A DNA stretch of 64,000 nucleotides from a bacterium. Its GTDB lineage: Bacteria > Krumholzibacteriota > Krumholzibacteriia > G020349025. The translations under genes were made by a program, and so were the position numbers. Positions 1-64,000 of the stretch are shown here, in pieces; position 1 is the first letter of the stretch; each line of letters begins with the position of its first letter. The DNA lies in NCBI GenBank assembly GCA_031362565.1, contig JANLSU010000048.1, forward strand, positions 1 through 64,000, written 5' to 3'. The notes beneath the pieces are model-generated. The model searched no databases. It was given only the letters and a program-made list of their open reading frames with translations, and was not told where the DNA came from.

Positions 1-122
1 GCCGTGACCTCTTCGAGCCAGCCGGGGCGCGGCCGCTCGAGCAAGAGTCCCAGCAGTCGCCACTCCGCAGCGACCGCGAGAATGCGCCGGCAGTCCGGCG
101 CCGTCGCCATCGTCGCGTTCAT
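1..122 (-). CDS. 5' part of probable TorD/NarJ-like Mo-enzyme maturation chaperone (runs off window start)
   Basis: ATG at 122 overlaps the TGA of the upstream gene (ATGA); reads MNATMATAPDCRRILAVAAEWRLLGLLLERPRPGWLEEVT; position after alpha/beta/gamma is typical for the chaperone. Confidence 0.55.
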   Translation of the reverse strand, partial: MNATMATAPDCRRILAVAAEWRLLGLLLERPRPGWLEEVT

Positions 123-1003
123 GATGCACCTCCCAGTGCCAGCGGGATCCACACCGAGCGCATTTTGCGCGCGCCGACTTCCTGCCGCTTGCCGTTCCAC
201 ACCGCGAATGCCACCTGCGACCGTGCCTGGCCGCGCAGCAACTCCGGCAGCGGCTTGGTGATGACAACGGACCACGTCGACGCCGCCCACGTCCCGGAGC
301 CGTTCGAGCGCGTCTCCGGCATCGGCGTCAGTGTTCCCGGTCCTTCAGCCAGTAGATCCTGCACCGGCCGGTCAAGTGGATGCTCGTTGCGATTCGCGGC
401 GCGTGCCGGCGCGTAGCGCTTCGCCATCTCGAGTTGCTCCGGTGAACCCTTGGTAAGCGAGTGAGCCTCGAATGGATAGTGGTCGACGCTCGCGTTCGGG
501 TAATACACCTGGATCGAGTCGCCGCGCCCATTCGCCTTCGCTTGCCAGGCCGCCGACCAGTAGGTGACCTCGACCGGCATGCCGCTCTCCCCCATCTGCG
601 GCGCCGGCACGTTGGCGCCGGTCACCTGCGGCAGTTGGACCGCGCACGCGTCGGTAAACCGGGCGGCACCCGGCAAGTCGTCCATTGTGGAGTCCACCCA
701 CGACAACCGAAAGGCGACCCGCGTGCCGTCGGTGAGCGCCTGCACTCGCACCGTCGGAGTCGAAGGCACCATGAGCCGCGGTTCCACCAGGTCTTGCGGG
801 ATCAGCGCGGCGTCGTACGCCGGCACGGCCTTCCACACCGGGTCGGCAGGCGTCGTTGGCAGCGTCGCCATCTTCACTGCGACCACTTCGGTCAGCGGCG
901 CAGGGGCGGGCTTGCCACAACCGGCCAGCACGAGCCCCACGCCCGCGAACGCGAGCACGGTGTACCGCACGCGCGCCCAATTCGCAGAGTCTTGCATCGT
1001 CAT
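119..1003 (-). CDS. Heme b gamma subunit of type II DMSO-reductase-family enzyme (EbdC/NxrC-like), lipoprotein
   Basis: Lipobox LAGC; motifs FRLSWVD, DACAVQ, PQMG, AFAVWNG...RK typical of the ethylbenzene dehydrogenase heme domain; follows the beta subunit. Confidence 0.8.
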   Translation of the reverse strand: MTMQDSANWARVRYTVLAFAGVGLVLAGCGKPAPAPLTEVVAVKMATLPTTPADPVWKAVPAYDAALIPQDLVEPRLMVPSTPTVRVQALTDGTRVAFRLSWVDSTMDDLPGAARFTDACAVQLPQVTGANVPAPQMGESGMPVEVTYWSAAWQAKANGRGDSIQVYYPNASVDHYPFEAHSLTKGSPEQLEMAKRYAPARAANRNEHPLDRPVQDLLAEGPGTLTPMPETRSNGSGTWAASTWSVVITKPLPELLRGQARSQVAFAVWNGKRQEVGARKMRSVWIPLALGGAS

Positions 1004-1009
1004 CCCTCC

Positions 1010-2155
<1,146 letters not shown>

Positions 2156-2161
2156 CAGCGC

Positions 2162-5616
<3,455 letters not shown>

Positions 5617-5620
<4 letters not shown>

Positions 5621-7299
5621 GGATGTGCCTCCCAACTGCGAATGTGCGCGACGATGGCTTCGATCTCCGATTGCGCCAGGGCGCGCCGCGTGACGGAGCC
5701 GGTGCCAAATCCCAACATTGAACTGCCGCGCCGGCCGCGGCGAATGGTCTCCACGAGATAGGTGTCGGTCGCGTTCCGCAGCAACGTCGGGTTGGCGAGC
5801 GCGGTGCCTTCGCCGCCCTCGCCGTTCTTGCCGTGGCAGGCGCTGCAGCTCGCGGCGTAGAGCGCCGCGCCAATGCGCGCGTCGCCCGCGACCCAACGCG
5901 CCGGTTTGCCATCGTCGAGCGGACTTGCACCGCCACCCAAGCTGCGGACGTAGGCGACGACGAAATCGATTTCTGCCGGCCGCAAGCCGCCTTCCGACTC
6001 ACCCCAGGCCGGCATGCGACGCGGCCGGCGTCCGTGCGTGATGGTGGCCTTGAGGAATGCGTCGGACGCGATCCCGAGGAAATCCGGATTGCCGATCGCC
6101 GGGAATGCCACCATGCCTGGATAACGCATCCCCTCCCCGTTCGACCCATGACACGCAGCGCAGAACGTGCCGAAGAGAGTGGCGCCATCGGCCGAGAACT
6201 CGCGCGCCCCGAACCGCTCGGCGCGCACCCGATCCTTTGGCCAGTACGCTTCGGGCAGATTGCTGCGCCGCAGCGACAGCATGTAGAAGACGAGCGCATC
6301 GATATCTTTTTCTGTGAGGCCGAATTCCGGCATCGCCGATCCGGCGACCACGACGGCGGGTTTGCGGAAATGCTCCGCGAGCCAGTTCGCGACCGTGTGG
6401 GCGCCCTCGACGTGGGTGAAATTGCGCTGCCCTGGATCCATCTCACCGATGCGAGTGAGATCTGGACCATCGTCACCGCCGACGCCGCCGACCTTGTGAC
6501 AGCCGCGGCAGCCGCGCGAGTGGAAGACCGCCTTGGCCTCAACGAGTCCCGCCGCACCGACCCGCGACACCAGCAGCGCTTCGATGGCGTCGCGATCTTC
6601 GGGGGCGATTTCGGCGAACGACGTGCGCCACGCCCGAACGCGGCTCGTATCGCGCCGCGCCAAGTGGTGTGGGTACCAGTCGCGGTCGAAGCCGGCGGCG
6701 CCGACGCGCGACAGGTCGGGCCCTTCCATACCGCCGGCGCCGCCCGGACGTGTGGTGCCGCCGCGGCCGTCCAGTTTGTGACACGCCAGGCAGTCATTGC
6801 GCTCCACGAGATTCTTGCCGTGTTCCAGTGCGGCAAGGCGCGGCACTTCGAGATGGGTGTGACACCCACCGCAGCCTGCCGCGGCGTAGTGCCGCGGAAT
6901 CATCGGCTGCGGCCAGTTGGGCACGTCGCCGTGCGCCGCGGCGCGCTCCGTAGCACGCCCCTGTCCGCCATGACAAACGGTGCAGCCGAACTCGCCGGGG
7001 TCATGAAAGACGTTGGGATGATGCGCAAAGAGCGCATTGCCGGCGACGCCCGTCTCGCCCGGCGCCATGCCGACGTGGCACGACACGCAGCGGTCCGCCG
7101 CATGCAAGTTGGGCACCACGATCTGCCGCAGCTGCACCTTGAATTCCGCGGCGTTGGCGGCGGGCAAGTGGCGTTTGTAGTCCCGCTGCACGACGCGCCA
7201 CTCTTGCAAGGCGTTTTCGCGATACGCAGCCCATCCGAGCGCTACGAGCGTCGCGAGGCTCGACCAAAGCAGCAGGTGTTTGTTGGCTCGTGCGTTCAT
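5617..7299 (-). CDS. Membrane-anchored multiheme cytochrome c (7 CxxCH)
   Basis: N-terminal TM helix; CVSCH, CTVCH, CGGCH, CLACH, CRGCH, CAACH, CSACH. Confidence 0.9.
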
Positions 7300-7300
7300 G

Positions 7301-8869
7301 TCAATGCACCGGCCACTGGCTCGGCGACCAGAAGAATTCCCAGTTGGGGCCGCGGAAATGCACCCCGATGATCGTCAGCACGACGTAACCGCACAGAAAG
7401 CAGGTGAAGAGCGCCACGGCACCGGCGCGCGTCGAGTCGTACTTCTTGACGAGCGCCACCGAGAACAAGGCATACAAGAGCGTCAGCACCGTGCCGGGGT
7501 TGATGGCGGTAATGACGAGTTGAGGCACGTGCGGCCACCACTGCCGGATCCAGCCGAAGCGGATGACGAAGGCTTCCACTGCCAGCACCGTACCGAGCCC
7601 GAAGGCCGTCGAGCGCAGCACGGTTCGGACCCCACCCGGTCCGCCGAACCATTCACCCGTGCCCGCCGTTTCGCGCTCCAGAAACGGGATGAGCCCGAGC
7701 CCGAGAAGGACGATCGTCGGAATGCCGATGCCGCCCATGAACGCCGAGAACGACACGAGCTCCTGCAGCCCCAAGAAGTACCAAGGTGCCTTGGCGGGAT
7801 TTTCGGGCACGGCGGGATTTGCCAGTTCCTTGAGCGGTGCATCCTTCAGCAATGCCAGCACCACGCAAATGAGGATCGTCAGCATGAACGCGCCGGCTTC
7901 GGCATAGAAGAGATGTGGCATCGCGGGCACGGTGTTCTCGGGCCCATTGCCGACCGCCGGCGTCCGCCCGCGCACCACGGCCGCCAAGTGGTAGGTCTTC
8001 TGCGGCGTCTCGGTGAACACGGGATACGTCGAGGGCTCGAGCGGCTGCAACCGCTGGTCGGCATCAGCGGGGCGGACAATCCCGCCGTCCTTGCGCACCC
8101 GCCACATGTGCACCCCGAGCAACCCTGTCAGCACGAGCGGCAGGATCATGACGTGCAACAAATAGAAGCGGATCAGCGCTTCCTCGCCCACCGTTTCCGA
8201 ACCCAAGAGCAGGAGCTTCGTGAGCCCGCCCGGATCGAAGTACTGGGTCAGGTGCAACGCGTCGGTCAGCTCACGTGGCGACTGGGCGATGTTGGCGCCG
8301 ATGGTGATCGCCCAGTACGCGAGCTGGTCCCAAGGCAGGAGATACCCCGTGAACGATAGACCCAGCGTCACGGCGAGCAGCCCCATGCCGATGATCCAAT
8401 TGAACTCGCGCGGCGGCCGGTAGCCGCCAGTGAAGAACACCCGTGCCATGTGCAGGAAGACGCCGACCACCATGATGTTGGCGGCCCAGCGATGGATGTT
8501 GCGGATGAAGCGCCCCGTGGGCACGACAAAATGAATGTCCTTCATCGACAAGTACGCCACATCGGGATAGGGCTTGTAGTAGAACATGAGCAGAATGCCT
8601 GTCACCAGGGTCAGGAAGAACGCCGCCGCTGTGATGACCCCGAGTCCCATCGTCGCCGACCACCGCAGCGACCAGCGGTGCACGCGCACCGAGTGCAAGT
8701 GCAGGAACAGGCTGCTGAAGACGAAGGTCGAGCGGCTGCGATCGGAACGCGGTGCACCGGAACGCACGACGGCGTCACGAAAGCGTTGCGGCGAGTGCCG
8801 CAGATTGTCGGCGAAGCGGCGCAGAGCCGGCGTCGCCTCCGGGGTGGGCGGGGCAGGCGCGACACTCAT
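7301..8869 (-). CDS. Cytochrome b of Rieske/cytb complex (b6 and subunit IV regions in one chain)
   Basis: [39 protein letters not shown] in place of PEWY; ATG 8869 overlaps the Rieske stop. Confidence 0.9.
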
Positions 8870-9360
8870 ACGGCCACCTTCGTTCCCGGCGCAACGACTT
8901 TGCCCTCGTCGATCACGAACGTGTTGCCGCCGGTGTGGGTGACCGCGAGCCACGAGAGCGGCTTCGGCGCCGGGCCGCGGACGACCTGGCCGTCGGGACC
9001 GAAGCGCGAACCGTGGCATGGACAATGGAAGCCGTCTTCGGCCTGTTTGACGATGCAGCCCAGGTGGGTGCAGATCGTCGAAATCGCGAAGATGCCCGCC
9101 GCGTCGCGGAGAATCGCCACCGAGCGGCCCGGAGGCACGAACGCCACGCCGGGGGCGAGGGCGTCCGGCAACGTGACCCGGAATTTCTTCGACGGTGACG
9201 GCAAAACCGCCGCGCGCGGTAGGCGCGCGATGCCGAGTGTCGCGAACAGCAGAGTCGCGGTCGCCGACCAGATGGCGGCGATCCCCAGGAAATCACGCCG
9301 CGGCATCGCTTCAGGGTCGAGCCTCGAGCGTTTCGAACTCGCGGGCGCATTCGCGGTCAT
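8866..9360 (-). CDS. Rieske 2Fe-2S protein
   Basis: Tat motif RRDFLG, CTHLGC and CPCHGS boxes; ATG 9360 overlaps the upstream TGA. Confidence 0.92.
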
Positions 9361-11339
9361 GCCGGTACCCTCCAAGTCACGTTGAACTGCACGCGCTCCA
9401 TGCTGATGGCATCCACCGGACAGCGCATGGCACAGAGCGCGCAACGAATGCAGCGTTCTTCGTCCTTCAAGATGGCGGCGTTTGCGGCGAGATCGGCATC
9501 GGCGCCGAGCGCGTGACCGATTGCGGCCTGTAGATCGTTTGTCGGCTCGAGGTCGGTGAGCGGCACGATCTTGAGGCAGAGCGTCGGACAAACGTCGACG
9601 CAACCGCCGCAGAGCACACAGCGCGTGCCGTCGAAGACCGGCGTCACTCCGCAGTCGAGACAGCGTGACGCCTCACGCTGCGCCGCGGGCGCGTCGAAGC
9701 AAATCTCGACGCTGGCGCCTGGCGTGGCGAGGCGCTCGGCGGGTTCCAGGGTCGGAATGACGGCGCGGCGAATGTTCTCGTAGCCGGTCTCGCGCCGGTA
9801 GCGTGCCAGCGGCAAGTGTGCTTCGAGGACCTCCGCGGCCAGCGCGCGGCCCATCACCTGCGCGTAGATCGAGCGCGCCGCCTTCTTCCCCGACGCCACC
9901 GCGTCAATGAGAAGCCGCGTGCCGTGTGCCAAGTCACCGGCCACGAACACGCCGGGTGCAGAAGTCGCAAGCGTCTCGGGATCGACGCGCGGCCACCCCG
10001 GCCGCATCTCGTCGATATCCTCACCGCCCGGCCGCAAGAACGTCAGATCGGGTGCCTGCCCTGTCGCGAGCAATACGGTGTCGCAGGGCACGGTGCGCTG
10101 CTCGTCGTCGTCGAACAACGGCGCGAAGCGGCGATTCTCGTCGTACACCCGTACGCAACGCCGGAACACGACGGCCCGCACTGCGGCGCCGTCGCCACGC
10201 TGAATCTCGACCGGTCCCCAACCATTCAGGCGGTCGATGCCTTCCTCATCGCCTTCCCGGATCTCGACGGTGTCGGCGGGCATCTCCTCCAACGTCTCGA
10301 GCGATGCCAGCGTGACCCGGTGCATTCCGGGCAGGCGCGCAGCAGTGCGGGCCGTGTCATAGGCCACCTGCCGGACAACCGTGCGCGCGACGTCGTACGC
10401 AACGTTGCCACCGCCGATCACGACAACGTCGTGGCCGAGTTTCAGCGCCTCGCCGAGTGCCACCGCACGCAGAAAATCGACACCGCCGAACACGAAGGGC
10501 CCGGCCTCGCCCGGAAGGTTCAAGCCGCGCGCCTTCTTGGCGCCAACGGCAATCAGGACTGCCGCGTAGTCGCGCCGCAGTGCCGCGAAGCTCACATCAC
10601 GTCCGACCGCGACGCCACAGCGGATTTCGACCCCGAGAGCCTCGATGACCGCGATCTCGTGCCGAATGAGTTCGCGCGGCAGGCGATATTCCGGCACCCC
10701 GACGTACAACATGCCGGCAGGCACGGGTTCGATTTCGAACACGACCGGCCGGAATCCGAGGAGCGCCAAGTCGTGGGCCGCGGACAATCCCGCCGGTCCG
10801 GCACCAATGATCGCCACGCGCTGGCCGTTGGCGGGCGCGAAGCGGCCTTCAACGGCGCGATGCAGAAGCGCTGCCATCTCTTCCGCATCGGCGGCGACTT
10901 CGGGGACATAGCCACGCACCGCCGCGAGGACCGCAGCGCTTGGCTGGACACTGGCACCAAACATCTCGCAGGCGAAACGTTTGAGAGCCCGAATCGCGAT
11001 CGGCTGGTCGGCGCCCAAATAGACGCCATCGGCGTCGACGCGTGGAATGGTGCCGCGCCGGCAGGCCGCTTCACACGGCGCGCCGCAGACGCGACCGCAG
11101 ATCGAAGCGAACGGATTCGGGCCGCGGGCGATGAGGTACGCTTCTTCGAAGCGCCCGGCGGCGATGGCGCGGACGTAGCCGCGCGCGTCGGTGTGGACGG
11201 GGCAAGCACGCTGGCAGGAAATGAGGTCGCGGTGGTACCCGTCGCCGGGGACCGCCACCTGCAGCCGCGAACGCCCGAAGGGGGGTTCGGGCGTGGCGGC
11301 TTTGGCTGGCGCAGCTGAGATCCCCGGCTCTGGGCTCAT
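9357..11339 (-). CDS. FAD/NAD(P)-dependent oxidoreductase (GltD-like) with C-terminal 2x[4Fe-4S] domain
   Basis: [57 protein letters not shown]. Confidence 0.9.
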
Positions 11340-11372
11340 GCCTCCGTCCCTTGAGTTTCGTAGGCCACCTGG

Positions 11373-11401
11373 ATTTTCGGATTTACGGACCCGCTAGTCA
11401 A
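11373..11401 (-). promoter_or_regulatory. Putative sigma70 promoter of the NXR-like operon
   Basis: TTGACT-N17-GAAAAT on the minus strand, just upstream of RBS and ATG 11339, next to an AT-rich tract. Confidence 0.5.
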
Positions 11402-11504
11402 GTATTCCGCCTGATATTTTTAAAATACTGTCTAATAAGAAGTTACGATTTTTGTCGCTGATTCCTGGAAGCCGTTGCGTGGACTGGCTTTTGGCCCTAG
11501 GATT

Positions 11505-11532
11505 GAGTACCTGACTTTCGAGTCCGGTATTC
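11505..11532. promoter_or_regulatory. Inverted repeat, candidate Rrf2/IscR-type operator
   Basis: GAGTACCTGACT-TTCG-AGTCCGGTATTC; half-sites resemble IscR type-1 ATASYYGACT; directly upstream of the rrf2 gene. Confidence 0.55.
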
Positions 11533-11557
11533 ACCGCGGTTTCGAAGGGACCCGCCC

Positions 11558-12004
11558 GTGTTCTCCCCGACCTGCCAGTACGCAATCCGCGCCCTGATGT
11601 ACTTGGCACTGCATGAGGGAAAGGGAGCCGCTTTGGCGCGCGACATCGCCGCCGCCGAAGAAATCCCGCGCCAATTCCTGTCGAAGATCCTGCATCAACT
11701 TGCACAGAAAGGGCTGGTGCGTTCGCAGAAGGGGCCGGGCGGCGGCTTCTTCCTTGCACGGGCTGCCAACGAACTCACCGTCGCCGAGATCACGATCGCC
11801 GTGGATGGCATCCAGCAGCCGGCGCGACGCTGTCTGCTCGGGCTCGAGGAATGCAGCGAAGTCGCGAGCTGTGCGCTCCATGAGGCGTGGAAGAAAGTCC
11901 GACTCGACTACGAACGCACCATCGGCGTTCTGACGCTCGCCGATTTGGTCGCGACCCGCGGGCTTCTGAACCCTCTGCCGCATCCGAACCCCACGGATCG
12001 GTAG
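11558..12004 (+). CDS. Rrf2 family FeS transcriptional regulator
   Basis: YAIRAL, IPRQFLSKIL, SQKGPGGGF, C-x6-C-x5-C cluster; divergent from the NXR operon. Confidence 0.92.
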   Translation: MFSPTCQYAIRALMYLALHEGKGAALARDIAAAEEIPRQFLSKILHQLAQKGLVRSQKGPGGGFFLARAANELTVAEITIAVDGIQQPARRCLLGLEECSEVASCALHEAWKKVRLDYERTIGVLTLADLVATRGLLNPLPHPNPTDR

Positions 12005-12054
12005 CTGCAACCTGTCGACTGTCCACCGGCCGAATGCAATCGAGCGGTGTGCTT

Positions 12055-12131
12055 CCCCAAACGAACCCGGCCACCAAGCTCTTACGAGCGAGGAGGCCGG
12101 GCTTCAGGGGCTCGCGAGGAGCCCAACTCTT
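12055..12131. repeat. Conserved structured 77-nt element, copy 1
   Basis: Near-identical to 13818-13894; stems CCCGGCC/GGCCGGG and GGGCTC/GAGCCC. Confidence 0.75.
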
Positions 12132-12217
12132 TCGTGCGTCGCGACGTCGGAACGAAGCGAGCGCGACCGCGTTCTCTGCCGCGGAACGCACCGTTCGAAT
12201 TGTCGTGTGCTGACGCC

Positions 12218-12247
12218 AGTATCGCGACAGGCACGGGGTGGAGTCAA
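12218..12247 (-). promoter_or_regulatory. Putative sigma70 promoter, copy 1
   Basis: TTGACT-N18-GATACT; boxes conserved in the paralogous copy at 14074-14103 while the spacer diverges. Confidence 0.5.
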
Positions 12248-12279
12248 CTTGAAGTTGCGGAGAACGCTGCAACGAAACT

Positions 12280-12297
12280 TTGTGAAATTTTTCACAA
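12280..12297. promoter_or_regulatory. Rex operator (NADH/NAD+ sensor site) 1
   Basis: TTGTGAA-ATTT-TTCACAA, perfect match to the Rex consensus TTGTGAA-N4-TTCACAA. Confidence 0.8.
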
Positions 12298-12313
12298 CTA
12301 GTTCCGGACCGAG

Positions 12314-12331
12314 TTGTGAAAACTTTCACAA
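12314..12331. promoter_or_regulatory. Rex operator 2
   Basis: TTGTGAA-AACT-TTCACAA, second perfect site 34 bp from the first. Confidence 0.8.
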
Positions 12332-12385
12332 ACTCGTGGGCGTGCGGGGAACTCGGAGCGCTGCGCACGGCGGCGGCACCTCGAG

Positions 12386-13052
12386 CTACTGGGCGGCGCG
12401 ACGGCGCTCAGCCAGCTTGGCTTGGCGCACCCGGGACGGCAGGGGCTGGCGGAGTGCCGCTTCGGCGATCGACGAGGCATCGACCAAGCGGTCGAGGTCG
12501 ACGCCGGTTTCGATGCCCATGCCGTGCGGCATGTACACGAGGTCCTCGGTGGCGAGGTTGCCGGTGGCGCCCGGCGCGTAGGGACAGCCACCCAAGCCGC
12601 CGGTCGAGGCATCGAACACGTGCACGCCGAGACCCAGCGCCGCCAGTGCGTTCGCGAGCGCCGTGCCGCGCGTGTCGTGGGAATGCAGTGCGAGCCTCTC
12701 GACATCGAAGGCCTCCAACAACAAGCCCACGACATCGTCGACTTGTGAGGGAACGCCGACCCCGATCGTATCGCCGATCGAAATTTCCTGCACCCCGAGC
12801 GCCAACAAATCGCCGGTGACGCGCGCGACGACGTGCGGATCGACGCGCCCCTCGTACGGGCAGCTGAAGCACGTCGAAACGTAGCCCTGCACTCGCACAC
12901 CGGCACTGCGCGCCCAGACGACGACCGGCCGAAAGCGTTCGATCGACCCGGCGATCGACGCATTGATGTTGCGCTGGTTGAAGGTTTCACTGACGGCCGT
13001 GAAGACGGCTATTTCTTGCACGCCGGCGGCGAGGGCCGCATCGAGCCCCTTC
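12386..13052 (-). pseudogene. 5'-truncated duplicate of HMG-CoA lyase
   Basis: Colinear 667-nt copy of 14157-14823 (KGLDAALAAG... to stop); lacks the N-terminal EVGPRDGLQN catalytic motif and has no convincing start. Confidence 0.8.
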
Positions 13053-13109
13053 TCATAACGACCAAAGGTGGTTGCTCTGCTTGAACGCCGCGGCCCGCAT
13101 GCCGCGACG

Positions 13110-13745
13110 TCAGTGACACATGCCTCCCAATCGCGATGCCAAGAGGGCCAGGTCTGAACTGTCGATGTAGCCGTCTTTGGTGTAGTCGGAACATATCGAA
13201 TAGTTCGGTTGTCCGACCTGGCTGGGGAACTTGTGGGCGAACCTTCCAAACTCCTCGGAATCCACATCGCAATTGGCCGGGAAAGTGTCACAGCCGTTCG
13301 TGCGGATCGGGAGATTGGCGATGAGGACGCCCTCGGCAAGCACACTCAAGCCGTTGGCGCACCCGCCTGCGCGTAGGGCGCCCGTAAACTGGGTCCGGCC
13401 GTTGAGGTCCGTTGGCGCGTCGGCAATATTGCCACCCGGGCACATGCAAAGAAAGCTGTTGAAGAGCACGATTTCCTGCGCCGGCACGCCAGCCAACGGT
13501 GCCCCGTTACAATTCTTGAGGTAGACCTGAATGCCAATTCCGGCTGCCGCGAATGTTTCCCCGCCGCTCGGGTCTATGGTAACGACATCATACGGCTGCC
13601 CAGTACGATACGCGCCGGTGAAGACGCGCGAGAACAACACCGTGGCATACGAGGAATCCGCACAGACGATGCCCATTGCCGGTACAGCCCACCCGATGAG
13701 GGCCACGGCAAGCGGAAAACTCGAAAATACATTCTTGAACTGCAT
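13110..13745 (-). CDS. Secreted Cys-containing hypothetical protein with dockerin/EF-hand-like C-terminus
   Basis: Signal peptide; ADAPTDLNGRTQFTG; DYTKDGYIDSSDL Ca-loop-like motif; RBS GGAGG. Confidence 0.7.
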   Translation of the reverse strand: MQFKNVFSSFPLAVALIGWAVPAMGIVCADSSYATVLFSRVFTGAYRTGQPYDVVTIDPSGGETFAAAGIGIQVYLKNCNGAPLAGVPAQEIVLFNSFLCMCPGGNIADAPTDLNGRTQFTGALRAGGCANGLSVLAEGVLIANLPIRTNGCDTFPANCDVDSEEFGRFAHKFPSQVGQPNYSICSDYTKDGYIDSSDLALLASRLGGMCH

Positions 13746-13817
13746 GTCTTGACCCTCCGAGGCGGAGAGAAGTTGGACCGTCGCGCGACGGAAAGAATAT
13801 CACATCCGCGACTGGCG

Positions 13818-13894
13818 CCCCAAAGCGAACCCGGCCACAAGCTCTTGCAAGCGAGGCGGCCGGGCTTCAGGGGCTCACGAGGAGCCCAACTCTT
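13818..13894. repeat. Conserved structured 77-nt element, copy 2
   Basis: Near-identical to 12055-12131; lies in the leader of the gene starting at 13745. Confidence 0.75.
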
Positions 13895-14073
13895 GCGCGA
13901 AGCAAACTCAACGTCGCCTCTTCGGGACGGGCGCCGGGCCTGCGCACCGTCCATCGGATCCGCCGCGCCGAAACACGCCGACCGAGGAATCATCAAGTCC
14001 TTCGCGACGGCGAATGCGGTCGAGTTCCACCGCGCTCCGGAACGTACCGCGTAATTTGTCGTGCACTAGCGTC

Positions 14074-14103
14074 AGTATCGCGATCGAGACGGGGTGAGGT
14101 CAA
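14074..14103 (-). promoter_or_regulatory. Putative sigma70 promoter, copy 2
   Basis: TTGACC-N18-GATACT. Confidence 0.5.
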
Positions 14104-14156
14104 CTTGCAGTTGATCGTCATGCAAAAGGAACGGGCGGCGCGGCGGGCGGCGGCAG

Positions 14157-15083
14157 CTACCGGGCGGCGCGGCGGCGTTCGGAGAGCTTGGCTTGGCGCA
14201 CCCGGGACGGCAGGGGCTGGCCGAGGGCCGCTTCGGCGATCGACGAGGCATCGACTAACCGGTCGAGGTCGACGCCGGTCTCGATGCCCATGCCGTGCAG
14301 CATGTACACCAGGTCCTCGGTGGCGAGGTTGCCGGTGGCGCCCGGCGCATAGGGACAGCCACCCAAGCCACCCGCCGAGGCATCGAAGACGTGCACCCCG
14401 AGGCCAAGTGCCGCCAACACGTTTGCGAGCGCCGTGCCGCGCGTGTCGTGGAAATGCAGCGCCAGGGTTCCGACATCGAAGGTCTCCAGCAGCAAGCCCA
14501 CGACATCGACGACTTGCGAGGGAACACCGACCCCGATCGTGTCGCCGATCGAAACTTCCTGGACGCCTAGTGCGAACAACTCGCCGGTCACCTGCTGCAC
14601 GGCGCGCGGATCGACGCGCCCCTCGTACGGGCAGCCGAAGCACGTCGAGACGTAGCCCCGCACTCGCACCCCGGCAGCGCGCGCCCGGACGACGACGGGA
14701 CGAAAGCGTTCGATCGATTCGGCGATCGACGCATTGATGTTGCGCTGGTTGAAGGTTTCACTGGCGGCCGTGAAGACGGCAATTTCTTGCACGCCGGCGG
14801 CGAGGGCCGCATCGAGCCCCTTCGCGTTGGGAACGAGGGCTGGATAGCGCGTTCCCGCCTGGCGGCGAAGGCGGGCGTACACCGTGTCCGAGGCCGCCAT
14901 CTGTGGAATGGCCTGCGGGCTCACGAACGCGCCGGCCTCGACCGCCGGTAAACCCGCCGCCGCGAGGGCCTCGATGAAACGCACTTTGACGTCGACGTCG
15001 AGCGCCGCGGCGACGTTCTGCAGACCATCGCGCGGTCCGACCTCGTAAACCGTCACGTGCGCTGGCAGGATGCGGGAACTCAT
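14157..15083 (-). CDS. hmgL: Hydroxymethylglutaryl-CoA lyase
   Basis: EVGPRDGLQN, LHFHDTRG, GGLGGCPYAPGATGN; ATG 15083 overlaps the upstream stop. Confidence 0.95.
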   Translation of the reverse strand: MSSRILPAHVTVYEVGPRDGLQNVAAALDVDVKVRFIEALAAAGLPAVEAGAFVSPQAIPQMAASDTVYARLRRQAGTRYPALVPNAKGLDAALAAGVQEIAVFTAASETFNQRNINASIAESIERFRPVVVRARAAGVRVRGYVSTCFGCPYEGRVDPRAVQQVTGELFALGVQEVSIGDTIGVGVPSQVVDVVGLLLETFDVGTLALHFHDTRGTALANVLAALGLGVHVFDASAGGLGGCPYAPGATGNLATEDLVYMLHGMGIETGVDLDRLVDASSIAEAALGQPLPSRVRQAKLSERRRAAR

Positions 15084-15571
15084 ACCGGTTCCGCCGCCAA
15101 ACGCACCAACGTGACGCCGCTTGCGACTTGCGTGCCGGCGACGGCGTGCACGTGTTCGACGATCCCGGCGCGCGGCGCGACGATTTCGTACTGCATCTTC
15201 ATGGCTTCGAGAACGACCAACGTCTGATCCTTGAGAACCGTATCGCCGGCCGCCACCAAGACCTTCAACACCGCACCCGGCATGGGAGCGGTGAGTTCGC
15301 CGGGCGGCGGACCACCGCGCTTGCGGCTCGGGGTTTCGAGACGCAGATGGTGCACGTGGCCGTCGATCCAAATCCAGCGCTCGTCGCCCGACTTGGCGAC
15401 GATGCAGCGCCGCTGCCGTCCCGCTTCGCGCAACACGTAGTCGCCCGGGCCCAGTTGATCCCAGGTGAAGATGCGCTCCCCGGCCGCGGTGGCGAGATGC
15501 AAGCGGTCGCCGTCGCGGCGTGCGGCGATTTCAACAAGCGTGTCGCCATTGCGAAAGCGGCGCGTGATCAT
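15080..15571 (-). CDS. Biotin carboxyl carrier subunit of acyl-CoA carboxylase
   Basis: APMPG, EAMKM biotinylation motif; ATGA overlap at 15571. Confidence 0.9.
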   Translation of the reverse strand: MITRRFRNGDTLVEIAARRDGDRLHLATAAGERIFTWDQLGPGDYVLREAGRQRRCIVAKSGDERWIWIDGHVHHLRLETPSRKRGGPPPGELTAPMPGAVLKVLVAAGDTVLKDQTLVVLEAMKMQYEIVAPRAGIVEHVHAVAGTQVASGVTLVRLAAEPV

Positions 15572-17103
15572 GATCGGCCCCCGCCGTTCGCGTGCCGCCA
15601 GGCGCCGAGCGCCGTCCATGGAGTCGCTGCCACGCTCGTGTCGCTGGTTTGCGCACCGGTCGCGCCGGCGCCGACGCGCGGTCCGGCCGCATCGTGCAAT
15701 GCCACCGCCGCCAGCGCCTCGTCCGGCAGCGGCACGGACTCGGGCGTCCAGTCCGCCAAATGCTCGGCCAGGAAATGCGTCGTGAGATCGCCGCGCTGAA
15801 ATGCGTCGACCTCGAGAATGGCCTGCAAGTAATCGAGATTGGTGGGCACGCCCAAGATCACGAACTCGGCGAGCGCGCGCCGCATGCGGGCCGTGGACTC
15901 GGCGCGGTCACGGCCGATCGTGATCACCTTGGCCAGCATCGGGTCGTACTGGATCGGCACGTCGAGCCCGTCGCGCAGCGCGCCGTCGACCCGCACGCCT
16001 GGCCCGCCGGGATGGCGAATGAGCAGGATCCTGCCGCCGGCCGGCAGAAAACCGCGTGCCGGCTCCTCGGCGTAAACCCGGCATTCCAGAGCGTGGCCGC
16101 GTTGCACCGGGTGGAGCGCTGCGGCCGGCATCGGGAGGCCGGCGGCGACTTCGAATTGCATCCGCACGAGATCGAGTCCGGTCACCATCTCGGTGATCGG
16201 ATGCTCGACCTGCAAACGGGTGTTCATTTCCAGGAAGTAGAAAGCGCCATGCGCGTCGAGCATGAACTCGACAGTACCGGCGCCGCGATAGTCGACGGCG
16301 CGCGCCGCCGCGACCGCCGCTTCACCCATGCGGGCCCGCAACGCCGCATCGACGACCGGCGAAGGGGTCTCTTCGACGATCTTCTGGTGCCGGCGCTGGA
16401 TCGAACACTCGCGTTCGAAGAGATGCACCGTGTTGCCATGCGCATCCGCGAACACCTGAAACTCGATATGGCGCGGCCGCTCGAGGTATCTCTCGAGGTA
16501 GATGGTGCCGTCACCGAACGCCTTCTCGGCTTCGCCGCGCGCCAAGCCGGCGGCGCGTTCGAACTCGGCGGCCTCGTGAACGACGCGCATGCCCTTGCCG
16601 CCGCCCCCGGCGCTCGCTTTGACGAGGACCGGAAAGCCCATCTTGGCCGCGGCCTTGGCGAGCACCCCGACGTCCTGAGTCTTGCCATCGGTGCCCGGCA
16701 CGACCGGCACGCCGGCCTTTTGCATGAGCGCCCGGGCGCCGATCTTGCTGCCCATGGCCTCGATCGCATCCGGCGGCGGTCCAATGAACGTCAGCCCGGC
16801 GGCGGCGCAACGCCGCGCGAAAGTCGCGTTCTCGGACAAGAATCCGTAGCCCGGGTGCACGGCATCGCAACCGGCCGCGGCGGCGATTTCCAGCAACCGG
16901 TCTTGGTTCAAATACGACTTCGCGGCCTCGGCGGGCCCCAAGAGGTAGGCCTCATCGGCGCGCGTCACGTGCGACGCGTGCGCGTCGGCGTCCGAGTACA
17001 CCGCCACCGCTTGAATGCCAAGTTCGCGCAACGTCCGCTGAATGCGGATGGCGATCTCGCCGCGGTTGGCGATCAGCACTTTGCGAAACAGTGGTTGCTT
17101 CAT
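15568..17103 (-). CDS. Biotin carboxylase (methylcrotonyl-CoA carboxylase alpha, BC part)
   Basis: KVLIANRGEIA, HPGYGFLSEN, GGGGKGM, ERECSIQRRHQK, EMNTRLQVEH. Confidence 0.95.
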   Translation of the reverse strand: MKQPLFRKVLIANRGEIAIRIQRTLRELGIQAVAVYSDADAHASHVTRADEAYLLGPAEAAKSYLNQDRLLEIAAAAGCDAVHPGYGFLSENATFARRCAAAGLTFIGPPPDAIEAMGSKIGARALMQKAGVPVVPGTDGKTQDVGVLAKAAAKMGFPVLVKASAGGGGKGMRVVHEAAEFERAAGLARGEAEKAFGDGTIYLERYLERPRHIEFQVFADAHGNTVHLFERECSIQRRHQKIVEETPSPVVDAALRARMGEAAVAAARAVDYRGAGTVEFMLDAHGAFYFLEMNTRLQVEHPITEMVTGLDLVRMQFEVAAGLPMPAAALHPVQRGHALECRVYAEEPARGFLPAGGRILLIRHPGGPGVRVDGALRDGLDVPIQYDPMLAKVITIGRDRAESTARMRRALAEFVILGVPTNLDYLQAILEVDAFQRGDLTTHFLAEHLADWTPESVPLPDEALAAVALHDAAGPRVGAGATGAQTSDTSVAATPWTALGAWRHANGGGRS

Positions 17104-17227
17104 CGTCCGCAGGCTAACACCTGGCCGACATGCGTCGCAACTGCAGCGCGGGGGCGCGGCCGGAATCGCATTCACGGATGGACGTAGTTGCGCAGCTGGA
17201 GCACCCGGAGGCCACCGGAAGAGCCCC

Positions 17228-17698
17228 TCAACGATAGAAATCGACCCATTCGAAGTGGCAGGCGCGGGGGCCGGCTTGCGCGAAGTCGGCGGAGGAATCG
17301 ATTTCGAAGCCGTCACTCGTGGGCCGCAACGGCATGAAGAGCGGATCTTCGGGCCCGAGTGCCTGGCTCGCGGCAGTGCCACGCCGGCCGGTTTCCGAAA
17401 CGCTGCCGTCGTGGTGCACCGCGATCTCGACGCGGCGATCGGCGTATTCGAAATGAAAACCTTCGAGCGCCCGGACGTGCAGCCGGATCTGCAGCGCCTG
17501 ACCGCGGCCCGCAAGCGCCAGATCGGCCCGGCCGATGCCGGAGCCGGCGACCGTCACGATGGTGCAGGACGCCGTTTGCGAGGTTTCAATGCGCGTTGAT
17601 TCGGATGCCGAGGTGACGCGGACTCGCGGTGGCAGAGATCCGGCGCACGCCGCGCCCAAAACGAGGCCCATCGCCGCCAGAGCCGATGAACGCCGCAT
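17228..17698 (-). CDS. Hypothetical lipoprotein
   Basis: Signal peptide with LGAAC lipobox-like motif; fills the gap between carboxylase genes; RBS GAGG. Confidence 0.6.
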   Translation of the reverse strand: MRRSSALAAMGLVLGAACAGSLPPRVRVTSASESTRIETSQTASCTIVTVAGSGIGRADLALAGRGQALQIRLHVRALEGFHFEYADRRVEIAVHHDGSVSETGRRGTAASQALGPEDPLFMPLRPTSDGFEIDSSADFAQAGPRACHFEWVDFYR

Positions 17699-17715
17699 CG
17701 CGGTGGCACCTCACA

Positions 17716-19326
<1,611 letters not shown>

Positions 19327-19483
19327 GGGGCGCGATCTTACACTACGCCTCCCGAACGGTCACGCGCGCAGCGCGGCGCTGGTTTTCGCCGCCGCTTGAC
19401 GCTCGGACGCGGCGCTGTCTAGGCTCGCGGCGTTCGGTCGCCCCGCCGGCTTGGCCCCCCTCGTACGATTCGTGGAGGCTGTC

Positions 19484-20638
19484 GTGAAACGCATCCAGGT
19501 CGCGCTCTTGCTCCTCGGGCTCGGCGCCAGCGTCCAGACTGCCGACGCGATCCCGCGCTACACCGCGCGCTACGGCCAGGCTTGCACTCTCTGCCATGTG
19601 AACCCAAGCGGCGGCGGCATGCGCAGCCTTTATGCCAGCCAGTACATCGTGCCCAAAGAACTGGCGATGAAGCGGCTTACCGACGAAGAGATCGCCAAGA
19701 TCCAGCCGAAGGTGAGCGAGAGCATCACGCTCGGCGCCGACCTGCGAAGCGCGCACTTCCACTCCACCGCGGACCAGGTGGCGCGCAATTTCTTTTTGAT
19801 GCAGGGCGATCTGTACGCGCAATTCTCGATCGACGAGCGCTACTCGGCCAATATCGATGTCGACCAGGAGGGCAGCGTCGAGATCTACGCTCTGGCCTGG
19901 GTCCTGCCGTGGAGCGGCTACGTGAAGGCCGGGCGCTTCACGCCGGTGTTCGGGTGGAAGTTTCCCGATCACAATCTGTTCAGCCGCGAGGAACTGAGTT
20001 TCGATCAGCCGTTCAACACCGATGCGGGAATCGAAATTGGCTTCTACCCGAAACACGTGTCGCTGTGGGCCTCGGTGCTGAACGGTGAACCGCCGGTCAA
20101 CACCCGCTTCGATACCAACGACGACCTGGCCTATGTCGTGGGTGCGCTGTCGCAATTCAAAGTGCGGCAGTTCGGGATCGGATTGGGCGGCTCGTTCCTC
20201 TACAACCAGAAGGATCCGGGGCGGACGAGCGCCAGTGAAGGCGGCGGCCCGCCGGGCCGGCGCACCCAAGGCGGTCCTTTTGGTTCATTCACCTGGGGCC
20301 CCTGGAGCTGGCTTTGGGAAGTCGACGCGACGCGGCTTCTCATCCCCAACGTGCGGGTCAAGACCAAGCTCCTCACGACGCACGAACTGGCGTACGAAGT
20401 GCGCCAGGGGGTCGACATCGTCGGCAACTACAACTGGGTCGATCGCAACGTCGACCTGGGGACCGGGACCAAGCAGCGCTTCGGGCTGGGTGTCGACGTG
20501 ACTCCGGTGCCGTTCGTGGAGTTGCAGGCGCAGTTGAACCGCTATGTTGCCACCGGGCACGACGCGGCCCAGGCCCTGCCCGACCTCTTCGAGCCCAGCT
20601 ACTGGCGCTCGGAAGTTCAGATCCACCTCTTTTATTGA
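19484..20638 (+). CDS. Fused monoheme cytochrome c / outer-membrane beta-barrel
   Basis: GTG start after GGAGG; signal peptide then IPRYTARYGQACTLCH; amphipathic beta strands; C-terminal aromatic residue (IHLFY). Confidence 0.75.
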   Translation: MKRIQVALLLLGLGASVQTADAIPRYTARYGQACTLCHVNPSGGGMRSLYASQYIVPKELAMKRLTDEEIAKIQPKVSESITLGADLRSAHFHSTADQVARNFFLMQGDLYAQFSIDERYSANIDVDQEGSVEIYALAWVLPWSGYVKAGRFTPVFGWKFPDHNLFSREELSFDQPFNTDAGIEIGFYPKHVSLWASVLNGEPPVNTRFDTNDDLAYVVGALSQFKVRQFGIGLGGSFLYNQKDPGRTSASEGGGPPGRRTQGGPFGSFTWGPWSWLWEVDATRLLIPNVRVKTKLLTTHELAYEVRQGVDIVGNYNWVDRNVDLGTGTKQRFGLGVDVTPVPFVELQAQLNRYVATGHDAAQALPDLFEPSYWRSEVQIHLFY

Positions 20639-20774
20639 CCGGGTCGGCAGCGCACCGGGGTGTCGTCTATACTGGTTTGGAACCCATGGCCCATGCCGAT
20701 CCCCACGGGGCGGGCCCGCCGTTTGTTGCACCCCTATAGCGGCCCCGGCCCGGGCTGCGGTCCTCGAGGTCGTC

Positions 20775-21350
20775 ATGCTGTGTCGCGTTGCTTTGGCGTT
20801 CGCCGGCGTCGCGCTCGCCGCCTCGGCGTCCGCCACACCGTTCGTTCTCGTCCCCACCGCCAGCAAGGTGCAATTCGAATCCAAGGCGCCGATGGAGTCG
20901 TTCACGGGCAAGACGCAGAAGGTTTCTGGCGCCGTGGATCTGGATCCGGCGGCATTGGCCGACAGCATCCTGGTTTCGGTCGCCGTCGACATGGCGAGTT
21001 TGGAGACCGGCATGGCGCTGCGTGACCGGCACATGCGCGAGAATCACCTGCAGGTCGACAAGTTTCCCACCGGGACATTCGCCGGCGGCAATCTTGCGGA
21101 CCTTTCTGCCACGTCGCTCACTTCGGGCGCGCCCGTCACCGGCACGATCACCGGGCAACTTACGCTGCACGGTGTGGAGCACCAGATTACGGCGCCGGTG
21201 GAACTGAGTTTGAAGGACGGCAGCCTGCATGTCGTGGCGCACTTCGCCGTCAAACTCGCCGACTATGCGATCCCGCGCCCGCAAATGCTGATGATGAAGC
21301 TCGGAGAAACGCAAACTGTGACCGTCGACGTCACAGGGCGCACGCAGTAA
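20775..21350 (+). CDS. YceI family periplasmic protein
   Basis: SKVQF, SLETGMALRDRHM, KFPTGTF, GQLTLHGV. Confidence 0.9.
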   Translation: MLCRVALAFAGVALAASASATPFVLVPTASKVQFESKAPMESFTGKTQKVSGAVDLDPAALADSILVSVAVDMASLETGMALRDRHMRENHLQVDKFPTGTFAGGNLADLSATSLTSGAPVTGTITGQLTLHGVEHQITAPVELSLKDGSLHVVAHFAVKLADYAIPRPQMLMMKLGETQTVTVDVTGRTQ

Positions 21351-21370
21351 CGCCATTGGGGTTGAACTTC

Positions 21371-22846
21371 ATGATGCACGCCGCGTCGCCGCACCGGCTC
21401 CGCACCAGCCGCCTGACGGCTCGACTGGCGTTCGTGGGTGCCGGCGCCTTGCTCCTCAGTTGCGCCGATTTCGGCGACCCCTTCGTGCCGTCGGTCGCGA
21501 CCGTGGCGGTGCGCACGACCAACCAAGTAGAGGCCGTGATTGGCGACGACGTCGTGCTTGCGGCCGACGTTCGCGACGCGGCCGGCCGGCCCATTGACGG
21601 TGCACAAGTGACGTGGCTGGCATCCGATCTCGGTGTGGTGCAAGTGCAACCGCAAGGTGCCACCGGGGCGCTCGTCAGCGCCCGCGCCGCGGGAACGGCC
21701 ACTGTCGTCGCGACCTGTCGCGGGGTGGAGAGCACGCCAATCGAAATCACCGTGCGCGTAGCCCTGATCCAGTCGATCACCATCACGTCGCCACCCAACG
21801 CGGTGACGATTCCCATCACTCGATCGGTGCAGTTTACAGCGCGTGTCGTCGATGAACGCGGCAACGTCGTGACGGGCGCCAGGGTTGTTTGGAGTGCGTC
21901 GGCTCCGGCCGTAGCCATCGACTCGACGGGATTTGCGACCGGCAGCGTCGAGGGCGCGGCCGACGTTACTGCGACACTCGGCACCGTGCACAGTGCGCCG
22001 GTGCATGTAGTGGTCCGCTTGCTCGCGACGTCGTCGGTGACGATCACGTCACCGGCCAGTCCGGCGACGATTCCGGTAACGCAGTCGGTGCAATTCGCGG
22101 CCACCGTTGTCGACGAGTTTGGCAACTTCGTCGACAACGCCACGATCGTGTGGAACTCGTCGAACGCCGCCGTGGCCATCGACACCCATGGACTCGCGAC
22201 CGGCAGCGCCGAGGGCACCGCCGATGTCACCGCGACGAGTGGGAACGTGCAAAGCGTCCCGGTTCAGGTGGTGGTCCGGCCACTCGCGACCGGGTCGGTC
22301 GAAATCACGAGCCCAGCGAGCCCCGTCAGCCTTTTGACCAACCAGACCGTGCAGTTCGCCGCCACGGTCCGTAATGAACTCGGCGCCGTCATGGTCAACG
22401 CGCCGGTGGCGTGGAATGCTTCGAGTGCCGCGGTGTCGATCGGCCCGAACGGCCTGTTGCGCGCCATTGCCGGTGGCCCCGCAACCGTGACCGCGACGAA
22501 CGGCGGCGTGCAGTCGGCGCCGGTGACGGTGAACGTCACGGCCATCAGCTTCGCGACCGCGGTGCAGCCGATCTTCGACTCGTTCTGCGTGCGCTGCCAC
22601 GGCTTCAACGGTAACCTGACCCTCTCGGACAACGCGTACGATCGCATCGTAAATGAGATCTCCGGGCAAAACCCGTCGCTCTTCCTCGTCAAACCCGGCG
22701 ACCCGGACAACAGCTACATCTACTTGAAAATGTCCGGCTGCAGCGCCCGCGGCTGTGCCGGCGACCGCATGCCGCCCGGCAGCACAGTTGGACCGGCGGC
22801 GCTGCAAACCATGCGCGACTGGATTCTGGGCGGCGCGGCGCGCTGA
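21371..22846 (+). CDS. Lipoprotein with four Ig-like (Big_2) repeats and C-terminal monoheme cytochrome c
   Basis: LLLSC lipobox; ~86-aa repeats (ITSP..VQF.A.V.DE.GN); VQPIFDSFCVRCH...MPP...WILGGA; start codon uncertain. Confidence 0.8.
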   Translation: MMHAASPHRLRTSRLTARLAFVGAGALLLSCADFGDPFVPSVATVAVRTTNQVEAVIGDDVVLAADVRDAAGRPIDGAQVTWLASDLGVVQVQPQGATGALVSARAAGTATVVATCRGVESTPIEITVRVALIQSITITSPPNAVTIPITRSVQFTARVVDERGNVVTGARVVWSASAPAVAIDSTGFATGSVEGAADVTATLGTVHSAPVHVVVRLLATSSVTITSPASPATIPVTQSVQFAATVVDEFGNFVDNATIVWNSSNAAVAIDTHGLATGSAEGTADVTATSGNVQSVPVQVVVRPLATGSVEITSPASPVSLLTNQTVQFAATVRNELGAVMVNAPVAWNASSAAVSIGPNGLLRAIAGGPATVTATNGGVQSAPVTVNVTAISFATAVQPIFDSFCVRCHGFNGNLTLSDNAYDRIVNEISGQNPSLFLVKPGDPDNSYIYLKMSGCSARGCAGDRMPPGSTVGPAALQTMRDWILGGAAR

Positions 22847-22994
22847 ACCGCGCCGCCGCGCCGGCTCCTCGCGCCTTACATCCGGCGCGACAAGGCCGCC
22901 GGCCACGGCTATACTGGGTCGCTTCTTGAATCCGCGCCGAGGGCCAAGGCCCCCCAGGACCGCCCTCCTCTCACCTGCACGCCCGGAGGCTCCC

Positions 22995-25739
22995 ATGTCG
23001 TTCGCGTCACGCTGCGTTACACCAGTGGGACTCGCTCTCGCGCTCGCACTGCACGCCGTACCAGGGCATGCCGGCTACGTCAACTTCGAGAGCCAGCAGG
23101 TGCATCCGATCGCCTTGACGCCCGACGGCACGAAGTTGCTCGCGGTCAACACGCCGGACGGCAAACTCGCGGTTTTCAGCGTCAACGGCGGGAATCCGAG
23201 CCTGCTCTTCGAAACCGCCGTCGGCATCGAGCCCGTGAGCGTCGCCGCCGAGAGCAATACCCGCGCCTGGGTCGTGAACCACGTTTCGGACACGGTCAGC
23301 TTGGTCGACTTGCTGAGCGGCAATGTCGTCGAGACGCTGGCCGTCGGCGACGAACCGGCCGATGTCGTCTTCGCCAACGGCAAAGCCTTCGTGTCGGTGT
23401 CGCAAGAGGACGCGGTCAAGATCTACTCGGTCGCGAATCCGGCCGCGCCGCCGGTCGTCGTGCCGATCTTCGGCAGCGATCCGCAAGCGCTCGCCCGCAA
23501 TGCCGCCGGCACGCGCGTCTATGTCGCGGTCTTCGAAAGCGGCAATCAGACGACGATCGCCTCGGGAACCGATGTCGTCAGTCATGGTGGACTGCCGGCC
23601 CCGAACCCCAGCGGCCGGCCGAACGTCGGACTCGTCTTGAAATACGTCAACGGCCACTGGGTGGACGAAATCAACCGGAACTTCGACAACAGCCATCCGT
23701 ACACCCTTCCCGACCATGACGTCGCGATCCTGGATGCGACGGCCGGGGTGCCGGCTCCACAGTACGTGGACGGCTTGGGCACGCTGCTCTTCAATCTCGC
23801 GGTGCATCCGGTCTCGGGCAAGCTCTACGTCACCAATACGGAAGCGCTGAATCAAATCCGCTTCGAGCCTGCTCTGCGCGGCCAGTTCCTGCGCACCCGC
23901 GTTTCGATCGTCGACCCGAACGTGCCGGCGGTGCGTTCGCTCGTCGATCTCAATCCGCACATCAATTACGGAGTCACTCCGGGACCGCCCTCGGAGACCA
24001 GCCAGAGCCTGTCGCAACCGGGCGGGATCGCCTTCCAAGCGGCGGGTGGCGTCGGGTATGTCACGGCGCTCGGTTCCGCCAAGGTCGCGGTCCTCGACGA
24101 TGCCGGCAACGTGACGTCGCGCATCGGCGTCGGCCAGGGCCCGAGCGGACTCGCGCTCGACGAGACCAATCACCGGCTCTACGTTCTCAACCGCTTCGAA
24201 GAAACGATCAGCATCGTCAACACCAATACCCGCGCTGTCGACCACGCGGTGTCCTTGGGATACGACCCGAGTCCGCTGACGGTCAAGAACGGCCGCCGCT
24301 TCTTGTACGACGGCCAATTGTCATCGGGGCACGGCGATCTGGCGTGCGCGTCGTGTCACGCGGGCGGCAATCTCGATGCGATCGCCTGGGACCTCGGAGA
24401 TCCGAACGGCGCGTTCCAGCCGGCGCCGCCGAACCAATTGGATCCGCTGTTGCAAGGCTTCCATGCGATGAAGGGCCCGATGACGACGCAATCGCTGCGC
24501 GGCCTCGCCGGCACCCAACCCTTCCATTGGCGTGGCGATCGCGCCGACTTCGAGAATTTCAACGGTGCGTTCGTGTCACTCATGGGACGTGGGACACAGA
24601 TTTCGGGCGCCGACATGCAAGCGTTCAAGGATTTCGTCTTTACGATCAAGTACCCGGCGAACCCCGGCCAGAACTTGGATCGCACCTTTCCGAATCCCGC
24701 CAGCGGCCCGAGCCCCGAACGCGGCCGGCAGGCCTTCCTGAACAACATTCTCGATGGCCCGTTTCGCTGCGTGCAATGCCACGCGCTGCCAACAGGTACG
24801 AGCGGTCAATTGACCGACCGCCTGGCGTTGCAGGCGCCGCAGGACATGAAGATTCCGCAGTTGCGCAATCTCTACGAAAAAACCGGTTTGACGTTCACGG
24901 CGGGCGAAAAGAAGCGCGGCTTCGGCTTCATCCACGATGGTTCGGAGCCGACGCTGCTCGAATTCTTGCGGCTGCCGGTGTTCACTTTCCCGAGCGACGC
25001 CATGCGCCAAGACATCGAGGCTTTCCTGCTGACGTTCGACACCGGGACCGCGCCGGCAGTCGGCGTGCAGCGCACCGTGTATGCGAGCAATCGCAACGAT
25101 TTGGCCACCGTACAGTGGATCGAAACACTCATCGCGCAGGACCAAGCCGGCAACTGCGACTTGATCGTCAAGGGGCGCTTGAACGGCCAGGCACGCGGTT
25201 TCGTCTATGACGGCGCCGGAATGTTCCGCTCGGATCGCGCCTCCGAGCCGTTGATGGCCAAAGATTTCCTGCGCGCCTTCGCCGGCACCGGATCCGAACT
25301 CACGTACACCGGTGTGCCGCCGGGCTCGGGTACGCGCTCCGGCATCGACCGCGACGAAGACGGGTACCCGGACCGCACCGAGATCGATGCGGGTTCGGAT
25401 CCGGCCGATCCGGCATCGACACCCACGCCCGTCGCCAACGGCCCGAACGGCAGCAGCAACGGCGATGCGACGCTGTTCGCCAGCTATCCCAATCCGGCCC
25501 GCGACACCGCGCGGCTGTCCTTCGAATTGGTGGCGCATACCAACGTGCGCTTGCGCATCTATGCCGCCGATGGCCGGCTCGTACGCGCCCTGTGGGATGG
25601 CGCCGCCGGTCCGGGCTTGGTGCGACTGACTTGGGACGGTACGAACGACGGCGGGCATCGCGCCGCTTCGGGGCGCTATTTCTACCGCCTCGACACGCCG
25701 ACGCATTCTTTCGCGCGGCCGTTGCTCCTCGTGCGTTGA
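22995..25739 (+). CDS. Secreted YncE-like beta-propeller / diheme cytochrome c protein with FlgD-Ig C-terminal domain
   Basis: Signal peptide; propeller repeats (VGIEPVSV, VGDEPADV, VGQGPSGL); CASCH and CVQCH; YPNP...WDGTND.G...ASG.YFYRL. Confidence 0.85.
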   Translation: MSFASRCVTPVGLALALALHAVPGHAGYVNFESQQVHPIALTPDGTKLLAVNTPDGKLAVFSVNGGNPSLLFETAVGIEPVSVAAESNTRAWVVNHVSDTVSLVDLLSGNVVETLAVGDEPADVVFANGKAFVSVSQEDAVKIYSVANPAAPPVVVPIFGSDPQALARNAAGTRVYVAVFESGNQTTIASGTDVVSHGGLPAPNPSGRPNVGLVLKYVNGHWVDEINRNFDNSHPYTLPDHDVAILDATAGVPAPQYVDGLGTLLFNLAVHPVSGKLYVTNTEALNQIRFEPALRGQFLRTRVSIVDPNVPAVRSLVDLNPHINYGVTPGPPSETSQSLSQPGGIAFQAAGGVGYVTALGSAKVAVLDDAGNVTSRIGVGQGPSGLALDETNHRLYVLNRFEETISIVNTNTRAVDHAVSLGYDPSPLTVKNGRRFLYDGQLSSGHGDLACASCHAGGNLDAIAWDLGDPNGAFQPAPPNQLDPLLQGFHAMKGPMTTQSLRGLAGTQPFHWRGDRADFENFNGAFVSLMGRGTQISGADMQAFKDFVFTIKYPANPGQNLDRTFPNPASGPSPERGRQAFLNNILDGPFRCVQCHALPTGTSGQLTDRLALQAPQDMKIPQLRNLYEKTGLTFTAGEKKRGFGFIHDGSEPTLLEFLRLPVFTFPSDAMRQDIEAFLLTFDTGTAPAVGVQRTVYASNRNDLATVQWIETLIAQDQAGNCDLIVKGRLNGQARGFVYDGAGMFRSDRASEPLMAKDFLRAFAGTGSELTYTGVPPGSGTRSGIDRDEDGYPDRTEIDAGSDPADPASTPTPVANGPNGSSNGDATLFASYPNPARDTARLSFELVAHTNVRLRIYAADGRLVRALWDGAAGPGLVRLTWDGTNDGGHRAASGRYFYRLDTPTHSFARPLLLVR

Positions 25740-25951
25740 AGTGTCGAAACGCTCCAACGGCCGGTGCAGCTCACCGGCCGTTGGGACGCTTCCGAGCGCC
25801 GCATTGCGCCAAAGACCCCAGAGTCGCAGCCCCGTGCCCCCACTTCAGGCGCGAACTGTAAAGATTTCATGCTTCGAAACGCGAAATTCTCCGGCACAAC
25901 GTGGTACAATGAAGCCGTTGACGCCCCACGGCTCTAACCCCGGAAGATTTC

Positions 25952-26515
25952 ATGCGTGCCTTTCTCGGGCTCGCCGCCGCCATCGTGGCATGTGCTACGG
26001 TCGCGAGCGCCGAGTCGTCCATCTGCGGCGATTGCTACCTGGGCGTCTATGACGATCTCGCGATGACACGCGTGTCCGGCGTGGCGTCGTCCTTTCAGGT
26101 GAAGAGTCTCTACCTTGGGTTGCGTTTAGGGCCGGGCGTGAACATTACGGATATCGATTTCTTCGCGTCGTATCCGGCGGGATTCGAAGTGATCGACGTC
26201 GAGTCCTATGTCCCGGGCGCGACCTACGAGACCGTGGGGCATGTGGCGCACGTCCACTGGCCGAGTTGCGTCGGTGGAAGCCTGGCGCTGTTCCGCGTCC
26301 GAGTGATCACCACCACCATGCCTCACAACGCGGTAGTGCAATTGCAAAGTGTGCTTGCAAAGCCCTGCGGCGGTGCGCCGGTTGAAGCATGGAGGATCCC
26401 AGCGGGTTGCTACGTACTCAACCCCGGCAGCAGCCGGCCGCCGTGCGCCACTGCGGTCGAGGCGTCGACATGGTCCCTTGTGAAAGGCCTTTTCAGAACG
26501 CTTGATTCGCGCTAG
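25952..26515 (+). CDS. Secreted hypothetical protein with C-terminal VEASTWSLVKGLFR tail
   Basis: Signal peptide, Cys pairs, tail shared with the 32-35 kb proteins. Confidence 0.75.
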   Translation: MRAFLGLAAAIVACATVASAESSICGDCYLGVYDDLAMTRVSGVASSFQVKSLYLGLRLGPGVNITDIDFFASYPAGFEVIDVESYVPGATYETVGHVAHVHWPSCVGGSLALFRVRVITTTMPHNAVVQLQSVLAKPCGGAPVEAWRIPAGCYVLNPGSSRPPCATAVEASTWSLVKGLFRTLDSR

Positions 26516-26582
26516 AGTGTCGGACGTACGCACCCTGGAGTCCTTCCTCCATGGCGCTGGTGTTTTTTCCGGGTCGTCTTCG

Positions 26583-26597
26583 TGGCACGGGATTTGT
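26583..26597 (+). promoter_or_regulatory. Putative sigma54 promoter
   Basis: TGGCACGGGATTTGT versus consensus TGGCACG-N4-TTGC; about 75 nt before ATG 26671. Confidence 0.5.
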
Positions 26598-26670
26598 TCG
26601 TACGAATTTCGCACGCCACTCTTCGGCTCCGGCCACTTTTCAACGGCTGAATACGAGGCCAAGACCACTT

Positions 26671-27810
26671 ATGGCACTGGATACGATAGCCATCCAACGA
26701 TTGTCCGCCGCGATCGCCGAAGCGATCGAGCAAGCAATAGCGCCGCTCACCGACGAGATCGAACAACTGCGCGCCGCGGTCCTCGACTTGCAGGAAGCCG
26801 CGGGACAACCCGCGTCACCGGCGGCGCCGCCACGGACCACGCCAACGCTAGAGATACGCGTTCCGGCGCCGCGCGCCGCGGCCACGATGCGGACTCGCGG
26901 CATCACCCATACACAGACCTGTCGCGTGCCGAGGTGTCCGGCACCGGTGCTCGCCAAGGAATTGTGCGAGACCCATTATCGCGCCATGCGGCGCGCCTCG
27001 TCGGCTGGCGAAAAATTCGACCCGCGTACGCAGCGCCCCGCCGGCGCGCGGCCGGTGTCGCGCGCGTGTGAGGAGCCCGGCTGCGACGACGCCCACTACG
27101 CCCGCGGCCTGTGCCGGCGGCACTACATGACACTGCGCGCCCGGGAACGCGCTGCCGAGCGCGGCGGGCCCGCGCCGGTCACGGTCAGCCGGACGCGTGA
27201 CACGGATGACGACCACGAATCGACGCGCCACGAGTTAGCGCCTTCGACACCGGCGCGCACCCCGGAATCGGTGCGGGCATTCGCCGCCGCGGAATTCGCC
27301 CCGACCTTCGACCTCGCGGTGGGCGGCGTGCCCGATCACAGCATCGTCGCAATGCCAACGGCGGAAGTCGTGGCGCGCGTCGTATCGCAGTATCGCGGCG
27401 GTCTCGCCAAAGTTGCGGAAGTCCTCGGGCGTAATCGCCGCACGCTCATGGAAATGCTCGAGAAACTCAATCTCATGGAGCACGTGGTCACCGTGCGCGC
27501 GACGGAACGCAAGCGGATCCTCGCAGCACCGCTCCGCGAACGCTTGGCGGACCTCCTGTTCCGGGAGAAACTGCTCGACGATCTCGGCTGCCTCAAGGAA
27601 GTCGACGAGTCGGCACGCGGCGAAATCCAACTGCGCTGTGCCAAGCTCGCCAAGACGTGCTCGACGCAGGAAGAATTGTTTTCCAAGCTCGCGATCGAGT
27701 GCGGACTCGAGGACGCCGGGATCAAACGGCTCGTCTGGCGCTATGACCTCCGCCGCCAGCTCCGCGGCCTGAAGTCGGCACGCCCGGCGCCGACCCGCGT
27801 GCACCCTTGA
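26671..27810 (+). CDS. Putative DNA-binding protein: coiled coil, two C-x4-C-x8-C-x2-H fingers, Fis-like HTH
   Basis: CRVPRCPAPVLAKELCETHY, CEEPGCDDAHYARGLCRRHY, GGLAKVAEVLGRNRRTL. Confidence 0.7.
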   Translation: MALDTIAIQRLSAAIAEAIEQAIAPLTDEIEQLRAAVLDLQEAAGQPASPAAPPRTTPTLEIRVPAPRAAATMRTRGITHTQTCRVPRCPAPVLAKELCETHYRAMRRASSAGEKFDPRTQRPAGARPVSRACEEPGCDDAHYARGLCRRHYMTLRARERAAERGGPAPVTVSRTRDTDDDHESTRHELAPSTPARTPESVRAFAAAEFAPTFDLAVGGVPDHSIVAMPTAEVVARVVSQYRGGLAKVAEVLGRNRRTLMEMLEKLNLMEHVVTVRATERKRILAAPLRERLADLLFREKLLDDLGCLKEVDESARGEIQLRCAKLAKTCSTQEELFSKLAIECGLEDAGIKRLVWRYDLRRQLRGLKSARPAPTRVHP

Positions 27811-27851
27811 ACCGGCACGCCGTTTGTCGCGGCGTCGCCGCCGCCTGACCG

Positions 27852-29027
27852 GTGAACCGCCGAGACGGCAGCCACCGGCGGCGATTTGAAGTCGCGTGCG
27901 TGGCGGCCGCCTGCCTCGCATTCGGTGGCTGTGGCCGGTCGGGAAACTGGATCGCGCCACAGTGGGCCGCGGAACCGCGCGCCGCGGAACCCGCGCCGGA
28001 CGAAATCGACACCCGCCTGTTGCTCATCGGCGATGCGGGCTTACCCGAAATCGACGCGGTTGAACCCGTCCTGCAGGCGTTGAGCGCCGAAGCCGCGACG
28101 CTCGCGGACCGCACTTGTATTGTCTTCCTCGGCGACAATGTGTATCCGCATGGCCTGCCGCCGGAAGCCGCCGGCGATCGAGCGCTGGCGGAGCGGCGCT
28201 TGAATGTGTCGCTGCAGGCAGCCGCCCGGTCCGGCGCGCGCGCCGTATTCGTGCCTGGCAATCACGACTACGCCCTCGACGGCTGGGTTGGGTGGGAGCG
28301 CGAACGCGCCTGGATCGAGTCGCGAAATCACCCCGGTGTGCAAGCGCGACCGCTCCACGGCGGCCCCGGGCCGGACGTTCTCGACCTCGGCGCTCAGGCG
28401 CGCCTGGTCTTCCTGGACTCGGAACGGTGGCTCCAAGGCGGCGTGGCTGGGGCCGACCCGCGCCAGACCGACCGCCGCATGACCGCCCAACTGGACTCGG
28501 TGCTGGCGGCGGCGGGATCACGGCATGTCATCGTCATGGCCCACCATCCACGCGCCTCGCACGGCCCCCACGGCGGATTCTTCACGTGGCGCGACCACCT
28601 CTTTCCGCTGACGGCAGCGGCCTCGTGGGCGTGGATTCCGCTGCCGGTCGTCGGTTCGCTGTACCCGCTCGCGCGCCGCCTCGGCATCACCCATCAGGAT
28701 CTGTCGAGCGGCCGGTATCGCGCCCTGCGACGCGGCCTCGAGCAGGCATTCCTCCGCCACCCGCCGCTCGCTGCCGTGGGCGGCCACGAGCACACGCTTC
28801 AAGTGCTTGAATCGCCCGGTGGAGGCTGGAATCTGGTGAGCGGCGCCGGGACGATTTCGCGCTCCGAAGCCGTCGGCCAGGGCGCCGATTCGCGCTTCAC
28901 TTGCGGTTGTCCGGGATTCATGAAGCTCGATCTTCTGCGCGACGGACGCGTCCGGCTCGAAGTCATCGAGGTCGACGCTGTGGGGCGCGTCTCCCGGCCG
29001 CTCGCGCGCTGGCTCGCGGCGCCATGA
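27852..29027 (+). CDS. Calcineurin-like metallophosphoesterase (probable lipoprotein)
   Basis: IGDAG, FLGDNVY, PGNHD, AHHP, GGHEH. Confidence 0.88.
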   Translation: MNRRDGSHRRRFEVACVAAACLAFGGCGRSGNWIAPQWAAEPRAAEPAPDEIDTRLLLIGDAGLPEIDAVEPVLQALSAEAATLADRTCIVFLGDNVYPHGLPPEAAGDRALAERRLNVSLQAAARSGARAVFVPGNHDYALDGWVGWERERAWIESRNHPGVQARPLHGGPGPDVLDLGAQARLVFLDSERWLQGGVAGADPRQTDRRMTAQLDSVLAAAGSRHVIVMAHHPRASHGPHGGFFTWRDHLFPLTAAASWAWIPLPVVGSLYPLARRLGITHQDLSSGRYRALRRGLEQAFLRHPPLAAVGGHEHTLQVLESPGGGWNLVSGAGTISRSEAVGQGADSRFTCGCPGFMKLDLLRDGRVRLEVIEVDAVGRVSRPLARWLAAP

Positions 29028-29119
29028 CGGTGCGCTGGTCGCGCGCCTCCCTGCTGGCGCCTGCCGCAGCAGCCCCGTAGACTGTCGGACAAGCGGCTCA
29101 CTTCATCGGAGGCAGTGAC

Positions 29120-30517
29120 ATGGCGGACTTGCGCGTGCATTTCGCCGGCATCGAGTCCCCCAATCCGTTCTGGCTCGCCTCGGGGCCGCCCACCAATTCG
29201 GGCGATCAAGTGCGCCGGGCCTTCGATCTGGGATGGGGCGGCGCGGTGTGGAAAACGGTCGGCGAGCCCATCGTCAACGTTTGCTCCCGTTACTCGTCGG
29301 TCGACTTCGGCGGCCAGCGCATGATGGGCCTCAACAACATCGAACTCATCAGCGACCGGCCGATCGTCGAGAACCTGCGCGAGATCGCCGCCGTCAAGAA
29401 ACAGTATCCGCGCCACACCGTCATCGTCTCGCTGATGGTGGAATCGACCCGCGAAGCGTGGCACGACATCGTCAAGCGCGCCGAAGACACCGGTGCCGAC
29501 GGGCTCGAGCTCAACTTCGGATGTCCGCATGGCATGAGCGAGCGCGGGATGGGCGCCGCAGTCGGCCAAGTGCCGGACTACACCTGCCAAATCGTCGAGT
29601 GGGTCAAGGAAGTGGCGCGCACGCCGGTCATCGTCAAGCTGACGCCGAACGTGACCGATGTGCGGTATATCGGCCGCGCCGCCGTCAAAGCCGGCGCCGA
29701 TGCCGTGTCGCTCATCAACACCATCAACAGCATCACCGGCATCGATCTCGAGGACTTCGTGCCGCGGCCGCGGGTCGGCACATTGTCGTCGCACGGCGGC
29801 TACTGCGGCCCGGCGGTCAAACCCATCGCTTTGAACCTGGTGTCGCAGATCGGCACCGACGCCGATTGCCGGCGCATCCCGATGTCGGGGATCGGTGGCG
29901 TGACGTCATGGACCGATGCGGCCGAGTTCATCGCCCTCGGTTGTTCTACGGTGCAGGTTTGCACCGCCGCCATGCACTACGGATTCCGCATCGTCGAGGA
30001 CCTGGTGGACGGCCTCTCGGGGTGGATGGATGAACGCGGCTACGAGACGATCGAAGACTTCCGGGGCCGGGCGCTGCCGCACGTCAGCGATTGGGGCCAT
30101 CTCGATCTCAACTATAAGATCGTGGCGCATATCGACACCGCCAAATGCATCGGCTGCCAACTGTGCTACGTCGCCTGTCAAGACACTGCACATCAGTGCA
30201 TCTACGTGGGCGATGCGCTGGAAACGAACGGCACGCCGCGGGCGCCCAAGGGCGCCTCGGCAAGCGCCGGCCATGCACCGGCTTTCGTGCCCGAGGCGTT
30301 CCGGGTGCGCGGTGAACCGATGCGCGCGCCGGTCACCGGGCACGGCGTTTTGGGGCCGGAGAACCTCGCGGCGCGCATCCCATGGGTCAAGGAAGACGAC
30401 TGCGTCGGTTGCAACCTGTGCATGTTGGTGTGTCCGGTACCCGAGTGCATCACCATGGTCGAGCTCGACACCGGCCGTAAACCCGAGAGCTGGAACGAAC
30501 GCCAGCGCCGCAAGTAA
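29120..30517 (+). CDS. preA: NAD-dependent dihydropyrimidine dehydrogenase subunit
   Basis: NPFWLASGPPT, GLNNIELISDR, ELNFGCPHGMSERGMG, GGYCGPAVKPIAL, two 4Fe-4S motifs. Confidence 0.93.
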   Translation: MADLRVHFAGIESPNPFWLASGPPTNSGDQVRRAFDLGWGGAVWKTVGEPIVNVCSRYSSVDFGGQRMMGLNNIELISDRPIVENLREIAAVKKQYPRHTVIVSLMVESTREAWHDIVKRAEDTGADGLELNFGCPHGMSERGMGAAVGQVPDYTCQIVEWVKEVARTPVIVKLTPNVTDVRYIGRAAVKAGADAVSLINTINSITGIDLEDFVPRPRVGTLSSHGGYCGPAVKPIALNLVSQIGTDADCRRIPMSGIGGVTSWTDAAEFIALGCSTVQVCTAAMHYGFRIVEDLVDGLSGWMDERGYETIEDFRGRALPHVSDWGHLDLNYKIVAHIDTAKCIGCQLCYVACQDTAHQCIYVGDALETNGTPRAPKGASASAGHAPAFVPEAFRVRGEPMRAPVTGHGVLGPENLAARIPWVKEDDCVGCNLCMLVCPVPECITMVELDTGRKPESWNERQRRK

Positions 30518-30849
30518 TGCAACCGGACGTCCTCGACACGACGGCGATCGAATGGCGCAACTTCGCGGACGCTCCCGGCGTGCGCTACAAAGTGCTGCGG
30601 CATCACGCCGGCCGCACCGGCATCACGTTGCTGTTGGAATTCGCGCCCGGTGCGTCCTATCCGGTACACCGGCATCCCGGCGGCGAGGAATACTACGTGC
30701 TGCAGGGCGTGCTCCAGGATGGGCGGCGCGAATACGGCGCCCACACTTTCGTTTGGCATCCCCCCGGTTCGGTGCACCGGCCGGCGAGCCGCTCCGGATG
30801 TACGCTCCTCATCACCTTGCCGGCGCACATCGAGCGGCTCGATGACTGA
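30517..30849 (+). CDS. ChrR-like cupin domain protein
   Basis: HRHPGGEEYYVLQG, HPPGSVHRP. Confidence 0.85.
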   Translation: MQPDVLDTTAIEWRNFADAPGVRYKVLRHHAGRTGITLLLEFAPGASYPVHRHPGGEEYYVLQGVLQDGRREYGAHTFVWHPPGSVHRPASRSGCTLLITLPAHIERLDD

Positions 30850-31909
30850 CGCTCCCGCGGCGCGCTACGACATCGGCGCATTGTTGCCGGGCGTCGGGGT
30901 ATTCGGCGGCGTGCGCCGTTTCCTCGCCTTGGGGAACGAACTCGTGTCGCGCGGCCATCGCTTCACGCTCTACCACCCGGCCGGTGAGCCGCCCACCTGG
31001 ATGCCGTTTACGGGCCTGACCCGCCCACTCGCCGGGCTCGATGCCGGGCGCCACGACGTCCTCCTCTGCGGCGAGCCGACACTTCTGCCGTTGTTCGAGG
31101 CGGCGAGCGCCCGTCTCAAGCTCTTCTATTGTGTGCTCGAGAAACTGCCCGGCGAGCGGCACATCGTGCGGCATCCCGGCTGGGTCGTGGTCGCGAATTC
31201 GACGGGCATCCGCGACCGGCTCTGGCGGCGCTACCGGGTACGGGCCGAGCCCGCCATCGGCGGCGTCGATCTGGCGCTGTTCCACCCCATGGGCCCCTGG
31301 CCACCCGCCCGCCGCGAGCCGTTTCGCGTTCTGGCGTACGGGCGCTTCTCCCGGGCCCGCAAGGGCTCGGCCCTCGTCCTGCGCGCCGCCGAGGCACTCG
31401 CGGCCGGGCTTGCGGCGGCGCGACCGCGGCGGGAACCCGCGAACGTCCAACCCGTGCAACTCGTCCTCTTCGACCACGTGGGCCCGGGCAACGAACAAGA
31501 CCCGCGCTCCAACCTGGCGGCGCGGCTGCCGGTCGAATTCCACCTCAACCTGGCCCAGCCGGACTTGGCGGCGCTGTACTCGAGCTGCGACGTCTTCGTC
31601 AGCGCCGAGCGGCGGGCCGGTTGGAACAACACGGTCGCCGAAGCCATGGCCTGCGGCCTGCCGGTCGTCTGCACCGCGAGCGGCACGCGCGACTTGGCGC
31701 GGCACCACTCGACCGCTTGGCTGGTGCGCTGGCGGCACCCTTTCTTTCTCAGCCGCGGCCTGGCGGCGCTCGAGCGCGACCCGGCGCTTCGCGACCGCCT
31801 GCGAGCCGGGGCGCTGGAGCGGGTTCGGGGCTACGGCTGGCCGGCGGTGGCGGATCAGATCGAGGCGGTGATCGCCCGTCGCCTCGACCGGCAGTCGCCG
31901 CGGTCTTGA
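30842..31909 (+). CDS. Glycosyltransferase family 4
   Basis: FGGVRR, YSSCDVFVS, EAMACGLPVV. Confidence 0.88.
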   Translation: MTDAPAARYDIGALLPGVGVFGGVRRFLALGNELVSRGHRFTLYHPAGEPPTWMPFTGLTRPLAGLDAGRHDVLLCGEPTLLPLFEAASARLKLFYCVLEKLPGERHIVRHPGWVVVANSTGIRDRLWRRYRVRAEPAIGGVDLALFHPMGPWPPARREPFRVLAYGRFSRARKGSALVLRAAEALAAGLAAARPRREPANVQPVQLVLFDHVGPGNEQDPRSNLAARLPVEFHLNLAQPDLAALYSSCDVFVSAERRAGWNNTVAEAMACGLPVVCTASGTRDLARHHSTAWLVRWRHPFFLSRGLAALERDPALRDRLRAGALERVRGYGWPAVADQIEAVIARRLDRQSPRS

Positions 31910-31969
31910 ATCCGGGGCCGGCGGGCCGCCGCCACGACGACGCGGACGTGCGCAACTGCTTTGCACCCT

Positions 31970-31999
31970 TTGACTTTCAGTCGCGACTCGCGATACCAT
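31970..31999 (+). promoter_or_regulatory. Putative sigma70 promoter of pair A1-B1
   Basis: TTGACT-N18-TACCAT; same layout at 33777-33806. Confidence 0.55.
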
Positions 32000-32265
32000 G
32001 GGGGCACTGCTGGTCGCCCTGCGGGTCCATTCTGCCGTGGATCGGATTCGCGCCCCTCTCGCTCCAGTGTTGCACGCGGAGCAGCGAGGTTCGAAGGCAG
32101 CGGAGGAAGAGCAGCCGACGCGGTTTGGAAACGAACGCGCGTCGAATGAGATCACAGCTGTGGTGCTGATCGTTTGCACCCGACGTTGCGTTGTATCCAC
32201 GCTGTGCCCGTCGTATCTGCGCCCACCTACGCGCGGATTCGGCTCGCAAGGGGGAAACCGATCCG

Positions 32266-32934
32266 ATGAAGAGAGTGTCGTTGCTCACCACGGCCGCCAT
32301 GCTCCTGCTCGCGGGAAGCGCTGCGGCCCAGAACGCTCTGATCGACTATCAGGGCTACTCCTACGAGACCGGTGGATTTCCGGTCAGCAATCCCGGCGAC
32401 GTTTTGTCGATCGTCGGGGTCGTCGACAATCTCGATGCACGCTTCGGCGTGAATCTGGCCGTTGACGAAGTAACTCTGTACGTCACGAATCTCGTTTCGA
32501 CGGGCCAGGTCGACCAGGGCGGCGGAGTCCTCTCCATCGCCTACGGCGGCGGCTCCATCGATCTGTACCGCGACCCGAGCCGTGATCACGATTACGGCAT
32601 CTCGCCGCCCAACGCGACCGCACCGTCGACGTTCACGAACGGCGCATTGTTCCTGGGCGGAACGCTCAACAGTTTCTTCATGTTCTACGATTCCGCGACC
32701 GGCAGCGGGGCGTACGAAGGCAATGCGTCCTTCACGGCAGGAAGCGGTTTGGTGACGCTGAACCAGTTGAATGCGGCAGGATACACATTTGGTGGAACCC
32801 TCGGTTCCGCAGCATCCGGTGGCAACGTTCCGGCGGGTTACGACCTGCAGGTCGACGGCGTCATCGAAGTCGAAGTCATCGTCGGCGTCGAGCAGAAGAG
32901 CTGGGGCGCCGTGAAGGACCTGTACCGCCGCTGA
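32266..32934 (+). CDS. Secreted protein A1 with SWGAVKDLYRR tail
   Basis: Signal peptide; Gly/Thr/Ser-rich beta-type body; paralog of 34066-34734. Confidence 0.88.
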   Translation: MKRVSLLTTAAMLLLAGSAAAQNALIDYQGYSYETGGFPVSNPGDVLSIVGVVDNLDARFGVNLAVDEVTLYVTNLVSTGQVDQGGGVLSIAYGGGSIDLYRDPSRDHDYGISPPNATAPSTFTNGALFLGGTLNSFFMFYDSATGSGAYEGNASFTAGSGLVTLNQLNAAGYTFGGTLGSAASGGNVPAGYDLQVDGVIEVEVIVGVEQKSWGAVKDLYRR

Positions 32935-32998
32935 TCGCGGTCGAACCCAATTTGTCGAACACACACATCGTAGGATGAGGTTCGTTCCGGAGGTTTTC

Positions 32999-33622
32999 AT
33001 GCACATCAAAGCGACTGCAGCTTCGCTGGCCGTGGTGGCGTTGCTGGCCAGCGCCGGTGCCGCGGTGGCGGATCCGCCCAACTTCGATTTCTTCGGCTAC
33101 GCGCAGGTCCCGGCAGCGCCCGGGGGCGGACTCATCGTCCGCAGCGTGTTGACGAACAACGGGGTCGTCCCGACGCCCATCGTTCTCGACTTCACCACCA
33201 AGCAGTACACACTGGTGATCACCGGCACGTTCGCAAGCGCCGCCGGCATCGCGCAGCAGTACAGCGGCGGTACGTTGTCGATCTACGAGGACGCGATCGG
33301 CGGCGGAACGGCGGCAAACTATGCGAGCCCGGCGACCTTCACCGACGGCACGTTGATTCTGACCGGCGTCGTGGACGGCAACCTGACCCGCAACACGTTC
33401 ACGCCGACGCTCGGCAACTTCATTGCCAAGATCGACTTCACCGGCGGCACCCGCTTGGGGAGCCTGAGCACGCCCCAGGACTGGCCGTGCGGCGGCGGCT
33501 GGAGCCGGAGCGTTTCCGGGATCCCGGCCGGCTACCAAGAGAACTGGGACGGCAAGATCGACCTCGCGGTCGTTGGCGTCGAGAGCAAGAGCTGGGAAGG
33601 CGTCAAGGCCCTCTACCGCTGA
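32999..33622 (+). CDS. Secreted protein B1 with SWEGVKALYR tail
   Basis: RBS GGAGG; signal peptide; paralog of 34783-35406. Confidence 0.88.
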   Translation: MHIKATAASLAVVALLASAGAAVADPPNFDFFGYAQVPAAPGGGLIVRSVLTNNGVVPTPIVLDFTTKQYTLVITGTFASAAGIAQQYSGGTLSIYEDAIGGGTAANYASPATFTDGTLILTGVVDGNLTRNTFTPTLGNFIAKIDFTGGTRLGSLSTPQDWPCGGGWSRSVSGIPAGYQENWDGKIDLAVVGVESKSWEGVKALYR

Positions 33623-33647
33623 TCTCGAGCCCCGATCCGCTGCACAC

Positions 33648-33687
33648 TCGGCCCGGCTTCCTCCTGGAGGCCGGGCCGAATGCTTTT
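33648..33687 (+). terminator. Intrinsic terminator after B1
   Basis: TCGGCCCGGCTTCC/GGAGGCCGGGCCGA stem followed by ATGCTTTT. Confidence 0.65.
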
Positions 33688-33776
33688 GGGGCCGGTTTGC
33701 CCCCTCACCCAGGGACCGGCGGCGCCTGGAACCGAATAAGATTCGGAACGAGCGCGACTTGTCGCCAAGCAGCGGT

Positions 33777-33806
33777 TTGACTTTCCAGGCTCCGGCCTGA
33801 TAGGAT
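33777..33806 (+). promoter_or_regulatory. Putative sigma70 promoter of pair A2-B2
   Basis: TTGACT-N18-TAGGAT, about 260 nt upstream of ATG as for pair 1. Confidence 0.55.
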
Positions 33807-34065
33807 GGCCGCGATCCGTACAGCAGCCCTCGGAGCGATTCACGTTCTCTGCACGTTGATCGTTTTGGGAAAAGCCGCCGGAGTCATCTTTCGAACTGCT
33901 GGCATCACGATTCATGCATGCACCAGCTCGCGGTTCGGTTGCCGTCCGAGTGTTCAGCGACACGCGATGGAGTCCGTCTCCTCTGCACTTGTGGTTCGAC
34001 ATCTGCGCCGTCACCGTTGACGCGAATCGCGCGACAGCGTGACCTCGTAGGGAGGGAAGCCTCGG

Positions 34066-34734
34066 ATGAAAAAAACCAACTTCATGATCGCCGCGATGGC
34101 GCTTTTGGTGAGCAGCGCCGCTCACGCGAACGTTGCCATCATCGACTACCAAGGCTACGCGTGGGAAACGGGCGGCTTGCCGCTCAGTAATCCCGGCGAT
34201 GTGCTCTCGGTTGTGGGCGTCGTCGACGCGCTCGACGCCAGCTTCGGCGTCAACCTGTTGATCGACGAAGTCACGGTCTACGCCTCGGGTCTCGTGTCGA
34301 CCGGCCAAATCGACCTGGGCGGTGGGGTGCTTTCCGTGTCGTACACCGGCGGCACGCTCGAGCTCTGGCGCGATCCAAGCCGCGACCACGACTACGGTGT
34401 GTCGCCGCCGAACACCACCGCACCGCCGACGTTCGTAAACGGCGGGCTCTTCTTGGGCGGCACGTTCCAGAATTTCTTCCTGTTCCTCGACACGTCCACC
34501 GGGACCGGCGCTTTCCAGGGCGACGTCGCCTTCACGGCCGGCAGTGGAATCGCGGCGCTGAGCGCCCTGCAGCCCAACGGGTTCACGTTCGGAGGAACCT
34601 TGAATTCGGCGGCGTCCGGCGGCAACGTGCCGGCGGGATACGACATGCAAGTCGACGGAACGCTGCAAGTAGAAATCGTCACGGGCGTCGAGGACAAGAG
34701 CTGGGGCGCCGTGAAGGAAATGTACAGACGGTAA
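34066..34734 (+). CDS. Secreted protein A2 with SWGAVKEMYRR tail
   Basis: Paralog of A1 (IDYQGY..ETGG, RDPSRDHDYG.SPPN, GGNVPAGYD.QVDG). Confidence 0.9.
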   Translation: MKKTNFMIAAMALLVSSAAHANVAIIDYQGYAWETGGLPLSNPGDVLSVVGVVDALDASFGVNLLIDEVTVYASGLVSTGQIDLGGGVLSVSYTGGTLELWRDPSRDHDYGVSPPNTTAPPTFVNGGLFLGGTFQNFFLFLDTSTGTGAFQGDVAFTAGSGIAALSALQPNGFTFGGTLNSAASGGNVPAGYDMQVDGTLQVEIVTGVEDKSWGAVKEMYRR

Positions 34735-34782
34735 TCGGGCGACATCGCTTCAACCCTTGGCAACGCGGTCCCGGAGGTTCAA

Positions 34783-35406
34783 ATGAGAGTGAAAGTTCTC
34801 GCTGCTGCGCTGGCTCTGGGGGCGCTGGTGACCAGCCCAGTCGCCCGGGCGGCCGATCCGCCAAACTTCGACTTCAACGGCTACGCCCAGGTGTCGGACG
34901 TGCTCGCCAGCAGCCTGACCATGCGTAGCGTGCTCACGAACAACGGCGTCGTGCCGACGCCGATCGTGCTCGATTTCACGACCAAGCAGTACACGCTCGT
35001 CCTCACGGGGACGCTGAGCAGCATCGTGGGCATCGCGCGCAACTACTCGGCAGCGACGTGCGCGGTCTACGAAGATGCAATCGGCGGCGGCACCGCGGCG
35101 GACTACGCGAATCCCGCCACCTTCACCGACGGCACCGTGATTCTGTCGGGGAACTTCGATGGTTTCCTGGTGCGCAACCGGTTCACGGCGACGCTCGGCA
35201 ATTTCATCGGCAAAGTTGATTTCAACGCCGGAACGCGCCTCGGGGACATGGTGACGGCACAGGACTGGCCGTGCGGCGGCGGTTGGAGCCGGACGGTGTC
35301 CGGGATCCCGGCCGGCTACCAGGAGAACTGGGACGGCAAGATCGACCTCGCACCGGTCGGAGTCAACAACCTGGGCTGGGACGGCGTGAAGCAGCTCTTC
35401 CGCTGA
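34783..35406 (+). CDS. Secreted protein B2 with GWDGVKQLFR tail
   Basis: Paralog of B1 (DPPNFDF, RSVLTNNGVVPTPIVLDFTTKQYTLV, QDWPCGGGWSR). Confidence 0.9.
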   Translation: MRVKVLAAALALGALVTSPVARAADPPNFDFNGYAQVSDVLASSLTMRSVLTNNGVVPTPIVLDFTTKQYTLVLTGTLSSIVGIARNYSAATCAVYEDAIGGGTAADYANPATFTDGTVILSGNFDGFLVRNRFTATLGNFIGKVDFNAGTRLGDMVTAQDWPCGGGWSRTVSGIPAGYQENWDGKIDLAPVGVNNLGWDGVKQLFR

Positions 35407-35430
35407 GCCTTTGCAAAGAATCACCGCGGG

Positions 35431-35465
35431 AACGGCCTGGTCTTCGGACCGGGCCGTTTTCTTTC
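35431..35465 (+). terminator. Intrinsic terminator after B2
   Basis: ACGGCCTGGTC-TTCG-GACCGGGCCGT followed by TTTCTTT. Confidence 0.8.
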
Positions 35466-35469
35466 GGTG

Positions 35470-36381
35470 TCACACGAGGGCGAGGGCGGCAGCGACCGCC
35501 ACGTCGATGCGCGTCTGCTGCTCGGCAGGCACTTCTCCCAACGGCCGGCGCGCATGCCCGACCGGCAGGCCGCGCTTCCGAAGCGCGTACTTCACGCCGG
35601 GCACCGCGTAGCCCTTCCAACTCGTGGCAACGTCCCGCAGTGCCGCCTGCAGGCCCGCGGCGCGAGCGCTATCTCCAGCCTTCCACGCCGCTTCGAGGCC
35701 GACGGCGACTTCGGGCACAACGTGCGCGACGGCCAGAATGGCGCCGCCGGCGCCCGCTTCGAAGGCTTCGACGACGCGTGCCCCGCTGCCGACGAAGCCG
35801 CACGTCCGGGTCTGAGCGAGTGTCGCCGCCAGCGGTCCACCGTCCCCGGAACTATCCTTGAAGCCCCAAATATTCGGATGCCGCAGGATTTCGATCAACG
35901 TCGAAGCTGCCAGGTCGACACCGCTCATTTCGGGCATGTGATAGACGAAGACCGGCACCGGACTCGCGTCGGCAATCGCCATGTAGTGGCTGCGGAACGC
36001 CGCGTCGTCCATCCGCGCCCGGTAGGCGTGGGGCGTCAGAACCAGGACCGCATCGGCGCCGGCCGCCGCCAAGCGCCGTGTCAACGCGATGGTGCCGTGC
36101 GTCGAGGCGCGTCCGCTGCCCGCGAAAACCGGCACTCGCCCCTCGGCCGCCCGGTGTGCGGCCCGCACCAGCACCTCGGCTTCGTCGTCGCTGCAGTGCG
36201 CCGCTTCGCCGGTCGTGCCCAAGGCCAAGAATCCACTGACGCCGCGCTCGAGCAGCCACTCGACGTTGCCACCCAGCCATTCGGCTGCAAGTTGCTCGCC
36301 GTCGAACGGCGTCACGAGCGGCACCCAAATGCCGCGACATTGCTCCGGCTGCAACACGGCCTTCGCCTCCTTCAGGGGCAT
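35470..36381 (-). CDS. Dihydrodipicolinate synthase family aldolase
   Basis: PLVTPF, LGTTGEA, PVFVYH, GFKDSSGD. Confidence 0.88.
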   Translation of the reverse strand: MPLKEAKAVLQPEQCRGIWVPLVTPFDGEQLAAEWLGGNVEWLLERGVSGFLALGTTGEAAHCSDDEAEVLVRAAHRAAEGRVPVFAGSGRASTHGTIALTRRLAAAGADAVLVLTPHAYRARMDDAAFRSHYMAIADASPVPVFVYHMPEMSGVDLAASTLIEILRHPNIWGFKDSSGDGGPLAATLAQTRTCGFVGSGARVVEAFEAGAGGAILAVAHVVPEVAVGLEAAWKAGDSARAAGLQAALRDVATSWKGYAVPGVKYALRKRGLPVGHARRPLGEVPAEQQTRIDVAVAAALALV

Positions 36382-36472
36382 GGCCCGGATACCGGGCCGA
36401 ACCCGCACTTCATCCTGTAGACTCCGGACGCGAATTGCAACGCGCGGTTGAATCTTTCCAAGGGACGCTGCG

Positions 36473-37210
36473 ATGCACGGGGACCCAACCGACTCTCCCG
36501 CCGATGGACCGCGGCGTTTGGCGCGCGCCGAGGGCGTGCTGCTGGCGCGCACGCGCGGCTTCTGCGTGGTGCTCGAAGACGCGCATGATCCGCACAACGT
36601 GAGCGCGGTGTTGCGGACGTGCGACGCGCTCGGCATCCAAGATATCCATCTGGTGGCGGAGAACGAATCCGAATCGATCCTGAATCCCAAGGTCAGCACC
36701 GGCGCGCATCGCTGGCTGACGGTGCACCGGCATCGCGGTGCCGCCGAAGCCATCACCGCGCTGCGCAAGGCCGGCTACGATATTTGCGTCAGCCATCTGG
36801 GAGAGCAGGCCGTGCCGCTCGAGGCGCTGCCGGCGACACGCCGCGCCGCATATGTTTTCGGCAACGAAAAATCCGGTGTCACTAGGCGCTGGCTCGATGC
36901 CGCCGACGCAGTGTTTGTGATTCCCACCTCGGGTTTCAGCGGCAGCCTCAATCTCTCGGTCGCGGTCGCGCTCACGGTGTACGACCGGCGGTGCCAACGG
37001 GCGGCTGCCGGACTGCCGGTGGGCGATCTCGATGCGGCGGAACGCGCCGCGCTGCGCCACGCGTGGTATGCCGAACTGGCGCACGGCAGTGAAGACCGGC
37101 GGCGCGAATACGCCGCCTATCTCGGCGCCGGTGTGAAGCCCAAGGTCATGCCGGCGGCCAATCGCTCGACTGCCGGGCCGGCGCCGGCGCCATCCGCGGA
37201 CCGGCCGTGA
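36473..37210 (+). CDS. trmH: TrmH/SpoU RNA methyltransferase
   Basis: DPHNVSAVLRTCDA, FGNEKSGV, SLNLSVA. Confidence 0.85.
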   Translation: MHGDPTDSPADGPRRLARAEGVLLARTRGFCVVLEDAHDPHNVSAVLRTCDALGIQDIHLVAENESESILNPKVSTGAHRWLTVHRHRGAAEAITALRKAGYDICVSHLGEQAVPLEALPATRRAAYVFGNEKSGVTRRWLDAADAVFVIPTSGFSGSLNLSVAVALTVYDRRCQRAAAGLPVGDLDAAERAALRHAWYAELAHGSEDRRREYAAYLGAGVKPKVMPAANRSTAGPAPAPSADRP

Positions 37211-38556
37211 TCCGACGCGACGACGTACGCGAATCGTTGCGCCTCGCGCTGCCCGTGGTGCTGACGCAACTCGGTTCCATGGCCATGGGCACCGTCGATA
37301 CGCTCATGGCGGGACGCCTGGGACCCGAGGCGATTTCCGCCGTCGGGCTCGGGAGCAGCATCGGCATCGCGCCGCTCATCGTCGGAATGGGCACCCTTAT
37401 GGGGCTCGATCCGATCGTGTCGCAAGCCTTCGGCGCCGGTGATTTCCCGCGCTGCGGACGCGCGATGCGGCACGGCCTGTTGCTGGCATGCATCCTGAGC
37501 GTGCCGATCATGGCGGTGTTGTGGCAAGCGCGGTTCATCCTCACGCACTTGGGCGAACCACGTGAACTCGTCGACGCAACGGCGCCATTCCTCCGCGTTT
37601 GGAGTTTGGGCACCTTGCCGTTTTTGATGTTCGCCACGCTGCGCCAGTTTCTGCAGGGCGTCGGCGTCGTGAAGCCGGCGATGTGGATCGTGTTCGGCGC
37701 CAACGTCCTCAACTTTGCCGCCAACTGGGTGCTGATCTTCGGACATTGCGGCATGCCGGCGCTCGGCATCGTCGGGTCGGCGTGGGCGACCACCATCAGC
37801 CGCATTGCGATGTGCGTGGCGCTCGCACTGTATGTCTTCCGAAGGCCGGTGCTGCACCAGTACGCGGTCTGGGCGGCGCGCGGCCGCATCGATCGGGCGC
37901 TCTTCAGCCGCCTGGTGCACTTGGGTGCCCCGGTGGGCCTGCAGTTCGGGATGGAAGTCGGCGTCTTTTCGGCCGCATCGGTCATGATGGGATGGCTGGG
38001 AACGGTGGCGCTCGCCGGCCATCAAATCGCCCTCAACCTGTGCAGCATCACGTTCATGGTGCCGCTCGGGTTGTCGACCACCGCGGCAGTCCGCGTCGGC
38101 CAGGCACTCGGGCGCGACGATGTGCATGCCGCGCGCCGCGCCGCCGTCGTGGCCTACGGGATGGGAATCGGCTTCATGTCGCTCTCGGCACTGACGTTCG
38201 CATCCATCCCGCACCAGCTCGTCAGTTTGTATACCGGTGATCTGGCGGTGGCGGACATCGCGGCGCGCCTGCTGCTCGTGGGCGCCGTGTTCCAGGTCTT
38301 CGATGGCGGCCAGACGATCGGCATCGGAGCGCTGCGCGGTGCCGCCGATACACGCCTCCCGATGTTCGTGACGATCGTCGCGTACTGGGTGGTGGGCTTG
38401 CCACTCGGCTGGTGGCTCGCGTTTCGCGGCGGGCAAGGCCCGGCGGGGCTGTGGTGGGGTCTCACGGCCGGCCTGACGTGCGTGGCGTTAGTGCTCGGAT
38501 GGCGCTTCTACGTGCGGGTGCGGCCCGAGCGTTTGGCCGAACTCAAGGCCCACTGA
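37207..38556 (+). CDS. MATE family efflux transporter (NorM-like)
   Basis: VDTLMAGRLG, GLDPIVSQAFGA, FQVFDG..GALRG..DT; multiple TM helices. Confidence 0.92.
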   Translation: MIRRDDVRESLRLALPVVLTQLGSMAMGTVDTLMAGRLGPEAISAVGLGSSIGIAPLIVGMGTLMGLDPIVSQAFGAGDFPRCGRAMRHGLLLACILSVPIMAVLWQARFILTHLGEPRELVDATAPFLRVWSLGTLPFLMFATLRQFLQGVGVVKPAMWIVFGANVLNFAANWVLIFGHCGMPALGIVGSAWATTISRIAMCVALALYVFRRPVLHQYAVWAARGRIDRALFSRLVHLGAPVGLQFGMEVGVFSAASVMMGWLGTVALAGHQIALNLCSITFMVPLGLSTTAAVRVGQALGRDDVHAARRAAVVAYGMGIGFMSLSALTFASIPHQLVSLYTGDLAVADIAARLLLVGAVFQVFDGGQTIGIGALRGAADTRLPMFVTIVAYWVVGLPLGWWLAFRGGQGPAGLWWGLTAGLTCVALVLGWRFYVRVRPERLAELKAH

Positions 38557-40687
38557 CGCCCGGCGCACTGCGAACGATCCGCAGGATCCGGTCGGCGGGA
38601 ACGCGCACATCGATGAGGTTCTCGACGGCGCCATCGGGCCACGTCACCCGCACGACGTCGAGGCGCGTCGCCATGCCGATGCCGGCGCGCACCGGTTGCG
38701 TCGTGATGCGGCTCGATTGCACCAGCGTCCCGGTATGCACCTCGAGCCATGCACCGACGCCGTCCTGGATGCCACGCGGCCCCGCGAGGGAGATTTCGAG
38801 GTACCCGTTGGCGCTGCCGCCCTCGTTCCATTGCACTTCGACGACGCTGTCGGCGCGCACACACGCCAGATCGAGGTCACCATCGAGATCGAAGTCCGCT
38901 GCGGCGACCGAGCCGGTGAGGACAGGCGCCGACGCCGATTCGAGCCGGTCTTCGGCTGCGAATAGCACGCCGCGTCCCGAATTCCGCCACAACGCCAGAT
39001 CCGAGGCCCGCGGCGCGTTGGGGAGCGGCGGCTCGGGGGCCGTGTCTTCGGCCACTCCGGCTGAAGAACCGCGCGCATCGGCCGGCATGACTTTGCCCCC
39101 GACGGCAAAGTTCGTCGCCGGTGCAATGACGGGGCCGCGCGAGTGCAACGTCACGATGTCTTCGAACCCGTCGTTGTCGAAATCGAATCGTACCAAGCCC
39201 GCGACCGGCACCTCGACCGGACGATCGTGAGCATACGTTGTTTGCGGAACGCGATAGGCGGCGGCACGCACGAACCGCGCACTGCCGCGGTTGGCCAACA
39301 GCCAAAGGCCGTTTTCGTTGCCGACCAAGAGATCGAGGGTGCCGTCGGCATCCATATCCGCCGCATCGACGACGCGGGCGCGTTCCAAATTGAGGCCGGC
39401 GACCCGGCTCGTGTTGACGAAGGCGCCGGCGGCGGTTTGAACGAGGACCCGCAGCCGGCCGGCAACATCCGCGGCGACCAGATCGGGGCGTTGATCGCCG
39501 GAGAAATCGCCGCACACAACATCACGGAGCGGCGGCATGGACTCGAGCCCGCGCGCCGCAAATTCCGTATCGAAGCGTCCGTTGCCATCGTTGCGCCACA
39601 CATGCAATCCCGGCGCCGACGTCGTTGCGATAACCAGATCCAGATGGCCGTCGCGATCGAAATCACAACTTTGCCAGGCACGAATTTCGTACGGCACATC
39701 GGCAACGAGATCGGGCGCCGATGACCCGCCGTGCAGCAGCCACACGCGAGTGTGCAACGACGGCGGCGCCGCCGGCTTGGCCGTTGCCGCACCGGCGCTT
39801 GCATCCGGAATGGGCAGCGTCGCGGCGAGAATGACATCGGGCCGGTCGTCGCGATCGGCGAGCAGGGTGATTGCGGCCCGCACGGTACCCGCCGGCAAGA
39901 CCGGCTGCGGCGTCCAGCGCACGCCAGTGCCTGCCGAGTCGGCACGCAGTGCGACGTCGCTGCCGGCGAGCACCAGATCCGGGCGGCCATCGCCATTCAC
40001 GTCGGCAACTGCGAGCCCGGTGGCGCGCGCGTCGAGCGAATCACGGCGGAAACGCACCGTAATAGCGCCGGCCGTCGAGACCGGCGGCCGCGGCGGCACC
40101 TGCACATCGATGAGCCGCGCTGCTTCGGCGGTGGCGCTCGTTCCCGAAGGATCGAGGCGGGCCGCTTCGGCGCGCGACTTGTCCGCTAGGTCATGGCGCC
40201 CGGCGTCGGCATAGGCCGCGGCGAGGGCGGCGCGAATCGCCGGCGCGGTTGGGTCGGCACCGGCCGCGGCTTCGAAGTCTTGCAGTGCGAGCGCCAGCAG
40301 CCGGGCGGATTCCGCCTGTTTCTTTTCCGAACCATTGGATTGGGCTTCGTCACGCAATTCGTGGCCGCGCGTTTGACGCAGAACTCCGAGGTCGTAATGG
40401 GCGCGCGCGTCCTGCGGATCGACTTGCAGCGCGGTAGTCCAGGACTGTTCCGCGGCGCGCTCCTGGCCCCGCCGCCATTGCACGAGACCAAGATTCGTCC
40501 ACGCCACCGGATCGCGCGATTCGTCTGCGAGTTCGGAAAGGATGGCTTGAGCGCGTTTCAAATCGCCGTTCTCGAACCAAGCGCGCGCCTTCACCGTGGC
40601 TTCGTAGCGCGCTTCCGGACTCTCGGGGGCTGGGCTGCAGCCCAGTGCCAGCAAGAGGAGGACGAACGGACCCATCCGACGCAACAT
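38543..40687 (-). CDS. TPR + FG-GAP + ASPIC/UnbV lipoprotein
   Basis: LALGC lipobox; TPR helices; ADVNGDGRPDLV, DFDRDGHLDLV, DFDLDGDLDL; V.WPDG; start approximate. Confidence 0.8.
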   Translation of the reverse strand: MLRRMGPFVLLLLALGCSPAPESPEARYEATVKARAWFENGDLKRAQAILSELADESRDPVAWTNLGLVQWRRGQERAAEQSWTTALQVDPQDARAHYDLGVLRQTRGHELRDEAQSNGSEKKQAESARLLALALQDFEAAAGADPTAPAIRAALAAAYADAGRHDLADKSRAEAARLDPSGTSATAEAARLIDVQVPPRPPVSTAGAITVRFRRDSLDARATGLAVADVNGDGRPDLVLAGSDVALRADSAGTGVRWTPQPVLPAGTVRAAITLLADRDDRPDVILAATLPIPDASAGAATAKPAAPPSLHTRVWLLHGGSSAPDLVADVPYEIRAWQSCDFDRDGHLDLVIATTSAPGLHVWRNDGNGRFDTEFAARGLESMPPLRDVVCGDFSGDQRPDLVAADVAGRLRVLVQTAAGAFVNTSRVAGLNLERARVVDAADMDADGTLDLLVGNENGLWLLANRGSARFVRAAAYRVPQTTYAHDRPVEVPVAGLVRFDFDNDGFEDIVTLHSRGPVIAPATNFAVGGKVMPADARGSSAGVAEDTAPEPPLPNAPRASDLALWRNSGRGVLFAAEDRLESASAPVLTGSVAAADFDLDGDLDLACVRADSVVEVQWNEGGSANGYLEISLAGPRGIQDGVGAWLEVHTGTLVQSSRITTQPVRAGIGMATRLDVVRVTWPDGAVENLIDVRVPADRILRIVRSAPGVSGP

Positions 40688-40968
40688 CGCTCCGCACCTT
40701 CCCATCCGCCTCGACCCCATGCACCGCACCGCGCGGCGCCGCGCGCGCCTCCAGACGACACCTGACGACGTGGTGGCTCAGGCCTGGAATCCGCGCGCCA
40801 CCGGCACCCGACAGTGCGCAAGATGCACGCCGGGACGGCTTGCCCCCCGCGCCGCACGTGCAGCGGCATTGTACGGCGGCGTGCAGCCGGTCTCAATGCA
40901 TCCGATCAGCAGTGTCCACTGCGTGGCGCATTGCTTCTCGATGCACCCGCCTGCGGTTGCTGGCTGCG

Positions 40969-40984
40969 TGGCACTCCGAATGCT
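40969..40984 (+). promoter_or_regulatory. Putative sigma54 promoter
   Basis: TGGCACTCCGAATGCT (GG-N10-GC); overlaps an alternative extended -10 TGCTATAGT. Confidence 0.45.
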
Positions 40985-41057
40985 ATAGTTTCGATGGATT
41001 TCGGCCGCGCGGTGCGTAGTCGCGCTTGCCTGCCCTCTGAACTGCGAGGTTTTCATC

Positions 41058-41612
41058 TTGAAACAACGGCGGCTGGTTTCGATCGCGACGCTGGCGGTGA
41101 CGCTGGCGGCCGCGGTGGGCGGTCTGGCGGTAGTGGGGGCCGGTTCCGAACGCACCGCCCCGGTCGCCGCCGAGGTGCGCCCGGCACCGCAATCCTGCAA
41201 ACCCGTGGCGCCGGTGCATGTGACGCTCGAGCCAGGCGCCGCGCCCGGCGTGTGGCATGTGCACCTGAATGCGGTCGCGAGTGCGAACGACGTCACCGTC
41301 GTCGTGGGGTCGAACCGTGGCGACGTCGCGGCCGGCAGCCTCGTGGTCTGGCACGGCAGCCTCGAGCCCGGTGCCGGTCAGGCGATCGAAGCCCGGTTCC
41401 CGGTTGCCGACGATGTGACCAGCGTTTGGGCCGAAGCTCGGATCGCATCCGCGCCCGGCGTGACGCAGCGCGACCTGGCGGTACTCGAGGTGCTGAACGG
41501 CAAGGCAGCGGCCCGAACTGCGAGTTCCGCCGCCACCGGGCGGGTCGTCACCGACCCGCAGACCGGCGAGTCCGTGGTCGAGTTTCAGGGTGAAACGGCG
41601 GGCAAGCGATGA
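41058..41612 (+). CDS. Secreted hypothetical protein
   Basis: TTG start after GAGG; signal peptide; ATGA-coupled to the next gene. Confidence 0.7.
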   Translation: MKQRRLVSIATLAVTLAAAVGGLAVVGAGSERTAPVAAEVRPAPQSCKPVAPVHVTLEPGAAPGVWHVHLNAVASANDVTVVVGSNRGDVAAGSLVVWHGSLEPGAGQAIEARFPVADDVTSVWAEARIASAPGVTQRDLAVLEVLNGKAAARTASSAATGRVVTDPQTGESVVEFQGETAGKR

Positions 41613-43765
41613 GCCGCCGCGCCCGCCTCGGCGCCGCCTTTGCCGCGGTTCTCGCTATCGCCGCGACGGCACAGGCCAACTACACGGTGAGCGGCAAGTT
41701 TCAGTACCGTGACCGCCCGTTCGGCGCATCCGGTTTCACCGGTACGACGGTCGATCTCCCGATCCGGTTCGCCGACGTCGAAGTCTATGACACCAGCACC
41801 AGCGCGGTTCTGGGGTCGGGGGCCACGGATGCAACCGGCAGTTTCTCTTTTGCGGTGACCGACGCCGCGACTCGCAACATCGCCGTGCGGGCCAAGACGA
41901 CGTCGGTGAAGACGCCCACTCTCAAGATCCGGGTGATCACTCCGTCGCCGGGTAACCTCGTATTTGCGGTCGCGACGACGGCGTTCAACAACCACACCTC
42001 GACCACGAACATCGACTTCACCGCGACACCGGTGGTGGCGGTCCCCTCGGTCTTCACCGCCCCCGCTGTAGCAGGTGCCGGGGACGCATTCAATATTTTC
42101 GACAACGCGCTCGACGCGATGGACTTCATCGCCACGCTGAACGGCTCACGCCCGACACAGCTCTTGACGCTGCACTGGGATCTGAATTCGGGCGATGGAA
42201 CGTACTACTCGGATGCCGACCGGACCATTCACTTGCTGGGCCTCAGCAGCGATTCTGACGGTTACGACGATACGGTGATTCTGCACGAAATCGGCCACTA
42301 CACCGAGTTCACGCTGGCGGCGAGCGACAACCCCGGCGGCGGTCACAGTCTGAACGGGGTGTACGCGCTGACCCTGACCTGGTCCGAGGGCTGGGCGACG
42401 TTCTTCGCGAACATGGTGCGCAAGTGGCGGGGTTTCTCGCGGCCCGAGATCTACGTCGACATGTTCCCAGCGGCCGGATCCGGCCATCTGTTGATTTCCT
42501 ACGAATTGGAAACCCCGAATGCCGGCGTGCTTGGCGCCGACAACGAGGTTTCGGTGAATGCAGCGCTGTGGGATCTGGTCGATGACACGACGACACTGGA
42601 CGCGACACCCGGCGTCGATGACGACCCGCTGCGGCTGCCGAACGGTCCCCTGGAGTTCTGGCAAACGTTCACGACCTATTTCCCAACTGCGACGACGATC
42701 AGCATGGAAGATTTTTGGGACGGCTGGTTCGCGGGCGGACATGACCACCTGGCGGACATGCGCACCACCTTCGGAGCGCACGGGATCGAGTATTTTGACG
42801 ACAGCTTCGAACCGGATGACGGCGTCGCGCAAGCGCGGACCGTGGTGGCCGGCTCGGCTGCCGCGCATCACACGATCTACTCGGCCGGCGATGCGGATTG
42901 GTGCATCATCGGCGTGCAGGGCGGCGCGCAGTATGAGTTCATGACCCAGTCCCCGGCCCGAACCTTTCCGCCCCCAGCAACCCCGCCGCTGCTGAGCGGT
43001 GGGGTGACCCACCTCGAGCTCTATGTCAACAATGGCGCGACCCTGGTCGCGACCAGCGCCGACGACAATCCGGTCTCGACGCTCAGCTACACGCCGGCAC
43101 AGACGAGCATCGTCTGGCTGCGTTGCCGGCGCCCGGACAATGTCAATACGTACGGATCGTACGACCTCGTGGTGACCGGACCGCCGGTTGCCGTCCGGGT
43201 GAGCGATGTCAACGTCAATGCCTTCGGCCGGGCCCTGCGCCTCACTTGGCAGGCAGCGCGCGATGGCGCGTTCTCGCACTTCGAGATCGAGCGCGCCGGG
43301 TCCGACACCGGGCCCTGGGACGTCCTCGGAACCGTTGCCGAACCGGGCAACGCCAATACGCCCTACGAATTTGTCGATGCGACGGTGGAGGCCGGAAGGA
43401 CGTATCAATTCCGTATCATAGGCGTCGAAGCCGACGGCACGCGCGAAGCATTCGGACCGTTCGCGGCCACGGCGCCGGCACCGGCACGAGTCGCGCTCGC
43501 GGCGCCGCAGCCGAATCCGTTCAATCCAACGACCGTATTGCGCTTCGAATTGCCACGCGCGGGGCGGGTCTGGCTGCGGATTTTCGCGGCTTCCGGAGCG
43601 CACATCCGCAGCCTCGTCGCCGGCGAATCCCTGGGCGCGGGTTCCTACGCGCGCACCTGGGACGGGCGCGACGACAGCGGCCATGCAGCGGCTTCCGGGG
43701 TGTACTGGGCGCGCGTCGATGCCGGCGCGGAACACGCCACCCAGCGCGCGGTGCTGGTGCGCTGA
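41609..43765 (+). CDS. Secreted zinc metallopeptidase-like protein with FlgD-Ig C-terminal domain
   Basis: Signal peptide; ILHEIGH ... WSEGWA; PNPFNP...WDGRDD.G...ASGVY. Confidence 0.8.
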   Translation: MSRRARLGAAFAAVLAIAATAQANYTVSGKFQYRDRPFGASGFTGTTVDLPIRFADVEVYDTSTSAVLGSGATDATGSFSFAVTDAATRNIAVRAKTTSVKTPTLKIRVITPSPGNLVFAVATTAFNNHTSTTNIDFTATPVVAVPSVFTAPAVAGAGDAFNIFDNALDAMDFIATLNGSRPTQLLTLHWDLNSGDGTYYSDADRTIHLLGLSSDSDGYDDTVILHEIGHYTEFTLAASDNPGGGHSLNGVYALTLTWSEGWATFFANMVRKWRGFSRPEIYVDMFPAAGSGHLLISYELETPNAGVLGADNEVSVNAALWDLVDDTTTLDATPGVDDDPLRLPNGPLEFWQTFTTYFPTATTISMEDFWDGWFAGGHDHLADMRTTFGAHGIEYFDDSFEPDDGVAQARTVVAGSAAAHHTIYSAGDADWCIIGVQGGAQYEFMTQSPARTFPPPATPPLLSGGVTHLELYVNNGATLVATSADDNPVSTLSYTPAQTSIVWLRCRRPDNVNTYGSYDLVVTGPPVAVRVSDVNVNAFGRALRLTWQAARDGAFSHFEIERAGSDTGPWDVLGTVAEPGNANTPYEFVDATVEAGRTYQFRIIGVEADGTREAFGPFAATAPAPARVALAAPQPNPFNPTTVLRFELPRAGRVWLRIFAASGAHIRSLVAGESLGAGSYARTWDGRDDSGHAAASGVYWARVDAGAEHATQRAVLVR

Positions 43766-43769
43766 GCCT

Positions 43770-44357
43770 TCACATGATGTTCAGGAGCAAGCGCGCATCC
43801 TCGGACATCATGGCGGGCGTCCAGGCCGGCTCCCATACCAGATCGATGTTGCAGTCGGCGACGCCGTCCACGGCGGCGACCTTGGCCTGTACTTCGGGCG
43901 GCAACGATTCGGCGACGGGGCACATCGGCGACGTGAGCGTCATGCGAATGTCGATCCGGCCTTCGGGCTGCAGGTCGATCTCATAGATGAGCCCAATGTC
44001 ATAGATATTCACCGGAATCTCCGGATCGTAGATGCTGCGCAGCGCATCGACGATCGCCTGGCGCAGCGGCGCCATACTGCCATCGTGCGAATCGCGCGCG
44101 TGCGACGGCACCAGGGCCATCGCGTCGAGGGACGCATGGGGCGTCGCCGTTTCGGGCCCGGAGCTCGGAACCGCCGGCGTTGCGGCTGCCGGTGCGGGCT
44201 CAGCCGACGCCCCATGTGACGACGCAGCGTGCGACGACGCGACATACGCGGCCGCTCCAAACGGCGTTCCACTCACGGCGATATCATCGATCGGTGCCCC
44301 GGTGGCGGCGGTGTTCACTGCGTCCGGCGACGCGCCTGCCGGCTCGTTGCTGATCAT
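43770..44357 (-). CDS. sufT: DUF59/SufT FeS assembly protein with low-complexity N-terminal extension
   Basis: IYDPEIPVNIYDIGLIY, MTLTSPMCPVA, LVWEPAW; RBS AGGAGG before ATG 44357. Confidence 0.85.
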   Translation of the reverse strand: MISNEPAGASPDAVNTAATGAPIDDIAVSGTPFGAAAYVASSHAASSHGASAEPAPAAATPAVPSSGPETATPHASLDAMALVPSHARDSHDGSMAPLRQAIVDALRSIYDPEIPVNIYDIGLIYEIDLQPEGRIDIRMTLTSPMCPVAESLPPEVQAKVAAVDGVADCNIDLVWEPAWTPAMMSEDARLLLNIM

Positions 44358-44379
44358 CGGTCCCTCCTGCGCTTTCTGT

Positions 44380-44847
44380 TCAGTCTTCCGTCGAAACCAC
44401 CGCATCGCCATCCGCCTTCAGTGCGGCGTGCAACGTGTGCCACGCCAGACTCGCGCACTTGACGCGGGCCGGAAACTCCCGGACCCCCGCGAAGACCTCG
44501 AGCTTGCCCAACTCCACATCGGCGTCGGCCGGTGCGGGCGCGGTGTCGGTCACCAGAGTGTGAAAGCGCCGGAACAGCGCTTCGACGTCGCCGACGCTGC
44601 GGCCCTTCACGGTCTGCGTCATCATCGAGGCCGAGGCGGTCGAGATCGCGCAACCGGCCCCCTCGAAGCTCGCGTCTTGGATCACGCCATCCTGCACGTC
44701 GAGGTAGACGTGCAAGCGATCGCCGCACAAACGGTTGAAGCCCTCGGCCTTGCGCACTCCCGCCACCGCCAGGGCGTGATGGTTGCGCGGCTTGCGCGCA
44801 TGTTCCAGGATCACTTCCTGGTAGAGATCACGCAGGTCATCGGACAC
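44380..44847 (-). CDS. sufU: SUF system NifU-family protein
   Basis: DLYQEVILEH, NRLCGD, GCAISTASAS, RVKCASLAWH. Confidence 0.93.
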   Translation of the reverse strand: MSDDLRDLYQEVILEHARKPRNHHALAVAGVRKAEGFNRLCGDRLHVYLDVQDGVIQDASFEGAGCAISTASASMMTQTVKGRSVGDVEALFRRFHTLVTDTAPAPADADVELGKLEVFAGVREFPARVKCASLAWHTLHAALKADGDAVVSTED

Positions 44848-44889
44848 GGCGTTGCGGCCTCGTTTCCATTTGCAGTGGGCCTTGGTGAA

Positions 44890-46149
44890 TCAGCCCAGCC
44901 AGTCGATTGCCTTTTGGACCGCTTTGGCGAGCGCTTCGACCTCGCCGGCAGTGTTGTACAGCCCGAACGACGCCCGCGCCGTGGCCGGGATTCCGAACCG
45001 GTCCATGACCGGCTGGGCGCAATGATGGCCGGTGCGGATCGCAATGCCTTCGCGGTCGAGAATCGTGCCCACGTCGTGCGGATGCACACCGTCGATGACG
45101 AACGACAGGACGCTCGCCTTGTGCTCTGCTGTGCCGACCAGCCGCACGCGCGGCATCCGGCCGAGCGCTTCGGTCGCAAGCTGCAGAAGCCGGGCCTCGT
45201 GGGCGGCGATCGCGTCGAGCCCGAGCGATTCGACATAGTCCAGCGCTGCCCCAAGTCCGATGCCGGCAGCGATGTCGGGCGTCCCCGCCTCGAACTTCCA
45301 CGGCAAGCGATTCCACTCCGAGCGCTCGAACGTCACGGAGCGAATCATGTCACCGCCGCCTTGCCACGGTGGCATCGCTTCCAAGAGCGCTTGCTTGCCA
45401 TGCAAGACGCCACTGCCCGTCGGCCCATAGACCTTGTGGCCGGAAAACGCCAGGAAGTCGGCGTCCAGCGCCTGCACGTCGACAGCCATGTGCGGCGCGG
45501 CCTGGGCTGCATCGACGAGCACCGGAACGCCGCGGGCGTGCGCCGCGCGCACCATTTCGACGATCGGATTGACGGTGCCAAGCGCATTCGACACCCAAGC
45601 GAGGGCCGCAAAGCGGGTCCGGGGGCCGATCAGCGCTTCGTACGCCGCCAACGGCACCGCGCCTGCATCATCGATCGGCACGTGGACGAGCGTCGCACCC
45701 GTACGCGCGCACAGCAATTGCCAGGGCACGATATTCGAGTGGTGCTCGAGGCCGGTGATGAGGATTTCGTCGCCCGGCTGCAGGCGCGCGGCGACGAAAC
45801 TATTGGCCACCAGGTTGATGGCTTCGGTGGTGCCACGGACGAAAATGATTTCGCGCTCGCTTGCCGCGTTCACGAAGCGGCGAACGCGCTCGCGCGCCGC
45901 TTCGTAGGCGTCGGTAGCCCGGACCGAAAGCAAGTGCACGCCGCGGTGGATGTTCGAGTTGTCCACCGCGTAGAAGCGGCTGATCGCGTCGATCACCTGG
46001 CGCGGCTTGTGGGTGGTCGCCGCGTTGTCGAGATAGACCAGCGGCCGGCCATGGACGTCCTGATCGAGCGCCGGGAAATCGCGCCGCACGGCTTCGACAT
46101 CGTAGGCGCGCTTGGTACCGGCGGCGGTGACCGGAGTGGCGGGCGTCAT
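44890..46149 (-). CDS. sufS: Cysteine desulfurase
   Basis: YLDNAATTHKP, EHHSNIVPWQ, FSGHKVYGP, RTGHHCAQP. Confidence 0.95.
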   Translation of the reverse strand: MTPATPVTAAGTKRAYDVEAVRRDFPALDQDVHGRPLVYLDNAATTHKPRQVIDAISRFYAVDNSNIHRGVHLLSVRATDAYEAARERVRRFVNAASEREIIFVRGTTEAINLVANSFVAARLQPGDEILITGLEHHSNIVPWQLLCARTGATLVHVPIDDAGAVPLAAYEALIGPRTRFAALAWVSNALGTVNPIVEMVRAAHARGVPVLVDAAQAAPHMAVDVQALDADFLAFSGHKVYGPTGSGVLHGKQALLEAMPPWQGGGDMIRSVTFERSEWNRLPWKFEAGTPDIAAGIGLGAALDYVESLGLDAIAAHEARLLQLATEALGRMPRVRLVGTAEHKASVLSFVIDGVHPHDVGTILDREGIAIRTGHHCAQPVMDRFGIPATARASFGLYNTAGEVEALAKAVQKAIDWLG

Positions 46150-47488
46150 GCGGCTCCCTCCCCGGCGGCGATGCCGGCGGCGAGCGCCAGCAGGCGTTCG
46201 GCCGCCATGCCGTCGTAGGCGGCGCGCAACGCTGCGTCGCGGGTGCGTTCGAGCACCTCGCGCGCGAAGGCCTGCACCAGCATCTCGTACGCCGCAGGCG
46301 CATCGAGCCCGCGTGACCGCAGGTAGAACAGCGCCTGGCTGTCCAACCGGCCGATCGTCGCACCGTGGGTGCAGCGCACGTCGTCGGCGTGAATTTCGAG
46401 TTCCGGCTTGGTGTCGACGAGTGCGGCCTTGGACAACAACAGGTTGTTGTTGCGCTGCTGAGCGTTGGTTTGCTGGGCATTCGGACGCACGAGCACCCGG
46501 CCGTTGAATACGCCATGCGCCGTGCCGCCAAGCACGCCCTTGTAGAGCTGCCGGCTCGTGCAGTGCGGCTCGCGGTGGTCGACGAACGTCTGGTGGTCGG
46601 CGTGCTGCGTGCCGGCATGGATCCACAGGCCGTCGAGAGTGCACTCGCCGCCCGTGGCGTCGAAGCGCACGTCGACGTCGTTGCGCCCGAGGGCGGCGCC
46701 CAATCCCAGGACGAACGACTCGAAGTGCGCATCGCGTCCGAGCCGGGCCTGGGTGCGGGCAATGTGGAAGGCGGCTTCGGAGGCGCGCTGAATCCGGTGG
46801 TGCGTGACGGTCGCAGCGTCGCCGACGATGATCTCGGTCGAGGCGTTGGTGAACGACGCACCTTGCCCGGCGTGGATTTCGACGACCGTCGCCTGAGAGT
46901 CGGGTCCGGCGACCACGAGGACGCGCGGGTGCGACTCGACTGGGCCGTCGGACTCGGGCCCCGCCACGAACACGAGTTGAATCGGGGCTTCGAGGCGGAC
47001 GCCGCGTGGGATGACGATGAGTGCTCCGTCGACTGCCAATGCAGTGTTGAGGGCCGTGAACGCGTGCGCGGCGGTCTCGGGCTCAGGGTCGACGTACGAT
47101 TCGAGCCGTGCCGTATCACGCCCCGCCCAGGCGGCGGCGAGCGATTCGATGCGGACGCCCGGCGCAAGCGCACCGGACTTCGAGAGCGCCGGCGCGTAGT
47201 GGCCGTTCACGAAAACGAGCACCGGTCCGGCGATTCCGGCGAGCGTCGCGGCGGCGGCGAGCGGCGCCATGCGGCTCGATTCGCCTGCCTCGGGTGCCGC
47301 AAACGTCGCGCGGGCGATCGGCGTCACATCGGTATGCCGCCAGGCCTCCAGGCGCGTGGTTGGAAAGCCAAGCGCCATAGAGCGTTCGAACGCCGTGCGT
47401 CGCGCCGCCTGCAACCAGGCGGGCGCCGCGCCGCGATCGATCTCCGCCCAGCGAGCGGTACGCGCGTCTTTCATGGTGGCGTGACTCG

Positions 47489-47492
<4 letters not shown>
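46146..47492 (-). CDS. sufD: FeS assembly protein SufD
   Basis: EAWRHTD, VFNGRV.V, KPELEIHADDVRCTHGAT, FYLRSRG. Confidence 0.93.
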
Positions 47493-48251
<759 letters not shown>

Positions 48252-48259
<8 letters not shown>

Positions 48260-49694
48260 CGCTTCCCTCCAGGCTCACGCCGAGCAGCTTCTGCGCTTCG
48301 ACGGCGAACTCCATGGGCAACTCGCGGAACACGTCCTTGCAGAAGCCGTTGACGATCATCGACACGGCGTCCTCGGCCGAAATGCCGCGCTGTTTGCAAT
48401 AGAAAATCTGATCGTCGCCGATCTTCGCCACGGTCGCCTCGTGCTCCATTTGCGCGTCGCTGTTCTTGACTTCGATGTACGGGAACGTGTGAGCGCCGCA
48501 TTTGTCGCCCAGGAGCATGGAGTCGCACTGCGAATAGTTGCGGGCGCCGGTGGCGTTCTTGGCGATGCGCACCAAGCCACGGTAGGTATTCTGGCCGTGG
48601 CCGGCCGAGATGCCCTTGCTGATGATGGTGCTGCGCGTGTTCTTGCCCAAGTGGATCATCTTGGTGCCGGTATCGGCTTGCTGGTAGTTGTTGGCCAGCG
48701 CCACCGAGTAGAACTCGCCCACCGAGCTTTCGCCCTGCAGGATGCAGCTTGGATACTTCCAGGTGATGGCCGAACCGGTTTCGACTTGGGTCCACGAAAT
48801 CTTCGACCGCGCGCCGGCGCACTTGCCGCGCTTGGTGACGAAATTGTAGATGCCGCCCTTGCCGTTCTTGTCGCCGGGATACCAATTCTGCACCGTCGAG
48901 TATTTGATGGATGCATCCTCGAGTGCGACGAGTTCGACCACTGCCGCGTGCAGTTGATTCTCGTCGCGCATTGGCGCAGTGCATCCCTCAAGATAGCTCA
49001 CGTGTGCGCGTTCGTCGGCGATGATCAGCGTGCGCTCGAACTGCCCGGTCTTGGCGGCATTGATGCGGAAGTACGTCGACAGCTCCATCGGGCAGCGGAC
49101 GCCCTTTGGTACGTAGACGAAGGAGCCGTCGGAAAAGACCGCCGAGTTGAGAGCCGCAAAATAGTTGTCGGTGTGCGGCACGACCGAGCCCAGGTACTTA
49201 CGCACGAGTTCCGGGTGCTCTTGCACGGCTTCCGAGAACGAGCAAAAGAGGACGCCCTTTTCGGCCAGCTTGCTCTTGAAAGTGGTCGCGACCGAGACGC
49301 TGTCGAAGACCGCATCCACCGCGACGCCCGCCAAAAGCTCGCGCTCGTGGAGCGGAATGCCGAGTTTCTCGTAGGTCTTCAGCAGTTCCGGGTCGACGTC
49401 TTCGAGCGACTTCGGGCCATCGCTCTGGTTCTTGGGCGCCGAGTAGTAGACGATCGATTGGTAGTCGATCTTCGGATAGCGGACCATGGCCCAGGTGGGT
49501 TCCACCATCGTCAGCCAATGGCGATAGGCCTTGAGCCGCCACTCGAGCATCCACTCGGGCTCGTTCTTCTTGCCCGAGATGAGCCGGACGACGTCCTCGC
49601 TCAAGCCGGGCGGAACGTGATCGGACTCGATGTCGGTCACGAACCCGTACTTGTAGTCGCGGTTCGCGATATCCTGGATTTCGTCACGTGACAT
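48252..49694 (-). CDS. sufB: FeS assembly protein SufB
   Basis: [44 protein letters not shown]. Confidence 0.96.
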
Positions 49695-49714
49695 GGTGGT
49701 TCACCCTCAGGCGT

Positions 49715-50206
49715 TCAGCGCGGTTCGATGTGCAGCATCGAGCTCAGGCGCGAGCGCTCATCGAGCGAGCGCGAGAGCGCGGATTCCTCTTGCCGCAACA
49801 GATCGGTCAGCGTCGTTTGGCGCAGGACGTCGCTCACCAGGCTCTCCAACCGGTTCCAGACCGAGCGGATGCTGCAGCCGCCCATGTGCACGCACGCCTG
49901 GTCGTCGGCGGAGTGAAAGCGTTCGCAGAACTCGCCGTCGAAGATGCGTTCACCCAATCCGTTCAAAGCGTCCAAGATCGATATCTTGTCGGCGGGGCGG
50001 GTCAGCACATAGCCGCCGCTCCGGCCGCGTACGCTCTCGACCAGGCCGCCGTGGCGCAGGAGCCCCATGAGCTTGGCCACGTGCGGCACCGTCATGCCCT
50101 CACGCCGCGCGATCTCGGTCAGGGTCATAGGCTCGGCAACCGACGACTGGGACGCCACCTGCAGAAGGCAACGGAGTCCGTATTCTTCCTGGGCGCTGAC
50201 TTTCAT
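49715..50206 (-). CDS. Rrf2/IscR-family SUF regulator
   Basis: EEYGLRCL, SVRGRSGGY, three-Cys cluster; first gene of the suf operon. Confidence 0.9.
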   Translation of the reverse strand: MKVSAQEEYGLRCLLQVASQSSVAEPMTLTEIARREGMTVPHVAKLMGLLRHGGLVESVRGRSGGYVLTRPADKISILDALNGLGERIFDGEFCERFHSADDQACVHMGGCSIRSVWNRLESLVSDVLRQTTLTDLLRQEESALSRSLDERSRLSSMLHIEPR

Positions 50207-50247
50207 GGATCGCCGCTTCCCGTTGGGGCCCCTCTGGACCGAGGTGC

Positions 50248-50282
50248 ATCCTCTCAAATTTATACGTTATGGTCAAGTATTC
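50248..50282 (-). promoter_or_regulatory. Putative suf promoter with IscR-like half-site
   Basis: GAATAC-TTGACC-N17-GAGGAT on the minus strand. Confidence 0.45.
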
Positions 50283-50801
50283 GGCCAGGGGCTGTCAGCA
50301 TAGGCGTTAGCGGCGTCGGGGTGGTCCTTGGCGACCCTCCCCCGGCCCTCCTCCCCGGCCCTCCCCCCGTGCTGTAGTCGCGACTGTCGGACGGTCGTGT
50401 TCGCGGTGCTCGTGTCGACGCCGTGGACACATCCCAGATACGCCGGTTGACGAACGGCGCGCCACGTTTCCGAAACACCACGGCCGCGGCGCCACATTCC
50501 GCCAGCCGCGGTCACGGCCTGCCGATTGCCAGGACCGGTTGCAGCGCCAGTCCACCCGCGCCGGCGAGCGCGGGTGTGGCCGAACCGGCCAGAACGCCGT
50601 CTCGGGCCGGAGGGGTTTGCAGGGTGTGACACGTTGTGCGGCAGCCATCGACTCGGCTCGGGAGCGCAGACGTTTTCCATCCGCGGTCGACCGCGCTGCA
50701 TTCGCATCGTCTCCGTACAGCCCGTCCGCTCGGGCGACGAAGAGGCTGTCCACGGCGTTGACACGGGACGAACTCGATCTCGGCGTCGCGATGCAAAAGC
50801 A

Positions 50802-50835
50802 GCGAGAAAAGGCTCGTTCTAGAACGAGTTCTCGC
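50802..50835 (-). terminator. Palindrome/hairpin downstream of the gene ending at 50862
   Basis: Perfect 16-bp palindrome CTCGTTCTAGAACGAG followed by T-runs on the minus strand; could instead be an operator. Confidence 0.4.
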
Positions 50836-50861
50836 TCGATCACACGGCGATGGGTCCGCCT

Positions 50862-52046
50862 CTACCGCAAGGCAGCCAGGACCCGTGAGCGGTGGTAGTC
50901 GGAATCGATCCTGTGGGCGGCTTCGAGGCAGGCTTCGCGGGTCGCGGCGTCGAGACTGCGGCCGTTGGCGAGGGCTTCGAGGACCTGGCCTTTGTGGTAG
51001 TCCGAATCGATGCGGCCCGCGGAGCGCGCGATGCCCTGGAGAAGCTCCGGGGTGAGATCTTGGCCGTCGAGGAGGTCTTGGAGAACCCGGGCGTGTTCGT
51101 AGTCGGAGTCGATGCCGTCGACGGCGGCGAAGTACGGTGTCACGAGACTCGCTCCGAGCATGTGCTTGTCGTTCACATCGCGCAACAGCTCGGCGCGCTC
51201 GTGATCGGAGTCCAGGTCGAGGGCGCCGCGCAGCACGGCTTCGAGAACGCTGGCGTCGCAGGCGCTGTTCTCGAGAATCGCATGCAGGGCCTTGCGGTGC
51301 TCGTAGTCGGAATCGATCTGGTGCGATGCGTCGGCGCAGGCGACGAGCGCCGCGGGCGTGACTGCCGGCACCCGGGTTGCGGCCACCACGAATTCGGCGA
51401 GTTCGTAGTCCGAGTCGATGCCGCGTCCGGCGGCCGGTGCGAGCCGCTCGACCAGCGCTCCATCGGCTTCCGGCAATTTCATCAAGTGTGAATAGGCGAC
51501 GCGCTTGTCGTAGCTGCCGTCGTAGAGGGCGATTTCCTTGATGGCACCCTCGATTCCGTCGCGCTGCAGAACGCGCTGCAGGTGGCGCTCGGCGTGGGCC
51601 TTGTTGTAGCGCGACACCGTGCGCAGCACTTCGGCGAACCATTCTTGCGCCGCGGTGTCGATCGACGCCGTGTCACCATCGCGTTTGTACACGCGGTCCA
51701 GACTGCCCGCGTCATTCGAGCGAATCTCGATCGACTGCCGGACGCGCCCCAAACGCCGTTCTTCGGCGCGGAAGTAGCCGCGCTTGTCGATCGACGAGAT
51801 GTCGCGCTCGTCGTCGGCGACGTCGTAGCAACCCTTGCTGTCCACCTTGAGGGTGCGGCCGCCATCCTGGACGCGCAGATGCAAATCGCAGCCGTCATCG
51901 CTCACCCGGATCGAAGCCGGGAAACCGAACTGCACATGACCGGCGCGCGCCGCGGTCGGACCGCAAAACGCCACCACGACGAAACACACCACGGCCGGCG
52001 TCCAGCGCTCGAACCCACTGTTGCGATGCCGAATCGAACCCCGCAT
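50862..52046 (-). CDS. Exported helical-repeat protein (IDSDYE repeats)
   Basis: Signal-like N-terminus; repeated (I/L)DSD(Y/H)(E/H) units spaced about 35 aa. Confidence 0.75.
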   Translation of the reverse strand: MRGSIRHRNSGFERWTPAVVCFVVVAFCGPTAARAGHVQFGFPASIRVSDDGCDLHLRVQDGGRTLKVDSKGCYDVADDERDISSIDKRGYFRAEERRLGRVRQSIEIRSNDAGSLDRVYKRDGDTASIDTAAQEWFAEVLRTVSRYNKAHAERHLQRVLQRDGIEGAIKEIALYDGSYDKRVAYSHLMKLPEADGALVERLAPAAGRGIDSDYELAEFVVAATRVPAVTPAALVACADASHQIDSDYEHRKALHAILENSACDASVLEAVLRGALDLDSDHERAELLRDVNDKHMLGASLVTPYFAAVDGIDSDYEHARVLQDLLDGQDLTPELLQGIARSAGRIDSDYHKGQVLEALANGRSLDAATREACLEAAHRIDSDYHRSRVLAALR

Positions 52047-52290
52047 GACGCCGACCTCCTTGGCAGACCTGTCTCGCCGCACCGATCGCGCCCCGCCCGA
52101 TCGCCATCGATTCAAGGGGCGGCAGTGCCGGCGAGGCGGGGGCCCCGGGGTCGAGGCCGCATCGGCCCGCCCCGCAACTGATACTCGGATTTGGATACGC
52201 AGGCCCACGGGCCCGGGTTCGGTGGGGAGCGCCAGGCCGCTGGGGCACCAGGGTGGGTTGGGGGCAACGGGGCCTTCGGCGCCCGGCCGG

Positions 52291-55029
52291 TCAGCCCGGG
52301 ATGATCGCCCGCCGGACGTGGAGCAAGCGGCCGGTCGACGCGGCGAAGGCGTACACCAGCAATGCCACCAGATACACCAGGCCGACGGTCGCTGCCGGGG
52401 CATACCAGGCCGAAAAATCGGTGGTGAGCGGGAAGTACGCGACGAGCGTCGCGAGGACGAGATTCGTGCCGATGGCGGCGAACAGGCCGAGGCGCAAGAG
52501 CACCGTAACCAGAATGCCCATCCCGATGGCGCTCGCGACATACGTCACAACCCCGGCGCTCTCACCACCACTTCCCGCCAAGAAACTGAAAATGAGCCAA
52601 ATGAGGACCGGCGCCACCGCCGGACGCCGTACCAGCATGCGCAGCGACACCACCATGAACAGCATCACCATCGGCTCGAAGATGACGCCGGTCTGCAAGT
52701 CGCAGAGCATTGCCAGGATGCCGGAGGTGCTCTGCAACGGCGCGATGAGCGTCGTCTCCGGAAGCGACGGCTCACCCATCCGCGCCGCAATCAGGTCCTT
52801 CAGCAAGAAGACCACCAGCATCAGAACGCCCGCCGCCATGCCAAGCAAGAGGTCGCGCCCGACGCGCGGGTCGCGCAGACGCCCCGCCAGAACTCGATTC
52901 CAGCCGATCAAACTGTCCGGCCAATGGCGCCGCACGTAAGGCTCGAGCCCGACATACAGCAGCCAGACGAGCGTCGAGATGAAGAGAATGACTCCCAAGC
53001 AAGGCACGAACAGCGACCACTCGTCGTTCGGGGATGAGGTGTGGTGTGCCGACAGCACCCAGGAGATCAGATTCAGCACCAAGAGGATGAGCGCGATGCG
53101 CGTCGCGCCGCGGTAGTCGCCATGGCCGCGTTTGACGCTGCGGCGCGCCAGTGCTGCGGCACCCAGAATCAACAAGAACAGGAGAACACCTACAAAGGTC
53201 TGCGCACCGCGCTGTTGCGCCGTCAGTGGCCGTTTCGTCATGCGCTCGGCACGGGTCCACGGCGCGACAATCTGAAATGAACTGATGCGGCCCCGGTAGG
53301 CGCCCGCTTCGACACGCAGCGGCACGCCGGGCAATTCCGGATCCTCGCCGACCCAGGCGGCGCGCCGGTCGGCGAAGGCCTGCGGCACCCACTGTGGCTC
53401 GGCGGTCGAGAACAGCTTCGCGTCGAGACCCGCGGCCGTGAACGCCCGCGTCCAGTCGGGTTCCGATGCCGCCGTTGCCGATGAATCGATCTGCGCCGGC
53501 ACGGCTTCGAGGCGGCGCAGGCGCCCGGCCGGATCCAGGACAACGCTCAGCATGCCGGAGTGCAACAGCGGCGGATCGGAGAGCGACACGGCACCGCCGG
53601 TCTCCGTCGTCAACGGCGCCATGCGCTCGGGGCTGCGGCGATACCAGAACGAGATCGCGGCCGTGCGCGGCACCGCGAGTCCATCCCACCGCTGTGCACC
53701 GTGCTGGTGATGACGCACCCAATCGATGTAGTCGACATCCGTGGTGAAACCGCGCGCGTGATCTCCCGGTGCATCCACGTAACCCAGGTCGGCTACGATC
53801 TGAACGGCACGGTCTTCGAGAACCGCCGGCGGCTTGTGCAAAGGCACACGGTTGACGAGATACCTTTGGCCCGAGACGGCGAGCAGGAGGCCCATTCCGG
53901 CCAATGCACCGGCGAGCACGCCCCAGGCGACACCGCGGCGCAATCCCCCGGCACCACCTGCCGCCGCAACGATTTCCGGTGACGGCATTTCGCCGGCCGC
54001 GAGCGCTGCCGCCAGCGGATCACCGCCCGGCAAGGATGCGGCGACCGCGAGTGCCGACTCCGGCCGCACCGCCGGGTCTTTGTCGAGACAACGCAGAATG
54101 GCGCGCTCGATGACCGGATCGAGGTCTTCGAGAATCGACGACGGATCCGCCGGCATCTTCTCGCGCTGCAACCGCTCGACTTCCAGAACCGAATCGGCGC
54201 GAAACGCCCGCCGGCCGGTGAAGATCTCGTACAACACGAGCCCGAGTGAATACACATCGCTGCGAATCGAGACGGTGTTGCTCGTCAGTTGCTCGGGGGC
54301 CATGTAGGCCGGCGTGCCGGCGCGCTTCTCTTGCGGGCCGGTGTGCTCGACGAGCACCGCCAAACCGAAGTCGGTGATGCGTACCTTGCCCTGCGCATCG
54401 ATCATGATGTTGGCCGGCTTGAGATCGCGGTGCAGCACGCCGCGCTCGTGGGCGGCAGCCAGACCAGCGCAGAGTTGCCGCGCCACGTCGAGCGCCTTGT
54501 CCTCCGGCAGCCGTCCGATGCGGCGCAAGAGCGACCCCAGGTCGTCGCCCTCCACCAGTTCCATCGACAAATACGGCACGCCGTCGATGACACCGACGTC
54601 GTAGACCCGGCAGACACTCGGATGCGAGACCTGGCGCGCGATACGCACTTCGCCGTAGAAACGCGCCTGGCGATCGGGGTTTTCCGCCAAATTGCGCGGC
54701 AGGAACTTGAGCGCCACCGCTTGCTCGAGCAAGAGGTCGTCGGCCCGGTACACTTCGCCCATGCCGCCCCGCCCCAGCAAGCCGATGATCCGGAACCGGC
54801 CGCCGACGACGGAACCGGAGGCGAAACCACTGTCCTCGGAACTCTGCGATTGGACCCACGCCGCACTGGAGGCGATCGACGCATAGCGCGGCGAACCGGG
54901 CGACATGGCGTTCGGGGCGTTGGTCAGAATCGTGCGTTCATTGTCGTCGCTCTGCAACGAGCTGCCGCACGCCGGGCAGAACGGGGTGAGACGGTCGAGT
55001 TCCTGCGAACACGTCGGACACTGCCGCAC
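52291..55029 (-). CDS. Membrane Ser/Thr protein kinase with extracytoplasmic and multi-TM domains
   Basis: N-terminal zinc ribbon (CPTC, CPAC); LGRGGMGEVY, VALK, HRDLKPAN, TDFG, GTPAYMAPE. Confidence 0.92.
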   Translation of the reverse strand: MRQCPTCSQELDRLTPFCPACGSSLQSDDNERTILTNAPNAMSPGSPRYASIASSAAWVQSQSSEDSGFASGSVVGGRFRIIGLLGRGGMGEVYRADDLLLEQAVALKFLPRNLAENPDRQARFYGEVRIARQVSHPSVCRVYDVGVIDGVPYLSMELVEGDDLGSLLRRIGRLPEDKALDVARQLCAGLAAAHERGVLHRDLKPANIMIDAQGKVRITDFGLAVLVEHTGPQEKRAGTPAYMAPEQLTSNTVSIRSDVYSLGLVLYEIFTGRRAFRADSVLEVERLQREKMPADPSSILEDLDPVIERAILRCLDKDPAVRPESALAVAASLPGGDPLAAALAAGEMPSPEIVAAAGGAGGLRRGVAWGVLAGALAGMGLLLAVSGQRYLVNRVPLHKPPAVLEDRAVQIVADLGYVDAPGDHARGFTTDVDYIDWVRHHQHGAQRWDGLAVPRTAAISFWYRRSPERMAPLTTETGGAVSLSDPPLLHSGMLSVVLDPAGRLRRLEAVPAQIDSSATAASEPDWTRAFTAAGLDAKLFSTAEPQWVPQAFADRRAAWVGEDPELPGVPLRVEAGAYRGRISSFQIVAPWTRAERMTKRPLTAQQRGAQTFVGVLLFLLILGAAALARRSVKRGHGDYRGATRIALILLVLNLISWVLSAHHTSSPNDEWSLFVPCLGVILFISTLVWLLYVGLEPYVRRHWPDSLIGWNRVLAGRLRDPRVGRDLLLGMAAGVLMLVVFLLKDLIAARMGEPSLPETTLIAPLQSTSGILAMLCDLQTGVIFEPMVMLFMVVSLRMLVRRPAVAPVLIWLIFSFLAGSGGESAGVVTYVASAIGMGILVTVLLRLGLFAAIGTNLVLATLVAYFPLTTDFSAWYAPAATVGLVYLVALLVYAFAASTGRLLHVRRAIIPG

Positions 55030-55098
55030 GGCTTTCGACTCCAAGGCGAGGGAACGCCGTCCGGGGCTTTGGCGGCCCCGGACGGCTTTGCCCAAGGG

Positions 55099-56594
55099 TC
55101 ACTTCTCGAACATCGACTCCACCGGCACGACGCGGACGTCGCGAATCGCCAGCGGGAAGACGGCGATCAGCTTGTCTTGCTCGACCACCGGGGCCGGCTT
55201 CTCCGAGTCGTAGGTGATCGGACTCGGCGCATCGGACAGGAGTGCCGCTTTCAGCTTCTCCGACTCCCCGGTCACCATGGCGATCTTCAAGTTGTCGTAC
55301 TGCAGGTGCTTGTGAATCGCCGCGTTGACATCGGCGAGCGTCAGCGCCTGCATCATCTTGCGAAACTCTTCCAGGTGGCTCTTCTCGAGCCCGTAGAACT
55401 GGTCGTCGACGGCATAGCCGAGCCGCGTCGTCGTCGTCTCGGCAAAGTGCAGCACGTACTTGTAGAGGAAGGAGCGCGTCAGTTCGAACTCCTCCTGGGT
55501 CATGCCGTTGTCGACCAAGTCCTTGAGCTCGCCCATCCCAGCGCGCAGCGCGAACTGCGCCTTGTCGTTCTTGAGTGTCCGGATCCAGACTTGGAAGAGC
55601 TGTTGGCGGCGGCCGACATTCGCCGGCGGCATGCGCCGTTGCCCGCCCTCCGGGAACGCCTCGATATACGAGTAGTCCCCGTAGTTCAAGCCGCGCGCCT
55701 CCCGGATCACCTGGTAGAGATGGCTCGAGGAGTTGCGGTGTTCACCGAGCCACGAGTTGGCGATCCACAAGGCGTAGAAATCCTTCTCGCCGCGATGCAC
55801 GTCGAGCGGGAAACCGAACGCGATCGTGCAATCGGCATTCGGTTTGGCGACCATGACCACCTGGTGGCCCTGGATGCTCTTGGGCTGCGGCGGCGGAACC
55901 GCCGCCACCTTCCCAGCCGGCAGCGATTGCACCGATTTCTCGAAGCGCGACTGCAATTCTTTCGAATAGCCGCCGCCCAGCGCCACGACCGCGTTGTCGC
56001 GCGTGAAGTATTTCGCGTAGAAGGCCTTCACATCGTCGAGCGTGATCGACTCCAGGCCCTGCACCGTGCCCGAGGCCGGGAATTGGTACGGAGTTCCTTC
56101 GAACACCGCCCAGTCGAGCGCCGCCTTCGCCAGCTCTTCGTCCGAAGCGTAGCGCAACGTGTTCTTCAGGTAGTTGATCTGATCGCTCTTGAGGCGATCG
56201 AAATCATCCGGCGCAAACGCCGGCCGCAAGTAGGCGTCGGCGAACAGCGCCGCGAATTTATCGGCGTTGTCCAAGTGCGTGCGCCCGCCGAACGTCGTCA
56301 TTTCCTTGTCGACGCGGATCTCGTACGCCGACGCCAACGGATACAGCTTCTTCAGGATGTCTTCGTACTTGTTGTCCTTGGTGCTGGCCTGCGACAGCAT
56401 TTCGCCGGTGAGCGCCGCCAAACCTTCCTTGCCGGGCGGATCGTTCTGCGCGCCGACCTTGAACCAGATCCCCATCGTCAGGGTGGGGTCGTCCTTCACC
56501 GGCAGCAGCACCGCGGACGACTTGCCGCGCTCCTGCCCCGATGCGGCTGCAGCCACCAGCAGCACCATTCCGAACATCAGCATCTCCTTGCGCA

Positions 56595-56595
<1 letters not shown>
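55099..56595 (-). CDS. M16 family zinc protease, non-catalytic subunit
   Basis: DPPGKEGLA without HxxEH; IREARGLNYG; signal peptide. Confidence 0.88.
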
Positions 56596-57938
<1,343 letters not shown>

Positions 57939-58254
57939 TCGCGTTCTCCTTGCGGTTCGGAGGGGTCGCGGCCCCGGCGAGACTTTGGGCCTTGGCCGGC
58001 ATCATAGCGCAAGTCGCGGCGCCGCGAAGCGGTGCAGCCTCCGGGCTGCCGCGCCGCGCTGCCGCCGCCGGGAGTGGGCGGGGGGCCGCCGGCTGGGAGA
58101 CCGGGCTCCGGTTCGAAGGCGGGGTTACGGTCCGAAAGCGGGGCCACGGTGGTCCGAAAGCCGGGCTACGCCCCGGAACCGGCGCGGCGGCCGCGCCGCG
58201 ACTTGCCGCGACTTGTCCACCACCCGTTCGGTCGCCTGCGCTAGAGTCGCCCCC

Positions 58255-58653
58255 ATGGTGCGTTGCGGGGTCGATCTAGTCGAGGTGGCGCGGGTGCGCG
58301 CCGCCATCGAAGCGCACGGCGAACGCCTGCTGGCGCGGGTCTTCACGGCCCGCGAGATCGCCTATTGCGCCGCCCGGCGCGACCCGTTCCCCCACTATGC
58401 GGCGCGCTTCGCCCTCAAAGAAGCCTTCTACAAGTCGATCCCGTACGGCCACCTCGCGGCGCTCGTGTGGAAGGAAGCCGGACTCCAGCACGGACCCGGC
58501 GGGGCGCCCGAACTCGAGCTGCACGGCGCGACGCGTGACCAGCTCCACGGCTGGCAGTTCTCGGTGAGTGTGTCGCACACGCGCCGCCTGGCGATCGCCC
58601 AGGTGTTGGCGCAGCCGCCCGGCGTTTCGTTGTCATTGCACGATTTCGAATAG
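58255..58653 (+). CDS. acpS: Holo-ACP synthase
   Basis: GVDLVEV.R, AARFALKEAFYK, SVSHT. Confidence 0.92.
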   Translation: MVRCGVDLVEVARVRAAIEAHGERLLARVFTAREIAYCAARRDPFPHYAARFALKEAFYKSIPYGHLAALVWKEAGLQHGPGGAPELELHGATRDQLHGWQFSVSVSHTRRLAIAQVLAQPPGVSLSLHDFE

Positions 58654-58871
58654 GAACGATGCGGCGGTTATGCGTGCGCGGGTGCGCGTCATCGGGCGCG
58701 CTGAAGCCGGCTTCGATCAGCAACTGAACAACTAGCGAGCCGCAAACACCAGGTGCGACCAGCCCCCCTTTGAGATTCCAGCCGCCCCTTGGAGGAAGAT
58801 CTCGGAATAGACGGGCGGGCGCCGTGGTTCCGAACAGGGGTTGGTCGCATTTGCTCCGAGAGCCTTTGAAA

Positions 58872-59342
58872 ATGAGGTGTGCCTTGAAATCAGCTGCCGT
58901 CGTGGTTCTTTTCGCTGCTGCGCTGGGAGTGGCTGGGTGCAAGAGTGACCCGGTACAGCCCATCATCAACAACAACGGGCCGGTCGCACCGACAACAGTC
59001 CTACGGACTGGAACGTTGACCGCGGAGAACGGCACCCCCACCGCAGGTTCAGTTTCGGTCATCCGCGACGCAAACAACGACCAATGGGTCACGTTCGGAT
59101 CAAATTTCACCTCGTCCTTCGCGACCGGAACCGTGACGGTTTATCTGGCGAAGGCTGCGTCGCGCATTGGCGATCAGCGCGTGCTCCCACCGCCTCCCGT
59201 ACCGAACATCCTTGCGGCCGGTTTCGTGTCGTCGAACGGCGCTCAGGCGCTGAAGCTGCCGGCGTCGTCGACGGGCTTCGGCTACGTCGTGCTGTACTGC
59301 GAGACTGCGGAGATCAATTTTGGCAACGCGCCCCTCAACTAG
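58872..59342 (+). CDS. DM13-like lipoprotein
   Basis: VAGC lipobox; VYLAK; YVVLYCETAEINFGNAPL C-terminus typical of DM13. Confidence 0.7.
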   Translation: MRCALKSAAVVVLFAAALGVAGCKSDPVQPIINNNGPVAPTTVLRTGTLTAENGTPTAGSVSVIRDANNDQWVTFGSNFTSSFATGTVTVYLAKAASRIGDQRVLPPPPVPNILAAGFVSSNGAQALKLPASSTGFGYVVLYCETAEINFGNAPLN

Positions 59343-59358
59343 GGTGCTCGGACTGTCG

Positions 59359-60135
59359 ATGAAAAGAGTCCAACGATTGCTCCCGATGTTCATCGTGGCA
59401 AAAGCGGCGATGGCAGAAGGCGCGACGCTACCGGTTGATCACCGCATGTTCGATGAGCTCCTGCATCGATATGTCACGCCGGCAGGTGTCAGCTACCAGG
59501 ACTGGTCGCAGCACCCCGAGGACATTCAGAAACTGCGCCGGTACTTGAGCGGACTCCAATCCGCAACCCCGTCGCAGATGGGAGCCGAGCCGGCGCTTGC
59601 CTACTGGATCAACCTCTACAACGCTGCGACACTGAACTTGGTGCTGGAGAAGTATCCCATCAAGAGCATCAAGGACATCGGGGCGCCATCATCGTCGCCT
59701 TGGGAAAAGACCGTGGCCACGGTCGAGGGGCGGCCACTCTCGCTCAGTCAAATCGAAAACGACGTGATCCGGCCGAAATTTCACGCCGCTCGGAGCCATT
59801 TCGCGCTGAATTGCGCCGCCCGCGGTTGCCCACCGATTCGGCCGGAAGCCTACGTCGGTGAACGCCTCCGCAGCCAGTTGGAGGATCAAACCAAGCGCTT
59901 CCTGGGTGACAGGAAGACGAACTTTGTCGACGCCACGGGGACGATTTGGCTGTCGAAGATCTTCGAGTGGTATGCAGCCGACTTCGAGGCGGCGAGTGGA
60001 TCCGTCTGGGCGTTCGTAGCGCCGTATCTCGAGGGGTCCCCGGCGGGCGCAAGGAGCGCCTCGAAGTCGCCGTTGCGGTACACAGAATACGACTGGACTC
60101 TCAACGAGGCCACGAACAAGCCGCCAAAAGACTAG
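59359..60135 (+). CDS. DUF547 domain protein
   Basis: AYWINLYNA, HFALNCAARGCP, LSKIFEWYAADF, YDWTLN. Confidence 0.9.
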   Translation: MKRVQRLLPMFIVAKAAMAEGATLPVDHRMFDELLHRYVTPAGVSYQDWSQHPEDIQKLRRYLSGLQSATPSQMGAEPALAYWINLYNAATLNLVLEKYPIKSIKDIGAPSSSPWEKTVATVEGRPLSLSQIENDVIRPKFHAARSHFALNCAARGCPPIRPEAYVGERLRSQLEDQTKRFLGDRKTNFVDATGTIWLSKIFEWYAADFEAASGSVWAFVAPYLEGSPAGARSASKSPLRYTEYDWTLNEATNKPPKD

Positions 60136-60194
60136 GCGTGCGGATGCATTCGCGCGCAAGCTGCCGGAACACTTTGCAAACAAAGGCTGCATGA

Positions 60195-61043
60195 ATGAAA
60201 CCGCTTGTTGCCCTGACGCTGGCTTGCAGCTTTCTCCTGCTCGGCGGCGAGGCCCACGCGGGTGGCGGCTGGGCAAGGCGGCCGCACTCCCTTTACGTGA
60301 AACTTGCGGCCACGACCTTGACTTCCGATGCCTTTCACATCAGCAACGGCACCGTCGTCCGAACGGCGGACTTCAACACTCAGACCCTGCAGCTGTACGT
60401 TGAATACGGAGTCCTCAACCGGCTCTCGGCCGTCCTGGACGCGCCGGTCTTCAAACGCGCCGCCTACGTCACAGCAAGCTCCGCGAGTGGGATCGGTGAC
60501 CTGGGGCTAACGCTGAAATACGCCATCCTGACCGGGCGATTCCCGGCGTCGTTGGGGATCGGCGCCGAATTTCCGACCGGAAACCGGCAGGCCTTTGGGG
60601 TCAACAAGAACAATCCCGAAGTGCGGATCGTCTTGCCGACCGGAGACGGTGAATTCAACACCTGGCTCCGCACTTATGTTTCGCATTCGTTTCACCTCTG
60701 GCCGGGGTTCGCGTCGATCGATGTCGGCTACAATCTTCGGACGATGGGCTTCACGAATCAATATCAAGCCAACCTGCAGTTGGGTTACAAGGCATCGAAC
60801 GCCGTCTGGGTGTTTGGCGACCTCCGTCGGTTTGCGACCGCGGGCACACCGCGAGGCGGTGCCGTATTCTCGTCCATCGGCATCGGCGAAGGCGTCGAAT
60901 ACACATCCTATGGCATGGGGCTCTCCGTCGAAGTGGCGCCACATACGGATCTGACGGGCAACGTCTCCGGTGGTCTGGGGAGGGCCAAGAACATCTATTC
61001 GGGGCTCAATCTCGGATTTGGCATCGCAGTCGATCTGCCATAA
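60195..61043 (+). CDS. Putative outer-membrane beta-barrel protein
   Basis: Signal peptide; YVEYGV, GIGDL, PTGDGE; alternating beta strands. Confidence 0.7.
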   Translation: MKPLVALTLACSFLLLGGEAHAGGGWARRPHSLYVKLAATTLTSDAFHISNGTVVRTADFNTQTLQLYVEYGVLNRLSAVLDAPVFKRAAYVTASSASGIGDLGLTLKYAILTGRFPASLGIGAEFPTGNRQAFGVNKNNPEVRIVLPTGDGEFNTWLRTYVSHSFHLWPGFASIDVGYNLRTMGFTNQYQANLQLGYKASNAVWVFGDLRRFATAGTPRGGAVFSSIGIGEGVEYTSYGMGLSVEVAPHTDLTGNVSGGLGRAKNIYSGLNLGFGIAVDLP

Positions 61044-61176
61044 TCGGCAGAGCGGCGGGAATTTCTGAGGACCGCCCGGGGTTCGGGAATGTGGTGACTG
61101 GTCGGCGTATTCACGGGCCACTCGGTTCACCGGTTTGCCGGCCCGGTAGGCCAACGCTCGAAGGGGAGTGATTCCG

Positions 61177-62052
61177 ATGCACGGTCGTGTTCTTCGGTAT
61201 GGTCTCGGCATCGCGCTCGTGGGATTTCTGATCTCCGGCGCCGCGAATGCCGCCCTCCTCGAGGGGCAGACCGCCCCCAACTTCACCAAGGACCAGCTCG
61301 ATGCCCCTGCCCCGGCGGCGCGCTCCCTGTCCAACTACGCCGGCAAGGTCGTGGTGCTCTTCCTCCAGGGTTACAACTGACCCTTCTGCCTCACCGACGG
61401 TCCGTCGGTGCAGCAGGACATCTGGACGGCCTACAACAACTCTCACCCGGGACAGGTCCAGGTGATTGGCGTCGATCTCTACAACGGTACCGCCGCCCAG
61501 GAGCGGTCGTTCGGCAATGCCACGGGCGCGACGTATCCTCTACTCCTGCGGGGCGCCGACGGCGCGGCGGGCGTTGGAAACTTGAACACGCTGTATATGC
61601 CGACGTCGGGCGTCACTTACGACAACTACGTTGTGATCAACAAGCACGGCATCGTGCGATACCACGCTGCGAACCGCTACGCGCACGGCAACCGGTACCA
61701 CTTGAACGAGATCCGGGGGACAGTCGACTCGCTCGTGACGAACCCGACGGACGTTGGCGACGGGCCCGGCCCGCTCGGATGGTCGCTTCGTGTCACCCCG
61801 AGCCCGTTCCATGCCACGACCTCGATCGAGTTCGTGAACGATGGACCTGCAACAACGGCTCGCCTGCGCGTCTTCAACCTTGCGGGACGCGAGATCGCGG
61901 CTCGGTCCGCGAGCGCGGTGCCGCGGGGACCCGGCCACCTGTCGTGGGATGGGCGGGATACCGCCGGGAATCGGGTCGCCTCGGGCGTGTATCTGGTGCG
62001 AGTCGAGGTCGGAAGGGTCCGACTCACCAGTCGCGTGGTGTATCTCGAATGA
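61177..62052 (+). CDS. Selenoprotein: exported AhpC/TSA-redoxin (UxxC) fused to FlgD-Ig C-terminal domain
   Basis: ORFs 61168-61380 and 61408-62052 are in frame and separated only by TGA 61378-61380; readthrough gives APNFT...GKVVVLFLQGYN-U-PFC...VQVIGVD...YPLL...VVINKHGIVRY. Confidence 0.85.
61392..61410 (+). promoter_or_regulatory. Candidate bacterial SECIS hairpin
   Basis: CACCGAC-GGTCC-GTCGGTG stem-loop with G-starting loop, 11 nt after UGA; lower stem CTGC/GCAG. Confidence 0.75.
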
Positions 62053-62621
62053 GACTGGCTGTCGCACGGATTGCAGCGGTTGTCGCGGCGGCCGTCACGA
62101 TCCTTCTTGGAGTCGCAACCGGCTCCGTCGCGGGGCCGCTCGAAAAAAGACCGGCGCCCCGTTTCGAGGTCCGGAGCTTGAGTGGTGAACACCTGCGCTT
62201 GGTGGATCTCCTGGCGCACGGTCCGGTGCTCCTCGACTTTTGGGCCACCTGGTGTAAACCGTGCTTGGCGTCGCTCCCGGAACTCGAAAAGCTGCACCAG
62301 CGCTATCGCGCGCGCGGGCTCACCGTGCTCGGGATCTCCGTCGATGGACCTCGGAACTTCGTCAAGGTGAAACCCTTCGTCCAGAAACTTCACCTCACCT
62401 TCCCCGTCGCCCTCGACGAGGACGGCTCACTGCAAGCGAAGTACTCCGTTGGCGGCTACCCGACGAGCGTGCTCATCGGGGCTGACGGTGCGGTGGATTT
62501 CCTCTTGGAGGGCTACCAGCCCGGTAACCTCGACGCGCTGGAAAAGAGGCTCCGGTCCCTGCTCGATGGGGGCGCAAGGGATTCCGCCGCGCAAGAATCG
62601 CCGCCGGATTCAACGCGATGA
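62049..62621 (+). CDS. TlpA-family thiol:disulfide oxidoreductase
   Basis: LDFWATWCKPC, GYPTSVLI; ATGA overlap with the selenoprotein gene. Confidence 0.92.
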   Translation: MRLAVARIAAVVAAAVTILLGVATGSVAGPLEKRPAPRFEVRSLSGEHLRLVDLLAHGPVLLDFWATWCKPCLASLPELEKLHQRYRARGLTVLGISVDGPRNFVKVKPFVQKLHLTFPVALDEDGSLQAKYSVGGYPTSVLIGADGAVDFLLEGYQPGNLDALEKRLRSLLDGGARDSAAQESPPDSTR

Positions 62622-64000
62622 CCCGCTGCGTTCGATGCCGAGTCGGGCGAGCGTTGCTCGCTTCCATGCTTGGAATTTTCACTCTTCTCGCCCCCAAGCC
62701 CGCACTCGCTCAGCTTTCGCTCTACAACCTGCTCGTGGGCCAGGCCGGCAACGAACCCTTCGCCACTCCGTCCGACCGGCTGTCGCTCTACGACCGGTTG
62801 CACGTCGATCTCGATCTCCCCAACGTACGCGCGGGGCTCCGTTGGGAAACCAATCGGAATAGCCTCGAACTCGATCCGTACGGCGCCGTGACGTTTCGCT
62901 ACGTCGAGTTCACGGACAAGAGGGGCACGCTCCGCCTCGGAAATTTCTACACCATCCTGGGGCGGGGTATCGTGCACCGCTCGTTCGATTTGCCAGCGGT
63001 GGTTCTGGACCAGCCAGGCACCCAAGCCCGTTACGCCCCGTCGCGAGATGTCGACGGGGCGCTGGGCGAAGGCCGGCTAGGGCCTGTTGGAGCGCGCGGA
63101 TTCGTGGGGCGACCGAGCGGTGGCGATGTCTCGCCGGCTTCGGGGGATGCGCGCTATGGAAACCTCGAGGCCGGATCTGAGGTCGCTGCGGATCTGTGGC
63201 GGGGGACGCGGCTCGGCGCCACCTATCTCCGGGCTTCCGGGCCGGCCGGTTCGCGCTCGGAACGAGGCTCAGGGTTCGTACAGGCGGATCTACTGCAGCT
63301 CTTCGGCACGAGTGTCGTGTCTCTGCCGTTGTACTTCGAGTATGCGCAGGTCGACGGCTCGCTCGGTGATTGGTTCCGATTCGACACCGCCGACGACGCG
63401 CCGCACGCGCTCTATGTTTCCAGCAGTTTGCTCGTAGACCCGATTAGTATCGCACTCGAATGGAAGGACTATCGGGGCTACCGTTTCGGCACCAACGATC
63501 CTCCCTCGCTCGTCCGCGAGCACTCCGAGCCACTCCTCAATCGGAACACGCACGTTCTGAACGCGGAGAGCGAGACGGGATACCAAGTCGAGGCTGTCGT
63601 GAACGCAACGCGCCAGCTCTCCTTCACCGGCAACCTGAGTCGGGCGGACGGCGACTTCGCGCGTCGCAGCTCACGCTTCCAGGAACGTTACTTGGAGGCC
63701 CACTGGGGCGCACTGGAGCCCGGGGGCTTGGAAGCCGGCGCTTTCTGGAGCAGCGGCCGGGACCAGTTCGTGTTCATCCAGCGCCGCCGGATCACCGGCG
63801 CGGGCGTCGTCGTGCCGTTGCCCGCCAAAGTACAACTGACGGCGGAACTGGAGCGCCAGGCGGCGACTCGGACCCCCGAGGTGTCCTTTGTCGATCACTA
63901 CGGTTCGCTCCAGTTGGCCCGCGGCAACGCAAGTTTGGCCGTGGTGTACGAGCGCTCCACCGATCCAGAGCAGGAGGCCCCGGACGACGCCGCAAGCGCC
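62618..64000 (+). CDS. DUF6029-like outer-membrane protein (partial, runs off window end)
   Basis: Absent from the ORF track; segments translated by hand give a signal peptide, LGNFYTILGRG..RS and EWKDY...NDPPSLVREH...ETGYQVE; ATGA overlap. Confidence 0.75.
   Translation, partial: MTRCVRCRVGRALLASMLGIFTLLAPKPALAQLSLYNLLVGQAGNEPFATPSDRLSLYDRLHVDLDLPNVRAGLRWETNRNSLELDPYGAVTFRYVEFTDKRGTLRLGNFYTILGRGIVHRSFDLPAVVLDQPGTQARYAPSRDVDGALGEGRLGPVGARGFVGRPSGGDVSPASGDARYGNLEAGSEVAADLWRGTRLGATYLRASGPAGSRSERGSGFVQADLLQLFGTSVVSLPLYFEYAQVDGSLGDWFRFDTADDAPHALYVSSSLLVDPISIALEWKDYRGYRFGTNDPPSLVREHSEPLLNRNTHVLNAESETGYQVEAVVNATRQLSFTGNLSRADGDFARRSSRFQERYLEAHWGALEPGGLEAGAFWSSGRDQFVFIQRRRITGAGVVVPLPAKVQLTAELERQAATRTPEVSFVDHYGSLQLARGNASLAVVYERSTDPEQEAPDDAASA

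What the first reader, a model, noticed from the sequence alone, without database searches (positions are those of the whole stretch)
1..11339. One operon links an NAD(P)H flavoprotein, a Rieske/cytb complex and a heptaheme cytochrome to a periplasmic NXR/Nar
Seen: eight co-oriented genes joined by four ATGA overlaps and 1-6 nt gaps (GltD-like flavoprotein with extra FeS clusters, Rieske, cytochrome b, 7-heme cytochrome c, alpha, beta, gamma, chaperone). Known: anammox Rieske/cytb complexes carry an NAD(P) oxidoreductase subunit proposed to bifurcate electrons, and haloarchaeal periplasmic Nar operons include Rieske and cytochrome b genes. Inference: this may be a self-contained supercomplex coupling NAD(P)H/quinol to nitrate reduction through a Q-cycle, or nitrite oxidation to reverse electron flow. 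I am not aware of this complete arrangement being characterised.
Basis: partly seen in the sequence, partly recalled or inferred. Interest (0 to 1): 0.87.

Follow-up and report, generated by a model that had tools for sequence, protein, structure and literature searches.

The report
Nitrate reductase with NAD-linked bc complex
Eight tightly packed genes, shared in the same order by bacteria of many phyla, most likely build a respiratory chain that passes electrons from membrane quinol to nitrate outside the cell while a side wire links it to NAD inside, an arrangement whose pieces are in print but whose working has not been tested.

Summary
In detail: eight co-oriented genes, four ATGA overlaps, gaps of 1, 6 and 6 nt, seven CxxCH motifs. 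The eighth gene (chaperone) is cut by the contig end but whole on contig C30. The order is conserved in 60 of 60 related loci long enough to show it, across several phyla. The molybdoenzyme keeps every Kuenenia NXR cofactor ligand checked but forms a sister clade. The bc module keeps the residues of the anammox heme-b-to-flavoprotein wire proposed in 2025, yet has fused cytochrome b, has lost the heme c_n cysteine, and carries an NAD-type rather than NADP-type flavoprotein motif. Its nearest solved homologue has a non-bifurcating FAD. The host makes menaquinone, has NrfAH and qNor, and no autotrophy marker was found, so nitrate reduction (about 0.75) beats nitrite oxidation (about 0.1). Best mechanism: quinol bifurcation, one electron to nitrate, one to NAD+ (0.4); NADH-fed Q-cycle is the main rival (0.3). 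The same module also serves PcrA-like and NapA-like enzymes. Physical supercomplex and co-transcription are untested. Parts were noted in print in 2017, without function. This scan found the operon before on other DNA.

The parts
9357..11339 (-). Cytoplasmic FAD/[4Fe-4S]x4 flavoprotein (GltD/NfnA/DsrL-like architecture); predicted NAD(H) site
   Evidence: Pfam Fer4_20, Pyr_redox_2, Fer4; best PDB 9BOV_A; 16 Cys invariant in 56 of 56; Lys120 matches the cluster-ligating Lys170 of NfnA; YRR replaced by SLE in 54 and ALE in 2 of 56; Arg639 = Kustd1483 Arg550, 56 of 56
8866..9360 (-). Rieske [2Fe-2S] protein with twin-arginine membrane anchor
   Evidence: PF00355; best PDB hit 9RK4 = Kuste4569; CPCHGSRF: potential-raising Ser in 69 of 69, Phe 67 / Tyr 2
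7301..8869 (-). Cytochrome b6 fused to a five-helix subunit IV; Qp motif APWY; no heme c_n cysteine; candidate dimer-interface heme ligand His57
   Evidence: His126/140/239/254, His57, Arg259, Lys260, His319 each 67 of 67; APWY 68 of 69; CxGG Cys 0 of 67 versus 8 of 8 anammox rows; AlphaFold2 model with 4+5 long helices, mean pLDDT 71.8
5617..7299 (-). Membrane-anchored heptaheme cytochrome c (N-terminal helix, three-heme c7-like part, four class-I-like domains)
   Evidence: 7 CxxCH; 70 of 73 homologues have 7; 4 distal His and 4 Met invariant in 71 of 71; model pLDDT 86.9; only partial fold matches, best QcrC diheme, TMq 0.19
2162..5620 (-). Tat-exported Mo-bis-PGD catalytic subunit, NxrA-like
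   Evidence: Best PDB 7B04 NxrA, 846 bits, 39% identity to the anammox protein; Cys67, Asn70, Asp71, Cys75, Cys115, Asp274 in 70 of 70; RRxF in 71 of 71
1010..2155 (-). Iron-sulfur beta subunit (NxrB/NarH-like)
   Evidence: TIGR03478 E 1e-80, below cut-off; 15 cluster Cys conserved in 68-69 of 69
119..1003 (-). Heme-b gamma subunit (EbdC/NxrC type), predicted lipoprotein
   Evidence: PF09459; Met137 and Lys280 align with Met155 and Lys305 of 7B04_C, 65 of 65; lipobox Cys29 62 of 65
1..122 (-). 5' end of a TorD/NarJ-like chaperone; the whole 224-aa gene lies on contig C30 (20339-19665), followed by an alginate-export-family porin
11558..12004 (+). Divergent Rrf2-family regulator, likely controller (inferred)
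   Evidence: TIGR00738 above cut-off; Rrf2 genes lie upstream in two sequence clusters covering 21 and 14 of 57 loci, overlap not counted

Best explanation
A mobile respiratory cassette for anaerobic nitrate reduction. Menaquinol is oxidised at the Qp site of the dimeric cytochrome b. One electron goes Rieske -> heptaheme cytochrome c -> gamma heme b -> beta Fe-S chain -> FS0 -> Mo, reducing nitrate to nitrite in the periplasm (nitrite then goes to NrfAH). The other crosses the membrane through hemes bP and bN and, instead of reducing quinone, passes by a heme b held between the two His57 residues to the four Fe-S clusters and FAD of the flavoprotein, reducing NAD+. Net: 2 MKH2 + NO3- + NAD+ -> 2 MK + NO2- + NADH, two charges moved, with the NADH recyclable through complex I. 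Shown: genes, order, cofactor ligands, export signals, conservation, host gene set. Inferred: electron path, substrate, direction, the extra heme, physical association. The nitrate-reducing direction alone I put at about 0.75; the NAD+-reducing branch makes up the rest of the uncertainty.
For: Conserved order 60 of 60 and all seven genes 49 of 50; cyt b-anchored test 26 of 26 loci with cyt b at 70% or more and enough downstream DNA carry the alpha (hand count); in 401 Acidobacteriota 30 genomes have both close alpha and close cyt b, of 33 and 31, and the three alpha-only genomes carry a split-cyt b form of the same module. Alpha and gamma keep the ligands of Kuenenia NXR, which reduces nitrate in vitro. 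Residues of the modelled anammox wire are kept: His57, Arg259, Lys260, flavoprotein Arg639. Heme c_n Cys absent 0 of 67 and Arg at the bc1 Qi-His position (the bc1 position is recalled). Rieske has the Ser/Phe pair of Kustd1480, measured at +335 mV. NAD-type motif by the DsrL rule. Standard-state margin +0.06 to +0.12 V per quinol at 0.18-0.12 V pmf (nitrate/nitrite +0.42 V recalled). Host: futalosine genes, NrfAH, qNor, complex I, no nirK. nrfA in 27 of 50 carrier genomes. Sister modules serve PcrA-like and NapA-like molybdoenzymes. The nitrate reducer Thermogutta terrifontis has Rieske-cyt b-cyt c-alpha-beta-gamma-chaperone in this order (PMC5673643).
Against: The margin is thin, and heterotrophs seldom lack NADH, so the benefit is unclear; ten charges per NADH fit only below about 150 mV pmf. 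The interface heme is itself only an AlphaFold3 prediction. Glu324 and His319 are conserved in 67 of 67 at the site where heme c_n would sit and could serve a working quinone-reducing site. Rieske potential is inferred from two residues. 7 of 50 carriers have a RuBisCO-family hit, 3 of them strong. Absence calls rest on MAGs: the Methylomirabilis carrier G043 also showed no RuBisCO although that genus has one. The Thermogutta proteins themselves were not compared, only the published gene order.
Confidence: 0.4

Rival explanations
1. Same nitrate reduction, but with a working Q-cycle: the flavoprotein oxidises NADH and feeds electrons to the quinone-reducing site, making a self-contained NADH:nitrate oxidoreductase or an overflow valve.
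For: Glu324 and His319 conserved 67 of 67 on the cytoplasmic side; Q-cycle margin is ample, 0.31-0.37 V; NAD(H)-type motif suits a catabolic donor; NfnA, the nearest solved homologue, oxidises NADPH in its bifurcating direction; haloarchaeal Rieske/cyt b-Nar is proposed to work by a Q-cycle.
Against: No heme c_n Cys in 67 of 67 and no bc1-type Qi His; 56 of 57 genomes tested have a NuoF-family gene, so this route would waste the pumping of complex I, the objection Hauser et al. raise for anammox.
Confidence: 0.3
2. A nitrite oxidoreductase of unrecognised nitrite oxidisers, with the bc module run backwards to make NADH or the heptaheme feeding an oxygen reductase.
For: Alpha's best solved match is Kuenenia NxrA with all checked ligands; that enzyme is bidirectional; the host has two heme-copper oxygen reductases; Suarez et al. 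read such genes in Planctomycetota as putative NXR.
Against: Alpha lies outside the anammox NXR clade; no RuBisCO, ACL or ACS found in a genome rated 100% complete (the ACL search had no ringing control); reverse Q-cycle to menaquinone 0.31-0.37 V short; the same module serves reductase-type PcrA-like and NapA-like enzymes.
Confidence: 0.1
3. The terminal substrate is another oxyanion (chlorate, perchlorate, selenate or similar), not nitrate.
For: Substrate cannot be read from type II DMSO-reductase sequence alone; a sister module carries an enzyme closest to 5E7O/4YDD (recalled as perchlorate reductase).
Against: Asn70, Asp71 and Asp274 match the nitrate/nitrite enzyme; this is the host's only Nar/Nxr-like gene found and NrfAH is present; the cassette is too common (33 of 401 Acidobacteriota) for a rare substrate.
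Confidence: 0.1
4. Two co-regulated but separate machines: an NAD-linked bc complex serving several acceptors through a freely colliding cytochrome, and a lipoprotein-anchored nitrate reductase; no fixed supercomplex.
For: The module is swapped between terminal enzymes (L141 joins a Nap-clade cyt b to a heptaheme and a 79% alpha); gamma has its own lipid anchor; this is the host's only cyt b of this kind.
Against: Heme number follows the terminal enzyme in the loci read: 7-8 with close NXR-like alpha, 6 with PcrA-like, 10 with NapA-like (L143 with 6 hemes and a 62% alpha is an exception); the cyt c/alpha junction is a 4-nt overlap in 49 of 69 loci. This rival concerns assembly and is compatible with either electron-flow model.
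Confidence: 0.1

Closest known systems
Anammox NAD(P)-linked Rieske/cyt b complexes Kustd1480-1485 and Kuste4569-4574 (PMC12954380)
   Same: Rieske, b6-type cyt b, five-helix subunit IV with P-WY, multiheme cyt c, GltD-like flavoprotein with four clusters (33-35% identity); His/Arg/Lys of the proposed interface heme kept
   Different: Cyt b and subunit IV fused; heme c_n Cys lost; YRR replaced by SLE; seven hemes instead of six or eight; partner is a molybdoenzyme, not an HAO-like octaheme; separate clade with 100/99 support; heterotrophic hosts
Kuenenia nitrite oxidoreductase NXR-ABC (PDB 7B04, PMC8387239)
   Same: Tat-exported alpha with 3Cys/Asp FS0, Asn70, Mo-Asp; Met/Lys heme-b gamma
   Different: 39% identity; sister clade; lipoprotein gamma; no NXR-T-like gene in the operon; encoded with a bc module
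Thermogutta terrifontis THTE_1506-1512 (PMC5673643)
   Same: Published order Rieske, cyt b, cyt c, alpha, beta, gamma, chaperone; nitrate-to-ammonium respirer with NrfAH; authors suggest complex III serves nitrate respiration
   Different: Described there as a cytoplasmic NarGHI with an ordinary bc1; no flavoprotein, heptaheme or Tat signal mentioned in the passages read; sequences not compared here
Cytochrome b subfamily G / clade G' of Dibrova et al. 2017 (PMC5600118)
   Same: Long cyt b without CxGG (GLGx entries), P-WY motif, 'large conserved operons ... of unknown function'; the neighbourhood legend of Fig. S1 lists PF07992, PF14691, PF00384, PF09459 and PF02613
   Different: No function proposed; which leaves carry which neighbours could not be seen (graphics not held); membership not tested by tree
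Haloarchaeal Rieske/cyt b-periplasmic Nar cluster (PMC3509893)
   Same: bc complex proposed to feed a periplasmic type II nitrate reductase
   Different: Low-potential Gly/Phe Rieske, no c-type cytochrome, PDWF motif, actinobacterial-type cyt b; no flavoprotein described
NfnA of NfnABC (PDB 9BOV, PMC11829005) and DsrL (PMC7596348)
   Same: FAD/NAD(P) core with 3Cys+Lys cluster (NfnA); N-terminal clusters, FAD/NAD(P) domain, linker and C-terminal ferredoxin (DsrL)
   Different: No NfnBC or DsrAB partner; sits in a bc operon; NfnA keeps the RR motif, this protein does not

Membership tests
Rieske/cytochrome b complex | Rieske CxH...CxxH with disulfide Cys and membrane anchor | tested here: met
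   (67 of 67)
Rieske/cytochrome b complex | Four heme-b histidines | tested here: met
   His126/140/239/254, 67 of 67
Rieske/cytochrome b complex | Qp motif (PEWY type) | tested here: met
   Variant P-WY (APWY) 68 of 69, as in anammox subunit IV
Rieske/cytochrome b complex | Working quinone-reducing site / Q-cycle | tested here: inconclusive
   No heme c_n Cys, Arg at the bc1 His position, but Glu324 and His319 conserved
Anammox NAD(P)-linked Rieske/cyt b complex | Co-encoded four-cluster NAD(P) flavoprotein and multiheme cyt c | tested here: met
Anammox NAD(P)-linked Rieske/cyt b complex | Residues of the modelled interface heme b (His62/Arg266/Lys267; Arg550) | tested here: met
   His57, Arg259, Lys260, Arg639; the Kuste4570 Arg511 position is Gly here, as it is in the Kustd1483-like row
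Anammox NAD(P)-linked Rieske/cyt b complex | Split b6 + subunit IV with CxGG heme c_n | tested here: not met
   Fused; Cys in 0 of 67 versus 8 of 8
Anammox NAD(P)-linked Rieske/cyt b complex | Within the anammox cyt b clade | tested here: not met
   Separate clade, 100/99, 42-row tree with midpoint root
Anammox/Nitrospira-type NXR | FS0 3Cys/Asp, Asn70, Mo-Asp, Tat signal; Met/Lys heme b | tested here: met
Anammox/Nitrospira-type NXR | Within the anammox NXR clade | tested here: not met
   17-row sister clade (SH-aLRT 95) versus anammox plus bc-less clade (99), quick tree of 23 rows without Nitrospira or Nitrotoga
Anammox/Nitrospira-type NXR | Physiological nitrite oxidation | not testable with these tools
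   Needs culture or enzyme assay
Cytoplasmic NarGHI | Cytoplasm-facing alpha and diheme membrane NarI | tested here: not met
   Tat motif 71 of 71; gamma is EB_dh type; TIGR01580 120 bits against a cut-off of 1084
Flavin-based bifurcating NfnB/NfnL | Glu-ligated proximal cluster and YRR motif, with an NfnS partner | tested here: not met
   Lys120 at the ligand position as in non-bifurcating NfnA; SLE for YRR; no small subunit in the operon
Cyt b clade G' (Dibrova 2017) | Long cyt b, no CxGG, P-WY, large operon | tested here: met
Cyt b clade G' (Dibrova 2017) | Groups with the named G' sequences in a tree | not tested
   Those sequences were not fetched

The most novel reading that the evidence does not exclude
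A quinone-bifurcating menaquinol:(nitrate + NAD+) oxidoreductase supercomplex: a bc complex that has given up quinone reduction, so that each nitrate respired forces one NADH to be remade from quinol. With complex I this would close a loop of up to about ten charges per net NADH, against six for a Q-cycle chain. The NAD-linked module is a plug-in that has been coupled, through 6-, 7- or 10-heme adaptors, to three different periplasmic molybdoenzymes, and would be the first culturable test case of the mechanism so far proposed only for anammox.
Probability: 0.33. Interest if true: 0.87.

Novelty: new variant of a known kind. Interest (0 to 1): 0.62.

Why it matters
First, NAD(P)+ reduction by quinol bifurcation has been a hypothesis for anammox complexes, which have no genetics (PMC12954380, PMC8387239); a close relative of that module in heterotrophs, probably including a cultured nitrate reducer, makes it testable. 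Second, the enzyme is common (33 of 401 Acidobacteriota genomes sampled) and its alpha subunit is easily scored as nitrite oxidoreductase (as in PMC10732223); if it is a nitrate reductase feeding NrfA, surveys miscount nitrifiers and miss a route of nitrate reduction to ammonium. Third, the loss of heme c_n with fusion of cyt b and a switch from an NADP-type to an NAD-type motif gives a natural contrast for how bc complexes route their low-potential electron.

Tried and rejected
Complex prediction of heptaheme (residues 28-560) with gamma (36-294), both with alignments: no answer, score 0.00, controls not folded; not used for or against. Sequencing runs: no RNA holder listed, so expression and co-transcription were not tested. 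Promoter/terminator scan of 1-12100: 1 promoter-like site at 11401-11373 against 1.1 expected, 4 terminator-like against 8.5 expected; no information. Repeat search in the Rrf2 intergenic region: nothing beyond short chance pairs. Fold search of the heptaheme model gave only partial matches. A recalled NuoF motif found nothing in the host, which briefly suggested that the flavoprotein replaces the NADH input of complex I; rejected because a family search found NuoF beside NuoB on C83. PF18582 also hits many non-anammox Planctomycetota (41 of 201); five genomes with 809-826-aa frames, four of them with twin copies, were taken as anammox. PF02239 hits in the host are short and weak, not NirS. 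Versantvoort et al. 2019 (Methylomirabilis complexome) and Dibrova et al. 2013 were not held and could describe related clusters. Rejected readings: assembly artefact; cytoplasmic NarGHI; flavin-based bifurcation in the flavoprotein; Methylomirabilis oxyfera Damo_0774-0779 as the same enzyme (it groups with Nitrobacter-type NxrA).

Full report
1. Observation. Family and structure searches identify a GltD/NfnA-like flavoprotein, a Rieske protein, a cytochrome b, a cytochrome c with seven CxxCH motifs, and the alpha, beta and gamma subunits of a type II DMSO-reductase-family enzyme. The window begins at the end of contig C11. The chaperone is whole on contig C30, whose last 141 nt equal the first 141 nt of C11; an alginate-export-family porin follows it. 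A divergent Rrf2 regulator precedes the operon. These are the only close matches to this cyt b, Rieske and alpha in the genome.

2. Conservation. Of the 60 with at least 6.2 kb upstream, 60 show flavoprotein-Rieske-cyt b-cyt c-alpha in order; of the 50 that also have 3 kb downstream, 49 show all seven genes (L026 lacks a gamma hit). Four-base overlaps recur at flavoprotein/Rieske in 48 of 62, Rieske/cyt b in 49 of 69 and cyt c/alpha in 49 of 69 loci, with starts chosen by script. The reverse test, anchored on cyt b in metagenome contigs (80 best of 595), found the alpha in 26 of 26 loci with cyt b at 70% or more and at least 1.9 kb downstream (hand count). In an even sample of 401 Acidobacteriota, 33 have a close alpha, 31 a close cyt b and 30 both; the three alpha-only genomes carry the same module with cyt b split in two. 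Kin are not independent, so these are counts, not a test. Only 2 of 41 genomes of the host's own class, itself included, carry it, and 5 of 61 in the family of L001: the cassette is patchy, as expected of lateral transfer.

3. The molybdoenzyme. Its best solved match is Kuenenia NxrA (846 bits). Chicano et al. [quoted passage not shown] All are kept: Cys67, Asn70, Asp71, Cys75, Cys115 and Asp274 in 70 of 70, gamma Met137 and Lys280 in 65 of 65 (one alpha and two gammas dropped for length). A Tat motif is present in 71 of 71. In a quick tree of 23 rows the bc-linked alphas form a clade apart from anammox NXR, which groups with a bc-less Acidobacteriota type; Nitrospira and Nitrotoga were not in the tree.

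4. The bc module. I fetched bc clusters from hydrazine-synthase-bearing genomes; the proteins of G177 carry His and Arg at the numbers Hauser et al. give for Kustd1481, Kuste4571 and Kustd1483 (PMC12954380; abstract, introduction, part of 3.1, 3.3 and discussion read). Their AlphaFold3 model has a new heme b between two His62 residues, braced by Arg266, Lys267 and flavoprotein Arg550, as the link from the membrane hemes to four Fe-S clusters and FAD. These map to His57, Arg259, Lys260 (67 of 67) and Arg639 (56 of 56) here. The Rieske has the Ser/Phe pair of Kustd1480 (+335 mV), and its best PDB hit is Kuste4569. Three things differ. Cyt b is fused to a five-helix subunit IV. The heme c_n cysteine (WCMGG in 8 of 8 anammox rows) is absent in 67 of 67, and the position five residues after the bN ligand, a quinone-binding His in bc1 complexes (recalled), is Arg. 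The flavoprotein has SLE or ALE in place of YRR in 56 of 56 (6 mis-called rows dropped); in the homologous DsrL enzymes this exchange marks NAD(H) against NADP(H) use (PMC7596348, passages). Its nearest solved homologue, NfnA, has the same Lys-ligated cluster, and its FAD sits at the end of the chain and does not bifurcate (PMC11829005, passages). So any bifurcation is at the quinol site. Against a dead quinone-reducing site, Glu324 and His319 are conserved in 67 of 67 where heme c_n would lie. The fused cytochromes b form their own clade (100/99).

5. A plug-in module. More distant cyt b loci keep flavoprotein and Rieske but change the outlet. Thirteen loci with cyt b at 57-59% lead to a roughly 920-aa type II enzyme; the two scanned pass TIGR03479 and L129 is closest to PDB 5E7O/4YDD (perchlorate reductase by recall); the seven read in full have a six-heme adaptor. 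L136 and L139 have a ten-heme cytochrome and a NapA-like protein below cut-off, with NapG/H-like genes in L139. L141 joins a cyt b of the Nap-linked branch to a heptaheme and a 79% alpha. The adaptor thus mostly follows the terminal enzyme; L143 (six hemes, 62% alpha) is an exception.

6. The host. The genome is rated 100% complete and its best run is a freshwater sediment metagenome. It has futalosine-pathway genes, NrfA with NrfH, qNor, an alternative complex III beside an oxygen reductase, a second oxygen reductase and NuoF beside NuoB. NirK, RuBisCO, ATP citrate lyase and acetyl-CoA synthase were not found (the citrate lyase search had no ringing control). Among 50 of the 79 carrier genomes, 27 have nrfA, 7 a RuBisCO-family hit (3 strong) and 2 a weak citrate lyase hit; many are incomplete. 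This is the profile of facultative heterotrophs that reduce nitrate to ammonium.

7. Mechanism. With menaquinone at -70 mV and NAD at -320 mV (PMC12954380) and nitrate/nitrite at +420 mV (recalled), splitting a quinol between nitrate and NAD+ leaves +0.06 to +0.12 V after paying for the membrane crossing; a Q-cycle leaves 0.31-0.37 V; lifting nitrite electrons to menaquinone by a reverse Q-cycle is short by the same amount. I therefore hold quinol-to-nitrate as likely (about 0.75). For the low-potential electron, the kept wire to the flavoprotein and the lost heme c_n favour NAD+ reduction (0.4 overall); an NADH-fed Q-cycle is the close rival (0.3). Whether the parts form one supercomplex, and whether the genes are one transcript, is open.

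8. What is in print. Elcheninov et al. (PMC5673643; passages and supplement rows) noted Rieske, cyt b and cyt c genes THTE_1512-1510 beside NarGHI and a chaperone in the nitrate reducer Thermogutta terrifontis and suggested a link, but called the enzyme cytoplasmic; THTE_1509-1514 all have reads in their table, and no annotation of THTE_1513 was seen. Dibrova et al. (PMC5600118; sections 8 and 9 and the text of Fig. S1) describe long clade-G' cytochromes b in large conserved operons of unknown function, and their neighbourhood legend lists the flavoprotein, molybdopterin, EB_dh and chaperone domains; the graphics could not be seen. Baymann et al. (PMC3509893, passages) cover the haloarchaeal cluster. 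Suarez et al. (PMC10732223, passages) place Thermogutta's alpha with anammox NXR and read such genes as putative nitrite oxidoreductases. Passages only were read in PMC3903129, PMC5317091, PMC6050957, PMC6094997, PMC8790184 and PMC12758564. Eight searches of the open library listed no paper that describes the whole eight-gene unit or tests it; subscription papers, including Versantvoort 2019 and Dibrova 2013, were not seen. This scan had noted the same operon in four other genomes and Nap-linked forms in two more; those notes were leads, not support.

9. Verdict. Real, widespread and uncharacterised; a new variant that joins two known kinds, with specific, testable differences from the anammox complexes. 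Interest 0.62.

Noticed in passing
window 12384-13052 and 14155-14823: A 670-nt duplication (90% identical) of the 3' part of a hydroxymethylglutaryl-CoA lyase gene; the copy at 12386-13345 lacks the normal N-terminus. The intact gene lies behind biotin carboxylase and carboxyltransferase genes (15080-19326), like a leucine-degradation cluster. A 78-nt repeat (12055-12131, 13818-13894) and a 54-nt imperfect palindrome (12279-12332) lie nearby.
   Followed up: partly
window 32341-33622 and 34141-35406: A 1.3-kb tandem duplication, 73% identical; genes not identified.
   Followed up: no
window 46146-49694: SufB/SufD-family Fe-S assembly genes.
   Followed up: no
window 29120-30517; G000:C30:5591-6994: A dihydroorotate/dihydropyrimidine dehydrogenase-like gene with a ferredoxin tail in the window, and a second, shorter GltD-like flavoprotein on C30.
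   Followed up: no
L179:6442-13115 (G452), L180:3549-10496 (G576): A second NxrA-like type in Acidobacteriota (about 40% to the window alpha) has no bc genes in the stretch fetched, carries a diheme cytochrome c fused to its gamma subunit, and groups with anammox NXR: better candidates for unrecognised nitrite oxidoreductases.
   Followed up: partly
L003, L176, L177, L178: Split cyt b + subunit IV version of the same operon, also without the heme c_n cysteine; in the cyt b tree L003 lies nearer the anammox rows, a possible stage before fusion.
   Followed up: partly
L146:7655-15093, L160:1052-7868, L153:5497-9441: Further outlets of the module: two diheme cytochromes c (L146), a beta-like gene upstream (L160), and an eight-motif cytochrome without a flavoprotein hit (L153).
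   Followed up: partly
G000:C30:18394-19713; L003:16140-17690: An alginate-export-family outer-membrane porin flanks the operon here and in 11 loci; possibly an anion channel.
   Followed up: partly
G041:C16 and G041:C39: One Thermoguttaceae genome has two full-length copies of the alpha gene, 77-78% to the window.
   Followed up: no

Follow-up and report, generated by a model that had tools for sequence, protein, structure and literature searches.

A candidate surface selenoprotein redoxin heading a conserved gene unit with a TlpA-like reductase and an outer-membrane barrel

Cascades running from DsbD or ScsB to TlpA are membrane-crossing thiol relays that feed exported thioredoxin-fold proteins. 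They cross the inner membrane, whereas the relay proposed below would cross the outer membrane, and no relay of that kind was found described in the literature searched. Selenocysteine (Sec) versions of redoxins have been catalogued among the predicted prokaryotic selenoprotein families, namely a Prx-like thiol:disulfide oxidoreductase (PF00578, UxxC or UxxU) and a Redoxin family protein (PF08534, UxxC) (PMC13188914, Table 1), and the text of that review makes no mention of T9SS, secretion or periplasm. HBP35 of Porphyromonas gingivalis is described as a protein with a thioredoxin motif and a C-terminal domain that is moved to the surface by the T9SS, and its insulin-reducing activity requires both cysteines (PMC2907840, PMC3120885). 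Exported bacterial selenoproteins are represented by SaoB, SaoX and SaoC, which are described as carrying signal peptides and facing outward (bioRxiv 10.1101/2022.07.06.499078).

Here, we describe a redoxin gene of a bacterium of the phylum Krumholzibacteriota, located near the end of the analysed stretch of 64,000 nucleotides (hereafter the window). As far as descriptions can be compared, the redoxin shares with the catalogued families their Pfam families, the UxxC motif and an in-frame UGA with a bacterial SECIS, and adds a signal peptide, a T9SS-type tail, Asp in place of the cis-proline and a TlpA-barrel context (PMC13188914). HBP35, as described, differs in having Cys and not Sec, in binding haem and in belonging to a host with a standard motor, and the Sao proteins are described as lipoproteins or ABC binding proteins, mostly of monoderm anaerobes, with CU motifs and no outer-membrane passage. 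The TlpA/ResA/DsbE proteins (NF002854; 2ls5, 3kcm, 3gl3) are the closest folds (Z 17.5, 16.2) and are likewise exported with a dithiol-type motif at a helix start, but the redoxin has no Trp before the motif, no cis-Pro and an extra Ig tail, and it is the neighbouring gene that is canonical TlpA-like.

The first-pass annotation, made from the sequence alone, had called a surface or extracellular selenoenzyme of this type unusual. This description needs to be toned down: UxxC redoxin selenoproteins are catalogued as predicted (PF00578 and PF08534; PMC13188914), Cys forms with the same architecture occur widely, and a thioredoxin exported by the T9SS is known in HBP35. The combination of these features was not found in print. 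Approximately 53 full-length Cys representatives occur among the best 150 matches, under names including Calditrichota, Marinimicrobia and the cultured bacterium Gracilimonas. Our full-text literature search, which covered the main texts of papers outside subscription journals, returned no paper joining a selenoprotein with the T9SS, nor any that treats the T9SS in these phyla or a redox role of DUF6029, and members of the redoxin family may already stand in large supplementary selenoprotein tables.

The redoxin gene and its codon 68

The gene and its parts are as follows.

61177..62052, forward strand: whole redoxin gene, 291 aa with the codon-68 TGA as selenocysteine, one internal TGA
61163..61168, forward strand: ribosome-binding site GGGGAG, 8 nt upstream of the ATG, from sequence
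61177..61251, forward strand: Sec-pathway signal peptide, aa 1-25, with an A-x-A cleavage site and no lipobox, by inspection and a crude hydropathy test
61261..61665, forward strand: redoxin domain (ResA/TlpA/BCP-like thioredoxin fold), aa 29-163, Pfam PF00578 and PF08534
61378..61380, forward strand: predicted Sec68 (TGA), first residue of U-P-F-C in the context G-Y-N-U-P-F-C, from codon comparison and contigs
61387..61389, forward strand: Cys71, second motif residue, kept in 69/69 full-length close homologues listed
61392..61410, forward strand: putative upper stem-loop of a bacterial SECIS, with 8 pairs and the loop GUC at 61400-61402; the lower stem reaches 61384-61418
61621..61623, forward strand: Asp149 at the thioredoxin-fold cis-proline position, aligned with a Pro in both 3kcm and the neighbouring TlpA
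61792..62049, forward strand: FlgD-Ig/T9SS type-A-like C-terminal domain, aa 206-291, with GVYLVRV, PF13860 above cut-off

An ORF caller cuts this gene into ORFs of 70 and 214 aa, the split that the first-pass annotation had recognised, and the public protein set holds only the 214-aa piece after the TGA (P0152). As claimed there, the TGA at 61378-61380 is in frame at the first Cys of the CxxC motif, and two Pfam models run across it, AhpC-TSA over aa 30-162 (35.9 bits, cut-off 26) and Redoxin over aa 29-163 (34.2 bits, cut-off 26.6). The FlgD_ig model covers aa 214-277 (39.1 bits, cut-off 27). Frame, Pfam matches and hydropathy test thus agree on the proposed 291-aa protein with a signal peptide, Sec68/Cys71 and an FlgD-Ig domain, and the gene is colinear with the full-length Cys homologue P0049 (51% over 285 columns). 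Its AlphaFold model, built from 22 sequences (pLDDT 80.5), shows a thioredoxin-fold domain and a beta-sandwich, connected by a linker of low confidence.

The SECIS of E. coli fdhF requires a spacing of 11 nt after the UGA. The hairpin reported to match this spacing does begin 11 nt past the UGA, with eight pairs found at 61392-61410. RNA 61381-61420 folds at -21.1 kcal/mol (z -4.3), a value reached by none of 200 shuffles, with a weaker signal on longer stretches (z -1.8 and -1.9; 14 and 10 of 200 shuffles), and 8 of 300 synonymous recodings of the same peptide fold as well (p 0.027). The bacterial SECIS consensus is described as having 16-37 nt to the loop and a loop that begins with G followed by G or U (PMC13188914); here there are 19 nt to the loop, which begins GU. 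No comparable hairpin accompanies the terminal TGA of the gene (-2.4).

All four genes that the first-pass annotation had proposed to look for, selA, selB, selC and selD, are present in the host genome (G000; 100% complete, 1.85% contamination): selA, selB and selD score above their cut-offs, a tRNA-Sec(UCA) is found, and selD itself has an in-frame TGA. Across the class sample, selA occurs in 61/61 genomes. Sequencing error had been named as a possible source of the TGA, and the contigs retain TGA at codon 68, with 0 differences from the probable source run over the redoxin stretch; a second study's contig (X5, record 21, 61297-61568, depth 2) shows four differences, none of them at the TGA codon.

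Two scans of the collection, contributing 36 and 44 loci, supplied the closest relatives; the codon was readable in 77 of these 80 loci, which gave 87 copies. Because the copies are related and some of them nearly identical, their counts are not independent, and no probability was derived from them. Codon 68 is TGA in 72 copies, TGC in 12 and TGT in 3, and neither Trp, the residue named earlier as an example of a non-Cys alternative, nor any other residue occurs. All 69 full-length proteins among the 120 listed hits (of 264) have C-x-x-C, and the other 51 have their first residue at position 72 or 78, consistent with genes cut at the TGA; since callers keep the post-TGA piece alone in this way, the redoxin is invisible in databases. 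Within the host's own class the domain was matched in 21/61 genomes, with one TGA in 25 of 33 matches.

The RNA around the codon also differs between the two forms. In TGA forms the stem region folds at a mean of -11.6 kcal/mol, in Cys forms at -6.1; the loop-forming codon (+7) is GGT in 71/72 TGA forms vs 1/15 Cys forms, which have GGG, GGC or Ala codons there. Among 19 distant TGA copies the upper stem is 75.7% paired, with two-sided changes in 7/8 pairs, and exceeds all six slid controls; the lower stem is not conserved in these copies, RNAalifold yields 4 consensus pairs and no more, and in five of the 19 the fold is not stronger than that of synonymous recodings (p over 0.5). Of the 36 genomes to which the named loci belong, 32 have a selA match; three of the remaining four carry TGA forms, their completeness not being given. 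At least nine Sec/Cys changes are needed on a codon-masked tree of 82 rows, so selenium appears to be optional and often swapped. With the Sec machinery complete, the TGA kept in the contigs and TGA or Cys alone in homologues, the "stop" at codon 68 almost certainly encodes selenocysteine.

For a wider view, TGA read-through was scanned genome-wide under stricter settings (coding score plus hairpin). The scan kept 112 of 325 candidates and placed the redoxin gene third by coding score; its output is no selenoproteome, because it consists mostly of ordinary gene junctions and missed selD. Further probable selenoproteins lie at G000:C51:64523 (+), C115:12967 (+), C18:12733 (-) and C34:37040 (-) (loci L075-L078). 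Such candidates include a deiodinase-like protein with an N-terminal membrane segment (204.9 bits, cut-off 250), a SelT/W/H-like protein with CxxU, a C-U protein with a signal peptide and a weak YHS selenoprotein match and, on C34, a protein without family match.

Active site and putative export tail

Compared by Foldseek and VIA, the redoxin domain aligns to 2ls5 with Z 17.5, rmsd 2.3 and 144 aligned residues, and its best fold matches are ResA/DsbE-type disulfide oxidoreductases and BCP peroxiredoxins. BCP/AhpE peroxiredoxins reach Z 15.5 and 15.3, and Sco proteins 12.9 and 11.8. The features of the TlpA/ResA/DsbE family are lacking, as the motif G-Y-N-U-P-F-C has no Trp, Asp149 occupies the Pro position and the NF002854 score is 19.9 vs a cut-off of 170. 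Peroxiredoxins have the peroxidatic motif P-x-x-x-T/S-x-x-C, and the redoxin has neither the T/S-x-x-C of BCP/AhpC proteins nor an Arg at the cis-proline position. Because this position is taken by Asp149, we place the redoxin in neither the TlpA/ResA nor the peroxiredoxin subfamily. The Asp is found in 120/120 close homologues listed and in 42/53 distant homologues, and His170 and His163 are conserved in 113/120 and 109/120 close homologues listed, respectively. The protein would work like a thioredoxin-fold redox protein.

The cis-proline is described as more conserved than CxxC itself and as probably binding the substrate, and it may prevent metal from binding to CxxC, for which Su et al. 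2007 is cited there, with Arg at this position in peroxiredoxins (PMC2757866). Its replacement by Asp149 makes metal binding a real alternative for the redoxin. Another Sec-redoxin subfamily was observed in relatives (L061:447, L054:440, L051:206 and L060:2438), with the motif F-A-[DN]-W-U-P-V-C and its own hairpin and, besides a fusion to large beta-repeat and Ig domains, the same tail.

The crude signal-peptide test was passed by 64 of the 69 full-length homologues listed. As for the other end of the protein, the first-pass annotation had proposed a T9SS-like tail. In favour of this, FlgD_ig is above its cut-off, SprA, PorV and PorU are present, the family profile matches the PorZ tail (5m11 residues 651-741, E 6.8e-5) and Cys homologues bear the public name T9SS target domain; the tail falls just below the TIGR04183 cut-off (22.1 bits vs 23), and GldL and GldM found no match, so that the T9SS reading is supported as likely. 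Type IX signals are described by a G-V-Y-x-V-x-V pattern with V or A at position 4 (PMC5121618), and the redoxin tail fits the pattern, Leu at position 4 departing from V/A. Neither HBP35 nor T9SS tail structures were among the listed fold matches, lists that were filled by the redoxin domain, and HBP35 was also absent from the 11 PDB sequence matches.

SprA was above its cut-off in 61/61 genomes of the class sample, and in the host genome 7 of 11 PorV matches and 3 of 52 PorU matches were above theirs. All three PorU end in the same tail as the redoxin, two of them being encoded directly upstream of a porV. The tail profile matched 210 of 4609 ORFs of the genome, at the C-terminus in 209 of them, and 136 of 204 tailed ORFs passed the crude signal test vs 28% of other ORFs. 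GldL and GldM had no match in the host genome, the controls being silent as well, and the best GldK match had 64 bits vs a cut-off of 350, which suggests an export machine other than the standard T9SS. It may combine expanded attachment parts with a motor outside the recognised types. The three PorU sortase genes and seven PorV-family genes, with no recognisable GldL or GldM, were noted at G000:C85:54670-64443 (-) and C131:37985-43060 (-). As judged from profile matches, the outer-membrane half of a T9SS is present and the tail behaves as its signal, and the redoxin is likely exported to the cell surface.

Partner genes, a second unit and probable gene transfer

Two genes follow the redoxin, each with a start codon overlapping the preceding stop. 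The first-pass annotation had noted neither these partners nor the absence of the cis-proline.

62049..62621, forward strand: TlpA/ResA-like reductase with a signal peptide, W-C-K-P-C and cis-Pro, start overlapping the redoxin stop (ATGA)
62618..64000, forward strand: DUF6029-like outer-membrane beta-barrel, 518 aa, continuing to contig position 64174, start overlapping the TlpA stop (ATGA)

Gene order among relatives indicates that the redoxin heads a conserved redoxin-TlpA-DUF6029 barrel unit. Of the 43 loci that extend 1500 nt or more past the redoxin, 38 hold both partners and five lack them; seen from the barrel, 25 of 26 own-class loci have TlpA directly upstream and 19 of 26 have a redoxin within the 1.5-kb flank. 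The unit is dispensable, given these five loci and a strong barrel match (E below 1e-30) in 28/151 phylum genomes. No barrel homologues were found on plasmids or in 14 control genomes, and the redoxin unit itself shows no sigma-70 promoter match and terminator matches at chance level. Redoxin tandem duplications (2-3 copies) before one TlpA-barrel pair were observed in L096, L102, L105, L113, L116, L117, L036 and L045 and suggest several interchangeable clients of one barrel. In P0288, TlpA and the DUF6029 barrel form one chain, on a single contig where this could be a frameshift artefact.

The part of the barrel inside the window scores 26.8 with PF19494 (cut-off 27), and a further search did not list this locus under PF19494; the family is found in 120/120 barrel homologues, and 28/30 Atlas hits are DUF6029 at 0.97. 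The barrel model has approximately 24 strands, ends in Phe (pLDDT 86.7) and matches generic ushers and TonB receptors at 8-13% identity, with no plug domain match. Just past the window end lie C496-x4-C501 and the terminal Phe. This C-x4-C is invariant in 120/120 homologues, 86 of which have no other Cys, and in the model it sits in the hairpin preceding the last strand, which the predicted topology would put on the outer side; it could be a plain structural disulfide. The one paper found to name DUF6029 describes it as a possible polysaccharide porin (PMC9603273). One DsbD-type gene is found in the host genome.

Elsewhere in the window, three exported-protein genes at 58770-61043 (+) encode a DM13-like lipoprotein, a DUF547 protein and a 282-aa protein without family match, and they were left out of the unit because they had no match in 80 homologue loci. 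Positions 1013-5998 (-) encode type II DMSO-reductase-family alpha (1277 aa, with a twin-arginine-like start) and beta subunits, which reach no NCBIfam cut-off (at best 292 bits vs 985 and 271 vs 481) and which we take to resemble periplasmic nitrite oxidoreductase/nitrate reductase subunits.

The host genome has a second unit at G000:C75:31726-34408 (-) (loci L020, L213), with a Sec-redoxin, TlpA and a DUF6029 barrel with C-x4-C. Its redoxin ends in a short W-S-x-V-K-x-L-Y peptide and not in an Ig tail. Across the genome, W-[SG]-x-[VI]-K-x-L-[YF]-R is C-terminal in 74 ORFs, where its internal occurrences would predict 0.07, and no ORF carries both this peptide and the Ig tail; 50 of 73 ORFs with the peptide pass the crude signal test. 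Since it replaces the Ig tail on redoxin paralogues, the peptide may be an alternative sorting tag. Unrelated exported proteins with the short C-terminal peptide are also encoded in the window at 32170-32931 and 34051-34731 (+), and their neighbours at 32915-33619 and 34735-35403 have near-variants of it at the end.

The two units differ in their affinities. The C75 barrel clusters with copies from the host's own family (support 100), whereas the barrel and the redoxin of the window fall among loci that mostly bear the title Candidatus Eisenbacteria (support 99 and 100), and SelA groups the host genome with its own family, apart from the Eisenbacteria-type genomes. Own-class grouping was rejected by an AU test on the redoxin tree with outgroup (35 of 82 rows; p 0.014) and not rejected on the barrel tree without outgroup (21 of 48 rows; p 0.10). 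The other 150 phylum genomes sampled contain no barrel close to that of the window (best E 8e-65). Misbinning of the contig was considered and rejected, as the flanking genes, fabI and an M16 peptidase gene, are native: fabI is 63-71% identical to own-family genomes vs 47-55% in 12 genomes of Eisenbacteria-type loci, and the peptidase 64-70% vs at most 53%. By base composition the unit does not stand out as foreign (93rd percentile among 3-kb pieces; its GC3 of 0.75-0.81 is within range). The C75 unit is apparently native to the host lineage, and the simplest reading, which we consider likely, is that the window unit was acquired from an Eisenbacteria-like donor; the other reading is an old paralogue retained in this genome alone.

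Proposed mechanism, alternatives and significance

We regard it as virtually certain that SelB would bind the hairpin and UGA68 would be read as selenocysteine, and there is little doubt that the signal peptide would take the redoxin through the inner membrane. Recognition of the Ig tail by a SprA/PorV translocon, which would bring the enzyme to the surface, is probable with moderate confidence, and PorU may cut the tail and anchor the protein. That redoxin, TlpA and barrel work together is very likely. The chemistry is more tentative: at somewhat less than even confidence, the U-x-x-C centre would perform thiol/selenol-disulfide exchange at the outer membrane and be re-reduced via its neighbours. 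Electrons would pass from DsbD in the inner membrane to periplasmic TlpA, on to the Cys pair of the DUF6029 barrel and from there to the redoxin, which would reduce or reshuffle oxidised surface thiols, for example in the approximately 280 tailed exported proteins of the cell. Selenium would be an optional, faster nucleophile, with Sec and Cys forms alternating in the family. The chain as a whole, from UGA recoding through export to an outer-membrane exchange recharged by DsbD, TlpA and barrel, is a working proposal that falls a little short of an even prospect. Its weakest points are the surface location, the access of TlpA to a hairpin that the predicted topology would place outside, and the chemistry at a site lacking the cis-Pro that typical disulfide oxidoreductases retain. 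More doubtful is its strongest version, in which the unit would be a thiol/selenol conduit across the outer membrane, TlpA reducing the barrel hairpin through the lumen for a surface selenoenzyme, together with a new thioredoxin subclass (Asp for cis-Pro) and a T9SS that works without the known motor and takes as its signal either an Ig tail or an 18-residue tag.

Several other explanations deserve weighing. The redoxin might stay in the periplasm or on the inner face of the barrel, with the Ig tail as a binding module, so that redoxin and TlpA would assist the barrel by folding, proof-reading or gating it, without electron passage across the outer membrane. The motor genes not found, the tail below the TIGR04183 cut-off, the 18-residue peptide in place of the tail in the C75 paralogue and other relatives, and the multi-domain relatives P0010 and P0028 without Ig tail all speak for such an arrangement, which we still consider rather unlikely because SprA, PorV and tailed PorU are all present, the Cys homologues are named T9SS target domain and the tail shows the described G-V-Y-x-V-x-V pattern (PMC5121618). 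Location aside, the site itself might have another use. The protein might be a selenoprotein that binds a metal or metalloid at U-x-x-C and Asp149, with the barrel as channel and its Cys pair passing the ligand on, and TlpA would then maintain the thiols in reduced form, the role that TlpA-type proteins have towards Sco copper chaperones. We judge this improbable. The closest structures are disulfide oxidoreductases and BCP, with Sco at Z 12.9 and 11.8 vs 17.5, no metal-homeostasis genes stand beside the unit within the window, and His163 and His170, conserved though they are among the close homologues listed (109/120 and 113/120), are not kept outside the Eisenbacteria-type clade; what recommends it, besides these histidines and a large barrel without plug domain match, is the Asp in 120/120 close homologues listed at a position where proline may prevent metal binding (PMC2757866).

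The fold leaves some room for a surface seleno-peroxidase of BCP- or GPx-like type, removing peroxide and recycled by its neighbours, as BCP/AhpE proteins come close behind in the fold searches (Z 15.5, 15.3) and some public entries are named peroxiredoxin. Selenols favour peroxide reduction, but the redoxin lacks T/S-x-x-C and an Arg at the cis-proline position and has its Sec in the first, thioredoxin-like position, which makes this reading quite improbable. By far the least credible is that the TGA is a real stop, in a pseudogene or split gene, an assembly error or a Trp codon. Its one recommendation is the GTG 27 nt downstream that opens the 214-aa ORF reported by gene callers, and against it stand a fold that would be cut at the active site, TGA in 72/87 close copies and 25/33 own-class matches with Cys and never Trp as the other residue, and the SECIS-linked codon choice of TGA forms; TGA also terminates the redoxin and TlpA genes, and only tRNA-Trp(CCA) and tRNA-Sec(UCA) are present.

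Should the proposed recoding and export be correct, the cell would send a selenoprotein over its outer membrane, a case for which no description was found in the literature searched. The unit carries more weight still: surface thioredoxins such as HBP35 need an electron source outside the outer membrane, and we know of none; TlpA and a barrel with one invariant Cys pair would provide a testable candidate for such a source. The interest of the redoxin lies in its probable surface location, its altered active site and its conserved TlpA and barrel partners. In addition, paralogues within one genome that end in either an Ig tail or a short peptide would constitute a natural experiment on protein sorting in uncultured phyla.
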